Shown here: positions 1 through 47,408 of the stretch, piece after piece
Layout: the number at the start of each line of letters is the position of its first letter
Numbering within the stretch: position 1 is the stretch's first letter
Origin: Candidatus Pacearchaeota archaeon
Lineage (GTDB): Archaea > Nanobdellota > Nanobdellia > Pacearchaeales > GW2011-AR1
DNA: 47,408 nucleotides
Reading direction: 5' to 3'
NCBI GenBank assembly: GCA_018304145.1
Contig: JAGVWU010000002.1
Coordinates: forward strand, 1-47,408
Notes under the pieces: generated by a model
Seen by the model: only the letters and a program-made list of their open reading frames with translations
What the model was told of the DNA's origin: nothing
The model's database searches: none
Program-made: the position numbers and the translations under genes

Positions 1-115
1 TATATTAAGGGCTACATATTTATAAAGCTTTCGTTGATAAAATAGAATATAGCACTTAAGAAGTTAATAGTTATTATTTAAGACGTAGTGTAGTTAAGCT
101 ATTCTATATACATTT

Positions 116-199
116 GCAGGGATGCTAGAGCGGTCAAATAGAACACGTTAAGGCCGTGTTGGCTTAGTGCCTTCGAAGGTTCGAATCCTTCTCCCTGCA
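116..199 (+). tRNA. tRNA-Leu, anticodon read as AAG (150-152)
   Basis: Acceptor stem GCAGGGA/TCCCTGC with discriminator A, D arm CTA..TAG, anticodon stem ACACG/CGTGT around loop TTAAGGC, long variable arm GGCTTAGTGCC, T arm GAAGG-TTCGAAT-CCTTC; no encoded CCA; lies just upstream of rpl18e as in many archaea. Confidence 0.93.
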
Positions 200-214
200 T
201 GAACAGATAATAAA

Positions 215-361
215 ATGGAAGATAAAAATCAAGAATTCAATAAAAAGGCAGACATATCAGAAACCTTTGGAACATTAAAAAGAAAAATGAGTGGTCAAGA
301 ATTTAAAGATTTAGTAAGAAATATTGAACCAATTATCCAAGAAGATGATAAAGAAAACTGA
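215..361 (+). CDS. small ORF (48 aa, MEDKNQEF...), possibly a VapB/AbrB antitoxin C-terminal remnant
   Basis: Read by hand, below the ORF-track cutoff; ETFGTLKRKMSGQEFKDLVR resembles archaeal antitoxin tails from memory only. Confidence 0.35.
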   Translation: MEDKNQEFNKKADISETFGTLKRKMSGQEFKDLVRNIEPIIQEDDKEN

Positions 362-380
362 AAAAAGAGTTTCCAAAATC

Positions 381-465
381 TTTATAAACCTTCAATCTAT
401 GAAACTTTATCCTGCGAGTTAGAGTAAATACTCATCGCGTTTAGCGGGAAAGAATTTTTCTGCTA
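381..465 (+). promoter_or_regulatory. TATA box plus structured 5' leader of the ribosomal protein operon
   Basis: TTTATAAA at 381-388; hairpins GCGA..GAGTA/TACTC..TCGC (414-438) and TAGCGGGAAA/TTTTTCTGCTA (442-465). Confidence 0.45.
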
Positions 466-500
466 TAATTAATGGATTCAAAAACTTATAAAACAATAAC

Positions 501-857
501 ATGATAAGTCAAACATTAATCAAACAAAGGGAAAAAAGAAAAACAAATCCTGCTTTAGTTGAAATCATAGAATTTGCAAGAAAAAAAGAATTATTAGAAC
601 TAGCTAAAAGATTATCAGGACCAACCAGAAAACAAACTAAAATCAATGTTGGGGAAATTGATAGATTAAAAGAAAAAAATATCTTGGTTATTGGAAAGGT
701 TTTAGGCGAAGGGGAAATTGAACATAAAATTAATATATCTGCTTTGAGTTTTTCAAAGCAGGCAAAAGAAAAATTAAAAAAAGCAGGATGTGAAATTAGA
801 ACTATAAAAGAAGAAATTGAAAAAAATCATAAATTAGAAGGTGTTAAAATAATTTAA
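501..857 (+). CDS. rpl18e: 50S ribosomal protein L18e
   Basis: KINVGEID, VIGKVLGEG, SALSFSKQAKEKL motifs; first gene of the L18e-L13-S9 cluster. Confidence 0.95.
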   Translation: MISQTLIKQREKRKTNPALVEIIEFARKKELLELAKRLSGPTRKQTKINVGEIDRLKEKNILVIGKVLGEGEIEHKINISALSFSKQAKEKLKKAGCEIRTIKEEIEKNHKLEGVKII

Positions 858-895
858 AACTTTTAGGAAAAGTTTTAACAAAAACTAAAATCAAA

Positions 896-1306
896 ATGGA
901 AAATAAAAAACTAATAATTAATGGAGAAAATGCAGTATTCGGAAGACTATGCAGCTATGCTGCAAAACAAGCTTTGCAGGGAAATGAAGTGATAATTATT
1001 AATTCTGAAAAAACAATTATAACCGGAAATAAAAAAAATGTTTTGAATAAATATAAACAAAGAAAAATCAGGGGTGGGGCTTCTCAAAAAGGACCTAATT
1101 ATCCAAGAACCCCTCATATGATGCTTAAAAGAGGGATAAGGGGGATGCTTCCAGATTACAGGTGGGGGGAAGGAAGAGATGCATTGGAAAGAATTAAATG
1201 CTATGATGGAATACCTTCAGAATTTAAAAACAAAGAGATGATAAAAATTGAAGAATTAAATAAAACAAAATTTATTAAACTAAAGGAAATTTCAGAAAAA
1301 ATCTAA
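896..1306 (+). CDS. rpl13: 50S ribosomal protein L13
   Basis: INGENAVFGRLCSYAAK, KGPNYPRTP, RGMLP motifs. Confidence 0.96.
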   Translation: MENKKLIINGENAVFGRLCSYAAKQALQGNEVIIINSEKTIITGNKKNVLNKYKQRKIRGGASQKGPNYPRTPHMMLKRGIRGMLPDYRWGEGRDALERIKCYDGIPSEFKNKEMIKIEELNKTKFIKLKEISEKI

Positions 1307-1317
1307 TGAAACAAAAA

Positions 1318-1342
1318 TTTCTGAGATTAAAAATCTCAGAAA
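1318..1342. other. intergenic hairpin, 11-bp stem
   Basis: TTTCTGAGATT-aaa-AATCTCAGAAA between rpl13 and rps9. Confidence 0.6.
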
Positions 1343-1379
1343 CATTCAAATAATAAGATTTGAATTTTTATCAAAGACT

Positions 1380-1790
1380 ATGGATATTAAAAAATCTATA
1401 ATGATCGGTGGAAAAAGAAAAACTGCAATAGCTAAGGCTTTAATTACAGAGGGTAATGGAAAAATTTTAATTAACAAAATACCTTATGAAAATCTTGATT
1501 TTTTTAAAAAATTAATAATACAAGAGCCTATTGAAATAACGAAAAAGATTTTGGGGCATTTTAATTTTAATATATCTGTAAATGCAAAGGGTGGTGGAAC
1601 AGGTGCCCAAGCAGAAGTGTCCAGATTATCTATTGCGAGGGCATTAGTTAAGTTCACCAAATCTGAAGAATTGAAAAAGGCTTTTATGAAGTATGACAAA
1701 AATCTGCTTATTGCAGATACAAGAAGAAAAGAGGCTTATAAACCAGGCGATTCAAAAGCAAGAAGAAAAAGACAAAAAAGCTTTAGATAA
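1380..1790 (+). CDS. rps9: 30S ribosomal protein S9
   Basis: GKRKTAIA, GGGTGAQAE, C-terminal ARRKRQKSFR. Confidence 0.96.
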   Translation: MDIKKSIMIGGKRKTAIAKALITEGNGKILINKIPYENLDFFKKLIIQEPIEITKKILGHFNFNISVNAKGGGTGAQAEVSRLSIARALVKFTKSEELKKAFMKYDKNLLIADTRRKEAYKPGDSKARRKRQKSFR

Positions 1791-1860
1791 AGTTTATTAA
1801 TCGAGCTCTCTTTTAGAAAAAGAAACTTCAGAGAGAAATTATTATTATAAAGAGGTTAAA

Positions 1861-2538
1861 ATGTTAGAAAATATTTTAGGTATGTTCAATAGCTTAGCAA
1901 ATTATATATCAAATACTTTGAATCAGTCGAGTTTGTTAATAGGAATCATTGTCTATGCTGCATTTATTTTAATATATTCTGGATTTTTTTGGAATTTTAA
2001 TAAGATTGTTTCAAAAAAGGATTTTTATGCAAGCTTTATTCAGAATTATTTTGATGAGAAAAATGAAGGTTTTAAAAAATTAATAGGGGGAATTTTAAAA
2101 CTTATAAAATATATAATAGTATTTCCCGCAGTAATATTGTTCTGGTTTTTGGTATTTGCATTATTTCTTTTGTTTCTTTCAAAAAACAATGAAATTTCAA
2201 AGGTTCTTTTGATAAGTGCTTCGATGATTATTGCAATAAGAATTTTGGCATTTTCAGAAGAAAATTTGTCTAGAAATGTTGCAAAGATAATACCTCTTAC
2301 ACTTTTAGCAATTTTTATAATTAACCCCAGTTTTTCAGACTTAGCTGGTTTTTTGGATAAACTGTCTTTAGTAAAAGATTTGATTAATAGTTCTTTGAAC
2401 CTGATGATTTTTATTTTTATAACTGAAGTGGTTTTAAGAATACTGAATCAAACTTCAAAAACCTTAAGAAATTTTAGTGAAAAAAGAAGTGAAAAGATTT
2501 TGATAAAGAGACCTGTCAAGAAGATTAAGAGAAATTAA
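1861..2538 (+). CDS. hypothetical multi-pass membrane protein
   Basis: About 5 hydrophobic segments in 225 aa. Confidence 0.75.
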   Translation: MLENILGMFNSLANYISNTLNQSSLLIGIIVYAAFILIYSGFFWNFNKIVSKKDFYASFIQNYFDEKNEGFKKLIGGILKLIKYIIVFPAVILFWFLVFALFLLFLSKNNEISKVLLISASMIIAIRILAFSEENLSRNVAKIIPLTLLAIFIINPSFSDLAGFLDKLSLVKDLINSSLNLMIFIFITEVVLRILNQTSKTLRNFSEKRSEKILIKRPVKKIKRN

Positions 2539-4454
2539 AACTTAAAATTATGCACCCTTATATCTGGAGACAACAGATAAACCCTGTCTGTTTTGCCCCT
2601 CAATCCCCTATAAACTCTTTGCAATAATTCTCTTTTTGCCTTATCCATATAAAAGCTCATAAAATAAGAGGGCTTATTTTTTTTAAATATCTTCCAAAAA
2701 ATTTCAGATATGTTGGGGTAAGGAAATCTTGTTATAACAATGCTATTGCACAGGTCTCCTGGAAAATCTATCCCCCTGTTGCATTTTGTTGTGAATAAAA
2801 CATTTATTTTTTTATCTTTAAAATCTTTTATTCTTTTTCCAAATGGATCATTGGTTTGTTCGTTGATAAGCTGTTCTTGTGTTGGAAGATTTTCTAAATT
2901 CAAACTTATTTTTTCACTTTCATTGGGCAAATCTGAAAAACTATTTACATGAACCAAAACCGGTTTCTTTGCACAGGATAAACATTTTGAAAGTGAGTTA
3001 AGATACTGCTCTCTGGTTGTCAAGCCTTTTTTAAAACTTTCATAACTGCAATCAAGCTCATATCCATACCTGCAATTTATTAACTCTCCCTGATGGCTTG
3101 TCTCTGCTTCAATTATTTTAAATTTTTCCAAGCCAAAAATATTTTTTAAAACATTTTCAGAATGAATTGTTCCGGACATTAAAATAAAAACTTTATTTTT
3201 TTCAACTAACTCCTTGAATCTTTTTTCAAGATTAGTGGTTACAAGATTTATTATTAAATCATTTTCTTTTTTACTCATTGAAAAAAATGTTTCGTCAATA
3301 AAATCTTCAAATATTTTGGCAACTTTGTAAAGATGATTGATGTAATTTAATTCTTCATCTAATTCATCTACAATTTCTGGATTATTTAGCATTATCTGCA
3401 ATAATTCTTCAATTAAAGTATTTTTAAGTTCAAATATTTCATTTGAATCTTTTAATTTATTTGAAACCTTAATCGCATTGACTGTGTCTGTTAATTCTTG
3501 AACTGAATTGATAACCTGGGGGTTTTTTGAGTAGATATTATTCAATGAAAACAGCAGTCTGTTAAGATTTATCTGCTCTTCATTTGAAAAATTGTCTAAA
3601 AAATCATCACATTCATCAATTATTTCTAGTTCAGTGCTGGGCTTTCTGTTTAAAATAGATTCAACAATATATTTTGCGCTGTTGAATATTATTACATCTG
3701 CATCTGCATAAGACTCATATTGTTCATAATAAGGGCAGCCTTTTGTTCTTAGATATAAGGAAAATCTCCTGTTATTTAGTCCGGAATAATTTATTTTTTT
3801 AGAGTCTTTAAATTTTCTAAGCTCTATTTCTTCGGGAAATAAAGGAGACCAATATGGGCAGACCGGAGCTATCGTCATTCTTTTTATGTCGGTTATAGAA
3901 TCAAAATCCCTAAAATCTACTGAAGGATTCTGCCTAATATAATCTTTTAGTATATTAATATTTTTTTCCTTAATCTCTATTTTGCATGGAATAAAATGGT
4001 TATCGCAGGAAATTTCATTTTTTGCTGCAAAATTTTTTCTATGAACCTGATTCGGTTCAAAAATCTCGGTCAATATTGCATTGGTTTCTTTTATTTTTGG
4101 TTCTAGAATTTTGGAATTTTCCTCTAAAAATTTGCATTTAAAATTTTTTCTTCCAACTATTGAAGAAATTTTAAGTTTTTTTCCATTATGAAGGATATAT
4201 TTTTTGCTTGTATAATCGTTTTTATACTGCTCCTGAAGATTTTTTATTGGAACAACTATAGAAGTTTTTCCAAGATGCCTTGCGAGATTCAGTGCAATGG
4301 CACTTTTGCCTGTTCCACACTGCCCTTTAATAAAAATTATCTTATATCCTTCTTTTATAGAATCTAAAACCTCTTTAACAACATCTGCCTGAGTTTTTCC
4401 ATTTGAAAAAACCAAAGGTTTAAGCTCTTTTTCATCTTCAAATAATGACCACAT
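2535..4454 (-). CDS. Rad3/XPD/DinG-like SF2 helicase
   Basis: Walker A GQCGTGKS, GRKNFKC, CPYY, DECD, MSGT, RGIDFPG, QRVYRGLR. Confidence 0.88.
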   Translation of the reverse strand: MWSLFEDEKELKPLVFSNGKTQADVVKEVLDSIKEGYKIIFIKGQCGTGKSAIALNLARHLGKTSIVVPIKNLQEQYKNDYTSKKYILHNGKKLKISSIVGRKNFKCKFLEENSKILEPKIKETNAILTEIFEPNQVHRKNFAAKNEISCDNHFIPCKIEIKEKNINILKDYIRQNPSVDFRDFDSITDIKRMTIAPVCPYWSPLFPEEIELRKFKDSKKINYSGLNNRRFSLYLRTKGCPYYEQYESYADADVIIFNSAKYIVESILNRKPSTELEIIDECDDFLDNFSNEEQINLNRLLFSLNNIYSKNPQVINSVQELTDTVNAIKVSNKLKDSNEIFELKNTLIEELLQIMLNNPEIVDELDEELNYINHLYKVAKIFEDFIDETFFSMSKKENDLIINLVTTNLEKRFKELVEKNKVFILMSGTIHSENVLKNIFGLEKFKIIEAETSHQGELINCRYGYELDCSYESFKKGLTTREQYLNSLSKCLSCAKKPVLVHVNSFSDLPNESEKISLNLENLPTQEQLINEQTNDPFGKRIKDFKDKKINVLFTTKCNRGIDFPGDLCNSIVITRFPYPNISEIFWKIFKKNKPSYFMSFYMDKAKRELLQRVYRGLRGKTDRVYLLSPDIRVHNFKF

Positions 4455-4467
4455 TTTAAAATAGAGG

Positions 4468-5472
4468 TTAAAGAGAGTTTATAACAATTCTTGTTGTTAA
4501 TTTATAGGTATCTGCCCATTTTGCGTAGGCATTCCAGCCATTAAAACTTTTGATAAATTTTTCATAAGAAATTTTTTTATTTTTAAACAAATCAATTTTT
4601 TTCCTAATTTTTTTAATATTTCTTTTTCTTAATAAACTAAAATAATAAAAATTCCTAAAACCTACAAAATCTATGCCTTTTGATAATAAAATAATTTTAG
4701 ATTTGTCTGGATGTAGTTCGAGTTTTAGCTTTTCTTTTAAAAATTCATTAATTTGCTGCTTCCAAATTTCTAGTTGTAATTTTGATTTATGCAAAATTAC
4801 AAAATCATCTACATACCTTATATAATATTTTGCTTTTAATTTATACTTAACAAAATAATCCAGTTCATTTAAATAAACATTAGCAAAAAATTGAGATGTT
4901 AAATTTCCAAGAGGCATGCCTTTTCCATTAATTTTAGAATCAAAGTTATTTAATATTTTCTCAATAAGCCAAATTACTTTTTCATCTTGAATTTTTCTTT
5001 TTAGAAGATTAACTAAAATCTCCTGACTGACTTCATCAAAATAATGTTTAATATCTGCTTTTAGACAATAAGCATTTTTACTATGATTCTTAGTAACTTT
5101 TCTTAAAAAATAATAAAATCGTTTAATAGCAAATAAATTTCCCTTGCCTTTTCTATTTGCACAAGAATCGTAAATAAACAATCTTTCAAAAACAGGTTCA
5201 ATTATATTAATAATTGCATGATGCACTATTCTGTCTCTAAATGCAGATTTAGAAATTTTTCTTGTCTTTGGATCTCTTAAAATAAAGGTTACAAGAGGTT
5301 TTGGTTGATAAGTCTCAGTTATTAATTCCTTTTGCAATTGAAATAAATTTCCAATAACGTCCTTTTCAAATTCAATTACATATGACATTTTTGTTTTCCC
5401 TTTTCTTGCTTTACGCCAGGCAAGAAGAAGGTTGCTCATATTGTAAATCTCCGAATATAAGTTCTCTTTCAT
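4468..5472 (-). CDS. DGR reverse transcriptase
   Basis: FRDRIVHHA, KADIKHYF, GMPLGNLTSQFFAN (DGR-type SQ motif), YIRYVDDF; 334 aa with no maturase/endonuclease extension; adjacent TR/VR pair. Confidence 0.96.
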   Translation of the reverse strand: MKENLYSEIYNMSNLLLAWRKARKGKTKMSYVIEFEKDVIGNLFQLQKELITETYQPKPLVTFILRDPKTRKISKSAFRDRIVHHAIINIIEPVFERLFIYDSCANRKGKGNLFAIKRFYYFLRKVTKNHSKNAYCLKADIKHYFDEVSQEILVNLLKRKIQDEKVIWLIEKILNNFDSKINGKGMPLGNLTSQFFANVYLNELDYFVKYKLKAKYYIRYVDDFVILHKSKLQLEIWKQQINEFLKEKLKLELHPDKSKIILLSKGIDFVGFRNFYYFSLLRKRNIKKIRKKIDLFKNKKISYEKFIKSFNGWNAYAKWADTYKLTTRIVINSL

Positions 5473-5480
5473 TATTAAAA

Positions 5481-5714
5481 TTCTGGTAGCGAGAACTATT
5501 CTGAAAAGAGAGCCATCATCATTGTTGAGGTTCCTGTTGTTGCAATTGAAGTTGGACCTGTTGCCATGCCCAATGCTATTGAGCCAACATTAGTAGCACT
5601 TTTGCCTTTACATCACTGAAGCTTCTCGCAAGAACCTTCTGTATTTTATAGCTTAAATTCAAGTAAAATATGCGCTGACAAAAGAGCATGTAGTTCTGGT
5701 AGCTACCAGAACTA
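5481..5714 (-). ncRNA. putative TR-containing RNA with structured 5' leader
   Basis: TATA-like TTTTTAAA at about 5734-5741 (minus), perfect 24-bp palindrome 5691-5714, hairpins 5642-5670 and 5618-5639, 3' flank 5481-5498 complementary to the 5' end. Confidence 0.6.
5497..5587 (-). repeat. DGR template repeat (TR)
   Basis: 91 nt, non-coding; in the VR frame it reads WLNSIGHGNRSNFNCNNRNLNNDDGSLFRI with 9 AAY codons; 76/91 identical to 5990-6080. Confidence 0.95.
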
Positions 5715-5797
5715 ATAATTAAAAGAAATGAAGTTTAAAAATTCTTGTAAAAGAATTTTTAATCCCATTCAAATTTTACAATTTGAAGTTTTAAAAA

Positions 5798-6634
5798 TTA
5801 TTGTTTTGCAAATTGCATTAATCCTAAGATAAGTTCTTCAAGTTTTCCTGCTTGCAAAGTTCCTAATTTTCCTTCTTTTATTCCTTGGGCAGTTTCTAAA
5901 AAAGAATTTAATTGTTCTTGAGTATAAGGCAAAGCCCGCATTTCTTTTGGAGAAATTTTTTGCGCGCCTTCGGCGCTTTTCTTACCACGTACCCTGAAAA
6001 GAGAGCCAAGATCATAGTAGAGGTCCCAGTAGTCGCAATAGAAGTTGGACCTGCCGCCATGCCCAATGCAATCGAGCCAAAAACTCCTTGCATAATCTTT
6101 TGATTGAATTGGAAGAAGGTAAAAAGTTACTTCCCGAATTCCTGTTTTATTTTTTAAGAACAAACCAGATTCTTTTGCAAGTTTTTTGCTTCTTGCTAAA
6201 AATACTATTCCATTATCATCTGCAAATGAATCTGTTGGAACATTATGTGTTTTGGTTTTTCCTAAATTTATTACTCTTTTTTTATAAGTAGGTCTTGCTG
6301 TATCTTGCTCGGCTATTTCTAAAATCACTTCTGTTGCAGCTCTTCCATTTAAAAGAATATCTGGAGTTAAATAAAATTCTCTATTATTTTTATGAGCATC
6401 AACTGCTGTTTGAGCATAAGGAATCAAAGGATTAAATTCAGCCAAAGCTCCATAAATATTTCCCTGGATGCAACTAAAGCTTTCAGTTGTCCAAGCTCCT
6501 GGATAACAAACATCTGAATCAACTCCTTGCTTAATTCTTTCTTTTAATAAATCTCTTGCTGTTGCAGGTTTTCCTTCTGAACTTGCTTTTTCATAAGCAA
6601 CTGCAAAATTTCCTGTTTGTCGTTCTAGTGCCAT
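5798..6634 (-). CDS. DGR target protein (variable region WLDCIGHGGRSNFYCDYWDLYYDLGSLFRV; probably CLec-like fold)
   Basis: Contains the VR in frame; fold assignment is inferred from DGR precedent only. Confidence 0.9.
   Translation of the reverse strand: MALERQTGNFAVAYEKASSEGKPATARDLLKERIKQGVDSDVCYPGAWTTESFSCIQGNIYGALAEFNPLIPYAQTAVDAHKNNREFYLTPDILLNGRAATEVILEIAEQDTARPTYKKRVINLGKTKTHNVPTDSFADDNGIVFLARSKKLAKESGLFLKNKTGIREVTFYLLPIQSKDYARSFWLDCIGHGGRSNFYCDYWDLYYDLGSLFRVRGKKSAEGAQKISPKEMRALPYTQEQLNSFLETAQGIKEGKLGTLQAGKLEELILGLMQFAKQ
5964..5976 (-). promoter_or_regulatory. DGR homing hairpin GCGCC-GAA-GGCGC
   Basis: All-GC 5-bp stem with 3-nt GAA loop, 13 nt 3' of the VR and absent after the TR. 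Confidence 0.8.
5990..6080 (-). repeat. DGR variable repeat (VR)
   Basis: 15 mismatches to the TR: 7 A>T, 7 A>G, 1 G>C (sense strand). Confidence 0.95.
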
Positions 6635-6733
6635 GATTTTATTATGAAAAAGGGATTTAAAAAGGTTTCTAATGTTACTACTTTTTAATTAATATCGTTT
6701 AAACCAAACAAAAGCATTTATCGGTATATAATT

Positions 6734-7501
6734 TTAATTTGTAAATGCTTTTGTTTGCTCGCAGTATTTTCCAAACTCACACCATTTGCATAAAGGGCTT
6801 GGAGAAGCAGGATAAATTGTTGTAGATTCTATTTTATTTATCAGGTTTATAATATCCTGCTTCAGGCTTTCCAGCTGCTCTTCTGTTCTTTTTGAAATCA
6901 TTTTTTGATTAAAATCAAGAAAATGCCAGATTAAATGAACATCTGATGCATTAAATTCTTTTCTTATTCCTATAGAATACAAGGCTAACTGCCGGTCTTT
7001 GTTTAATTCCTCTTGAGTTTTTATTGAACCGGTTTTATAGTCATGAATCTCAAAAATATTAGATTCATTATTATGAACAAGCCTGTCAATATAACCCTGA
7101 AGCATATATTTTCCATCATTATTTAGGTCTATTGTCACCTGATGCTCTATTGCTATTGTATTATCCAAAAAAGGATAATTTTTAATAAAGTAATCTATTA
7201 AAAACTTGATTCCTTTGTCAAAATAATATTCAAAAGTCAGATTAGTGTTGACAATTTTTATTTCTTCTTTAAAATCTCTTTTCCAAGATTTTGCATAGTA
7301 TTCTATTGCATCTTCTAGCTGCAGATTTCGCTTTTCAAGAATTTTTAAATATAACCATTCTAAAGTTTCATGCACTTTTTCTCCCAAATATGCCTCTATT
7401 GTACATTCTATTTCAGGAGTCAATTTATCAATGTATCTGAATTTAAATTTTAATGGGCATTGTTCAAAAGCAGAGATTCTTGAATGTGAATAGATTGTCA
7501 T
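6734..7501 (-). CDS. PD-(D/E)XK nuclease, RecB/AddB/Cas4-like with probable Fe-S cluster
   Basis: SHSRISAFEQCP, GEKVH, GYIDRL, HDYKTG, QLALY, C-terminal CKWC..C. Confidence 0.9.
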   Translation of the reverse strand: MTIYSHSRISAFEQCPLKFKFRYIDKLTPEIECTIEAYLGEKVHETLEWLYLKILEKRNLQLEDAIEYYAKSWKRDFKEEIKIVNTNLTFEYYFDKGIKFLIDYFIKNYPFLDNTIAIEHQVTIDLNNDGKYMLQGYIDRLVHNNESNIFEIHDYKTGSIKTQEELNKDRQLALYSIGIRKEFNASDVHLIWHFLDFNQKMISKRTEEQLESLKQDIINLINKIESTTIYPASPSPLCKWCEFGKYCEQTKAFTN

Positions 7502-7825
7502 TTTCTTTTTGGGATTAATTATTTTAATAAAGAGAATATAAAAGGGTTTCTATTTTGAAGATTATGTATTAGTCCTGTATTTTACTGAAATTATTTAATG
7601 GTAGCCATAGGGTTGCTTTTATGAAATTAAAAGGAGCAATTTATTAAGCAAAAAAACTGATAAATAAAAGGTCTATCCTGTAAGTTTAGATAAAACAGGA
7701 TTAAGACAAATATTCTGTTTAAAGAAATCTAGAAAAATTTATAAATTGCTTTTATCTGATGATTATACTTCAATTATATTTGAAGTTAAGAATAAGTTTA
7801 AAAAGGAGAGTAAATTAAAAAATAT

Positions 7826-8752
7826 ATGAAAAAAATAATTTTTGGAATAATGATATTATTTTTGTTGCCAGGATTTGTTAGTTCTGCATCTGCATTAGAA
7901 ACAAATACTTATAGCAAGAGCTTTCTTGGAAAAACAATTCCTGAAGAAGTTCAGTATCAAAATTGCGATGCAGCAAAATCTTGTCTAGATGGATTAGAGT
8001 GTTATATTCTACCTGGCATGGGAAGCCCAAAATGTGTTAATCCAAATCCTTGCTCTTATTATCAATGCACAGGAAATACCGAATGTTCAGTTTTAGAAAC
8101 TTATCCTCCAAAAGTTATGTGCAGTTGCAAAGGAGGCACATGTTTATCTTCTTCAATTCAATCTGGCTGTGTTATTTCTAAAAATCTTGAAACTAGAAAA
8201 GAATCAATAGTATGTCCAACAGAACAACCTATTGAAACTTCAGTAACTTTTTCTGGAGAAACAACAGGATTTCAAGGTACAATAAGCGGTGGTGAAGAAG
8301 GTACTTATGCCAATGGAACATCTGTGATCATAGCTAAAGAAGAAAATGTAGAAAATGGAGTGATGATAAAAATAGGTCCAATTGAATTTGAAACTTTTGA
8401 AGAAGTAACTGTTCAGAATTCAAAATTATACATGAAAACTTCTAATGGAAAAAATACAGAAATAAAAATAGCTCCTGAAACTGCATCAGAAAAAGCATTG
8501 GAAAGGCTTAATTTAAAAGTTTGCTCTGTTGAAAATAATTGCACTATTGTCCTGAAAGAAGTTGGAAAACAAGAGGAAATAAAAACTGCTTATGAATTTC
8601 AAGCAGAAAAAATAGGAAAGATTTTGGGATTGTTTAATGCTAGAATGGAATTAATGACTCAGGTTGATGCTGAATCAGGTGAAGTTATTAAAGATGAAAA
8701 GCCATGGTGGGTGGGAATGTTTTCTGAAAGCAAAGAAGAAAGTTCAGAATAA
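7826..8752 (+). CDS. secreted Cys-rich protein with PepSY-like C-terminus
   Basis: Signal peptide MKKIIFGIMILFLL..SASA, Cys-rich segment, QVDAESGEVI..KPWW. Confidence 0.7.
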   Translation: MKKIIFGIMILFLLPGFVSSASALETNTYSKSFLGKTIPEEVQYQNCDAAKSCLDGLECYILPGMGSPKCVNPNPCSYYQCTGNTECSVLETYPPKVMCSCKGGTCLSSSIQSGCVISKNLETRKESIVCPTEQPIETSVTFSGETTGFQGTISGGEEGTYANGTSVIIAKEENVENGVMIKIGPIEFETFEEVTVQNSKLYMKTSNGKNTEIKIAPETASEKALERLNLKVCSVENNCTIVLKEVGKQEEIKTAYEFQAEKIGKILGLFNARMELMTQVDAESGEVIKDEKPWWVGMFSESKEESSE

Positions 8753-8900
8753 TTATTTAATTTTGATTACCACTTAAAAATTACTTTTATTTTTGGTGTA
8801 ACTACTTTCAAGATTTTCTGTATTTAAATATAATTAAACTAAAAAACATATTTTTCTATGCAAGATTGTATATAAAGAAAAATAACTTTGCTAATCTATA

Positions 8901-9077
8901 ATGGAGGATAATATGATATTGGAATTATCTTTTGGTGTTGTTGGGGGGGCAAATTTAGGTTTGGAGAAATCTTGGGGATTAATTCAAAACCTAATGATAA
9001 AATACCCTCATGCAACTTGGAAGAAAATAATCAATTGGAAAAAAGGCAGAGGAAAATATATTATTGAAATTGATTAA
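8901..9077 (+). CDS. small hypothetical protein (58 aa; alternative start 8913 after GGAGG)
   Basis: Read by hand: MEDNMILELSFGVVGGANLG...KYIIEID*. Confidence 0.45.
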   Translation: MEDNMILELSFGVVGGANLGLEKSWGLIQNLMIKYPHATWKKIINWKKGRGKYIIEID

Positions 9078-9130
9078 CTTGTTTTTTATCCATTTCTAAT
9101 TCTACTTAGAGGGTTCTATAACGATTTTGT

Positions 9131-9520
9131 TTAATTACTGGACTTCCACAACCCATGCAGATTGCAGTGCTCTCTGGCAAATAAAACATTATCAAACGGA
9201 AGGCAGAATTCTGCTTCAGGTTTTTCACCTGGATTTAAGAATTTCTTATCAGATTTATTATCTTGGGTTATGACTTCTATCCATTCTATGTAATGCTCTT
9301 CTACCATCGGATGAGGAACGCTTCCGATTTTTACAATTATACCTTTATTTGTTCTTTCTATAACTGGAACATGTTTTTCTTTTGAAGCATCAACTGTATT
9401 TTCTTTAAGAAGAATCATTAGCTGTCCGCAACAGAAAAGAGAATTATCATGACCTTCATGTAAAATCTCAACTATATTTCCGCAAATTTCGCATTTGTAG
9501 ATTTGATTTTTTTCGGTCAT
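9131..9520 (-). CDS. dfx: desulfoferrodoxin (2Fe superoxide reductase)
   Basis: [11 protein letters not shown] desulforedoxin domain; EKHVP, HPM..HYI, CNLHG. Confidence 0.95.
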
Positions 9521-9558
9521 ATTGATAATAATTGTTCTTTGTTTAAATAGGTTATGAA

Positions 9559-9738
9559 TTATTTAACATCCTCTAAATCCGCTTCTGCCTGTTCTAAATT
9601 AAAGGCAGCTTTTCCTAAAGATTTTTGCTTTTCTCCTTTGTGATTTTTTGCTTCTTCTAAAACCAAACTTTCTGCAAGAGTTATATGCTCTTCGGCTAAT
9701 TCGAGATTTTCTTTTGATTTGTTTCTCTTTTTTCGCAT
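9559..9738 (-). CDS. small helical hypothetical protein (59 aa)
   Basis: Read by hand: [23 protein letters not shown]...DLEDVK*; TTTATAA about 25 nt upstream. Confidence 0.6.
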
Positions 9739-9780
9739 AGAACTAAGAAAGGATTGAGGATTATAAAGTTTGTTGTGAAA

Positions 9781-10155
9781 TTAACCAAGGCTGATTTTGG
9801 TTGTTCTTGTTAAAGGAACAATTCCAGAAATCATTCCATTGTGATATAATGTCAAAGCAGGTTTTCCTACTAAACTATCAGGATCAAAAACTTCCGGCAC
9901 AAAGAATATGTTATAGGCTTTAGCTAATGTTTCAAAATCTTTTTTAGAATAACTTATCGCGGAGCCCCCAGAACAGTCTTTTCCTGCTTCATTATTTATT
10001 TCTATCAAGACTTTTTCAGATTCATTAAAATTAACTCTATTGCATCGAGCTCCACCTACATAAGGATAAACACCAGTAATAATTGCAATAAATCCTACTT
10101 TATCATCTAAGCTTTGTTTCGGTATTGGTTGTCTTGTTGTTAAAGTTATTTTCAT
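9781..10155 (-). CDS. hypothetical protein
   Basis: 124-aa ORF with upstream TATA-like box. Confidence 0.7.
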   Translation of the reverse strand: MKITLTTRQPIPKQSLDDKVGFIAIITGVYPYVGGARCNRVNFNESEKVLIEINNEAGKDCSGGSAISYSKKDFETLAKAYNIFFVPEVFDPDSLVGKPALTLYHNGMISGIVPLTRTTKISLG

Positions 10156-10246
10156 TTAATTAAAGAAAAAAAGAGATTAATAAAGATTTCTATAAATTTT
10201 CACTACTGGATACTCTTACAATTCATCTAGAGAACTTTTTCTAATT

Positions 10247-10645
10247 CTAAGATAATCTTATTTTTATTTTATTATTTAATTCTTTATCAAGTCTTGGATA
10301 AAATGTTTCTGTTTCAAATCTAGAATGATTAATGAATACTATTTTTAGATTATCTATTTTAGGAGAAAGATTAAAATCAATGTCCTTTTCAATTTTGTCT
10401 ATTAATTCATTGATTTCTTTATGCTCTTTTATTAGCCTAATTAAATCTTTTTTTCCTCTCACCTTGATTACCCTTTCAAAAATAATTGTTTCTTCTTGAA
10501 AAAAATGTCTTTGAACTGCTTCTCTAAATTTATTTAAAAGAGTTTTGGTTATAAAAAAATCAGTTTGTTGTTTTTCACCTATTTCGCTTAATAATCTTAA
10601 AAGTTTTATATGTTCCTGAATCATTAATTCATTTATTGTCACCAT
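10247..10645 (-). CDS. hemerythrin/HHE domain protein
   Basis: EH..., HFFQEE, EHKEI, HSRFE..FYP spacing. Confidence 0.82.
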   Translation of the reverse strand: MVTINELMIQEHIKLLRLLSEIGEKQQTDFFITKTLLNKFREAVQRHFFQEETIIFERVIKVRGKKDLIRLIKEHKEINELIDKIEKDIDFNLSPKIDNLKIVFINHSRFETETFYPRLDKELNNKIKIRLS

Positions 10646-10964
10646 ATTTTAAATAATAATCTACAGTATTCTTCCCCAATTTCATTATTTTTGCTATTTC
10701 TCTTATTGATTTTTTATCTTGCAGGTATAATTTCTTGAAAGTTTCCTTAGGAAAATCTAATAAATATTTTTTACGAGATTTACAATAAAAATCATAATCT
10801 TTTTTTAATTTTAATTTAGAAACCATATAATTAATACCTCCTTCATCCCTACTTAAGGCTACAACTAAATCTTTATTTAGAATGTTTTCATAATTTTCTT
10901 TTAGAAAATTAATCTCTTTTTGTGTCCAATTCTTTTTGAAGATATTGTTAGGACATTTGAACAT
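10629..10964 (-). CDS. small DNA-binding protein (Myb-like WT..E..FL..NY plus C-terminal HTH)
   Basis: WTQKEINFLKENY; KKSIREIAKIMKLGKNTVDYYLKY. Confidence 0.6.
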   Translation of the reverse strand: MFKCPNNIFKKNWTQKEINFLKENYENILNKDLVVALSRDEGGINYMVSKLKLKKDYDFYCKSRKKYLLDFPKETFKKLYLQDKKSIREIAKIMKLGKNTVDYYLKYGDNK

Positions 10965-10974
10965 ATAAACTTAA

Positions 10975-11793
10975 CTACAAGCTATCAAAAGGGCTAGAAA
11001 TCTTCTTCAATTCCGTCGATGAAACATGAGTATACCGCTCAGTCGTGGTGAGCGAACTATGTCCGAGTAAGAGTTGTATCTTTCTAATATCCGTTCCATT
11101 TTCCAATAAATGGGTAGCGTATGAATGTCTTAATGTGTGGCAGTGCACATGTTTATTTATTCCGGCTTTGATTGCTGCTTTCTGAATTATTTTTTGAATA
11201 TTGCGTGTTGTTAGAGGTTTTACCTCTGAAAAAACATATTTCCAATTTTTTCTTTTTTCCAGATACTTTTTTAATTTGCTGGACAATTTTTTTGCTAATA
11301 TAATCATCCTGTCTTTCTTTCCTTTACCACTTCTTACCCAACCAGTGTTTTCATTGAGATCTAAATCACCTGGTTTTAGGTTCACTAATTCTGATACTCG
11401 AAGTCCTGAAGAATAGAGCATCTGCATTATTAATCTAGATTTTTTTGTGAAGGCAGTATCAATTAATTTAATCACTTCTTCTTTTGTTAAAACTGTTGGA
11501 ATTTTTTTTTCGTTTTTTGGGCGTTTGACTCCAGAGGTAGGATCTTTTCCAAGCAAATTAGTATATGCAAATTTAATAGATGATAAAAATAAAATGTTTG
11601 AAATAGGTGCTTTATCTGACATCTTGTCAGCTAAAAACAACTTCACATCCGGTTGTTCAATTTCCTCAGGTTGTTTGTTTAAATGTTCCAACAGCTGTTT
11701 GTTAAACAACAGATAGTTCCTTAAAGTATAGGGTGATAATTTAGATATTTTTATTTCTGTTTCAAGGCGCTTGAGAAATTCTTGAGGAGTCAT
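10975..11793 (-). CDS. xerA: XerA/XerD-like tyrosine recombinase
   Basis: SGLRVSEL, GKGKKDR, HTLRHSYATHLLE, LLGHSS, catalytic RYTHV; N-terminal SAM-like domain. Confidence 0.9.
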   Translation of the reverse strand: MTPQEFLKRLETEIKISKLSPYTLRNYLLFNKQLLEHLNKQPEEIEQPDVKLFLADKMSDKAPISNILFLSSIKFAYTNLLGKDPTSGVKRPKNEKKIPTVLTKEEVIKLIDTAFTKKSRLIMQMLYSSGLRVSELVNLKPGDLDLNENTGWVRSGKGKKDRMIILAKKLSSKLKKYLEKRKNWKYVFSEVKPLTTRNIQKIIQKAAIKAGINKHVHCHTLRHSYATHLLENGTDIRKIQLLLGHSSLTTTERYTHVSSTELKKISSPFDSL

Positions 11794-12305
11794 TTTAGAT
11801 AGAAATTTTTTATTTTTTTAATAGAATCATCATTATTTAAAGTTAACAACGATATTTTATTAACTTTAAATTTAATTTGTATGGGTTGTTTTTTTAATTC
11901 TTTAATCACAGAATCAATTTGTTTTTTATTTTTAAAAATACCAAGAGAAATATGAGGAATATAAACAGGAAGTTTTGGATTTTTGAGCCCCTCTAATATA
12001 CCTAAATTTAATTTCCTGTATAAATCCATTATTTTCTTTTTATTTTTATTAATTAATAAATAAAGATAATATTCATGTTTTGATTTTTTTAATCCTTTTA
12101 ATAAAATATTAAATTTTTTTGTAATTTCAATAGAATTTTTTATATGTGTCTCTAAGGATTTTTCATCATTTACAGAGAAGGTATAAACTAAAGTAATATG
12201 TGGTTTGTATTTTTTATAATCTGGATGATACTTCTTCAAAATTGTCCTTATTTTCCTGTTGTCTATAAAGACTACAAGAGCCCTTTTTTCCTTTTTCATA
12301 CACAA
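11790..12305 (-). CDS. 2H phosphoesterase (2'-5' RNA ligase family)
   Basis: Two HxT/S motifs, PHITL and PHISL. Confidence 0.85.
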   Translation of the reverse strand: MCMKKEKRALVVFIDNRKIRTILKKYHPDYKKYKPHITLVYTFSVNDEKSLETHIKNSIEITKKFNILLKGLKKSKHEYYLYLLINKNKKKIMDLYRKLNLGILEGLKNPKLPVYIPHISLGIFKNKKQIDSVIKELKKQPIQIKFKVNKISLLTLNNDDSIKKIKNFYLK

Positions 12306-12457
12306 AAATGTGCGAACTTCTTTATAAAACTACTGCTTTTTGATAGATTTACTAATAAATGTCAAAGAAAAAACAAACAAAACAAATTGGAAAAAGGATT
12401 ACCAAAAAATAAAAAATTTTAAAAAATAAAAAATAAAATGAATATGTTTTATCTCAC

Positions 12458-12787
12458 TTAGAATTCTTCCTGATTTTGAGATTTTTTGTTTCTGAAACAA
12501 TCTCTGCACAGAACTGGTTTTCCTTCAACTGGCTTGAAAGGAACTTCGCATTCTTGCTTGCATTCTGCGCAAACAGCTTTATGCATTTCTCTCTCTCGTC
12601 TTCTAAATTGAGGTCTTCCAAAAGATCTTCTTGGTCTTGATTTTTTAAAACAATCATTACATCTGACAGGCCTTCCTTCTTTAGGTTCAAAAGGAACTTC
12701 ACATTCCTGGCCACAATCAGAACAAATTGCTTTATAGCTTACTCGACTTAAAGAATCTTCAGAACTATCGTCTTGAAATCTTCCCAT
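12458..12787 (-). CDS. tandem CxxC-x17-CxxC zinc-ribbon protein
   Basis: CSDCGQECEVPFEPKEGRPVRCNDCF and CAECKQECEVPFKPVEGKPVLCRDCF. Confidence 0.9.
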   Translation of the reverse strand: MGRFQDDSSEDSLSRVSYKAICSDCGQECEVPFEPKEGRPVRCNDCFKKSRPRRSFGRPQFRRREREMHKAVCAECKQECEVPFKPVEGKPVLCRDCFRNKKSQNQEEF

Positions 12788-13020
12788 TTAATTTCCTCCA
12801 TTATACTAAAACTAATTGGATTAGAATTAAAGGGTTTAAAAACATTTGGGTGATTTAAAAATCAATTATTATAGTGAAGAATTTCTTGCCCATAGTTCAA
12901 AGAAATTCTCTTTTTCTTATTATTAGTGTTATAAAATCAAAAATTAGAGAAAGTTATAGCAATAGTTAAATGGTAAGCAAAATCTTGTTAAGCATCCTGT
13001 AAGTAACAGAAATAGTAAGG

Positions 13021-13060
13021 TTTTTATATGCATGAAGTTCTTGCTTTTGCTTAAAAGTTT
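13021..13060. repeat. dispersed ~43-bp repeat, copy A
   Basis: tttttatatgcatgaagttcttgcttttgcttaaaagttt. Confidence 0.75.
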
Positions 13061-13099
13061 TAATTTAGGAGAAAGCTTTAAAAACTATTTTGAATTCTA

Positions 13100-13294
13100 T
13101 TGTTTATGACTATAATAAGTTTAGAACTCTTATTTACTTTCCTTGTTTTATTCTGTATAGGAGCATACTACATTGGAAAGAAGAAAAACATTCTCTTACT
13201 TAAAAGTCTAGGACAAAGAGGATTCTTTATATCCTTGTTTCTATTAGTTTTTGAAACACTCATAATGATTAAGAGAGGGGTTAGGTTTGACTGA
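13100..13294 (+). CDS. small membrane protein (2 TM)
   Basis: Hydrophobic 64-aa ORF; TTTAAAA just upstream. Confidence 0.5.
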   Translation: MFMTIISLELLFTFLVLFCIGAYYIGKKKNILLLKSLGQRGFFISLFLLVFETLIMIKRGVRFD

Positions 13295-13422
13295 TTAAAA
13301 GATAAGGATTGATTTTTTATCACTACATTTATTAATTTTCTTAAATTTTTCTTAGTTTTATATACTACAATTACTTAGCTAAAGGTTCTTAGAGATGATT
13401 AAAAGTTGTTGCATGAGGAAAA

Positions 13423-13917
13423 ATGAATTTTAGGAAGCTTTGCTAACCTAAAATTCTGACATAGGTTGTTAATGTTAATTCTCAATTAGATGGGGCTTCA
13501 GAGGGTTGTTATGGAGAGTAATAAAATATAAATAGAGGAGATTATTGTTGGATAAGTATAGAAAATGATGCTTATAATGATTTAATTAATGCATTTCATG
13601 GCAAGGTTTACAGAAATAAAGATGGAACTCTTACTTATGAATTTGATGAATCTATGACACATCAGAGGTTTGGAAGAGATGGTAATGTTGGACCAACATT
13701 TTTAGTTTTTAAAGAAACTAATAGAGTTACAGGACAAGAAACATATTTAGATATTCAGTCACTTTGGACTTTGCAAGGACTTGAACTTGTAGCAGATGAA
13801 TCAGAGCTTGCAAAACTTGATCCAGTTGCAGCTGAAGAAGCAAGAACTCATTATTTAAGAGTTGATGGAACTTACATGATTAGAAAATTGGAAATTTTAG
13901 CAAGGCATGGGCGCTAA
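13423..13917 (+). pseudogene. probable 5'-degraded gene; ORF 13654-13917 is its intact 3' part
   Basis: Frame is open and protein-like from 13525; same frame has an ATG at 13423 and stops at 13444, 13462, 13519, 13522. Confidence 0.4.
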
Positions 13918-13947
13918 AAACCTCCTGCAAAACCTCATTTTTAACCG

Positions 13948-13975
13948 AGTGCCGACAATATACATTGTGCGAAGT
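13948..13975. other. dif-like Xer recombination site (11-6-11)
   Basis: Minus strand reads ACTTCGCACAA-TGTATA-TTGTCGGCACT; spacer equals the E. coli dif spacer; 2.2 kb from xerA. Confidence 0.6.
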
Positions 13976-14257
13976 TCTCACGAATAAATACTGATTTTAT
14001 TGAAAAAATGATTTAAAAGCGAAAAATAGAGGGTTTTTATTGATTTTGAATTATATTGTCCAAAAGTTTTGGAATAAATATAACTTCGCAAAACTCATTA
14101 TTGTTTAATTCTTATTTTTAATCTTTAGAGGTTTTATTGAAAAAAGCTCTTGTTTGATTTCTTAAATTTAGATTCTGAATTAAAAAAAGATGTTTTAAAA
14201 TATTTGTTAATTTTGAGCATCTTTGAAAATAATGTTTTGTTAATAGTTTATATATGC

Positions 14258-14566
14258 CTAATCTGTTTTAGGTGTGCTTATTCCATAATCAGTTTTAGGT
14301 GTGCTTATTCCATAATCAGTTTTAGGTGTGCTTATTCCATAATCAGTTCTAGGATCTTCCCATTGATAATGAATATCTTTTATATGTGCAATACTTCCTG
14401 GGATGATTTTACCTGAACTATCTCTTAATTGATAAAAACCTTCTTGAATCAGTTCACCTTCATGATCATATTTTGGATAATCTTCTGAGACAAAGTCTTT
14501 TGGTGCATCAATTATATCACCAAGACTATAATTTCCACCAATTATTGCAGGTTCTCTTTCATTCAT
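14258..14566 (-). CDS. hypothetical protein with C-terminal TDYGISTPK repeats
   Basis: 102-aa ORF; TTTAAATA upstream. Confidence 0.6.
   Translation of the reverse strand: MNEREPAIIGGNYSLGDIIDAPKDFVSEDYPKYDHEGELIQEGFYQLRDSSGKIIPGSIAHIKDIHYQWEDPRTDYGISTPKTDYGISTPKTDYGISTPKTD
14259..14353. repeat. 27-bp tandem repeat x3.5
   Basis: taatcagttttaggtgtgcttattcca units at 14259, 14286, 14313, partial at 14340. Confidence 0.95.
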
Positions 14567-14707
14567 TTAAGTAATAAATATATAGAATATTTAAAGATGA
14601 TTATATTAATAAAATAAGTTCTATAAAAAACATTTTTATTTATTTTACTAATTTTGTTTTTTATGAATTTTCCTGGTTTTTTCTGTATTTTTCCTTGATT
14701 TTACATG

Positions 14708-14750
14708 TTTTTATTCATGCAAAAACTTTTAGTTTTTGCTTAAAAGATTT
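14708..14750. repeat. dispersed ~43-bp repeat, copy B
   Basis: 36/43 identical to copy C. Confidence 0.8.
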
Positions 14751-14768
14751 AGCTTAGTTGTTTTTGAT

Positions 14769-15017
14769 TTAAGAACTTAAAATGATTTCAATAAAAGGGC
14801 TTATTGTTTGATAGATGTCTGTAATTTTATTGTATAAATGATTTGTTGTTTCAGGGATTGATTCAATTGTCTTTATAGTCATATAGGTTATTGTTGTTCC
14901 ATAGACTAATGCCACTCCTCCAAAATCTAAGCCATTATTAAACCATCTTGTCCATTTAGGTAAATCTTTGTTTGGATCAAATATATGTGATTTTGATGCT
15001 TTTTGTTCTAAGGTCAT
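14769..15017 (-). CDS. hypothetical protein
   Basis: 82-aa ORF with TATA box about 25 nt upstream. Confidence 0.6.
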   Translation of the reverse strand: MTLEQKASKSHIFDPNKDLPKWTRWFNNGLDFGGVALVYGTTITYMTIKTIESIPETTNHLYNKITDIYQTISPFIEIILSS

Positions 15018-15192
15018 AAAAGAAATTAGGATTCCTGTTATTTAAAGCTTTTTAAAAAACATGAAATAGTATTGATATCTTGCATTAAAATTTATCTTTT
15101 GATATTATTTTTGACTTTTGAAATTTTTTGATAAAACTTTTTCAAATTTGAAAAAAATGTTAAAAATGTTGATTTTTCCGGAGTTTTTTGAA

Positions 15193-15235
15193 TTTTTATT
15201 CATGCAGGAAGTTCTTACTTTTGCTTAAAAGATTT
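15193..15235. repeat. dispersed ~43-bp repeat, copy C
   Basis: tttttattcatgcaggaagttcttacttttgcttaaaagattt. Confidence 0.8.
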
Positions 15236-15247
15236 GACATTAAATAT

Positions 15248-15520
15248 TTATGGTTCTATTTCAGTTTTATCTTCAAAATTTGAATCTAAGCTTCTTGCAA
15301 AGTATCTTGCTACTCCTTGAGCAGCTGTTATTGCTAATTTTTTATCTTGTCCATGATAAATTAATACTGGTTTTTTAAAAGCATGATTTCTTAAATCTGA
15401 AAGATAAGCTTGGTAATGAGAATTTGTAGATTTAACAGAAACAATTGCTATTGTTGCATTATCTGGAGCTTGCAAGGTAAAAGTTATTTCTCCATCTCTG
15501 TATAATTTATAATTAGCCAT
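15248..15520 (-). CDS. hypothetical protein
   Basis: 90-aa ORF with TATA box upstream. Confidence 0.7.
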   Translation of the reverse strand: MANYKLYRDGEITFTLQAPDNATIAIVSVKSTNSHYQAYLSDLRNHAFKKPVLIYHGQDKKLAITAAQGVARYFARSLDSNFEDKTEIEP

Positions 15521-15670
15521 ATTTATATTAATCTAAGTGTATTTTTAAGAATTATGGTGTTGTTGATTGAATTTCTATAGAAATTTAAGAAATTTATATA
15601 AATTTGAATAAAAATCATATGATAAGTATGGTTAGGATTTTAGGATTCTATAATTTTATACTGTTTAGAC

Positions 15671-15979
15671 TCAAATGCTCTTTTTTGTGAAATCAATTAC
15701 TTTCTTTTGTCTGACTTTTGAAAAAAGCAGAACTATGTATATCAACACAAATGGAACTAAAAATTGTATAATTATTGCTAAAATTGGGTTGGTTGAAAGA
15801 TTATAATATTTGGGGAGAGGTTCGACTAGATCCAAAAAAGGGCTTGGAATCTGGCACAGGCTAAGTTTGGACTCTTTAAAGCAAGGAGTTAGCTTTAAGA
15901 AAAAAGATGCTAAGCTAACTATCACTGCTGCTAGCAAACTTACTTTCAAATTTTTTACTGCTTTTTGCATCAGTTTCAT
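15671..15979 (-). CDS. small membrane protein (2 TM)
   Basis: Two hydrophobic segments flanking a Cys-pair loop. Confidence 0.65.
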   Translation of the reverse strand: MKLMQKAVKNLKVSLLAAVIVSLASFFLKLTPCFKESKLSLCQIPSPFLDLVEPLPKYYNLSTNPILAIIIQFLVPFVLIYIVLLFSKVRQKKVIDFTKKSI

Positions 15980-16317
15980 AATAGAGCTGATTTTTTGGAA
16001 AGTTATCTATGCTAATCAAAAACTTAACTTTCACCTTATTTTTAGTTAAATGTGTTCAAATTAGAAGTTTTTTAATTATTTAAATGTTATTATTTGGTTA
16101 ATTTTTTGAGATTAATTCTTGATTTAAAATTAGTTAAATTTAATTAAAAGCATAAAATTAAGCTATTTTTGATTAATTTTTAACTAATTTTACATTAATT
16201 ATGTAGTGTAATACTTAATCTATTTTTGATTAATTTTTAGGTTTTCCAAAGGTATTTGGTTTTCTTGAAATAATGCTCAAAAATTAGGTTTTTTTATTAA
16301 AAATAAGAAATTTTTGG

Positions 16318-16855
16318 GTGTTTGAACAGCGCTTTTTGACTGTTTTTCATCTGTTGCAATGTTTACAACAGATAAAATTTTATCTTTTTGCTAAAAAATC
16401 TTAGAAATATTGGGAGGTTTATTTGTTAATCAAAGACTCTATTTATCGACGCTATATTATAAGCTTTCTAAAATCTGTTCTTTTTATAAACGCAAGATTT
16501 ATAAATAAAGAGTTTCTTTATATTCTTATGTTTGGATTTTTTAGCAAAAAGATTGAAAAAAGAGAATTTGAGCAATTAAAACAGGCTGTTCAAACAGGCT
16601 TCAACAGCGCAAAACAAGATACAAACAGTCTAAACACTTGGGTTAGGCATTTAAAAGAGGAAGAAACTGGCTTAAAAAACAAGATGCTGAATATTTCTGA
16701 AGAAATTACGTCTATTAGAGAAGAGCTAGAAAGTTTGAAAAATGTGATGGCAATTGTTGGAGAGAGACCTGTGTTTAAACAGAAACAAACAGTGTTTGGA
16801 AAACAAACAGCGTTTAAAGGTGTTTTAAACAGTGTTCAAACAGCTGTTCAAACAG
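16318..16855. repeat. array of 12-bp palindromes STGTTYAAACAG
   Basis: Copies at 16318 (inverted), 16586, 16771, 16832, 16844; variant at 16821. Confidence 0.8.
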
Positions 16856-17142
16856 CATTTTTGGATAATTTAACAGCTACTGAAAGAGCTATTATTTTTG
16901 TTTTATTAAATTCAGATATGAAATTGAGTTATGAAGATCTGGCTGCGATGCTTGGAAAAGACAAAGCTACAATAAGAGGGCAAGTTAATGCAATAAGGCA
17001 GAAAAGTGAAGGTTTAATAGAAGAAATGGTTGGGGAAAACAACAAAAAAAGAGTTTTTATTCCTGAGAAAACAAAGGATATTTTATTAAAAACAAGAAAA
17101 GTCAGAATTAGGAAAAATCCTGAAGAAAAACAAGAATTGTAG
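16528..17142 (+). CDS. coiled-coil plus C-terminal winged-helix protein A (start at ATG 16528 preferred over TTG 16423)
   Basis: TTTATAAA at 16498-16505; heptad region; LTATERAI..LSYEDLAAMLGKDKATIRGQVNAI HTH. Confidence 0.8.
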   Translation: MFGFFSKKIEKREFEQLKQAVQTGFNSAKQDTNSLNTWVRHLKEEETGLKNKMLNISEEITSIREELESLKNVMAIVGERPVFKQKQTVFGKQTAFKGVLNSVQTAVQTAFLDNLTATERAIIFVLLNSDMKLSYEDLAAMLGKDKATIRGQVNAIRQKSEGLIEEMVGENNKKRVFIPEKTKDILLKTRKVRIRKNPEEKQEL

Positions 17143-17155
17143 TAGTTAAAAAACT

Positions 17156-17225
17156 AAAAAACAGGAAAAGTGAGTATTGTAGTGTATAAAAATACTTAAA
17201 AATAAGTGAAAAACAGGAAAAGTGA
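17156..17225. repeat. direct repeat AAAAACAGGAAAAGTGAG x2
   Basis: Near 17157 and 17209; AAAAGTGAG again near 17313. Confidence 0.65.
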
Positions 17226-17631
17226 GAGTTAAATTATAATAAAAATAAGACTAAATATTAAATTTAAATAAAATAGTGAGAAAAAATAATGAAAAGTATT
17301 AAAATAAAGATAAAAAGTGAGAGAAAGCAAGTTCATCTTTTGATGAGAATTGAATATTTACAAAAAAATAGAGGATTGATCCTTAGGTTTTAATTGGCTT
17401 AATTTTTGGTTTTTTAAGCCTTAATCTTTTATTTTTAAAGAAGAATTAAATCTTAGTTTAAACTAAGATTTAATTATAATCGTTACAACGAATATCTATT
17501 AACATAAATATGAGGAGTTTTAGAGATAAAAACTCTGATGTGGTTTAATAAGCTCTAAAGGGCTTAAAATAAGGTATATTAAGAACTTTAAGCTCTTAAA
17601 TTTTCAGAATCTTTATTAAAAATTCTGAGGT

Positions 17632-18330
17632 TTATAGCTCTCTTAATTGAAGAATAGTTGAAAGAGTTGCAATTTTTTTAAGTTCTTGAGATACAGACAG
17701 AAGAATTTTTTTGTTATTAATTTTCTGTTTTTTAATAGGAATCCCTTTTTTAATTATTTTTTGGGTATAATCTCGAATAGAACTTTCGCTTAACCCCAGT
17801 ATAGAAGCTATCTGAGGATAAGTTGTATTTTGAGGATCTTTTTCCTCCAGCTGATATATCGTCGAGAAAACAGTCATTTCTTGAGAAGTTAATTGTTTAA
17901 ATTTAAATCTTATTTCTTTTTTTAAATGATCAAGAGACTGAAGTATTTCAGAAGCTTTTATAAGGTCATTTTCAACATTTAAAGAGGTATTTTGTGTCTG
18001 TTGGATTGTTTGTTGGTTTGTCTGTCTGTCTGTTGGAACCCCTTTACTTCCTGTGGAAGTGTTTAAAATTGGGTTTTTTAACCCCTTTACTTCCTGTGGA
18101 ACTGTTGGATTGTCTGTTGGATATCTGTCTATTGTTGGATTTATCTGTTGGATTGTTGAACTATCTATTGGGTAATTATTGCTTTTAAAATTAAGCAAAT
18201 AGGTATAAAGTTCTTTTATAGAATTATTAATCTCATTTATATCGAGTTTTATTTTTGATATTTCTGTTTCAAGAACAAATATATCCTGCTTAACCTTAGA
18301 GAAAGCTATGCGAATTTGATCATTTTCCAT
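17632..18330 (-). CDS. coiled-coil plus C-terminal winged-helix protein B (ATG 18330; ORF track uses TTG 18348)
   Basis: Coiled-coil N-terminus, P/T/Q linker, LTSQEMTVFSTIY..TYPQIASILGLSESSIRDYTQKII HTH. Confidence 0.82.
   Translation of the reverse strand: MENDQIRIAFSKVKQDIFVLETEISKIKLDINEINNSIKELYTYLLNFKSNNYPIDSSTIQQINPTIDRYPTDNPTVPQEVKGLKNPILNTSTGSKGVPTDRQTNQQTIQQTQNTSLNVENDLIKASEILQSLDHLKKEIRFKFKQLTSQEMTVFSTIYQLEEKDPQNTTYPQIASILGLSESSIRDYTQKIIKKGIPIKKQKINNKKILLSVSQELKKIATLSTILQLREL
18037..18101 (-). promoter_or_regulatory. two identical ORB-like boxes inside a CDS
   Basis: TTCCACAGGAAGTAAAGGGGTT at 18037-18058 and 18080-18101; 19/22 identical to the box at 32609-32630. Confidence 0.75.
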
Positions 18331-18484
18331 TTGAGAGTATATAAACAAATCTTAAAAGATTTATTCAAGAGATTATTAATGAATTGAATTCATTAATTAT
18401 TTCATTCCTTTTATCTAAGTGATAAATGTTAAAGATTTATCTCAATTATTCAAGAAAAATTATTATATAAAGATTTATATGAAA

Positions 18485-18751
18485 TCATTGTTTAGATTTA
18501 TAAATCTCATAAACTTTATTGGACAAACGCCATTTAAGCCTTCTAGAAAAAGGCTGACCTTTTGGATTAGTTTTGATAGGGATAATAATGTTTTTTTCCT
18601 TGAGTTCAAAAAGAATTTTCTTAATGAATTCTTCGTCCCTTGCAATTTCCTTTGCTATTTCAGCTGTAAAAGGCTGTTTTGGAAATATTTGAAAAAGAAA
18701 GGAAAGAATCTGCTCTGCAATCTTGTCTTTTTTATCTTGGCTGATTTTCAT
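18485..18751 (-). CDS. small winged-helix protein
   Basis: FTAEIAKEIARDEEFIKKILFELKEKNII..RRLKWRL. Confidence 0.75.
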   Translation of the reverse strand: MKISQDKKDKIAEQILSFLFQIFPKQPFTAEIAKEIARDEEFIKKILFELKEKNIIIPIKTNPKGQPFSRRLKWRLSNKVYEIYKSKQ

Positions 18752-18950
18752 TTTTGTATAGTATATAGATAAAAGATAGTATATAAATAAATCTTAGTGA
18801 TTTATTCAAGCGATAAATATTGATGATAAATCCTCAATTATTTTATTTCTTTTATCCAAGATATATTTGCTGAGAATTAAAATTCATCAGCAGTTTAATA
18901 TTTAATTTGAATCTAAATAAGTTTTTAAAGTTGTTGATATTACCTAATAA

Positions 18951-21011
18951 ATGAAAAGAGGCAGGATTAGAACCAGAGTAAAGGAAAAAAAATCCATTAA
19001 AAAAGAGTTTCTTTTAGGATTATTCATCTTTTTATTTCTTATAACTGTTATTGGACTTAAAATTTTGGAAAAACCTGGAAAGGCTCCTGAAAGGTTTAAA
19101 GAAACTGGTGAATTAGGAAGTTTTGGAATTTCAAGATTAGAGCCTTATGATATAAGTAATTTAAAAATAATCAGGTATAATTGCAGTGATGAGAATTTAA
19201 GAGATATCTGGCATTCAATATTTGATTATGGGTCTGATGATATGATCATTATTTCAGATAAAGACAGTAGTGAAAACTGCAATAATTCTTTAATGCATAA
19301 AATACTTCCAAACAATTTAACATATTTTATTTATTTAAGGTATAATGAAGGGAAAAGCAGCATTAGCAGTGAAAGTTATAATTATTTTGGAAATTTTACA
19401 GAGGATTTTTTGAATTTGTTGGATAGTGTTGACTCATCAAACCTCTCAACATTTTATAACCTTATAAATGACAAGGCGAATATAATCTATGTTAAATCAA
19501 AAATGCAGGGAGAAAAAAATATAATTGATGATACTTCTGCTAATAACGAGTATAATTCTATCTTTAAAATACCAAATCAAACCTGGAGTTTTGTTAGTGA
19601 TAATGCTAACATTAACGGATATGAATTAACAGGCCCAATTTTTTATTATTTAAACATTAGTTCTGATAATACAAAGATAAATAAGTTTTCTTCTATAAGT
19701 TCAAATCAGACTTTGGATTATTTATACTATAGAGAATATTTCATTAAAAATATAAGCATTGTCAAAACTGCAAATATTCCAGATATAATTCTCAGGGGCA
19801 GCAAAAGACATTATGAAGCCATAAAATTAGAGAATTATTTCATAAATTTACCCTTAACTGATGAAAATTTGACTTTTGATTATGCTATTTCAATACCAGG
19901 GGCATTTAATATTTTAAAAAACAATTATTTCAGCATTAATCATAGTTTAGATTTTAATGCAGATTCTTCTTTAGGGGGGAGTTACTCTGTTAATATAACT
20001 CTAATCTACTTTGACTCGATTGCAACCAGCAATAATTTTAATGTAAGTATCTATGGATGTTTAGATAGTGAGGGAGTTTATGATATTTTTATGGGGGGAT
20101 ATTCTCAAAATTTAACAAACTCTGTTGCAGATAAATGTGAAAATAACAGCAATACAACTATAATAGAGTATTATTGTGGGATAAATGGAGAAATATTAAG
20201 AAATTCTACTCTATGCCCTTCAGATTATGTTTGTTATGAAGGTGCATGTATTGAAAATGGAAGCATTAATCATGCTCCTGTTTTTCTTGCTGATTCTTGC
20301 GATGGAATTGTTACAACAAAGAATACTAATTTTAAAATTGATATGAAGGGTTGTTTTAGAGACTCTGATAATGATAGCTTAACTTTCAGGCATGAGGTTT
20401 TAGAAAATGGAAGCTGGGTTATTGTAAGAAATCTAACATCTATAACTCTTATCCCCAATCAAAATTGGGTTGGAAAGGGAAGATTTAATATATATGCAAA
20501 AGATTCATTTAAAGAAACAAAAGGTATTGTTAATTTTGAGGTTATTGCTACAGGAACTCTTTCAACACAAAATGAACCTCTAATTATTATACCTGAAGAA
20601 TCAGAGGAATTTAAAATTACTGACCCTTATCCACTTTCTGAAAATTTAACTATTTCTGCAAATCAAAGCCTGAGTTTTTCAATTGGGAATACAGAATATG
20701 ACAGTATTGAATGGTATTTAGATGGATTGTTTGTTAAATCAAACTCTAATTCGCTTGATATTGATAGTTTTAATTCTGGAACTCATACTGTAAATGTAGA
20801 AGTTAAAAAAGGAGAATCAGTTGTTTCAAGAACTTGGACATTAGTTGTAAGAACACCTGAAGAACAAAAAAAATACCTTATAGGCAGAATAATATTCTGG
20901 TTAATAATCATGATTTTAAGTGTTTTAATAATATTTATTGTGCTGTTAATAATAAAAGAGATAAAAAAATTAAAATTTCAAAAGTTAAAGCAGGGATTGT
21001 TCTTATTATAA
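18951..21011 (+). CDS. membrane-anchored surface glycoprotein with Ig/cadherin-like domains
   Basis: N- and C-terminal TM helices, many NxS/T sequons, NHAPVF..FRDSDNDSLTF, EWYLDG..GTHTVNVEV. Confidence 0.75.
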   Translation: MKRGRIRTRVKEKKSIKKEFLLGLFIFLFLITVIGLKILEKPGKAPERFKETGELGSFGISRLEPYDISNLKIIRYNCSDENLRDIWHSIFDYGSDDMIIISDKDSSENCNNSLMHKILPNNLTYFIYLRYNEGKSSISSESYNYFGNFTEDFLNLLDSVDSSNLSTFYNLINDKANIIYVKSKMQGEKNIIDDTSANNEYNSIFKIPNQTWSFVSDNANINGYELTGPIFYYLNISSDNTKINKFSSISSNQTLDYLYYREYFIKNISIVKTANIPDIILRGSKRHYEAIKLENYFINLPLTDENLTFDYAISIPGAFNILKNNYFSINHSLDFNADSSLGGSYSVNITLIYFDSIATSNNFNVSIYGCLDSEGVYDIFMGGYSQNLTNSVADKCENNSNTTIIEYYCGINGEILRNSTLCPSDYVCYEGACIENGSINHAPVFLADSCDGIVTTKNTNFKIDMKGCFRDSDNDSLTFRHEVLENGSWVIVRNLTSITLIPNQNWVGKGRFNIYAKDSFKETKGIVNFEVIATGTLSTQNEPLIIIPEESEEFKITDPYPLSENLTISANQSLSFSIGNTEYDSIEWYLDGLFVKSNSNSLDIDSFNSGTHTVNVEVKKGESVVSRTWTLVVRTPEEQKKYLIGRIIFWLIIMILSVLIIFIVLLIIKEIKKLKFQKLKQGLFLL

Positions 21012-21071
21012 AGTTTAAAGCGGTTTAGATAATTTTATAAAAGAAGCTTAAATGGCTTAATAGTTCTTTTT

Positions 21072-21143
21072 ATGTCTGGAATGTTTGTTGCATTCCAGAG
21101 CATCCTAAAAACCCGAATATTGATAAACTAAGAGGGGTTTTTA
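21072..21143 (+). promoter_or_regulatory. two-hairpin leader before lhr
   Basis: TCTGGAATG/CATTCCAGA (21075-21099) and TAAAAACCC/GGGTTTTTA (21106-21143). Confidence 0.45.
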
Positions 21144-23743
21144 TGACTATGAAAACTGTTACCTATGTTAAGGCTGAATTAAGAAAACCTGCGGAAATAA
21201 TTAGTATTTTGGACGAATTGGTAAAAGAATGGTTTTTTAATAAATTTAAAGAATTTTCAGACAGCCAGTTGTATGGAGTAATGCCTGTTTATGAAAGAAA
21301 AAATATATTGATAAGCGCCCCTACTGGAAGCGGAAAGACCCTGACTAGCTTTCTTTCAATATTAAGTTATTTGGTAAGTTTGGCTAGGAAAAAAGAGCTG
21401 GAAAACAAGGTTTATTGCATTTATAGTTCTCCATTGAAAGCATTAAACAATGATATTTATGTTAATTTAATTAATCCTTTAAAGGAAATTTATGAGTTAG
21501 CTGAAAAAAGAGGAACTGAATTGCAAAAAATAAGAGTAGGAATAAGAACAGGGGATACTGAAACAAGTGAAAAAACCAAGATGTTAAAAAATCCTCCACA
21601 TATATTAATTACAACCCCTGAAAGTTTGGCTATTGTCCTGACTTCAAAAAAATTGATAGAAAGTTTTTATGGTGTTGAATTCCTGATAGTAGATGAAATA
21701 CACTCTTTAGGAAATAAAAGAGGGGTTTATCAGAGCTTGAGCTTGGAAAGATTAGAGGAAATAAGCAAAATAAATCCTGTGAGAATAGGGCTTTCAGCTA
21801 CAATTGCTCCTTTGGAAGAAGTGGCTAATTTTTTGGTTGGAATGAACAGGCATTGTTTAATTGCAGAAATTGAAACAAAAAAGAAAATGGATATTGAAGT
21901 ATTAACAGGGGTTAAGGATTTAATTGAAGTTGATGGAAAAGAAATGTTTTCTTCTTTATATGAAAAAATAGATAAATTAGTGCAGGAACATAAAACAACA
22001 ATAATATTCACAAATACTAGAAGCTCTACGGAAAGAGTTGTTCATTATCTAAGAGAAAGATTTCCCAATAATTATAGTGAAAATATAGGGGCACATCACT
22101 CTTCTTTATCAAAAGAGCACAGGTTTGATATAGAAGACAGATTGAGAAAAGGAGAGTTAAAAGTCGTTGTAACATCTACTTCTTTAGAACTGGGCATTGA
22201 TATTGGTTATATTGACTTAGTCATATTACTTGGAAGTCCAAAAAGTGCAGCAAGAGCCTTGCAAAGAATAGGAAGAGCTGGACACAAGCTTCATGATGTT
22301 GCAAAAGGGAGATTTTTAGTTTTAGACAGAGATGATTTAGTTGAATGCTCTGTATTAAATAAAGAATGCAAAGAAAGAAAAATTGATAAAATGCATATTC
22401 CTAAAAATTGTTTGGATGTTTTATCGCAGCAGATATTTGGAATGGCTATTCAAAAAATATGGGGTTTGGAAGAGCTGTTTAATGTGATAAAGAGAAGCTA
22501 TTGTTATTCAGATTTATCAAGGGAAGATTTCATGAGTGTTATAAGTTATTTGGCAGGAGAATATGCCCTTGAACATAGAAACGTTTATGCAAAAATATGG
22601 TATGATGAAAAAACAAAACAAATTGGGAAAAAAGGAAAATTAGCAAGAGTTATTTACATGACTAATATTGGGACTATTCCAGAAGAGAGTTTTATTACAG
22701 TTGTTGCTCAAAAAGATGGGAATGAACAAAAAATAGGGGTTATTGATGAAGGTTTTTTGGAAAAAATGAAATATGGAGATGTTTTTGTTTTAGGAGGAAA
22801 AAAATATAAATATATTCATACCAGAGGAATGAAAGTTTATGTTAAAAGTGAGATTAAGAAAAATCCAACGATTCCTTCCTGGTTTTCTGAAATGCTGCCA
22901 TTAAGCTTTGATTCTGCATTGGAAATAAATAGGATGAGGAGACTTTTAAATGAAAAATTTGAGAAAAAACAATCTCCAGACAAAATCAAGGAGTTCCTAA
23001 GAGAGCATTGCTATGTTAATAAAAATGTATCTGAAGAGATTTATACTTATTTTTACGAACAATTCAGATATTCAAAGATTCCTCATGAACATAGATTAAT
23101 AATTGAAACTTATAAAGGAGAGAAAAATTATATTGTTTTTCATTCGTTGTATGGAAGAAGGATAAATGATGCCCTGTCAAGGGCAATTGGATATTTAATT
23201 GGTCAAAAGGTTGGGAGAGATATTGAAATAGGAATAAGTGATAATGGATTTTATTTTGCTGGAGAAAAACTGCCTATTGATGAGGCATTAAAATTAATGA
23301 AAACTGAAAATCTAAGAGAAATTTTAGAAGAAGCTATTGCTAAAACAGAAATTTTAAAAAGAAGATTCAGGCATTGTGCTGCTCGTTCATTGATGATTTT
23401 AAGAAATTACAAGGGAAGGACAAAAAGTGTTGGAAAACAGCAAATGAAGTCATTTTTCCTTCTTTCTGCTATAAATAAAATAAGCAAAGATTTTCCAATT
23501 TTAAAAGAAGCCAGGAGAGAAGTTCTTGAAGATTTAATGGATATTAAAAATGCTGAAATGGTATTAAAATGGATTAATGAAGGAAGGGTCAAAATAGAAA
23601 AAACTGAAAGTAATCTGCCAAGTCCTTTTGCAATGAATCTTGTGCTGCAGGGATATAGTGATTTATTAAAAATGGAAGACCGAATAGAATTCATGAAGAG
23701 AATACATAAAGAGATTGTGAAGGAGATTGGAGAGAAAGATTAA
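21143..23743 (+). CDS. lhr: Lhr-core ATP-dependent helicase
   Basis: APTGSGKT, SPLKALNND, RTGDT, TTPESL, DEIH, SAT, HHSSLS, LELGIDIG, QRIGRAGH. Confidence 0.93.
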   Translation: MTMKTVTYVKAELRKPAEIISILDELVKEWFFNKFKEFSDSQLYGVMPVYERKNILISAPTGSGKTLTSFLSILSYLVSLARKKELENKVYCIYSSPLKALNNDIYVNLINPLKEIYELAEKRGTELQKIRVGIRTGDTETSEKTKMLKNPPHILITTPESLAIVLTSKKLIESFYGVEFLIVDEIHSLGNKRGVYQSLSLERLEEISKINPVRIGLSATIAPLEEVANFLVGMNRHCLIAEIETKKKMDIEVLTGVKDLIEVDGKEMFSSLYEKIDKLVQEHKTTIIFTNTRSSTERVVHYLRERFPNNYSENIGAHHSSLSKEHRFDIEDRLRKGELKVVVTSTSLELGIDIGYIDLVILLGSPKSAARALQRIGRAGHKLHDVAKGRFLVLDRDDLVECSVLNKECKERKIDKMHIPKNCLDVLSQQIFGMAIQKIWGLEELFNVIKRSYCYSDLSREDFMSVISYLAGEYALEHRNVYAKIWYDEKTKQIGKKGKLARVIYMTNIGTIPEESFITVVAQKDGNEQKIGVIDEGFLEKMKYGDVFVLGGKKYKYIHTRGMKVYVKSEIKKNPTIPSWFSEMLPLSFDSALEINRMRRLLNEKFEKKQSPDKIKEFLREHCYVNKNVSEEIYTYFYEQFRYSKIPHEHRLIIETYKGEKNYIVFHSLYGRRINDALSRAIGYLIGQKVGRDIEIGISDNGFYFAGEKLPIDEALKLMKTENLREILEEAIAKTEILKRRFRHCAARSLMILRNYKGRTKSVGKQQMKSFFLLSAINKISKDFPILKEARREVLEDLMDIKNAEMVLKWINEGRVKIEKTESNLPSPFAMNLVLQGYSDLLKMEDRIEFMKRIHKEIVKEIGEKD

Positions 23744-24282
23744 ACTCTTGTTTGCCCTGGAAGAGTTATATGTAGATGAAGAGGATGATAGAGAGGAATA
23801 TTTTTTCCTCTAAGAGTTAGAGATTTAGGTGTATAAGAATAAATTGACAAGGATCTTCCACTAACATCCTGCAGTTCTAGTTCCATTTGATACTCTCCTG
23901 ATTCAAAGGCATCTGCTATATCAAACATTTTTTTACAACCTGCTAAAACTCTTTCTCGTTGTTTAGGTGATGAAAAACTTTCTATTCTTCTCCAAAGGGT
24001 TCCTTCAACTTCCTGATGAATATATCTGCCTTCTACTAATCTAAATAAAAGGTAAAGAGGTGTAGGGACCATAGAGGGAGATAATAACATTAATTCTCCT
24101 TCAAGACCAGTTATCTGAGGATTTAAAATATCAAACCAAAAACCACCTAACTCTAAATTTAAATGTCTTTCTTCATAAGCTGTTCCTATAATATCTCTCA
24201 TAAAATAATCTGTTAAAGCCTCTGGTGTTTGCATATCTTGTGGTTTTAAACTATGAAAGGCTGGTGAAACTCTCATTGTCAT
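23740..24282 (-). CDS. hypothetical protein
   Basis: 180-aa ORF; TTTATAAA upstream. Confidence 0.7.
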   Translation of the reverse strand: MTMRVSPAFHSLKPQDMQTPEALTDYFMRDIIGTAYEERHLNLELGGFWFDILNPQITGLEGELMLLSPSMVPTPLYLLFRLVEGRYIHQEVEGTLWRRIESFSSPKQRERVLAGCKKMFDIADAFESGEYQMELELQDVSGRSLSIYSYTPKSLTLRGKNIPLYHPLHLHITLPGQTRV

Positions 24283-24414
24283 TTTAGAAATATGATTATT
24301 GATTTTATAAAGATTTATTTTATTAAAAACATATATCTAAAATTGTGCAAGAGAACATCAATAATTTATATAGGAATAAAGAAGGGTGAAGAGAGATAAC
24401 TTTCTGTCAAATAC

Positions 24415-24490
24415 CTGTTTAAACAGTTGTTTGTCTGTTTGTTGGAAAACAGCAGACAGACAAACAGACAGTAAACAGACTGACAAACAA
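24415..24490. repeat. intergenic motif cluster (CTGTTTAAACAG plus CAGA/CAAA tracts)
   Basis: Perfect palindrome 24415-24426, then TGTTTGTCTGTTTGTTGG and CAGCAGACAGACAAACAGACAG. Confidence 0.75.
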
Positions 24491-24552
24491 ATATACGATA
24501 AGAATATAAAATAAATATAAATCTTTTTAAATGATTCTTAATTATATTTAAT

Positions 24553-24909
24553 ATGATTGATTATAAAATAAAGGAAAGTTATAGAAACACAGGTTTAAGA
24601 TGTTTTAAAGTTAGTTTTTTTGATTTCTTGGAAAATTTGGGAGAAAGATTTGAAGATAGGGGGCAAGAAGACAGAAGAGGCATAGTTTCTTGGGGATATT
24701 ATAATGATGATACAAGATTAAGGATTTTTCATTCTCGAAAAGTCCTTCATGGAGTTCATTTTTTATATGAAGGGAATAATCCTGAAATAGATTTAAAAGA
24801 ATTAAGAGGTTATCTTGAGGAAATTGGTTTGAAAAAAACCAAAGTAATAACCGAAAAATTGGAAAAAGAAGTTGAAATTCATTTTCAAGAAATAGAAACA
24901 ATTCCTTAA
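24553..24909 (+). CDS. hypothetical protein
   Basis: 118-aa ORF; TTTTTAAA upstream. Confidence 0.65.
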   Translation: MIDYKIKESYRNTGLRCFKVSFFDFLENLGERFEDRGQEDRRGIVSWGYYNDDTRLRIFHSRKVLHGVHFLYEGNNPEIDLKELRGYLEEIGLKKTKVITEKLEKEVEIHFQEIETIP

Positions 24910-27900
24910 AACCACTTTTCAATAGACTCCTGCTTCTCAGTTTCTTTGCCAAAAATGCTTTCAATGTATCTTTTTGTTAACTCCAAATCCTGCTTAATAT
25001 ACGGAGGAACATTGAAATTTTTTGTCAAATCCAGAGCAGGTTCCAAATATTTGATTATGCTTCCATAGGAGATTGTAAAAATCAATTTAGGATTTCCACA
25101 ATTAGTGCATTTTCCATTTAAAGGAGGTCTTCGAAAAATTTCATTGCATTTTCCGCATCTAAAATTCTGCTGAGTAAATTTTCTCAGATTACCTTTCAAA
25201 TCTTTCATAAAATGCCTCTCTATTATTAATCTTGCAACATCTGACTGGTCAACGCTTCTTAATTTTGTGCATAATAACATTTGAGAAAAAACTTTTTCTT
25301 TCATTGTTGGAAGAGTTTTATAAGAAGAGCAGGTTGCTCCTTGATTAAAATTATCAGTATCATGTGTAAAGCCTGTATTAATATAAGGATCTTCCCCTCT
25401 TCCTATTCTTTGTTTGACCATCTCAATCTTGATTTCACTTGAATGAAATTTTTGCTCTGCCTTTTCATATAAATCCAGAGGATAATTATTCACTAATTCA
25501 AAATCAAGAATCTGGTCATCGACTTCCCTTGCATAAATCTTTCCGTTTAAAACCAAAGGAGCATCTTGAGTTCCCCCCCTATGAGAAGGAAGAAAAGCCC
25601 GTGAAAAATTTATTAAAACATCCAGTAAAAGCATCATTGCTGCTTCATCTCCATCACAGTCGCGGCGCATTGCAGCATGCATATAAGGGCTTGCTAATAA
25701 TCCTTGAACTTTAGAAAAACCAATTATTCTGCAAATGACTCCTGCACAATTATGGGGCGCCATGCAAACACCTAATTGCCCTACTAAATCCTCTCTTTTT
25801 TTAATGTTATAAAAAGATGGGAGATTATAGAGTTTGATTAAAAGCTCATCTAAAAATTTTGCAACATTAATAAAAACATTATCTGCTTTTTCATCTCCGC
25901 ATTCAGAATTACAGGGTATTATAATATCATGAGGCTTTAATTCCAAAATTTGTTCATCATTTATTAATTCTTCCCTTAGACAATCTTGGGTATAACCAAG
26001 TTCTCTTAATTTTTCAACAGAAACTTCGATTTCTTTTGGTTTAAAATGAGAAATAGGAAGCTCTGTCATGTCATATCTTATTGTCCCGTCTTTATTAACA
26101 CAAAGATGATATTTGGCTCTTAAAATTCCTTTAATTAAATCTTCTATATTATGGTTTTCAGAACTAGTGCCCCTAATGCCCTTAATTAATTCCGGGATAT
26201 CTGTTTTGAGATAATTTAATTTTTGTCTTGATTTATCTAAATAATGTTTAATGTCTATTTTTGTATTTTTAAATTTGTTTTGTTTTTGATGAATCTGACA
26301 GATTCCATCCATTTCTCTTTTGCAGAGATTGCAAAAATGTTTTTCGCTTGTTCTTTGACTGCAGATTTCACAAACCCTGTAGATAGTTTCTTTTTTGCAA
26401 CTATCACAGTAATAAAATGGAAAATCTCCATGAACATAGCCTATTTCCAAGGCAGCATTAACGCTCCTTAATTTTCCTCCTTCTTTTCCAACTGGAAAAA
26501 GAACGTTTGGACTGCCGGTTAATTTTCTTAATTTGGCTTTTTCAGGCCTACCCATTCTGGAACCGATAAACTCTCCTGCCTTGTCTTTTATTTTAAATTT
26601 AGAAAGTTTGTTTATAACTTCCAAAGCCTGAGTTTCTGACTTAAAGTCAAAATCAAGATTTAATTCACAGGAATATTTATCAAATCCAAGATTAATTAGA
26701 AGTGCTTTGGTATCAATTTCATTTAAAATAACATTTTCTATATGAATTTCATGAGGAATACCTAAAAGCTCCAAAGCTCTTTTTCCTAATTGAAATCTTT
26801 GTTTTTCAGAAGAATTAAATGGAAAGAGGAGTTTTTCATCACTGATTCTTGAATGATTGAACCAGTCCGCAAACCCTAAAAACTCTTCATAATTTATCTG
26901 GGTCCAATAAAAAATATAAGAAGGGTGCAGGGGAATGGAATATTTTTGAGATAGTTCTATTGATTCTTCCAGAGTCACATTATAATAATCTTTAATTTTT
27001 CCTCCTGCTTTTTCCAACTCCAGATTCCACCATTCTTCAACATAACCTGGCTTGATTAAAACAGAGTTTCGGTTCATTACATCTCCCAAAGGAAATAAAA
27101 TATCTCCCAGATAAATAATTTCTTTTATATCTTTGTAAAGTTTTTTTGCTTCTTCATAAGAACTAAGTTTTTTAACAGAATCGTTTTCAAGTTTAACAAT
27201 AGGGCCATCAATTAAATCACAAGGAGTAATGCAACATCCTTTTGTTGGTTTTTCTATTTTTAACTGAGTTCCTGTTGCAATAAAATTGTCTGTAATTGCC
27301 ATTGTTGCTGGATGAATAGATGCTGCTGAGAATCCTGCAACTCTGCTTCTTCCATATCTAAAACGAAAACCTTTTCCAGGATGTCCAAAAACAGGACGTC
27401 CTGCAACTAAATCTTTTATATAAGTTGGACTTGAATCTGTTTTTCCAGTGTCTCTTTTTTCATGCAATTCAACATATTCCTCAAGCCATTCCCAGTCTTT
27501 GATTTGAAATCCATTTTTTTGAGCTCCTTTTAATAATCTTAAAATTTTCTTTGCTTTTTGAGCCAAGCCTTCCCCTATAATAAGGCAAAAACCCCCTCTA
27601 ATAAAATCAGTCTCAATTCTTGAAAGATTCTTAAAATTAGAAACTTCTCTTTTTTCAGTAGGCTCTCCTGTAATCTGAATTGGCATATTTTTTCCAATAA
27701 AAAAAGCTTCTTGTTCTGTTGGAAGGTATTGAAGATTGTTTATTCTTTCATGATAATCATAAAGTTCTGTCACTGTTCTTTTGGCTTCTTGTTCTGTTGG
27801 GTCATATCGTGCAAAACCAAATAATTGCCTGATATAATCTATAATTAAAACTCCGATTCCCGCGGCAGTTGTCCCTGCACTTCTTATTGGCCCTGAAAAA

Positions 27901-28346
27901 TAAGCTTTAATGTAAGTTTCTCCTTTTTGAGTTTTTTCAGTTTTAATTCCAGTATAACCTTCAATTGGAGAACTTACCACCCCCAGAGTTGTATATGCAA
28001 AGCCTACTCTAATTCCTGCATCCATTGCTTGCATTTGATTTTCAAATTTGCAATATTTTTCCTGCGCTATTTCTTCGGCAATTTTTAAACTCACAGAGGT
28101 TTCTAATGCCCCATATTGTTTTTCAAGCTCCAATATCCTATTGATAATATCCTCTCTATCTAACTGGGAATAAATTGTAGCGATAAGACGAACTACCTTT
28201 GCAGCCATTGTTAAAGCAAGAGGCACTTCAACTTCATCTTTTGGGTCGAGACCTTTAGCTCTTGCTAATCTTGCTATTGAATAATTTTTTTCAATTTCCT
28301 TTCCTAGACTTTCAAAGTATAGCTCAGTTTCAGGTGCGAGGGACAT
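24906..28346 (-). CDS. polC: DNA polymerase D large subunit DP2
   Basis: FSGPIRSAGTT, RFRYGRSR, RMGRPEKA, KDGTIRYD, catalytic RRDCDGDE, RGGTQDAPLVL, zinc fingers; no intein seen. Confidence 0.97.
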   Translation of the reverse strand: MSLAPETELYFESLGKEIEKNYSIARLARAKGLDPKDEVEVPLALTMAAKVVRLIATIYSQLDREDIINRILELEKQYGALETSVSLKIAEEIAQEKYCKFENQMQAMDAGIRVGFAYTTLGVVSSPIEGYTGIKTEKTQKGETYIKAYFSGPIRSAGTTAAGIGVLIIDYIRQLFGFARYDPTEQEAKRTVTELYDYHERINNLQYLPTEQEAFFIGKNMPIQITGEPTEKREVSNFKNLSRIETDFIRGGFCLIIGEGLAQKAKKILRLLKGAQKNGFQIKDWEWLEEYVELHEKRDTGKTDSSPTYIKDLVAGRPVFGHPGKGFRFRYGRSRVAGFSAASIHPATMAITDNFIATGTQLKIEKPTKGCCITPCDLIDGPIVKLENDSVKKLSSYEEAKKLYKDIKEIIYLGDILFPLGDVMNRNSVLIKPGYVEEWWNLELEKAGGKIKDYYNVTLEESIELSQKYSIPLHPSYIFYWTQINYEEFLGFADWFNHSRISDEKLLFPFNSSEKQRFQLGKRALELLGIPHEIHIENVILNEIDTKALLINLGFDKYSCELNLDFDFKSETQALEVINKLSKFKIKDKAGEFIGSRMGRPEKAKLRKLTGSPNVLFPVGKEGGKLRSVNAALEIGYVHGDFPFYYCDSCKKETIYRVCEICSQRTSEKHFCNLCKREMDGICQIHQKQNKFKNTKIDIKHYLDKSRQKLNYLKTDIPELIKGIRGTSSENHNIEDLIKGILRAKYHLCVNKDGTIRYDMTELPISHFKPKEIEVSVEKLRELGYTQDCLREELINDEQILELKPHDIIIPCNSECGDEKADNVFINVAKFLDELLIKLYNLPSFYNIKKREDLVGQLGVCMAPHNCAGVICRIIGFSKVQGLLASPYMHAAMRRDCDGDEAAMMLLLDVLINFSRAFLPSHRGGTQDAPLVLNGKIYAREVDDQILDFELVNNYPLDLYEKAEQKFHSSEIKIEMVKQRIGRGEDPYINTGFTHDTDNFNQGATCSSYKTLPTMKEKVFSQMLLCTKLRSVDQSDVARLIIERHFMKDLKGNLRKFTQQNFRCGKCNEIFRRPPLNGKCTNCGNPKLIFTISYGSIIKYLEPALDLTKNFNVPPYIKQDLELTKRYIESIFGKETEKQESIEKWF

Positions 28347-28399
28347 TTTTGTCTCGTGATTCCAAATTTTTATTTAATTTTTCAGGTTCTAATTTGAAA

Positions 28400-29077
28400 T
28401 CACTCGTAACCTCCTTTAATATGTTCTAAGAGTTCCTGCCAACTTTCAACAGGAGTAATATGATTTTGAGGATTATTTTGATTTTGATTATCTCCATTTA
28501 ATTTTCTTAATCTACTCCAATCTCTTTCATTCCAAGGTTTTCTTAATAGCAAAACATTTACTCTTCTTTGAGCAATAGTTTCTGCATAAGCAAGACAATC
28601 TTCAACAAAATAATCTAAGCCTAATTCCTGACAAATAGTTGCTTTTGAAAAACTTGCTCCTTCTCCATCATGAAAATCATTGGAATGATGAACTGTTGAA
28701 GGAGTAGCTGGAAATCTTGTTCTAAGTAATCCAATGGTTTTTACTCTAAACATTAAAGGCCTTGAGGTAACGATTTCTAAACATCCATCTGATAAAGATG
28801 CTAATTCTAAAACTCCTTGTTGTGCTCCTGGAACTAAAGGCATTTCGTCAAATTCAGGGGAAGCATAATATTCTTGAAATAATCTCATAGCCTCTGGTTT
28901 ATCTTTTCCAATTCCCAGTTCCCATAGCCAATAAGATTTAATGTCTTCAAATCTAAGTCTGGTTCCATATCTCTGATTATGAAAATTAACAAAACTTGGG
29001 ATGGTATCTGGAATAACATCATCATAATCAAGACCTATTTTTAATTTTTTTTTGTTCATTTTATTTTTTATCCTCAC
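28400..29077 (-). CDS. HAD-family 5'(3')-nucleotidase (NT5C-like)
   Basis: IGLDYDDVI, IVTSRP, K..C..LGLDYFVED, KPWN. Confidence 0.85.
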   Translation of the reverse strand: MRIKNKMNKKKLKIGLDYDDVIPDTIPSFVNFHNQRYGTRLRFEDIKSYWLWELGIGKDKPEAMRLFQEYYASPEFDEMPLVPGAQQGVLELASLSDGCLEIVTSRPLMFRVKTIGLLRTRFPATPSTVHHSNDFHDGEGASFSKATICQELGLDYFVEDCLAYAETIAQRRVNVLLLRKPWNERDWSRLRKLNGDNQNQNNPQNHITPVESWQELLEHIKGGYE

Positions 29078-29604
29078 AATTTCAAATCCTCATTTAATTT
29101 TTCAGATTCTGATTTGGAATTGCTCGTCCATTCATTTTGTTTAGTTCCTTTAAATAAATTTTCAAGCATTTCAAGCTCTTCATAAATTCCTTCGATTAAG
29201 TCATAATCCTTTGCTTCTTCCAAAGAAACCCAGGCATGAGAAGTCATATCATTGCTTAAATTAACATCCCCTGATAAATAATCTGCATATAAGCTAATAA
29301 CTAAAACAGGAATATTGTCAGGGCGTATGAATGTCATGCTTGTCAAGTATTTTATATTTTCAATCTCCAAACTTGTTTCTTCTTTTATTTCTCTTTTTAA
29401 TAAAACCTCTAAAATATTATACCAATGCTCTTTTGTATCTTTAGGTTTATTAACATAATCATTAATATCTAATTTTCCTCCTGGAACTGTCCATTTTCCT
29501 GGAAAGGCTTTTTCCCAATCTGCTCTCTTTGTTATTAAATATTTTCTATCTTTGATTATAATTCCAGTTGCAACAACATAATGAAATTTATTTGAATCAG
29601 GCAT
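29074..29604 (-). CDS. NUDIX hydrolase
   Basis: GKWTVPGG..LKREIKEET. Confidence 0.9.
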   Translation of the reverse strand: MPDSNKFHYVVATGIIIKDRKYLITKRADWEKAFPGKWTVPGGKLDINDYVNKPKDTKEHWYNILEVLLKREIKEETSLEIENIKYLTSMTFIRPDNIPVLVISLYADYLSGDVNLSNDMTSHAWVSLEEAKDYDLIEGIYEELEMLENLFKGTKQNEWTSNSKSESEKLNEDLKL

Positions 29605-31222
29605 TTTTCACCTCTTTGCCTTGCTGACAATTAATCTCTTTATTATCCTCTAAACCTTCTGGTTCAGTAAAATCCAGGATTTTTATTTCCCTAGTTTTAA
29701 GATTCAATATTGGAACTTTGCAAGGATCTGGAATGTTCCCAACTTTTTCTTCAAATGCTGTTATTGACTGCCAGCAGGAATTGCAAATTATTATTATTCC
29801 ATGGTAATTATCAATATCTGTTCTGTGCAAATCTGCTGTTGTAATTATATCTGGAACTTCTTTAATCAAAAGAGGATCATCAATTGCATGAGGAATATAA
29901 GTCATATCTCCATGAGAAGGAGCCAAATGCCTCCTTAATAATAAATGTTTGACAACTTTTGCCGGATAATGATGTCCATTAATTAACCTTAATTCTTCTA
30001 TTTCTCCCATTATTGGATGCATGCTTGCGCCATGATACATCAAAATTTTAATTCCAGATTTTTCATTTTGAGACTCAATCTCAATCAAGCTTGGATTGCT
30101 TACTAAAAATAGATTTGGAATTTGATGAAGTGCATAACCAAAATCAGTTCCTATTGGTGGCTGAGGCTCTGCAACCCTGACTGCATCATGCTGTCCTGCA
30201 CAATGAATAATTGATATATGTTGAGGTATTTGCTTATAGAAATCTGCGAGCTTTTCATATTGCTGAGTTATGTCTTTTATTGCAAGGTCTTTTTCCTGCC
30301 CTGGATAAACTCCGACTCCGTCTATGGTATCTCCCACAACAAAAATATATTTTATTTTTTTAAGCAGCTGTTTTTGAGGTTCTGTACAGTTTTCTCCATT
30401 AAGCCAGTTTATGAAATTCTGAAAACTTGTTTCTAAAAAGTTTTTTGAACCTATGTGTATATCTGAAATAAAAAGAGAATAAATTTCATTTTCTGTCTTG
30501 TGTTTTTCAGTTAAAAAAGAGTCTGGATAAAAAAAATCATTGACATAAAGAAAATCCTTGGTTCCTGAACATTTAAATCCTATAACATCATCCAAAAGAA
30601 TTTCCTTTGTTTTTTCATAAATCTCTGGCTTGTTTTGAGTAATCAGGAGCTTGGTTCTGTCAGTTAAATCTTCCACTTCCAAAATAACATTTTTATTTTT
30701 TGTCAGGTTTTTACTTGTAACAATTCCTATTATTGAGAAATTTCTGCTGTTTCCTATTATCTTATCAATAGAGATTAAATTTTCAAGTTCTGGCTTTTGC
30801 TGAAGAAGGGATTTTATGAAAAGAAAACGATTTCTAAAATGCTTGACAAAATCTTTGACTTCTAATTTTTGCGAGGCTAAAACCGGGGAAGAGAGAATTT
30901 TTATAAGAGGTTTGTTCTCTAAAATTCCCTTAGAATCTATAATAGATTCTTTTTTAACTTCAACCAAAATAGAAATATTTACAAAAAATTTTTCAACTAA
31001 TTTCTTTTTTTCATTATTTAGCTCAAATAAAATAGGTTTTATTTTTTCCAGATTCTCATTAACCAAAGTCTTTGTTATTAATTTCTTCTTGGAAATGCTA
31101 GCTATTTTGTCTATTATCTCGTTCGCTATTTCCTCATTTCCAAGTTCATTTAGAAAATTAAACATTTCCTGGTCTAAAAGAAAACCTTTTTCTATAAATA
31201 GCTTCAAAATATTTTGTGACAT
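29597..31222 (-). CDS. polB: DNA polymerase D small subunit DP1 (3'-5' exonuclease)
   Basis: OB fold; SDIHIGS, GDTIDGVGVYPGQ, GQHD, YHG, HLAPSHG, DLH. Confidence 0.95.
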   Translation of the reverse strand: MSQNILKLFIEKGFLLDQEMFNFLNELGNEEIANEIIDKIASISKKKLITKTLVNENLEKIKPILFELNNEKKKLVEKFFVNISILVEVKKESIIDSKGILENKPLIKILSSPVLASQKLEVKDFVKHFRNRFLFIKSLLQQKPELENLISIDKIIGNSRNFSIIGIVTSKNLTKNKNVILEVEDLTDRTKLLITQNKPEIYEKTKEILLDDVIGFKCSGTKDFLYVNDFFYPDSFLTEKHKTENEIYSLFISDIHIGSKNFLETSFQNFINWLNGENCTEPQKQLLKKIKYIFVVGDTIDGVGVYPGQEKDLAIKDITQQYEKLADFYKQIPQHISIIHCAGQHDAVRVAEPQPPIGTDFGYALHQIPNLFLVSNPSLIEIESQNEKSGIKILMYHGASMHPIMGEIEELRLINGHHYPAKVVKHLLLRRHLAPSHGDMTYIPHAIDDPLLIKEVPDIITTADLHRTDIDNYHGIIIICNSCWQSITAFEEKVGNIPDPCKVPILNLKTREIKILDFTEPEGLEDNKEINCQQGKEVKNA

Positions 31223-31235
31223 TTTTCATTTTGAA

Positions 31236-32438
31236 TTAATTTAAATCAAGAGAGCTTATTAAAATATCTCTAGATTTCGTAACGAGATTTTCCGGAATAG
31301 CCAATTTTATCTCTCTCATTCTTCCTTGCCTGCCTTTGCTTATTACTCTTGCACTTATCAATCCAATCATATCAAATTCTGCTAAAATATCGCTCACTCT
31401 CCTTTGAGTCAGGGCTTCGTTATTGGTTTTTTTGCATAAATCGTAGTAAAAATCAAAAACATCTCCTGTAAAAATACCTTCTTTGAATTTATCAGTCAAA
31501 TCAAATATGGAAAACAAAACTAACTGGAATTGTTTTGGAGCATTTTCTATTATATTCAAAATTTTATCCCTTTCAATTTTATCATTAGCTTCGTCTATAT
31601 GTTTTATTTCAATTTTTGAATTTGATATTCTTTCAGCTATTTCTCCTGCTACTCTCAATAAATCCAAAGCTCTTCTGGCATCTCCATGCTCTCTGGCTGC
31701 ATAAGCTGCACATTTGGCTATGACTCCATCTGAAACAACTCCTGATTTAAAAGCTTCTTCAGCTCTTTTTCTTAGAATGTCCTGCAGTTGAAGTGCATTA
31801 TAAGGAGGAAAAACAATTTCCTCTTCTGAAAGAGAACTTTTTACTCTTGGATCTATCATTTCTAAAAATTTTACATCATTGCTTATGCCTATTATAGAAA
31901 TCTGGGTTTTTCCAAGCTCAGAATTTAGTCTCATTAAATTGTATAAAAAATCATCAGAAATTTTTTTAACAGCCTGGTCTATTTCATCTAAGATAATGAT
32001 AAATAGCTTTTCTTTGTTTTTTTCAATCATATCTATAAATTTTTTATAAACTTCATCGGTTGGAAGCCCTGTTTTTGGAACTTCCCCCCCGAGTTTGTTT
32101 ATTAATTCAGCAAAAATACGATATTCTGTGTCTGCGACTTTTTTAAGTTTGCAATTTATATATTCTATTCTTAAACTATCAGTATCTTCAGAACGTTTAG
32201 TTAATTCATTTGCAACATGCCTGACAGAAATAGTTTTTCCAGTTCCAGTGAGTCCATATACAAATAAATTGCTGGTTTTTTGTCCAAGCAAACTTGGAGC
32301 CAAGATAGAAGCTATGTGTTCTATTTCTTTATCTCTATGTGGAATGGTTTCTGGAGAATAATTAGCTTGAAGGACCTGTTTATTTTTAAACAAGCTTCTA
32401 TCACCTACTGAATTAAAAATTTTATCTAGATTAACCAT
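31236..32438 (-). CDS. cdc6: Orc1/Cdc6 replication initiator
   Basis: GLTGTGKT, LDEID, DPRVKSSL, FPPY, HGDARRALDLLR, C-terminal WH with GRQGR. Confidence 0.97.
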   Translation of the reverse strand: MVNLDKIFNSVGDRSLFKNKQVLQANYSPETIPHRDKEIEHIASILAPSLLGQKTSNLFVYGLTGTGKTISVRHVANELTKRSEDTDSLRIEYINCKLKKVADTEYRIFAELINKLGGEVPKTGLPTDEVYKKFIDMIEKNKEKLFIIILDEIDQAVKKISDDFLYNLMRLNSELGKTQISIIGISNDVKFLEMIDPRVKSSLSEEEIVFPPYNALQLQDILRKRAEEAFKSGVVSDGVIAKCAAYAAREHGDARRALDLLRVAGEIAERISNSKIEIKHIDEANDKIERDKILNIIENAPKQFQLVLFSIFDLTDKFKEGIFTGDVFDFYYDLCKKTNNEALTQRRVSDILAEFDMIGLISARVISKGRQGRMREIKLAIPENLVTKSRDILISSLDLN

Positions 32439-33178
32439 TTTTCACCTTTTTTATTTGAGTAATAATTAAAAATATTTATGGTTTATAAATATGATTGTAT
32501 TTTAAAGATTGACCTTGATTTCTTATAAAAAAATACTATAAAAATTGGAAAAACCTCAATAAAACAAGAAAATTATAAAAAATAATAGAAGTTATGAAAT
32601 TTAACACCAACACCATTATTTCCTGTGGAAAACTATAAGAATATGTTAGAAGAATGAATTAAGAATGAATTAAGAATGAATTAAAAGAAATTCAAAAAAG
32701 ATAAATAAATAAGCTATAAAATATAATATATATTATAAAATATATATCTCAATATATATTTAAATATAGATTATTAAAAATATTTATTAAATTATTAATT
32801 TTTATAAAAAAACTGGTTTTATCGAATGAAATTAATATATACTATAAATTAATATATACTATATAATATAATAAAGTTTATAAATAAAAATAAAAAAAAG
32901 AAACCTTTATTTTAGTTTATAAAGGTTTCTATAAGAAAAGAAGGGGTGGGTGGTTAAAGGAGGATAAATGAAATTAAGGAAAAACTGAAGTAAATTAAGG
33001 AAAAACTGAAGTAAATTAAGGAAAAACCTCTTGAAAACAACAGAAAAAACCAGGAAAAAATTAATAAAAACAAGAAAAAAATGTATAAACTCGGGTTAAG
33101 TTTTGCTTAAATATGTTGTTATTAATTATGAGAACAAATCACAGAAAACTTTATAAAGAAATTTTTTATAACTAATCT
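32439..33178. other. candidate oriC / cdc6 control region
   Basis: 740-bp intergenic region; ORB-like box 32609-32630; near-pure AT tract about 32700-32900; degenerate inverted box 32927-32947; tandem repeats (11-mer x3 at 32650, 21-mer x2.7 at 32971). Confidence 0.65.
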
Positions 33179-33439
33179 ATGGCTATTGATAAAAGACCAC
33201 ATAAAGAAGTATTAAATAAACCTGTTGTTACAAAAGAAGGTAAAAAGTTAGGTATTGTAAAGGACATGACTTTTGAGACTAGGACTGGGGAATTGATACA
33301 CATTGTTTTAAGAGATTCAACACCTTATGCAGTTCAATTGAGTCTTGAAAAATCCCAGCAAGGTGAAACTCTTATACCTTACAACTCTATAATAGCAATC
33401 GGCGATTTTGTTGTTGTTTCTGAAGAAGATTTGGTTTAA
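33179..33439 (+). CDS. PRC-barrel domain protein
   Basis: LNKPVVTKEGKKLGIVKDMTFETRTG..IPYNSIIAIGDFVVV. Confidence 0.9.
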   Translation: MAIDKRPHKEVLNKPVVTKEGKKLGIVKDMTFETRTGELIHIVLRDSTPYAVQLSLEKSQQGETLIPYNSIIAIGDFVVVSEEDLV

Positions 33440-33517
33440 GAGTATTATTCATACAAAAGGTATTTTTATTAGTTATAGGAATGTTTAGACAAGGTATTAT
33501 AAGAAATTTACTAAAAA

Positions 33518-33742
33518 TTATTTTAATTTACTTTTTTTCAAATTGCCAATAAAGGCATTGATAGTTGTTAGAGTCTTGGTTATTTTTAATATATCTTTTT
33601 TTGATAAAGAATCATCAAAAAAATAACTCATCTCAGAATTACCAATATTTCCTGCAAAACCATAACTAAGCAACATATCTTATAATATCCTCATCTTTCG
33701 AGAATCCAACCCCTGAACTTTTAATTGATATTTTTGTTCCAT
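33518..33742 (-). pseudogene. small gene with one in-frame TAA
   Basis: MEQKYQLKVQGLDSRKMRIL*DMLLSYGFAG...KSKLK*; internal stop at 33680-33682. Confidence 0.45.
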
Positions 33743-33933
33743 TTAAAGATATATTTTTTTCATTTATAAAATAAATTACAACTTATAGTGAAAGACATAA
33801 ATATTTCACTTATTTTTTATGTCTTTCCCTTGATATCAAAGGCGCAACTGAGAAAATATCAGCGTCCTTTGCTATAAAAGATATTTTGCACTTTACAATA
33901 ATATTTAAAAACCTCTTCTAATATAGATATTTT

Positions 33934-34350
33934 ATGAAAATAGTTGGGTTTAATCTTTTGAAAATCAATGTTGAAAGAAAGGAAAAACTGGAAGATGAAA
34001 AACTTAGTGTCAATCAAAATATAAACATAAAGGATATTACTGGTGATAGAATAATAATCGGAAAAGAAGAAGCCATAAAAGTGAGATTTAATTTTATAAT
34101 TGATTATTCCAATAATTCTGCTAAAATAGATTTTGAAGGATTGGTTATTATTCTTCCTGAAAAAGATGAAGCAAGACAATTTTTAAAATCCTGGAAAGAC
34201 AGAAAGATTCCTGATGAATTCAAAATTCCTATTTTTAATTTTATAGTTGGAAAGTGCACTATAAAAGCCTTAAGTTTAGAGGATGAATTTGCCCTGCCAC
34301 TGCATTTTCCAATGCCAAGATTGCAACCTGAGAATCAGGAAAATAATTGA
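33934..34350 (+). CDS. conserved hypothetical protein (possibly SecB-like fold)
   Basis: MKIVGFNLLKINVER..F.F.IDY..IDFEG..LPLHFPMP; fold is a guess. Confidence 0.75.
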   Translation: MKIVGFNLLKINVERKEKLEDEKLSVNQNINIKDITGDRIIIGKEEAIKVRFNFIIDYSNNSAKIDFEGLVIILPEKDEARQFLKSWKDRKIPDEFKIPIFNFIVGKCTIKALSLEDEFALPLHFPMPRLQPENQENN

Positions 34351-34401
34351 TAAAAACCTTTTGGAAATAGAGTTCTGATAGATTAAAAATTAAAATTAAA
34401 A

Positions 34402-34764
34402 ATGGGAAAAATAAGAGAAATTGGACGACTGAGAGGGTATGTTAATGAAGGAGATTTAATAAGACTGGTTTGCCGAGGTATGCCAGATATGGTTGGTTAT
34501 TATCAGAATTGCATTCCTTTTAATATTCCTGTTGCAGTTTTTTGCAGATCAGAACAATATTATACAGGAAAAATGTGCGATAGGTTTAATGTTAATCTTG
34601 AAGATGGTTTGGCTTGGGATTGTGAAGGACCTTATGAAACAAAAAAATATAAATTAGTAAAGAGAAATGCAAGTGGAAAATCTGAGATAAGAACCTTTGT
34701 TTTCCGAAGAAGAGATAAAAAAGTTACTCATTTTGAGATTATTAGAAAAGTTAAACCCAAGTAA
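34402..34764 (+). CDS. hypothetical protein
   Basis: 120-aa ORF. Confidence 0.65.
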   Translation: MGKIREIGRLRGYVNEGDLIRLVCRGMPDMVGYYQNCIPFNIPVAVFCRSEQYYTGKMCDRFNVNLEDGLAWDCEGPYETKKYKLVKRNASGKSEIRTFVFRRRDKKVTHFEIIRKVKPK

Positions 34765-34929
34765 CTTTTAATTATAGGATAAGAAATTAATTTCCGGACA
34801 ATTTACACTTTCTTATCCTATCTATCAAGGAAAAAATTTTCTGAAAATTTATTTCCGTTGATATAATTATTTTTCTCAGCCATAAAAAATACTTTTTTAT
34901 ATTCAAATTAAAAAGTATTTTTTGGGTGA

Positions 34930-35745
34930 TCAAGAATCATGCTTAACAGAATTTAAAAGATTCTTGACATTTCCAAAATCATATTCTTTATTTTCTTTGT
35001 TATTATAGATTATAACATTAAAACCATTCAATTGTTTTGGAGGAATGATTAAAAATCCATGATTATGCTTCTCTTCATTTAATAACTGCAAATCATAACC
35101 AAAAGTTGTCTCAGAAAAGCTTGGAAGGATGTAAACTAAGAAGTTTTTCCATTTCCCCCTTAAAAAACACTTATATTTTTCCCTTTTATATTCATCTGAG
35201 AGAGTTATTGAAGGATGAAGATGCCCAAGGATTAAAATTTTTGAATCCTTTAAACAATCTTTGTATAATTTATCCCCGTGAATGAAACAAATATCTTTAA
35301 ATTTATAATAATTCTTTAATTTAATCTCTCTTTTTCTTGCAATAGGACCCAGTATATTATCATGATTGCCTTTGATTAAAATTATTTTTTCTCTATTATC
35401 TTTTGATTTAATTTTTGCCAATAAATAATCCAATAAATTTATGGTTTCTCTCCATTCTGCATCTGAAATTTCTCCAAATTCATGCTTTAAATCTCCAAGA
35501 ATAACAATTTTTTTTATTGTTATCTTTCTGCTATTTAAAAAATCAAAGATTCGGTTTAATTTATTTAAAATATCTTTTAATTGCATTCTTTGAAAAAGAG
35601 ATTCTCTATAAAGATATTCTTCATAGCCAATATGCAGGTCAGATAAAACCAGAATTTTTTTGTCTATTAACAAGGAATCTTCTAAAAATTGGATTTTATT
35701 TGTGGGTAGTAAGCTCATTTGCTGATGAGGATTGCTTGATTTCAT
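34930..35745 (-). CDS. calcineurin-like metallophosphoesterase (Lhr-associated MPE type)
   Basis: SDLHIG, GDLKH, KGNHD, HGD, GHLHP. Confidence 0.9.
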   Translation of the reverse strand: MKSSNPHQQMSLLPTNKIQFLEDSLLIDKKILVLSDLHIGYEEYLYRESLFQRMQLKDILNKLNRIFDFLNSRKITIKKIVILGDLKHEFGEISDAEWRETINLLDYLLAKIKSKDNREKIILIKGNHDNILGPIARKREIKLKNYYKFKDICFIHGDKLYKDCLKDSKILILGHLHPSITLSDEYKREKYKCFLRGKWKNFLVYILPSFSETTFGYDLQLLNEEKHNHGFLIIPPKQLNGFNVIIYNNKENKEYDFGNVKNLLNSVKHDS

Positions 35746-35840
35746 AAACTTATGAAAAGAATAGGGATTAAAAATTTATGGTTTTTTATTATATTCTAGA
35801 TACGCTATGTGTTTAAAAAGCAGGATTTTTTCCTTAGGAT

Positions 35841-37385
35841 ATGGGTGATAATTTAAAAGAAGAGTGTGGAATTTGCGGTATTTATTTAAAAAATCCCATT
35901 AAAAATAGTGAATTGATTTCTTATAATCTGGACTTAATGCTGAATCGAATGCAGAGAAGAGGGCAGACTGGATCTGGTATTAGTATTTTTAAAATTAGAG
36001 AAGGTAAGTATGGTAAAGTTCTTAAAACCTTAAAAAAACCCGGGCTTGTTAGCAATCTTTTTGGCGGAGAGAATTTAGATTTAAGAAAAAAAATAATCAA
36101 AGAGAATAATGGGATTGCTGGAATTGGTCATGTAAGATACGGAACATCAGGTAATCGTGGAAATACCTTGGATTTATTACAACCATTTTTAAGAAGACAT
36201 GGAAAAAAGTGGAAAAAGTTTTCAATTTGCTTTAATGGGAATCTAGCAAATTACCCTGAACTCGAGGAAGAATTAAGAAAAAGAGATTATGATTTGGAAA
36301 CTGATGTGGATACTGAGGTAATTATGCATTTATTTTCTCTGGGAATTAAAAAATTTTCTGATGAAAATAATGAGGTTAAACCAGACTTTTTTGATTTATC
36401 AAATTTTGTTATGCAACAAATAGATGGAGCATTTAATATTCTTTTATTGTTTGGAGATGGAAACCTTATTGCAATAAGAGATTCCTATGGATTTAAGCCT
36501 CTTGTTTGGGGGGAGAATCAGGATTTTTATGCAATAGCTTCAGAGAGTGTTGCATTAGAAAGAATAGGAATTAGAGATATTCAAGTTGTGCCTCCTGGAA
36601 GCGTGATTATTTTTAATGCAAATGGTGTTTTTTTAAAACAATTATTTTTTAATCAAAAAAAAGCATTTTGTCAATTTGAAGCTATTTATTTTTCAGATAG
36701 TGGTTCATTGTTTGAAGGAAAATCTATTTATGAAATAAGAAGAAATTTAGGTAAAGAGCTTGCAAAAGCCGAACCTTTAAAAGAGTTTATTAAAAAAAAT
36801 AAAAAAAATTATGTTGTTGTTCCTGTTCCTGAAACTTCGAACGCCGCTGCAGAAGGATTTGCAGAAATCTTAGGGTTATCCTTTAGGCCGCTTGGACTAA
36901 GAAAGCTTGATAAAACCCGCGGATTCATCAACGAGTATGAAAAAAGAGAGGATATTATGAATAGAATTTATGATGTTATTAAAGAAATTTTTCAAGACAA
37001 AGAGGTCTTTTTAATTGAGGATAGTATAATCCGAGGAGAAACCTTAGGCAAAACTATAAATTTGATTAAAAATACTAATCCAAAAGCGATTCATGTTAGA
37101 GTAACTGAACCTAAAGTTTGTCATCCTTGCTTTTATGGGGTTGATATGTCAACTTATGGAGAGTTTATTGCAAATGTTTGTGATTCTTTAAATCTAGAAG
37201 AGGAAATAGCAAAAAAAATTGGTGCAGATACTTTTTTTTATCAAAAATTTGAAGGATTGATAAATTCTTTAGGATTTGATAAAAATGAAATTTGTCATGC
37301 TTGTTTAACTGGAGATTACCCTACTGAATTTGGAAAAAAAAGAGCAGAAGAAGCATTAAAGAAATTCAAAGATCAAAAAATATAA
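35841..37385 (+). CDS. purF: amidophosphoribosyltransferase
   Basis: EECGI Ntn-Cys after a short propeptide, GHVRYGTSG, NGNL, DTE, PVPET, EDSIIRG, PCFYGVD, CHACLTG. Confidence 0.92.
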   Translation: MGDNLKEECGICGIYLKNPIKNSELISYNLDLMLNRMQRRGQTGSGISIFKIREGKYGKVLKTLKKPGLVSNLFGGENLDLRKKIIKENNGIAGIGHVRYGTSGNRGNTLDLLQPFLRRHGKKWKKFSICFNGNLANYPELEEELRKRDYDLETDVDTEVIMHLFSLGIKKFSDENNEVKPDFFDLSNFVMQQIDGAFNILLLFGDGNLIAIRDSYGFKPLVWGENQDFYAIASESVALERIGIRDIQVVPPGSVIIFNANGVFLKQLFFNQKKAFCQFEAIYFSDSGSLFEGKSIYEIRRNLGKELAKAEPLKEFIKKNKKNYVVVPVPETSNAAAEGFAEILGLSFRPLGLRKLDKTRGFINEYEKREDIMNRIYDVIKEIFQDKEVFLIEDSIIRGETLGKTINLIKNTNPKAIHVRVTEPKVCHPCFYGVDMSTYGEFIANVCDSLNLEEEIAKKIGADTFFYQKFEGLINSLGFDKNEICHACLTGDYPTEFGKKRAEEALKKFKDQKI

Positions 37386-38590
37386 AATAATATTGTAGGC
37401 ATCATCAAACATCCCATTAACATTATTTTTTTAACTTCTGTTAAAATTGCAAAAATTCCCAAGCTTGTTGAACTTATTAAAACCAATAATCCTAACCAAC
37501 CTGAAAATAAAAAAGAAACACCTGTTAATATTATCAAAATACCCGTTGAAATTTTTGAATAATTCATTTTATGAAGATATTTTGCAAAAAGTTTGGATAT
37601 TTTTATTGAAAGAAAAAATACTAAAATTCCAGTTATTGTTATTGCAGTTAATATTAATAATAAATCCTTAAAGGAAAGAGCTGGAAGGAGTTTGGAAATT
37701 GCTGCTGCTGAACCTGTCCTTGTTTTATTTATTGTATAGAGAGTTATAAATGAAAAAGCCATTACAACTACATTAATTGAACTGATTAGAAATAAAAATT
37801 CTTTTTCATTGGACTTGCCTTGAATTTCTGTTCCAATCAATGCTGCTTGAGAGGAGCCCATTCCTGGAAGAAAAGATGGCAATGGAGAAGCTATTATTGA
37901 TGCAAACATGGTTTTTAAAAAAGAAATTTTTGAAAACCCTAAATTTTTTAGATTATCTATTTGCTGACTAGGAATAATTGTTTTTTGTTTTATACTTATT
38001 ATTAAACTGCTTGCTCCAAATAATCCTGTTAATAATGGAAGAAGAGGCTCTTTTATTATGGGATTATTTAATACTGCGATTCCTAGAAATCCTGATAATA
38101 TAAATACAAAAAATGCCAGCACTTTTTTGTATATTCCTTTTTCTCTTGTTATTAAGAATAAAGAAGCAAGAATTAAAATTATGTGCATTATTCTTTGAAT
38201 ATAAGGATAGATAATTGGAAGAGTTATGATAAATAAAGGAGCTAAAATCAAAAAAATTAAAATTCCAGATAAACAGCCCAGAGAAGTTATTATCACTGCT
38301 TTGTGCCCCTGTCCTCGAAGCAGGAGTTTGTGTCCTGGAAGAACTGACAAAAAAGAATCTTCATTTGGAGCCCCTAGATAAATAGATGGAATGAAATCAA
38401 TAAAAGTATGGGTTATTGATAAACTTGCTATAAAAATTACTAAGGAGAGAGGAGTTGTTATTGTCAATAAAAAAGTAGAAACTGAAAGAAGAAATGCTGA
38501 AACAAGATTAATGTGGATGCCGGGGAAGAGGCCTGTGAAGGTGCCGATGAGCACACCGACGGCAAGCGCCAAGATTAGTTCAATTAACAT
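37373..38590 (-). CDS. TctA/DUF112 family membrane protein
   Basis: GTFTGLFPGIHIN, DFIPSIYLGAP, VLPGH, LPGMGSSQA; about 10-12 TM. Confidence 0.88.
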   Translation of the reverse strand: MLIELILALAVGVLIGTFTGLFPGIHINLVSAFLLSVSTFLLTITTPLSLVIFIASLSITHTFIDFIPSIYLGAPNEDSFLSVLPGHKLLLRGQGHKAVIITSLGCLSGILIFLILAPLFIITLPIIYPYIQRIMHIILILASLFLITREKGIYKKVLAFFVFILSGFLGIAVLNNPIIKEPLLPLLTGLFGASSLIISIKQKTIIPSQQIDNLKNLGFSKISFLKTMFASIIASPLPSFLPGMGSSQAALIGTEIQGKSNEKEFLFLISSINVVVMAFSFITLYTINKTRTGSAAAISKLLPALSFKDLLLILTAITITGILVFFLSIKISKLFAKYLHKMNYSKISTGILIILTGVSFLFSGWLGLLVLISSTSLGIFAILTEVKKIMLMGCLMMPTILFYIF

Positions 38591-38697
38591 TTAATTAAAA
38601 AATTATTTTTATTTTTAATTATACAAGAGATAAGAAACCTATTTTGAAAAGATTAGATTTATATAATACTGATTCTATTATTTATTATAAAAAGAGC

Positions 38698-40911
38698 ATG
38701 AAAAACATATTTTTATTTTTTACAATAAGTTTAATTTTATTTTCTTTAATTAATATTGGTTTTATTATTTCAGAAGATCCTGGTATAGCTGCGACTGAAA
38801 CAACAGATTCTCCTGTAACAAATTCTATAGAAACTACAACTTCAGAAACCAGTCCTGGCGAAACTCAAGAGAATTTGCCACAGCAAAACAGCGAAGATTC
38901 TGAGGAATCAACTTCTTCTGCAGTTTCGAGAGAAACTGGTCTATCAGATAAATTGATAGAAAGCCCGGAAACTTCTATTTCTGATGAGACAGAAAGTTCT
39001 GCAGAGGATTTGGATAAATTAGAAAAAGAATTTAAGGAAGAAGAACTTAACATAGATACTGGGATAACTCCAGACAGTAATTTTTATTTTATTGAAGATC
39101 AAATTTTAAGCAGATTCAGAGATGATTTAGGAAATAGAGAGAGAAAAGTAGGTGAAATAAGAGAAATGATTAAAAAGGGAGATATGGAATCCGCTAGAAT
39201 ATCCCTGAGAAAATATAAAGAATATGCTGAGAATCTTGAAAAAGAAGTTGATCCTGAAAAGAGAGAAGAAGCGCGAAGAAGTGCAGCTGCTATTTATAAC
39301 ACTTTAAAAGATATTGAGAACGAACTTTCAAAAGAGGATAAGAAGGAATTTATAGATGAAATTCTTGATAATGAGAAGACAATTGTGACTGCTGCTGAAA
39401 TTTCAAATAAAATCAAATTATTATGCGAGCAATTAGCTGGATTAGACCCTATAGAATATTCAAAAATGTGCGGAATCAAAGATGATGCTCCGGATTGGCA
39501 GAAAAAATTAGACAAAAAATTAACAAAAGAGCAGGAAAAAGAAGCAAAAGAATTTGGCGAAATAATGTCTGAATGTTTTAAAAGTTCTGGAAGAGAGTGC
39601 AGATGTAAAGATATTTCTTTTTATGATTTTTCAATAACCTGCAGTAAAATAGCACCTCTTGCTATTAATTGTGATAAGGGCGATGAAAACGCATGCGAGG
39701 AAATGGAAAATATAGAAATGCCTAACCTGCCCCCTCATTTAGAGGATATTTTTGAGGATATAGAAAGAAAATATAAAGGAGGGCAGATGGACTTATTTTT
39801 TCCAAAAGAATGCATAAAAGCCGGTGTTAAAGATAAAGAAGGATGCATGCTGGTAATGTTTGAGCTTAATGCTCCCGAAGAATGCGTTGAAGCATTAAAG
39901 GAGGGGAAAATTAATCCTAAAAATGAAAAAGAAGCACGTGAGGCATGCGATAAAATAATGTTCAATGAAAATGCTCCTGAAGAATGTATTGAAGCAGGCA
40001 TAACAAATCCTAAAGAATGCGGAAAATATATGTTCAATGAAAATGCTCCTGAAGAATGTATTGAAGCAGGATTAACAGGAAAAAGAGGGGATGATAAAAA
40101 ATGCAAAGAAATTATGGACAAGATAAATAATGAAGAAGGGCGTGATTATAAAGAAAGCCGTGATTATAAAGAAAGCCGAGGGAGTTCAAGAGGGTCTCCT
40201 GGTGCAGGATGCATGAAAATACAAAATTCAGAGGATAGATTAATTTGTTTTGAAGAAGCTGTTGGCAAAATGGGGGAAGAATATGGAGTAGGAGAATTTG
40301 AGAAATATTCCGGCGAAATAACTCTGGAATGCAAAGAGAATCGAATCCATGAGCCTAGGGAGTGTGAAAGATTTATGAGAGAAGAATTTCCTCAAATAAA
40401 AGAACAAAGGCAAAGAAATAGGGAAAATCAAGATAAGGAAATGGAATTAAGAGGAAGAGATTTTGCTTCTAAAATGGGTGCTGCAAATCCAGACAAACCC
40501 TGTCCTGATGGTGTTTGTGATGATTTTGAGAGAAATAATTATGCCTGCCCTGAAGATTGTGGGGGCAAAAGAGGAGAAGGAGATTTAGGAAGCTATAAAT
40601 CTGAAAATTATGAATATAGTGAGTGTAAAGATGGATGCAATCAAGAATGTCCTGGTGCTTCAAGAACAGATTGCGTTGATAATGGCAGAAGATGCCAATG
40701 TTTTTATGAAGAAAAGGAATCGCCACCTCAAGAACCAGCTCCAACCCCTTCACCTGAACCAACACCCTCTCCTGAACCAACCCCTTCACCTGAACCAACA
40801 CCCTCTCCTGAACCAACCCCTTCACCTGAACCAACCTCTGAACCTGCTCCTGTAACAGGAGGAGTGATAAATATTGATAATAAGTTTTTAGATTATTGGT
40901 TTGAGAGATGA
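38698..40911 (+). CDS. large secreted/surface Cys-rich protein with DUF5667-like region and PEPTPS stalk (ATG 38698 preferred)
   Basis: N-terminal hydrophobic helix, S/T/E-rich linker, GITPDSNFYF, APEECIEAG repeats, VTGGVI..FLDYWF tail. Confidence 0.78.
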   Translation: MKNIFLFFTISLILFSLINIGFIISEDPGIAATETTDSPVTNSIETTTSETSPGETQENLPQQNSEDSEESTSSAVSRETGLSDKLIESPETSISDETESSAEDLDKLEKEFKEEELNIDTGITPDSNFYFIEDQILSRFRDDLGNRERKVGEIREMIKKGDMESARISLRKYKEYAENLEKEVDPEKREEARRSAAAIYNTLKDIENELSKEDKKEFIDEILDNEKTIVTAAEISNKIKLLCEQLAGLDPIEYSKMCGIKDDAPDWQKKLDKKLTKEQEKEAKEFGEIMSECFKSSGRECRCKDISFYDFSITCSKIAPLAINCDKGDENACEEMENIEMPNLPPHLEDIFEDIERKYKGGQMDLFFPKECIKAGVKDKEGCMLVMFELNAPEECVEALKEGKINPKNEKEAREACDKIMFNENAPEECIEAGITNPKECGKYMFNENAPEECIEAGLTGKRGDDKKCKEIMDKINNEEGRDYKESRDYKESRGSSRGSPGAGCMKIQNSEDRLICFEEAVGKMGEEYGVGEFEKYSGEITLECKENRIHEPRECERFMREEFPQIKEQRQRNRENQDKEMELRGRDFASKMGAANPDKPCPDGVCDDFERNNYACPEDCGGKRGEGDLGSYKSENYEYSECKDGCNQECPGASRTDCVDNGRRCQCFYEEKESPPQEPAPTPSPEPTPSPEPTPSPEPTPSPEPTPSPEPTSEPAPVTGGVINIDNKFLDYWFER
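40741..40845 (+). repeat. 18-bp tandem repeat (36-bp higher-order period) encoding PTPSPE
   Basis: ccaaccccttcacctgaa alternating with ccaacaccctctcctgaa. Confidence 0.92.
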
Positions 40912-41012
40912 AAAAATTAAAAATCCAAAGATTTTCATTTCATATATCTCTAAATGCGATTTTGTTTGTGTAAACCTTAGTCTGTCAAAATCTCTTATAG
41001 ATTTTTGATACT

Positions 41013-41441
41013 TTAGCAAAATGGATTAATTATGTTTAATAATGGGATTTTAAAATCCCTTGAATTTTCTGTGTAAATGTTTAAAATTCCATTTTCAATC
41101 ATTGTTGCAGCAATTAATGAATCCCAAAAAGACATTTGATATTCTTTTGAGAAGTCAATTGCAGAAAGAATAGTTTTCCTTTTATAACTTATTTTTTTAA
41201 ATCCCTCAAAATCTGAAATATCTCTAATAATATTTTTGACTATGTTTGCATTTAATTTTAATTTTTTGAGTGAAACAACAGAGAATTCTGCTAAATTTTG
41301 ATTGGAAATAGCAAGAGCTATTTCTTTTTTATAACATTTTTCTAAGATTTCAAGAGATTTCTTTTTTCTTAAACTATCTTCATTTTCATAAGCATAAACA
41401 ATTATATTTGTATCAACAAGAAATATTTCCTCTTTTTTCAT
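41013..41441 (-). CDS. vapC: PIN-domain toxin (VapC)
   Basis: LVDTNIIVY, QNLAEF, SFWDSLIAA, IYTEN..DF. Confidence 0.92.
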   Translation of the reverse strand: MKKEEIFLVDTNIIVYAYENEDSLRKKKSLEILEKCYKKEIALAISNQNLAEFSVVSLKKLKLNANIVKNIIRDISDFEGFKKISYKRKTILSAIDFSKEYQMSFWDSLIAATMIENGILNIYTENSRDFKIPLLNIINPFC

Positions 41442-41670
41442 AGATTTCTCCCCTGTTAAATTTATAATTTTTTAAAGACCAAACTCCCTGTTTCATTGTT
41501 TTAATCTGCCTTTCAGTTATTTCTTTTTGTTTTTGTTCAAATATCCATTCTTTTATTGCTTGTTCTATTGCTTTTCCAAGTATACCTTTACCCTCTCCAA
41601 ATTTTAATTTTACAATATTCCTAAATTCCTTATTTATTTCATCATTTACATTTAAGGTGATTGTTGCCAT
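41413..41670 (-). CDS. RHH-type antitoxin (VapB)
   Basis: MATITLNVNDE..FR..GKAIEQAIKEW; overlaps the toxin start. Confidence 0.8.
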   Translation of the reverse strand: MATITLNVNDEINKEFRNIVKLKFGEGKGILGKAIEQAIKEWIFEQKQKEITERQIKTMKQGVWSLKNYKFNRGEIYEKRGNISC

Positions 41671-41816
41671 AATATATTTATATTTATTATATATTTAAAT
41701 GTTTGTTTTTATTAAATATTTGGAATTCGAGAAAGATTTAAAAGGTAAAGATTTATTGAGTTTTGTAGAGGTGAATTCTAGAGGTGTTAGGAAAATTAAA
41801 TTATTAATAATATAAA

Positions 41817-42053
41817 ATGACAGCCGAGAGTTATAATGTAAGTGATTATGCAGAATTTTTAGGATTATATGACAGAGCTTATTCTGGAGAGTCTTTAAGG
41901 ATAGTTACAGATTCTGAATTAGGCAAAAGAATAGTTTTGGAGTTACCAAGATTAAGAGGAGCCTCTGAATTAGAATTTTCTCTTGTGCATTTTATGCGTG
42001 GAACTGTTATTGATTTTAAAGGAAAAAAATCTAGAGGACAAAATGCCCATTGA
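41817..42053 (+). CDS. hypothetical protein
   Basis: 78-aa ORF overlapping the next start by 11 nt. Confidence 0.6.
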   Translation: MTAESYNVSDYAEFLGLYDRAYSGESLRIVTDSELGKRIVLELPRLRGASELEFSLVHFMRGTVIDFKGKKSRGQNAH

Positions 42054-43119
42054 TTTAAGAACTCGAAAATTAGCACAACTTGCTGTAAGATATTCTGTTG
42101 CAGTCAAGCCAGGAGAAAAAGTAATTATTAGCGGAGGTTATGAATCTGTGCCCTTTCTTATGGAACTTTATAAAGAGATTATATTGAGAAAAGCTATACC
42201 TATTGTTAAAATTGGCTTGCCAAATATAGCTGATTTTTTTTATAAATATGCAAATGAGGAACAGCTTAAATTTTTTCCTGATTACTGGTTTAATACTGTA
42301 AAAGAAGCACAGGCTTATATTGGAGTAAGTTCCAATGAGAATACAAGAGAACTAACAAATTCTAATTCTAAAAAAATAGCCCTTAGGCAGGGAATTATGC
42401 ATCCTATTTCAGATTATATTGTAAATACTTCTGATAAAATAAGAAGAGTCAGTGTTGCGTTTCCATGTGTTTCATTAGCACAAGAAGCTGAAATGAGTTT
42501 AAATGAATATGAAAATTTTGTTTATAATGCCTGTTTAATTAATTGGAAGTTGTTTGGAAAAAGATTGGATGAGCTTGCGAGAATTTTTGAAAGAGGGAAA
42601 AATGTTTGGTTGAAAGGTGAGAATGTGGATTTAAAATTTTTAATTAAAGGAAAAAATTGTGTTGCTGACAAAGGAGAGGAAAATATGCCTGGAGGAGAGC
42701 TTTTCATGGCTCCTGTAAGAGAAAGTCTGAATGGAGGGATTAAATTTGAATATCCTGCAATAAGAGATGGAAAAGAAGTTACAGATATTAGACTTGTTTT
42801 TAAAGAAGGTAAGGTTATTGAATCTGATGCTTCTAAAAACAAGGATTTTTTAAAAGAAATGCTGAATGTTGATGAAAATGCAAGCTATGTTGGAGAGTTT
42901 GGTATTGGGTGCAATCCAAAAATAAACAGATTTACAAAAGACCTGCTGTTTGATGAAAAAATAAATGGAACAATACACCTGGCTTTAGGAATGGCTTACA
43001 AACAGAATGGTGGAGGAAACGACAGCAAAATTCATTGGGACATTGTTAAAGATATGCACAAAGCTAAAATAATTTTAGATGGAAAGGTTGTGCAAGAGAA
43101 TGGAAAGTGGAAAGTGTAA
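42043..43119 (+). CDS. M29 aminopeptidase (AmpS/aminopeptidase T); start ATG 42043
   Basis: NMPGGELF, GEFGIG, LFDEKI.GTIHLALG, SKIHWD. Confidence 0.93.
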   Translation: MPIDLRTRKLAQLAVRYSVAVKPGEKVIISGGYESVPFLMELYKEIILRKAIPIVKIGLPNIADFFYKYANEEQLKFFPDYWFNTVKEAQAYIGVSSNENTRELTNSNSKKIALRQGIMHPISDYIVNTSDKIRRVSVAFPCVSLAQEAEMSLNEYENFVYNACLINWKLFGKRLDELARIFERGKNVWLKGENVDLKFLIKGKNCVADKGEENMPGGELFMAPVRESLNGGIKFEYPAIRDGKEVTDIRLVFKEGKVIESDASKNKDFLKEMLNVDENASYVGEFGIGCNPKINRFTKDLLFDEKINGTIHLALGMAYKQNGGGNDSKIHWDIVKDMHKAKIILDGKVVQENGKWKV

Positions 43120-43355
43120 TGATAATAAAGACTTTTATGATGAATTGATAAATCTCAGGATAGATAGAAAAGCAAAAAACTTGTATATTCTTAGTGAAAA
43201 AGATAGATTAAAAGAAATTAGAGTAACTATGCTTGATTTAGAAATTGGAGTTTTAAGAGAATACAGATGTAGAAATTAAAAGTGGATTGGAAAAAATTTA
43301 AAAATAATTTTAAAAAACAAAGTTTTTAAGCTTGAAATTTCTTATATAATAAAAA

Positions 43356-44324
43356 ATGGTGAATCAAGTAATTTTAGACTATTTAAGCAGGTATTCTGGA
43401 ATGTATAAACTGGAAGATTTAAAGAATAAAATAATTGCTACAGGTTATTCTCCTCAAGAGGTTGACGAAGCTTCAGGAGTTCTTGGATTAGAAGGAGGGG
43501 TTGAAAAAAATGATTTACAATTTCAAGCATTAGAAGAAAAATTTGCTGTAAAAACTTTTAAATGGATGAAGTTTGGAGGAATAATTGGAATTATTTTTTT
43601 GACTTTGGGAATTATAGGTTCTATTGCCTCAATTATTCTACCCATTTTATATACTCAGAGCTTTGATGGTTCAACAATAGAAAAGCTTTCTTCTTTTTTT
43701 GTCCCTCTTATTATAATAATAACTATTTTATTTTTATTATTTTCTTTAGTTTCTATTGTTTTTTGCAAAGGTTTTGCTAAGATGGGTGAATTTTGTGAAT
43801 CTAAATTACTAAAATATTCTTCCTTGGCATTTATCTTTTTGATAATCTTATTCATAATTTTGGGTTTAATTTTTATTGTTTTTTTGATGATTTTTGGTAA
43901 TGAGATTGCAAACTCATTATTAGAAACAGGTAATACTGGAAGAGGGTTAAGTGTTGGAATACCTACAGGTTCTGCAATAAATGTTACAGGGGCATATTTT
44001 GGTATTTTTGGATTTGTTTTAATCACAGGAGTTTTTTTATTGTTCTTTATTGTTTTTATAAATATGGTTTTATTTTTTATTGGATTAGTTCAAGCAGGAA
44101 AGAAAGCAAGATTTGCAAAAATTGCAGGCATTTCAGGATTAATGTTATTTTTAGTTTTTATAGGATTTGGCAGCCTGTTCTTAAATCCTCTTCTGCTAAT
44201 TGCAATAAGTGCATCTAAATTTGGAGTTTTTTTTATTGGAAGTATTTTCTTAAGTTTAGGATGTTTGGTTTTATTATTTATGAGCTTATCTTTATTTGAT
44301 GTTTCCAGAAAGTTTGAGGGTTAA
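43356..44324 (+). CDS. multi-pass membrane protein
   Basis: About 6 TM; small N-terminal GYSPQEVDEA domain. Confidence 0.75.
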   Translation: MVNQVILDYLSRYSGMYKLEDLKNKIIATGYSPQEVDEASGVLGLEGGVEKNDLQFQALEEKFAVKTFKWMKFGGIIGIIFLTLGIIGSIASIILPILYTQSFDGSTIEKLSSFFVPLIIIITILFLLFSLVSIVFCKGFAKMGEFCESKLLKYSSLAFIFLIILFIILGLIFIVFLMIFGNEIANSLLETGNTGRGLSVGIPTGSAINVTGAYFGIFGFVLITGVFLLFFIVFINMVLFFIGLVQAGKKARFAKIAGISGLMLFLVFIGFGSLFLNPLLLIAISASKFGVFFIGSIFLSLGCLVLLFMSLSLFDVSRKFEG

Positions 44325-44660
44325 GATTTTATCCGCCTGAACCTGTAATCTTTTGTTATATTCAGTCAGTCTTCCTATTATTGTTATTTCCTGATTCAGC
44401 TTTATATGTAATTTATTATATTTATTAATTAAAACTGGAATTTCTCCGGTTTTATCCTGGATTGTTAAAATTTGAAAGGTATTATATTCTTTAATACCTG
44501 TTGTATTTCCTTTAATTTGAATTTTTTGATTTAATAAATCTTTATTAATTGTTTTAATTTCTATTAATTCCGGCTGAGAAATATCAGACAATAGAAGAAG
44601 AATTAAAATTCCTGCCAAAGATATTATAAACGAAATCTTTAATAACATTGAATTTTGCAT
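44292..44660 (-). CDS. membrane-anchored OB-fold protein
   Basis: N-terminal TM; IQIKG..LTIQDKTGEI..ITIIGRLTEY..LQVQADKI. Confidence 0.8.
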   Translation of the reverse strand: MQNSMLLKISFIISLAGILILLLLSDISQPELIEIKTINKDLLNQKIQIKGNTTGIKEYNTFQILTIQDKTGEIPVLINKYNKLHIKLNQEITIIGRLTEYNKRLQVQADKILTLKLSGNIK

Positions 44661-44773
44661 TTATTATTTCAGATTAGAGAATTAATAAAAATATAGATAC
44701 TTCTTAAAGGGTTTTTGATAAAAATAAACAGATTTACAGAAAGATTTAATAACATTCTTTTTATTGTTTTTTT

Positions 44774-45787
44774 ATGGAATCAAGTATTGATGAAAGGTTT
44801 AAATTAATCAAAAGAAACACACAAGAAATTGTAACAGAAGATGAATTAAAGGAGCTTTTAAAGAAAAAGAAAAATCCTGTTGTTTATTGGGGAACTGCTG
44901 TTACAGGAAAACCCTCTTTGGCATATTTTTTTCCATTATTGAAGCTTTCGGATTTTTCTAAAGCAGGATTTAGAGTTAAGATACTTCTTGCAGATTTGCA
45001 TGGAGCCTTGGATGGAACTTCTTGGGCTATTCTGGAAAATAGATATGATTATTACAAAGAGGCAATAAGCCAGATTTTGAAAGCATTAGGAACTGATTTG
45101 AAAAAAATAGAATTTGTTCAGGGAAGTGCATTTCAACTAGGGCATGAGTATATGTATGATGTCTTAAAAATAGCAAGTTTGGCTTCTGTTCATGACTGCA
45201 AGAAAGCTGCATCAGAGGTTGTTAAATTAGGAGATAATCCTATGCTAGGAGGATTGATTTATCCTATAATGCAGGCTTTGGATGAGCAATATTTAGAAGT
45301 TGATGTTCAGTTCGGAGGAGTGGACCAAAGAAAAATTTTAATGTTTGCAAGAGAAAACCTTCCCAAAATAAATTATGACAGGAGAGTGGAGGTAATGAAT
45401 CCAATGATACAGGGGTTAATTGGAAAGAAAATGAGTTCTTCAGATATAAAATCCAAGATTGATTTGACTGATGACGAGAAGACAGTGAGAGATAAAATAA
45501 ATTCTGCTTATTGCATGGAAGGAGATCCTGACTGCGGAATAATGGATTTTTTAAAATATGTCATAATGACTGTAAAAGAGGATGAAAGAAAAAAGTTTAT
45601 TATTGAAAGGTCTCCAAAGTTTGGAGGAAATGTTTCATATTCAAGCTATGCTGAAATTGAACAGGCATTTATTAAAAAAGAGCTCCATCCCATGGATTTA
45701 AAAAATGCTTTAGTTAAAGAAATTGTTAAATTGCTTTCTGTAATTGATAAAAAGAAATTGAATGAGCTGGCGAAAAAGGCATATTGA
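44774..45787 (+). CDS. tyrS: tyrosyl-tRNA synthetase
   Basis: YWGTAVTGKP, ADLH, YPIMQALD, QFGGVDQRK, KMSSS, LHPMDLK. Confidence 0.96.
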   Translation: MESSIDERFKLIKRNTQEIVTEDELKELLKKKKNPVVYWGTAVTGKPSLAYFFPLLKLSDFSKAGFRVKILLADLHGALDGTSWAILENRYDYYKEAISQILKALGTDLKKIEFVQGSAFQLGHEYMYDVLKIASLASVHDCKKAASEVVKLGDNPMLGGLIYPIMQALDEQYLEVDVQFGGVDQRKILMFARENLPKINYDRRVEVMNPMIQGLIGKKMSSSDIKSKIDLTDDEKTVRDKINSAYCMEGDPDCGIMDFLKYVIMTVKEDERKKFIIERSPKFGGNVSYSSYAEIEQAFIKKELHPMDLKNALVKEIVKLLSVIDKKKLNELAKKAY

Positions 45788-45995
45788 AATATTTCTTCTT
45801 GATAAGAATTTTTGCTAAAATAAAAATAGGTATTTTAGAAAATTAATCGCTTTCAGCAGCTTAATTTTCTAACTTTATTAATAAAACCTAAAAAGAATAT
45901 AATTATGTTATCAATGTTAAAAACATCTTTTAACAAAATTGTAATATATTATCTTCTACAATTAACCTTTTAAATATTCAAGAGATAACTTGACA

Positions 45996-46304
45996 ATGAG
46001 TCAAAATCCTGTTTTATAGGAAGATAGCGATATAAGAATAGAACATTATCCAACAAGTCCTGAAGACTATTTGCTTTTTCTTTTAAGGGGGAAGAATTAC
46101 AATATATTATTCCCGAGGATGTTTAAGAGAATTTGCAACAACTTCCAGGGATAGAATGGGTTTAGCAATGAAATGCATGATAGAGATATGACTGATGAAG
46201 CTCTTAGAATAGGATTGAGTGTTGATTCTTTAGGTTTGGGAATGGCCAAAGCTTATATTGAAAATGAAAGGAGATATCAAGATTTGAGAGATGAACAAAG
46301 ATAA
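45996..46304 (+). pseudogene. degraded small gene
   Basis: TATA then ATG 45996; MSQNPVL*EDSDIRIEHYPTSPEDY..., apparent frameshifts, ending ...GLGMAKAYIENERRYQDLRDEQR*. Confidence 0.5.
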
Positions 46305-46320
46305 TTTTTGGGATATATTT

Positions 46321-47226
46321 TTACTTAGTATAAAATTCTGCAATATCCTTGTCTTTTAGAACATGTTTTAAGCCGACTTTTTGGCCTAAGAATTTTGCAC
46401 TTGGGCCGAAGATTTTAGCATATTTAACTTTCTTGCTGTAACCATTAAGGATTTTTTCAGCAAGTTGTTCAAGAGTTGATCCTGGCTTCATTACCATAGG
46501 AACATTATCTTCTTTTTTTCCAGGCTGTCTTGTATAAATTCTTATTATACAAAAGGACTTGAAAATTTTTTCTTTTAATTCTTTTATTCCTTCATCTGTT
46601 AGTGTTGAAGTTAAAACAAAATTATATTTTTTTGTTTTTAAAGTCTCTCCAATCTTCCTTTTTGTCTGTTCGTCATACAAGTCTATTTTATTAAAAATTA
46701 TTATTTTTTTTGCCATTTTATTTTTTATTATATCCAAAATTGAATCTATTTCATGAATTTTTTCAATTACTATCAATAGAAGATCAGCATTATTTACAAT
46801 TCCATGGTCAAAACTTTCGCTTGCTATTGGAGGCAAATCAATTATTTGAATATTGCAACCTTCATAGTTTAGAGTTCCTATTTCAGGCTCTGTTGTTGTA
46901 AAGCCATAACTGGCTATTTTTGGGTTAGCATTTGTAAGGGATTTTAGAATAGAAGATTTTCCAGAATTAGTCAGCCCGATTATTATTGCCTGCATATCTT
47001 CTTTTTTAATCCCTTTTTTTCCTTTGTTTCTTTTTTTTGATTTTGTTATAGACTCTTTTAATTTCTTAATTTTTAATCTCATATCTCCCCTGAATTTTTC
47101 ACTCCCTTTATGAGAAGGTGCTGTTCTTAGCATTTCTTCCAGTGCAGCAAGCTCTTCTTCATCAGTTTTGGCTTCTCTGTACTTTTGCTCAGCTTTTCCA
47201 AATTTAAATCCAGCATTAATTGGCAT
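46321..47226 (-). CDS. DRG/OBG-family GTPase with TGS domain
   Basis: APSHKGSE, GLTNSGKSS, YGFTT, DLPP, NKID, TGS GQKVGLKHVLKDKD. Confidence 0.92.
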   Translation of the reverse strand: MPINAGFKFGKAEQKYREAKTDEEELAALEEMLRTAPSHKGSEKFRGDMRLKIKKLKESITKSKKRNKGKKGIKKEDMQAIIIGLTNSGKSSILKSLTNANPKIASYGFTTTEPEIGTLNYEGCNIQIIDLPPIASESFDHGIVNNADLLLIVIEKIHEIDSILDIIKNKMAKKIIIFNKIDLYDEQTKRKIGETLKTKKYNFVLTSTLTDEGIKELKEKIFKSFCIIRIYTRQPGKKEDNVPMVMKPGSTLEQLAEKILNGYSKKVKYAKIFGPSAKFLGQKVGLKHVLKDKDIAEFYTK

Positions 47227-47408
47227 AAATAAATTAGTTAAAATGATTTTAAAAATTTATGGAGTTAGAAGATTTTATATATTCTTATTATTTTTGTATT
47301 AAATGAAAAATTCCAAAAAAAGAAGTTATAAAAAATCTTCTAACTCCATAAATTTTTAAAATCATTTTAACAAATTTATTTATGCCAATTAATGCTGGAT
47401 TTAAATTT
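47200..47408. repeat. 77-bp inverted repeat running to the window end
   Basis: 47200-47276 vs 47332-47408, 76/77 complementary. Confidence 0.9.

Follow-up and report, generated by a model that had tools for sequence, protein, structure and literature searches.

The window, a stretch of 47,408 nt from contig JAGVWU010000002.1 of a Candidatus Pacearchaeota archaeon (assembly GCA_018304145.1; genome with 29.6 % GC), carries a chromosomal DGR of a previously described nanoarchaeal class, in a Pacearchaeota-like archaeon from the small-genome DPANN. We show here, as a new result, that covarying helices join an RNA of the RT-16 type to the 3′ end of the template repeat (TR) of this DGR and to the spacer that follows it. 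The element itself is an ordinary DGR, whose existence is not news because this class is very common in these archaea, and its interest lies in the RNA architecture. Taken as a whole, a DGR of the nanoarchaeal class that works with an upstream RT-16 RNA, by the mechanism proposed below, is in our judgment the likely explanation of the locus. Its protein-coding and repeat components are as follows:

4468–5472, minus strand: DGR reverse transcriptase (RT), 334 aa, Pfam RVT_1 (1.8e-23).
5497–5587, minus strand: TR, with the IMH* (GAAU at 5501–5498) at its 3′ end.
5990–6080, minus strand: variable repeat VR1, codons 185–215 of the 278-aa target, with 14 of its 15 mismatches at TR adenines.
5990–6007, minus strand: IMH, the invariant 3′ end of the VR, with GGGU against GAAU in the TR.
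5964–5976, minus strand: hairpin with a 5-bp GC stem and a GAA loop, 14 nt past VR1 and within the target ORF, being part of the codons for SAEGAQ.
5798–6634, minus strand: target gene, 278 aa, with a predicted AvpA-like C-type-lectin fold and a two-helix C-terminal tail past the VR.

A recomputed alignment of the TR and VR1 (minus strand, TR 5587..5497 against VR 6080..5990) reproduced what had been reported in the initial annotation: the two repeats form a gap-free alignment of 91 nt that has 15 mismatches, and the TR contains 29 adenines and nine in-frame AAY codons. The 14 mismatches at adenines comprise seven A>G and seven A>T changes, with no A>C, and the remaining one is a G>C at 5517/6010; since A occupies 29 of the 91 TR positions, at least 14 of 15 changes would fall on it by chance with P 1.2e-6. 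The two A>G changes nearest the 3′ end (5500 and 5499) recur in a second VR of this genome, VR2, and in 22 of 25 related loci, those with a correctly placed TR end, a terminal AAU of the TR stands against GGU in the VR. Because of this recurrence, we take the pair as a fixed difference between IMH* and IMH and not as a product of mutagenesis, and without it A accounts for 12 of the 13 real changes (P 5.7e-6). These 12 changes are all at codon positions 1 or 2, the 3′-end pair being the exception, and the changed codons of VR1 encode four Tyr, one Trp, one Cys, three Asp, one Gly and one Leu.

The idea that the TR/VR likeness arose by an ordinary duplication or by gene conversion instead of retrohoming, followed by divergence that happened to favor A, is effectively refuted. 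The AT-rich genome and the fact that A is the commonest base of the TR would favor such a bias, but P is around 1e-6 for each VR, the changes run from TR to VR at codon positions 1 and 2 of AAY, and a DGR-type RT gene is adjacent. Besides, a TR/VR pair with the same pattern occurs in 26 of 29 related loci, where 354 of 375 differences are at TR adenines, a count biased upward because the search tolerated mismatches at A. The locus has the RT motifs of a DGR, differences between TR and VR that are restricted to A, a VR in the 3′ part of a coding target, and an IMH/IMH* pair with a downstream hairpin, so that the reading of this DNA as a DGR stands. The DNA fold of the GAA-loop hairpin (−6 kcal/mol, z −0.9) is not significant alone; hairpins with G/C stems and 3-nt loops have counterparts in most of the related loci.

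The RT ORF (5472..4468) is intact and contains the motifs LGNLTSQ and YVDD, as previously annotated (LTSQ and YVDD). Its best relative of solved structure is bRT (8UB7), with E 1.2e-45 over residues 3–327 against 6–317 and no added domain, versus 2e-21 for group II intron RTs and E 1e-20 for retron RTs. At the positions of bRT residues I181, within the motif [I/V/L]GxxxSQ, and R74, the RT has Leu and Arg, respectively; the definition of the motif and the roles of both positions are given in PMC7826257. The element shares with the BPP-1 DGR (8UB7 series) an RT that is homologous from end to end and the residues promoting adenine mutagenesis, along with the adenine-specific transfer from TR to VR, the IMH/IMH* pair and the hairpin after the VR; it differs in having an archaeon and not a phage as its host and a target other than a tail fibre. 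With the DGRs of Nanoarchaeota (Paul et al., 2015, PMC4372165) it has in common an archaeal and chromosomal location, the order target-TR-RT, an IMH of the GGGGU type against a GGAAU IMH*, and, within the target gene, a hairpin whose three-base loop is GRA; the motif in the window, AGGGU against AGAAU, is one base off the nanoarchaeal form published there.

Upstream of the TR we found an RT-16 RNA, and the features of the non-coding part of the cassette are as follows:

5588–5711, minus strand: RT-16 RNA (Rfam RF03019), ending 1 nt ahead of the TR.
5734–5741, minus strand: TATA-like box, putative archaeal promoter of the DGR RNA, ca. 29 nt ahead of the RT-16 start.
5702–5713, minus strand: H1 5′ arm, pairing with 5479–5490; it is also the 5′ arm of the local P1 of Rfam.
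5479–5490, minus strand: H1 3′ arm, pairing with 5713–5702.
5691–5697, minus strand: H2 5′ strand, the proposed primer strand, ending at the invariant A5691, after which come the unpaired and invariant C5690 and A5689.
5492–5498, minus strand: H2 3′ strand, consisting of the last two TR bases and five spacer bases, directly 3′ of the invariant A5500 and A5499.
5681–5687, minus strand: P2 5′ strand, the proposed stop-helix strand of RT-16, pairing with 5596–5602.
5596–5602, minus strand: P2 3′ strand, with its end 8 nt ahead of where the TR begins.

The RT-16 match scored 63.3 bits (gathering score 50; E 1.6e-7; model positions 1–158), and several inner stems are shortened in the copy of the window. 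RT-16 was present in 27 of the 29 related loci, with its 3′ end at most 8 nt from the TR start in 24 out of 26. A TATA-like word is situated at −31..−25 in 15 of 27 loci, from which we only infer a promoter because the genome is AT-rich. Neither RT-16 nor the VR2 situated on a second contig appeared in the initial annotation.

Helices H2 and P2 were detected by RNAalifold on a structure-blind MAFFT alignment of 27 loci. In H2, 96.8 % of the cells were paired, and in P2 98.4 %, with compensatory changes in four of the seven pairs of each helix; the per-column pairing table picks the helix before counting, and is thus circular for the fraction paired and informative for the variety of pair types only. 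Both helices combined had 97.6 % of cells paired, compared to 82.3 % after shuffling and 21–54 % in slid controls, and their covariation score was matched by none of 500 shuffles, these shuffle controls overstating the significance because the 27 sequences are related. One base pair of H2 occurs as C-G in 15 of the sequences, as U-A in the other 12, and is broken in none. The strands of H2 and P2 are separated by a linker of 3 nt (5690–5688), of which C5690 and A5689 are invariant. In single-sequence MFE folds, H2 appeared in 22 and P2 in 18 of the 27 loci, and the MFE fold of the RNA from the window includes H1 and H2 (z −3.0). The arms of H1 are out of register in the MAFFT alignment, and this helix was therefore tested by comparing helix lengths between cognate and non-cognate arms: at least 8 bp were formed by 17 of 27 cognate pairs and by 9.3 % of 702 non-cognate ones, with none of 5000 permutations reaching as high a value, whereas wider windows, which were too wide, gave 20 of 27 cognate and 31 % of non-cognate pairs. 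H1 was missing from its expected place in 7–10 of the 27 loci. The P1 helix of Rfam also covaries, and H1 and H2 are mutually exclusive with it. Another candidate, the pairing of a conserved AUAAAAU segment of RT-16 with the IMH* as primer and template, was dropped, as by eye it had no covariation.

These results bear on a different view of the RNA, which we hold to be improbable: that it acts in the form drawn by Rfam, with the local P1 and the RT-16 core being a handle for RT binding only, H1 and H2 a by-product of a duplicated arm, and priming taking place otherwise, either target-primed or from the short spacer. The covariance model with the local P1 does score above threshold in 27 of the 29 loci, the 3′ arm of P1 and the arm after the TR are near-copies, either of which is able to pair with the 5′ arm, and H1 is weak or displaced in the 7–10 loci mentioned. 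However, H2 takes in three linker bases that are outside P1 and pairs directly after the invariant AA of the template; it covaries in an alignment made blind to structure, as seen in the exchange of C-G for U-A, and forms in the MFE of 22 of 27 full-length RNAs across more than 200 nt. Moreover, the order of primer strand, 3-nt linker, P2 strand and P2 partner before the TR is that of the solved Bordetella RNA.

In Bordetella, a primer strand, a 2-nt linker and the strand of a stop duplex follow one another (bioRxiv 10.1101/2023.10.23.563531). The RNA of BPP-1 and that described here thus have in common a strand paired to the 3′ end of the TR and ending in an invariant A, then two or three unpaired bases, and a second strand whose partner is just upstream of the TR, and the primer-strand/stop-helix topology of Bordetella is reproduced here from upstream of the TR. 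In BPP-1 the bipartite strand is part of a 140-nt spacer that follows the TR and also contains a stem-loop binding Avd, and Avd is essential; here, the strand is upstream, in RT-16, there is no Avd gene, the fold is closed by an extra outer helix, H1, and the spacer has only 24 nt, leaving no room for an Avd-binding stem-loop. A series of motifs, RT-1 to RT-19, was described beside RT genes by Weinberg et al. (2017, PMC5737381), who guessed that some were linked to DGRs; in the relevant passages of that work, RT-10, which is the BPP-1 spacer, is the only motif assigned to a DGR and RT-16 has no stated role or partner. With respect to the Rfam model of RT-16, the pairing of the linker with the TR end lies outside the model, and RT-16 is here directly 5′ of the TR.

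We tentatively propose, giving it a little under an even chance, that RT-16 is a circularly permuted archaeal counterpart of the Bordetella spacer RNA, which would provide the primer strand (A5691) and the P2 stop from upstream, within a loop closed by H1 and H2, for mutagenic reverse transcription that is primed in cis and free of Avd, with the alternation between P1 and H1/H2 as an on/off switch of templating. On this view, H1, given that it is able to reach across the start codon of the RT, might in addition link templating with RT translation. In the mechanism that belongs to the likely explanation given at the outset, the transcript would begin near 5713 and span RT-16, the TR and the RT ORF, and H2 (5697–5691 with 5498–5492) would dock the TR 3′ end onto RT-16. 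By analogy with Bordetella, the invariant A5691 would act like the priming adenosine (Sp A56), A5499 being the first templated base; the RT would then copy the TR, misincorporating opposite A, and would halt at P2, whose 3′ strand ends 8 nt ahead of the TR. The assignments of A5691, A5499 and P2 to these roles are thus proposals by analogy. H1 (5713–5702 with 5490–5479) would clamp the whole fold in competition with the local P1 hairpin of Rfam. Finally, the cDNA would replace VR1 or VR2, with the IMH and the GAA-loop hairpin as guides. In effect, the spacer RNA of Bordetella would have been shifted from behind the TR to ahead of it, minus the Avd-binding stem.

In the msr-msd of retrons, a structured RNA precedes the template, and flanking inverted repeats close the fold. 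The architecture proposed here would share with it this order, the closing inverted repeats and, by analogy, priming from a 2′-OH beside the closing helix, while it differs from retrons in that the RT belongs to the DGR clade, the product rewrites a gene instead of being kept as msDNA, and the proposed branch nucleotide is A. Priming from a 2′-OH "as occurs in retrons" is described in bioRxiv 10.1101/2023.10.23.563531. If the proposal is right, the orphan Rfam motif RT-16 would gain a concrete role and a pairing partner, and the conservation of the IMH* would be explained by this sequence being a docking site for the RNA. It would also explain, in a testable way, why roughly a quarter to a third of DGRs can do without Avd, and an RT with a 250-nt RNA and no protein cofactor would be a compact start for engineered targeted mutagenesis.

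The cassette contains no Avd gene, and its interval has no ORF of at least 40 aa. The only match to PF05635 (Avd) in the genome is a copy with two frameshifts on another contig (C4), which adjoins a tRNA gene and a toxin-antitoxin-like ORF pair and no DGR. Matches to PF05635, a profile that may overlook divergent Avd proteins, occurred in 33 of 401 genomes of the order, in none of the 20 genomes of the genus and in one of the 29 genomes behind the related loci. Likewise, the related loci have no conserved ORF in the stretch from the beginning of RT-16 to that of the RT, where the longest closed ORF has a median of 26.5 aa and reaches 60 aa in 2 of 28. The description of the DGR as complete in the initial annotation thus holds for the other parts and not for Avd, yet Avd is missing from the whole class. 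Gene avd is "very poorly conserved" according to Wu et al. (2018, PMC5758913), who report Avd in 74 % of DGRs and count 75 out of 372 without accessory genes, so Avd is not obligatory for a DGR. Their Architecture A comprises DGRs with a TR-RT core and without avd, HRDC, MSL or CH1, as is the case here, and they suggest Avd-independent homing for such accessory-free elements; for these, the corresponding passages of Wu et al. (2018) propose no RNA element, unlike the RT-16 found here. Small ORFs between target and RT were flagged as possible stand-ins for Avd, by pI and size alone, by Paul et al. (2015, PMC4372165), whereas in the present element this interval is taken up by the RT-16 RNA, with no conserved ORF in it. 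Of the 20 genomes of the genus, 14 contain relatives of the RT and none contains Avd, and the class is therefore able to function, or at any rate to survive, without proteins of PF05635. The structured RNA ahead of the TR appears to do the job of Avd.

VR2 is situated at positions 4173–4259 of contig C12 of the same genome and differs from the TR at 16 positions, 15 of which are at A (P 4e-7); it also has GGGU against the GAAU of the TR. Upstream of the VR, the target paralogs are identical at 494 of 554 positions, and VR1 and VR2 differ from each other at 15 of the 29 TR-A positions and at only 2 of the other 62. VR2 has thus diversified independently of VR1, in a paralogous target, which had not been reported before; a single TR serves two genes, the second VR being unlinked, in a genome of 1.1 Mb. 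As judged from these repeats, the comparison of VR1 with VR2 establishes past activity of the element. The second target lacks the C-terminal tail and adjoins an IS200-like transposase gene. A fragment with the C-terminal part of an RT is found on contig C16, so decay of DGRs does happen in this genome.

For signs of current activity, we compared VRs across sequencing runs using assembled Logan contigs; at 80 % likeness, relatives from other organisms swamped the RT region. VR1 had no differences in contigs from three other runs (X9, X10 and X14), a comparison at consensus level. The contig from a further run (X16) breaks at 5984/5987, at the 3′ edge of the VR, for which heterogeneity of the VR, low depth (3–5x) or the VR1/VR2 repeat are possible causes. 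A metagenome scan with the 27-nt 3′ flank of the VR gave a single matching contig, with VR2 unchanged, a result of little weight because records of this genome may be absent from the collection. Among six near-identical database copies of the target, members of its 90 % protein cluster, the VR residues are identical in five and the sixth has a D-to-E change, not at a TR adenine; three further changes are located outside the VR. At consensus level there is thus no sign of ongoing diversification; contigs hide minority variants, and this result therefore limits the rate of turnover and leaves room for activity.

The cassette might also be a relic, which made VR1 and VR2 and became inert through loss of an Avd-type cofactor, the copy on C4. 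Such decay would agree with the two frameshifts in that Avd-like ORF, with the constancy of VR1 in three runs and in five of six cluster members (the change in the sixth being a non-adenine one), with the loss of the tail of target 2 beside the transposase gene, and with the RT fragment on C16. We consider it unlikely, given that the RT ORF is intact with all its catalytic and DGR motifs, as are the TR, IMH*, hairpin, RT-16, H1, H2 and P2, that RT relatives occur in the genus without Avd, and that the C4 pseudogene does not adjoin a DGR.

The target had no match in Pfam or NCBIfam. Its AlphaFold model (mean pLDDT 84.2) was compared by Foldseek, as suggested at the time of annotation, and best matched 5IOO, a CLec protein from Nanoarchaeota (E 7.2e-7, probability 1.00, TM 0.74 on the target), with an rmsd of 3.4 Å over 228 alignment columns and 11 % identity in the structural alignment. 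A profile search of PDB sequences with the target gave 0 matches, the likeness to AvpA coming from the comparison of folds alone; the model thus predicts an AvpA-like variable protein of C-type-lectin fold, with membership seen at the level of structure and not of sequence. With AvpA (Handa et al., 2016, PMC5006420; PDB 5IOO) the target would share this fold and the lack of a signal peptide or other domain, and it differs from AvpA by a ca. 60-aa two-helix tail after the VR and by undetectable sequence similarity. No transmembrane segment was found in the target by a Kyte-Doolittle scan (maximum 19-residue mean of 0.79) and its N-terminus is not hydrophobic, in agreement with the first view that it has neither a signal peptide nor a transmembrane helix. 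The target sequence is compatible with the cytoplasmic location then suggested, which for such targets was already an open point in Roux et al. (2021, PMC8144416).

The contig contains genes for ribosomal proteins, both PolD subunits, Cdc6/Orc1 and aminoacyl-tRNA synthetases, and these core archaeal genes bear out the chromosomal location originally assigned to the DGR. On one side of the cassette there are three ribosomal protein genes and tRNA-Leu within 4 kb, and on the other Lhr, PolD DP1/DP2 and Cdc6. It is flanked by genes for a Cas4-like PD-(D/E)XK nuclease and a DinG/XPD-like helicase, homologues of which were not found beside any of the 29 related RTs, the flanks being unconserved. 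These unconserved flanks, a tyrosine recombinase gene at 10975–11793 and the frequent carriage of DGRs by phages (Wu et al., 2018, PMC5758913; Roux et al., 2021, PMC8144416) could indicate that the element belongs to an integrated virus, a plasmid or a mobile island. We find this very improbable because the 43 ORFs scanned include no capsid, terminase or other virion gene, the cassette is surrounded by the core genes listed above, and archaeal DGRs fall in a clade whose members are described as encoded almost entirely by cells (Roux et al., 2021, PMC8144416). Relatives of the RT occur in 164 of the 401 genomes of the order, which agrees with the early remark that such elements are common in DPANN.

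The cassette lies on the minus strand at 4468..6634, in the order target, template repeat (TR), reverse transcriptase (RT), and contains the following elements, listed with its two flanking genes:

6634..5798, minus strand: target gene, first in the cassette (ORF calling)
6080..5990, minus strand: variable repeat VR1, within the target gene
5711..5588, minus strand: RNA motif RT-16 (Rfam RF03019; 63.3 bits against a gathering score of 50), ending one base short of the TR
5587..5497, minus strand: TR, aligned without gaps to VR1 over 91 nt
5472..4468, minus strand: RT gene, last in the cassette
2535-4454: DinG/XPD-like helicase gene (Helicase_C_2), on one flank
6734-7501: Cas4-like PD-(D/E)XK nuclease gene, on the other flank

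Realignment of the TR and VR1 reproduced the gap-free match of the initial annotation, with 15 differences, of which 14 are at TR adenines (7 A>G and 7 A>T) and the remaining one is a G>C. A recount likewise returned 29 adenines and nine in-frame AAY codons in the TR, and codon comparison bore out the amino acids said to have been gained in the VR (four Tyr, Trp, Cys and Asp). The probability of at least 14 of 15 changes falling at A by chance is 1.2e-6. The two A>G changes nearest the 3′ end (5500 and 5499) recur in a second variable repeat, VR2, and the TR ends in AAU against GGU in the VR in 22 of the 25 related loci in which the TR end is correctly placed; they are the fixed difference between IMH* and IMH, the 3′ ends of TR and VR (GAAU and GGGU in the window), and not mutagenesis events. 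With these two positions set aside, 12 of the 13 remaining changes affect A (P = 5.7e-6).

The RT (334 aa) matches Pfam RVT_1 and could be aligned end to end with the Bordetella phage enzyme, bRT (PDB 8UB7; E = 1.2e-45, residues 3–327 to 6–317), with group II intron and retron RTs ranking next in the same comparison, at around 1e-21; no additional domain was found in it. Its DGR motifs are intact, as first described, since both LGNLTSQ and YVDD are found in the ORF. The DGR signature is given in PMC7826257 as [I/V/L]GxxxSQ, its first residue corresponding to bRT I181, and the same source attributes to R74 and I181 of bRT the promotion of adenine mutagenesis; the window RT has Arg at the position of R74. 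The target (278 aa) belongs to no Pfam or NCBIfam family, and none of its 32 homologues is annotated, two being labelled Candidatus Pacearchaeota archaeon. With 25 of these homologues as input, AlphaFold gave a model (mean pLDDT 84.2, segment 219–234 below 50) that had a single clear PDB match by Foldseek, the Nanoarchaeota protein AvpA (5IOO), with a C-type-lectin fold (E = 7.2e-7, TM 0.74 on the target, 11% identity); the sequence profile of the target gave no match in the PDB. Located 3′ of the VR are a hairpin-encoding stretch, translated as SAEGAQ, and the region for a two-helix tail predicted in the model (H239–253 and H259–277). The target was initially thought to be possibly cytoplasmic, and its sequence confirms that it has neither a TM segment nor a hydrophobic N-terminus. 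Archaeal DGR targets are described as devoid of TM or other domains by Roux et al. 2021 (PMC8144416), who leave open whether they are truly non-membrane proteins.

The initial annotation had contemplated further VRs in the genome, and a genome-wide search with the TR located VR2 at 4173–4259 of contig C12, on the minus strand, in a gene for a 237-aa paralogue with 79% identity to the target. VR2 has 16 differences from the TR, 15 of them at A (13 A>G and 2 A>T). Upstream of the VR, target and paralogue are identical at 494/554 positions; within it, VR1 and VR2 differ at 15 of the 29 TR adenine positions and at only 2 of the other 62. Because the paralogues differ in the VR mostly at TR adenine positions, VR1 and VR2 were both overwritten from the same TR, independently, after the genes diverged, and the DGR was thus active in the past. 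The paralogue lacks the C-terminal two-helix tail, and one pair of the VR2 hairpin is weakened. The region C12 3615–4813 (locus L003 943–2141) holds this gene and, directly after it on the opposite strand, a gene for a Y1 transposase of the IS200 type (Pfam, 1.3e-24). A short palindrome marks the junction of the two, and an IS200-type insertion seems to have replaced the tail.

Assembled contigs, which hide minority variants, and protein-cluster members gave no sign of present activity. Contigs from sequencing runs X9 (5236–6478), X10 (5041–6478) and X14 (5726–6634) show no differences from the window, and the identical contigs from run X16 end at 5984, the next piece belonging to a relative; the four runs may share one site. 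The VR residues are identical in five of the six members of the 90% protein cluster, the sixth carrying D204E, which results from a third-position change away from the TR adenines; outside the VR, the cluster members show three substitutions.

The assembly comprises 1.15 Mb in 70 contigs (29.6% GC, 86.6% estimated completeness). The contig carrying the DGR (C20) also contains genes for ribosomal proteins L18e/L15, L13 and S9, tRNA-Leu, an Lhr helicase, both PolD subunits, Cdc6/Orc1, a class I tRNA synthetase (W/Y type) and a TGS-domain GTPase, and no virion genes were found among the 43 ORFs scanned on it. The archaeal replication genes, the small size of the genome and the labels of the two Pacearchaeota homologues of the target point to a DPANN/Pacearchaeota-like archaeon. 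The DGR is real, structurally intact and chromosomal, and as a member of a known and very common archaeal class it is in itself ordinary. Two further genes, for a XerC/D-like tyrosine recombinase (10975–11793) and for a small protein with a pair of treble-clef zinc-finger repeats (12458–12787; PF23477, 5.6e-33), lie a few kb away, with no link to the DGR seen for either.

Of the 401 genomes of the order, 164 contain relatives of the RT (E 1e-20 or better), as do 37 of the 86 genomes of best quality; the 29 best loci (L013–L041) were surveyed closely. The TR measures 62–96 nt in 26 of them, ending 14–89 nt before the RT start, with the VR situated 308–480 nt upstream; no TR/VR pair was found in L024 and L025, and the upstream DNA of L021 is too short. 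TR adenines account for 354 of the 375 TR/VR differences in these loci, a figure biased upwards because the search scored a TR adenine as a match. The window target protein detects a homologue at only one of the 29 loci (L026). The survey indicates that a core of RT, RNA and TR is conserved and that targets and genomic sites vary. Neither the helicase nor the nuclease gene adjoins any of the 29 related RTs, so their association with the cassette looks accidental.

There is no ORF of at least 40 aa between target and RT, the longest frame, of 37 aa, lying inside RT-16; across 28 loci, the median length of the longest closed ORF in the interval from the RT-16 start to the RT start is 26.5 aa, and two loci reach 60 aa. 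The accessory protein Avd is represented in the genome by a sole PF05635 match, on contig C4, which is broken by two frameshifts and has no RT beside it. This gene, of the Avd/23S-IVS family of four-helix bundles (C4 ~13485–13760, locus L011 1427–1700), is situated after a tRNA gene and before a pair of small AbrB/RelE-like ORFs. PF05635, which may miss divergent Avd proteins, occurs in 33 of the 401 genomes of the order, in none of the 20 of the same genus and in one (G034) of the 29 with the best RT loci. In G034 and three other genomes (G014, G139 and G310) a weak Avd match is found ~300–460 nt upstream, on the same strand, of an RT 45–47% identical to that of the window, indicating that the order also harbours another DGR class, one that carries Avd, in contrast to the RT-16 class of the window, which lacks Avd. 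The class without Avd is demonstrated by these data, and we infer that it is independent of Avd. In Wu et al. 2018 (PMC5758913), accessory genes are missing from 75 of 372 DGRs, and the authors bring up homing that does not depend on Avd.

RT-16 scored above threshold in 27 of the 29 related loci (9/9 and 18/20), the exceptions being L023 and L025, and in 24 of 26 cases no more than 8 nt separate its 3′ end from the start of the TR. Of 151 genomes drawn from across the phylum, 35 contain it, as against none of 14 control genomes. Motifs RT-1 to RT-19 were described near RT genes, RT-10 alone being tied to a DGR in the text available from Weinberg et al. 2017 (PMC5737381), and in the literature searched we found no paper in which archaeal DGRs are tied to RT-16 or to a structured RNA upstream. 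The full RNAs of 27 loci, each beginning 20 nt upstream of RT-16 and extending as far as the RT start, were aligned with MAFFT, and RNAalifold returned two helices from the alignment, P2 and H2; they are listed here with a third helix, H1:

5687–5681 with 5602–5596: P2, a helix of the Rfam model
5697–5691 with 5498–5492: H2, a new helix
5713–5702 (5′ arm of Rfam helix P1) with 5490–5479 (spacer after the TR): H1, the third helix

The 5′ strand of H2 consists of the last four bases of the P1 3′ arm plus three linker bases, and its partner comprises the bases directly after the GAA of IMH*. Standard pairs make up 97.6% of the 378 cells of P2 and H2, versus 82.3% in shuffles, and none of 500 shuffles had as high a covariation score; sliding the partner by 1–3 columns, as a control, gave 21–54% pairing. 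H2 is 96.8% paired, with compensatory changes at four of its seven pairs, one of these pairs being C-G in 15 RNAs, U-A in 12 and broken in none; P2 is 98.4% paired, also with compensatory changes at four of seven. Single-sequence MFE folds contain H2 in 22/27 RNAs (mean pair probability 0.74) and P2 in 18/27. H1 reaches at least 8 bp in 17 of the 27 cognate combinations, against 9.3% of 702 non-cognate ones (22-nt windows), with no mean as high as that observed in 5000 permutations; the 18 H1 arms scoring at least 7 all differ in sequence. The H1 arm lies ~15 nt further upstream in L028, L031 and L017. These comparisons demonstrate the pairings of H1, H2 and P2, and the local P1 hairpin is incompatible with H1 plus H2. 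In the MFE fold of the window RNA (−66.1 kcal/mol, z −3.0), H1 is extended to 18 bp and stacked on H2. Since the extended helix covers the RT start codon and the preceding bases (5471–5490), RT translation and the templating fold might be mutually exclusive. A TATA-like word is present 25–31 nt before the RT-16 start in 15/27 loci, including the window (5741..5734).

According to a preprint on the Bordetella RNP (bioRxiv 10.1101/2023.10.23.563531), spacer 47–56 pairs with TR 117–129, A56 being the priming nucleotide and TR G117 the first templated base; two bases on, spacer 59–70 pairs with an avd segment just upstream of the TR, forming the 'cPRT Stop', and both strands lie downstream of the TR, adjoining the Avd-binding stem-loop. 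In the window, the H2 strand ends in an invariant A5691, paired to an invariant U5498, and is followed by the invariant unpaired C5690 and A5689, one further base and the P2 strand. The strand paired with P2 stops 8 nt short of the TR, and beyond H2 the template continues with the invariant A5499 and A5500. This order of H2 strand, short linker and P2 strand gives the same topology as that described for Bordetella, whereas the window element is upstream of the TR instead of downstream, and nothing in its RNA resembles the Avd-binding stem depicted there. By analogy, RT-16 would provide the priming site and P2 could act as the stop. For 207 of 278 Avd-containing DGRs, the same preprint reports that sequences on the two sides of the TR are complementary to each other; it mentions Nanoarchaeota, and its survey was limited to 40 nt on the upstream side of the TR and 100 nt on the downstream side. 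What is added here is the remote second VR, the demonstration of a class without Avd and the covariation-supported RNA model, which gives RT-16 a proposed role and suggests a way for DGRs without Avd to prime cDNA synthesis and set its limits.

Many of the RT matches span only residues 3–180 or 130–330, or have internal stops, and decayed or truncated RT copies seem to be frequent in these small genomes, although contig ends may explain some of them. In the genome under study, a fragment on contig C16 (4818–4994, locus L010 1501–1677), located between the TYW3 methyltransferase gene and FtsZ, matches RT residues 272–330 with 64% identity and one internal TAA, and probably represents what is left of a second DGR.

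What the first reader, a model, noticed from the sequence alone, without database searches (positions are those of the whole stretch)
17998..18152. Origin-recognition-box-like sites and iterons hidden inside a winged-helix gene
Seen: two identical 22-mers TTCCACAGGAAGTAAAGGGGTT lie 43 nt apart, so they translate in different frames (VPQEVKG and STGSKGV), which points to DNA-level rather than protein-level constraint. They match the box upstream of cdc6 at 19/22. Five CTGTTGGA repeats (17998, 18030, 18102, 18114, 18145; two frames) and CTGT tracts surround them. Known: archaeal ORBs have the form TCCA..GGAA..plus a G-string and bind Orc1/Cdc6; phage lambda O carries its origin iterons inside its own gene; Sulfolobus WhiP is a wHTH origin-binding protein. 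Inference: an origin-in-gene module in which wHTH protein B and Cdc6 co-occupy this CDS, 14 kb from cdc6. With gene A and the small wHTH at 18485-18751 it may form an undescribed DPANN replication-initiation/segregation locus.
Basis: partly seen in the sequence, partly recalled or inferred. Interest (0 to 1): 0.85.

Follow-up and report, generated by a model that had tools for sequence, protein, structure and literature searches.

The report
Initiator-binding boxes written inside a gene
The best matches in this small archaeal genome to the DNA box recognised by the replication initiator lie inside the coding sequence of a conserved DNA-binding-protein gene near the replication origin, and relatives keep them there even at silent codon positions.

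Summary
The two identical 22-mers (18037-18058 and 18080-18101, minus strand, 43 nt apart, two reading frames) are canonical archaeal origin-recognition boxes (ORBs). Apart from one 19/22 copy upstream of cdc6, the 1.15 Mb assembly has no other match with 4 or fewer mismatches.

An ORB lies on the sense strand of the same gene ("B": coiled coil, disordered linker, winged helix) in all 38 of 41 relatives where B was found, and in 11 of 12 more distant loci of the same class. Silent codon positions are fixed to the ORB (Ser TCC 35/36, Gly GGG 34/36). The second copy at exactly 43 nt is an addition confined to this genus. Short repeats with periods of 4 or 11 nt flank the box and are read in several frames.

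The "origin inside the gene" reading is not supported. A classical oriC, with inverted ORBs around an 11% GC stretch, lies upstream of cdc6. The B region is 38% GC and has no such stretch. In relatives B lies only about 1.5-2.5 kb from oriC.

Best reading: a conserved accessory Orc1/Cdc6-binding module of the origin region, embedded in linker codons. Binding and function are untested. I found no description of it in the papers searched.

The parts
18037..18058 (-). ORB-b: the ancestral intragenic origin-recognition box, TTCCACAGGAAGTAAAGGGGTT, in codon phase 2 (peptide S-T-G-S-K-G-V)
   Evidence: A box in this phase is present in all 36 B genes analysed and in 11 of 12 loci outside the order.
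18080..18101 (-). ORB-a: a second, identical box 43 nt upstream in the gene, in codon phase 1 (V-P-Q-E-V-K-G). It is an addition confined to this genus.
   Evidence: 19 of 21 same-genus genes, always 43 nt apart; 51 of 80 loci.
18059..18079 (-). 21-nt spacer between the two boxes (24% GC)
17998..18036 (-).
   Evidence: period 4/8/12 in 21 of 21 same-genus genes; Asp GAC 28/28.
18102..18152 (-). Flank on the dyad side: three TCCAACAG units (18102, 18114, 18145) read in two frames
   Evidence: T[CT]C[AG]ACA units at 18.8 per kb around the box against 1.3 per kb in the rest of the gene.
17632..18348 (-). Gene B. The alignment puts the likely start at ATG 18330 (232 aa). Architecture: N-terminal long helix, disordered linker (aa 53-115, holding all the DNA elements), helix, then a C-terminal MarR/ArsR-like winged helix.
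16423..17142 (+). Gene A: convergent with B, same architecture, winged-helix domain distantly homologous to B's
   Evidence: hhalign probability 72%, E 3.5e-5.
18485..18751 (-). Gene S: 88-aa winged-helix protein, always immediately upstream of B
31236..32438 (-). cdc6/orc1 initiator gene (Orc1-1 type)
32609..32630 (-). oriC proximal ORB (19/22 match to the gene-B boxes; G-string GGTGTT)
32631..32926 (.). Probable duplex-unwinding element (11% GC). It holds the only cluster in the window of 60-nt stretches with 7% GC or less (32688-32904).
32927..32948 (+). oriC distal ORB in inverted orientation (TTCTATAAGAAAAGAAGGGGTG)
24906..31222 (-). Genes downstream of cdc6: PolD small subunit DP1 (29597-31222), NUDIX, NT5C, PolD large subunit DP2 (24906-28346)

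Best explanation
The two 22-mers are genuine origin-recognition boxes, that is, binding sites for the genome's Orc1/Cdc6 initiator. They are written into the codons for the disordered linker of a conserved coiled-coil/winged-helix gene (B) that belongs to the neighbourhood of the replication origin. They form an accessory, probably high-affinity, initiator-binding module of the origin region, not a separate origin. Replication most likely starts at the classical oriC upstream of cdc6.

Shown here: the constraint acts on DNA; the box is conserved across the order and in further families of the class; it is linked to oriC and always points away from it; the gene-B site has no unwinding element. 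Inferred: that Orc1/Cdc6 is the binding protein, and what the site does. My preferred inference is that initiator occupancy is coupled to transcription of B. Bound Orc1 would block RNA polymerase inside B, and transcription through B would clear Orc1 from the box. The site might also hold initiator next to oriC. The flanking period-4 and period-11 repeats are DNA-level features of unknown role.
For: 1. Sequence. The box has the mini-ORB dyad TTCCA-NN-GGAA followed by a G-string. This matches the published euryarchaeal ORB consensus GTTCCAGTGGAAAC-AAA----GGGGG (PMC1868953, passage seen) and is 19/22 identical to the cdc6-proximal box. The initiator is of the Orc1-1 type (2qby_A 1e-111).

2. Specificity. 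In G000 only 3 sites match the degenerate pattern with 2 or fewer mismatches (two in B, one at oriC); the reversed control gives 0.

3. Conservation. All 38 of 41 relatives in which B was found carry a hit with 2 or fewer mismatches inside B. So do 80 of 80 further loci, 8 of 8 other genera of the family, and 11 of 12 loci outside the order, where B is only 26-32% identical.

4. Silent sites. Ser is TCC in 35/36 (9.4% elsewhere in B); Gly is GGG in 34/36 (12.7% elsewhere) and in 19/19 in the second copy. Asp is GAC in 28/28 (27.6% elsewhere).

5. The same DNA appears in phase 2, in phase 1 (genus copy, always 43 nt away), and inverted in five genes, four of them from other families.

6. The classical origin is elsewhere. 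39 of 42 cdc6-upstream regions have inverted ORBs (chance about 0.08 hits per 900 bp). In the window they flank an 11% GC stretch, while the B linker is 38% GC.

7. Linkage. B lies 5-15 kb from cdc6 in the genus. It lies 1.3-2.5 kb from cdc6, with oriC directly beside S-B, in 12 of 80 loci and in 6 of 8 other genera. It lies 6-10.5 kb away in 7 of 10 genomes outside the order.

8. The elements fall in a linker with pLDDT below 50 (aa 53-115), where coding constraint is weakest.

9. In 4 of 4 metagenome runs, contigs of many other organisms pile up on 18005-18058 only.
Against: There is no binding or initiation data of any kind; Orc1 binding is inferred from sequence alone. The boxes in B match the consensus better (0-1 mismatch) than those at oriC (2-4 mismatches). 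That could mean B holds the primary site. Second boxes were gained independently, direct at 43 nt or inverted at 57-89 nt, which resembles the build-up of an origin. Most ORB positions are non-silent, so a conserved peptide (S-x-G-N-x-G-V-P-T-D-R-Q-T) could share the constraint. The roadblock/coupling idea has no direct support. Skew analysis on a 620 kb contig of a relative did not resolve the origin.
Confidence: 0.55

Rival explanations
1. One reading: gene B holds a working second origin, or the true origin. Orc1/Cdc6, perhaps with protein B, loads MCM at the intragenic boxes.
For: The best ORB matches in the genome are here. The 43-nt spacing is strictly kept. Second boxes were gained independently, including inverted pairs in L039, L042, L043 and L046. 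On the relative's 620 kb contig, the detrended MK disparity has its maximum at 449 kb and stays near that level until about 480 kb; B lies at 484 kb.
Against: Most lineages have a single box. In this genus the two boxes are direct, not inverted. There is no A/T-rich stretch: the region is 38% GC against 29% for the window, and the only extreme A/T cluster in the window lies between the cdc6-proximal boxes. 39 of 42 cdc6-upstream regions show the classical inverted-ORB layout. In Sulfolobus oriC1 both inverted boxes flanking the unwinding element are required (PMC12141716, Introduction).
Confidence: 0.12
2. The box and its flanking repeats are bound by the locus's own winged-helix proteins (B, A or S). 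This would be a centromere-like or autoregulatory site inside the binder's own gene, like parS inside spo0J or the lambda origin inside gene O (both recalled, not looked up).
For: Three winged-helix genes are always clustered here. B's recognition helix (SESSIRDY) is nearly invariant, like the box. Short repeats are enriched 14-fold around the box.
Against: The box is the pan-archaeal Orc1 target and recurs at oriC in the classical arrangement. The flanking units differ between lineages (TCCAACA, TTCGACA, AGGCAAC and others) while B's helix does not change. No conserved operator of this type lies upstream of S or B.
Confidence: 0.15
3. The site is an initiator sink. A high-affinity Orc1/Cdc6 site next to oriC is duplicated right after initiation and holds or inactivates initiator, as datA does for DnaA in E. 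coli (recalled). It would have no role in expression of B.
For: The match to the consensus is stronger than at oriC. The site is always linked to oriC. These genomes and cells are very small, so one or two sites could matter (inference).
Against: One or two boxes make a very small sink. This does not explain why the site must lie inside a gene or why it is flanked by repeats.
Confidence: 0.1
4. The conserved feature is a peptide motif in the linker of protein B, and its resemblance to an ORB is a coincidence.
For: S-x-G-N-x-G-V-P-T-D-R-Q-T is the best-conserved part of the linker, and the ancestral box is always in the same codon phase.
Against: Silent positions are fixed to rare codons. The same DNA is kept in a second frame and on the opposite strand, giving unrelated peptides. 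The same 22-mer type lies in non-coding oriC. The flanking repeats have periods of 4 and 11 nt.
Confidence: 0.03

Closest known systems
Archaeal origin-recognition boxes at oriC1-type origins (Sulfolobus, Pyrococcus, Haloferax)
   Same: Dyad core plus G-string. An Orc1-1-type initiator gene lies nearby, followed by PolD genes as in Pyrococcus (that comparison is recalled). The relatives' cdc6-upstream regions have the classical inverted boxes around an A/T-rich stretch.
   Different: These boxes lie inside a protein-coding sequence, 1.5-15 kb from oriC, single or in direct orientation, with no unwinding element, and they match the consensus better than the origin's own boxes do.
Phage lambda origin inside gene O (recalled; not checked in a paper here)
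   Same: Initiator-binding repeats are written into the part of a gene that encodes a flexible inter-domain linker. The DNA and the protein are under joint constraint.
   Different: In lambda the host gene encodes the initiator that binds the repeats, and the site is the origin. Here the host gene encodes a MarR/ArsR-like winged-helix protein, the box is of the Orc1/Cdc6 type, and the origin appears to lie elsewhere.
parS inside spo0J/parB of Bacillus subtilis, and the datA DnaA-box cluster of E. coli (both recalled)
   Same: A conserved protein-binding site near the origin that is not the origin itself. For parS, it also lies inside a gene for a DNA-binding protein.
   Different: There is no ParA/ParB system here and no evidence that B binds the site. 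The element has one or two boxes, not a cluster.
GT-stretches that follow some ORBs in Haloferax volcanii ori-pHV1/4 (PMC1868953, Discussion passage)
   Same: A simple G/T-rich tract lies directly after an ORB. Here it is (CTGT)n on the strand opposite the box.
   Different: The Haloferax tracts are intergenic. Here the tract is translated (TDRQ repeats), or is replaced by 11-nt tandem repeats read in three frames.

Membership tests
Archaeal ORB (Orc1/Cdc6 recognition box) | Mini-ORB dyad core (TTCCA-NN-GGAAA type) | tested here: met
   Consensus quoted from PMC1868953.
Archaeal ORB (Orc1/Cdc6 recognition box) | G-string 3' of the core | tested here: met
   AGGGGTT is kept in nearly all copies. 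It lies closer to the core than in the euryarchaeal consensus.
Archaeal ORB (Orc1/Cdc6 recognition box) | An Orc1-1-type initiator is encoded in the genome, and related boxes lie next to its gene | tested here: met
Archaeal ORB (Orc1/Cdc6 recognition box) | Bound by Orc1/Cdc6 | not testable with these tools
   No protein-DNA assay or model is available here.
Archaeal chromosomal replication origin (oriC) | Boxes in inverted orientation flanking an A/T-rich unwinding element | tested here: not met
   In gene B the boxes are direct, the spacer is 21 nt and the region is 38% GC. The feature is met at 32609-32948 upstream of cdc6.
Archaeal chromosomal replication origin (oriC) | Replication starts there (skew, marker frequency, initiation-point mapping) | tested here: inconclusive
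   Cumulative skews on G034:C1 (620 kb) show no clean turning point. The detrended MK extremes at 137 kb and 449 kb cannot separate B (484 kb) from cdc6 (497 kb).
Iterons of plasmid or phage origins | Several direct repeats in helical register | tested here: inconclusive
   Two boxes 43 nt apart. 11-nt tandem repeats in 7 of 15 genes from other families, period 4/8/12 in 21 of 21 same-genus genes. The units differ between lineages.
Iterons of plasmid or phage origins | Bound by the initiator encoded at the same locus | not testable with these tools
   No assay. A fold of Cdc6 with B gave no verdict (see Tried and rejected).
Origin inside the initiator's own gene (lambda O type) | The host gene encodes the replication initiator | tested here: not met
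   B has no AAA+ or initiator domain, only a long helix and a MarR/ArsR-like winged helix.
Origin inside the initiator's own gene (lambda O type) | The sites lie in codons of a flexible linker | tested here: met
   pLDDT is below 50 over aa 53-115; the boxes encode aa 77-98.
WhiP/Cdt1-like origin-binding winged-helix proteins (for protein B) | Sequence homology to Cdt1/WhiP | tested here: not met
   No Cdt1-type Pfam family at E up to 0.1 or among the 25 families shown (of 53 found) for the 35 members scanned. The PDB profile search found only coiled coils and generic HTH regulators. WhiP itself was not compared directly.

The most novel reading that the evidence does not exclude
These DPANN archaea carry a gene-embedded initiator switch. 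The chromosome's strongest Orc1/Cdc6 boxes are encoded in the disordered-linker codons of an origin-linked winged-helix gene. Initiator occupancy and transcription of that gene would then gate each other, forming a replication-transcription timer. In lineages that gained a second box, the site might even fire as an auxiliary origin. The flanking period-4 and period-11 repeats would help the initiator spread or the DNA open. They might also switch B on and off by slippage, as the frameshift in G022 hints.
Probability: 0.25. Interest if true: 0.85.

Novelty: new variant of a known kind. Interest (0 to 1): 0.75.

Why it matters
How replication starts in DPANN archaea has hardly been studied: I found no paper that holds both "origin recognition box" and DPANN. 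This locus gives a sharply defined, deeply conserved 22-bp target plus a candidate oriC that can be tested in vitro with recombinant Orc1/Cdc6. It is also a clean natural case of dual coding, a protein-binding DNA site kept for a very long time inside an open reading frame by using a disordered linker. It also shows that initiator boxes in archaea are not confined to intergenic origins, which matters for origin-prediction tools that scan intergenic DNA only.

Tried and rejected
Skew. I fetched 620,000 bases of G034:C1 and computed GC, AT, RY and MK cumulative curves. Raw GC skew rises monotonically, following gene-strand bias. The detrended curves give broad extremes (GC minimum 469 kb; MK 137 kb and 449 kb) that cannot separate B (484 kb) from cdc6 (497 kb). 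The window's own profile follows gene strand only.

RNA element. An Rfam scan of 16000-19200 at E up to 1 gave one chance-level miRNA hit outside the boxes. I did no covariation test, because the dyad arms are invariant.

Identity of protein B. The PDB profile search found only coiled coils and generic HTH regulators. Foldseek gave weak MarR/ArsR/CodY hits at E about 1e-3. The ESM Atlas returned only uncharacterised Nanobdellota HTH clusters. B could not be placed in any specific family.

Operator search. In the window, the regions upstream of S and B share a palindromic repeat. Relatives show only ordinary TATA-like boxes about 30 nt upstream of the ATG, so no conserved operator was found.

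Cdc6 with B. One fold of alignments A2 and A1 returned "no answer". This is neither for nor against binding.

Expression. No RNA holder was listed among the 20 runs, so there is nothing on transcription. The runs laid were contigs only, and no insertions or deletions were listed in the (ACAG)n tract, which says little.

Co-variation. By eye, the centre dinucleotide and the spacer of the B boxes and the oriC boxes vary independently within genomes.

Literature. ORB + DPANN gave 0 papers. ORB + archaea + "within the coding" gave 0. "Replication origin" + Pacearchaeota gave 1 unrelated G-quadruplex paper. ORB + Orc1 + intragenic + archaea gave 1 unrelated mammalian paper. Supplementary files were not consulted.

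Full report
**What is in the window.** The sequence at 17998-18152 lies inside ORF 17632-18348 on the minus strand, called gene B here. The 22-mer TTCCACAGGAAGTAAAGGGGTT occurs exactly at 18037-18058 and 18080-18101 (minus strand, 43 nt start to start). It occurs once more with three mismatches at 32609-32630, 171 nt upstream of ORF 31236-32438; no shuffle gave any match. That ORF is cdc6/orc1: Pfam Cdc6_lid and Cdc6_C, and its closest solved chains are the Sulfolobus Cdc6-1 chain 2qby_A (1e-111) and the Aeropyrum chain 2v1u_A (5e-94). In the whole assembly (1,146,784 bases, 70 contigs, 29.6% GC) no further site has 4 or fewer mismatches. The two 22-mers lie in codon phases 1 and 2 and encode VPQEVKGL and TSTGSKGV.

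**The sites are ORBs.** The box has the dyad TTCCA-NN-GGAA followed by a G-string. [quoted passage not shown] ORBs from one species can be bound by Cdc6 of another (PMC4640148, passage). Each ORB binds one Orc1-1 monomer with a defined polarity (PMC12141716, Introduction).

**The feature is not strain-specific.** Gene B was found in 38 of 41 related genomes: the window's own, 22 of 24 others of the same genus and 15 of 16 other genera of the same order. A degenerate pattern built from the copies, YTCCANNGGAANNNNRGGGGTT with up to 2 mismatches, hits inside gene B in all 38 of those genomes. It finds no site of this kind away from cdc6 in the three without a detectable B (coordinates compared). 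The reversed-pattern control gave 0-4 hits per genome.
- In 19 of 21 same-genus B genes analysed there are two boxes, always exactly 43 nt apart; two genes (L017, L018) have one box.
- Among 80 further loci from public genomes, 80 have at least one box in B and 51 have the 43-nt pair. Some of these loci are the same genomes as the G handles. Most of their record titles (69 of 80) name Pacearchaeota, Woesearchaeota, Nanoarchaeota or Nanoarchaeia.
- Eight of 8 other genera of the family carry a box with 0-2 mismatches on B's sense strand. So do 11 of 12 loci from other families of the class, where B is only 26-32% identical to the window's protein.

**The constraint acts on DNA.** The ancestral box is always in codon phase 2 (S-[IT]-G-N-x-G-V). 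This raised the rival that a peptide is what is conserved. Three results contradict that.
- Silent positions are fixed. The Ser codon is TCC in 35 of 36 genes, against 9.4% of the other Ser codons in these genes. The second Gly is GGG in 34 of 36, against 12.7% elsewhere. In the phase-1 copy, GGG is used in 19 of 19. The Asp that follows is GAC in 28 of 28, against 27.6% elsewhere, and the Gln is CAG in 22 of 34, against 22.7%.
- The same DNA is kept in a different frame in the genus copy. It also occurs inverted, with 2-3 mismatches, in L032, L039, L042, L043 and L046, where it gives unrelated peptides.
- In six genomes the two copies are identical to each other but differ between genomes: the window, G010, L053, L063, L102 and L109. 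This points to gene conversion between the copies.

Independently, contigs of many other organisms in four metagenome runs pile up only on 18005-18058. Summed depth there is 60-1100 against 3-8 on the flanks, and up to 28 contigs in one run carry the GGAAAT variant.

**The flanks.** The 36 ORB-centred 232-nt segments hold 157 units (18.8 per kb), against 24 units (1.3 per kb) in the rest of the genes. In 22 of 36 genes the units lie in two or three frames. Directly after the G-string the genus has an (ACAG)n tract, read as TDRQ repeats, with period 4/8/12 in 21 of 21 genes. In other families the same place holds period-11 tandem repeats in 7 of 15 genes and period-4/8 repeats in 7 of 15. The lag identity reaches 0.80, against a 95th percentile of 0.51 in control windows. 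The period-11 units differ by lineage (TCCAACACATC, TTCGACAACAG, AGGCAACAG and others) and are read in all three frames. These are DNA-level repeats. Their role is unknown; Haloferax has GT-stretches after some ORBs.

**Where the origin is.** Within 900 bp upstream of cdc6, 39 of 42 loci have one or two boxes in the cdc6 orientation plus an inverted box further out (4 or fewer mismatches). Chance gives about 0.08 hits per 900 bp by the reversed pattern. In the window these boxes are 32609-32630 (-) and 32927-32948 (+). The 296 bp between them is 11% GC and holds the only cluster in the 47 kb of 60-nt stretches with 7% GC or less (32688-32904). The B linker is 38% GC. The genes downstream of cdc6 are PolD DP1, NUDIX, NT5C and PolD DP2. 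The classical oriC is therefore upstream of cdc6, and the gene-B site lacks the defining origin features.

**Linkage to oriC.** The trio A-> <-B <-S is conserved throughout.
- B lies 5-15 kb from cdc6 in the genus and the order.
- The layout A-> <-B <-S [oriC] cdc6-> is contiguous in 12 of 80 loci and in 6 of 8 other genera of the family.
- In 7 of 10 genomes outside the order the main cdc6 lies 6-10.5 kb from B. Two more have it at a contig edge, and in one it was not found.
- In every linked case checked, B is transcribed away from oriC, so the box's G-string points away from it.

The window's 14 kb distance reflects an inverted cdc6-PolD block plus inserted genes.

**Protein B.** AlphaFold2 on the 35-sequence alignment gives a helix at residues 2-51, a disordered stretch at 53-115 (pLDDT below 50), a helix at 116-145 and a winged helix at 149-213. 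All the DNA elements fall in the disordered part. Fold and family searches give only generic MarR/ArsR/HTH_24-type matches. The winged helix of A is distantly homologous to that of B; S gave no significant match.

**Reading.** The evidence fits an accessory Orc1/Cdc6-binding module of the origin region, embedded in linker codons. Initiator binding is inferred from sequence and context; function is inferred only. I favour coupling between initiator occupancy and transcription of B, or local retention of initiator. A second origin, a site for the locus's own winged-helix proteins, and a pure sink remain possible. A purely protein-level explanation is contradicted by the silent-site counts.

**Novelty.** I found no description of ORBs in DPANN archaea or inside coding sequence in the papers searched. 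The comparisons with lambda O, parS in spo0J and datA are recalled from memory, not checked here.

Noticed in passing
L182 (G022:C101) about 780-1450: In this relative, gene B is split by a frameshift that falls exactly in the (ACAG)n tract after the box. The N-terminal part ends ...TDRQTDRQTDSF*, and the rest continues in the next frame. This could be slippage-driven on/off switching or an assembly error.
   Followed up: partly
G016:C1:7908-10199 and G015:C65:4550-6823: In two relatives cdc6 lies in an open frame of 778 or 763 aa and matches the query in two pieces. This suggests an intein-sized insertion.
   Followed up: no
window 32650-32682 and 32977-33029: The oriC intergenic region holds an 11-nt tandem repeat (AAGAATGAATT, three copies) and a 21-nt tandem repeat (AGGAAAAACTGAAGTAAATTA, two to three copies) outside the ORB pair.
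   Followed up: no
window 16560-16870 (gene A): The linker and N-terminal part of gene A are built from (T/C)CAAACAG units. Many are in-frame 12-nt repeats (AVQT), and related units (TGTCCAAACAG six to seven times) recur in A genes of distant relatives.
   Followed up: partly
window 18349-18420 and 18790-18860: The regions upstream of B and S in this genome share a repeat of about 45 nt containing a small palindrome (AAATCTT..AAGATTT). It is not conserved in relatives, which show only TATA-like boxes about 30 nt before the ATG.
   Followed up: partly
window 21143-23743 and 33179-33439: An Lhr-type helicase gene (DEAD, WH_Lhr, DEAD_assoc) lies between the S-B cluster and the PolD genes. An 86-aa PRC-barrel gene lies directly on the far side of oriC.
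   Followed up: no
several relatives: Many genomes of the class carry a second, divergent Cdc6/Orc1 paralogue (26-37% identical) on another contig. None was found in the window's own assembly at E 1e-20 or better.
   Followed up: no
L077 and L088: Two loci with a typical B gene and box come from records titled as a Dojkabacteria bacterium and an Iainarchaeum. These are probably mis-binned or mislabelled contigs.
   Followed up: no
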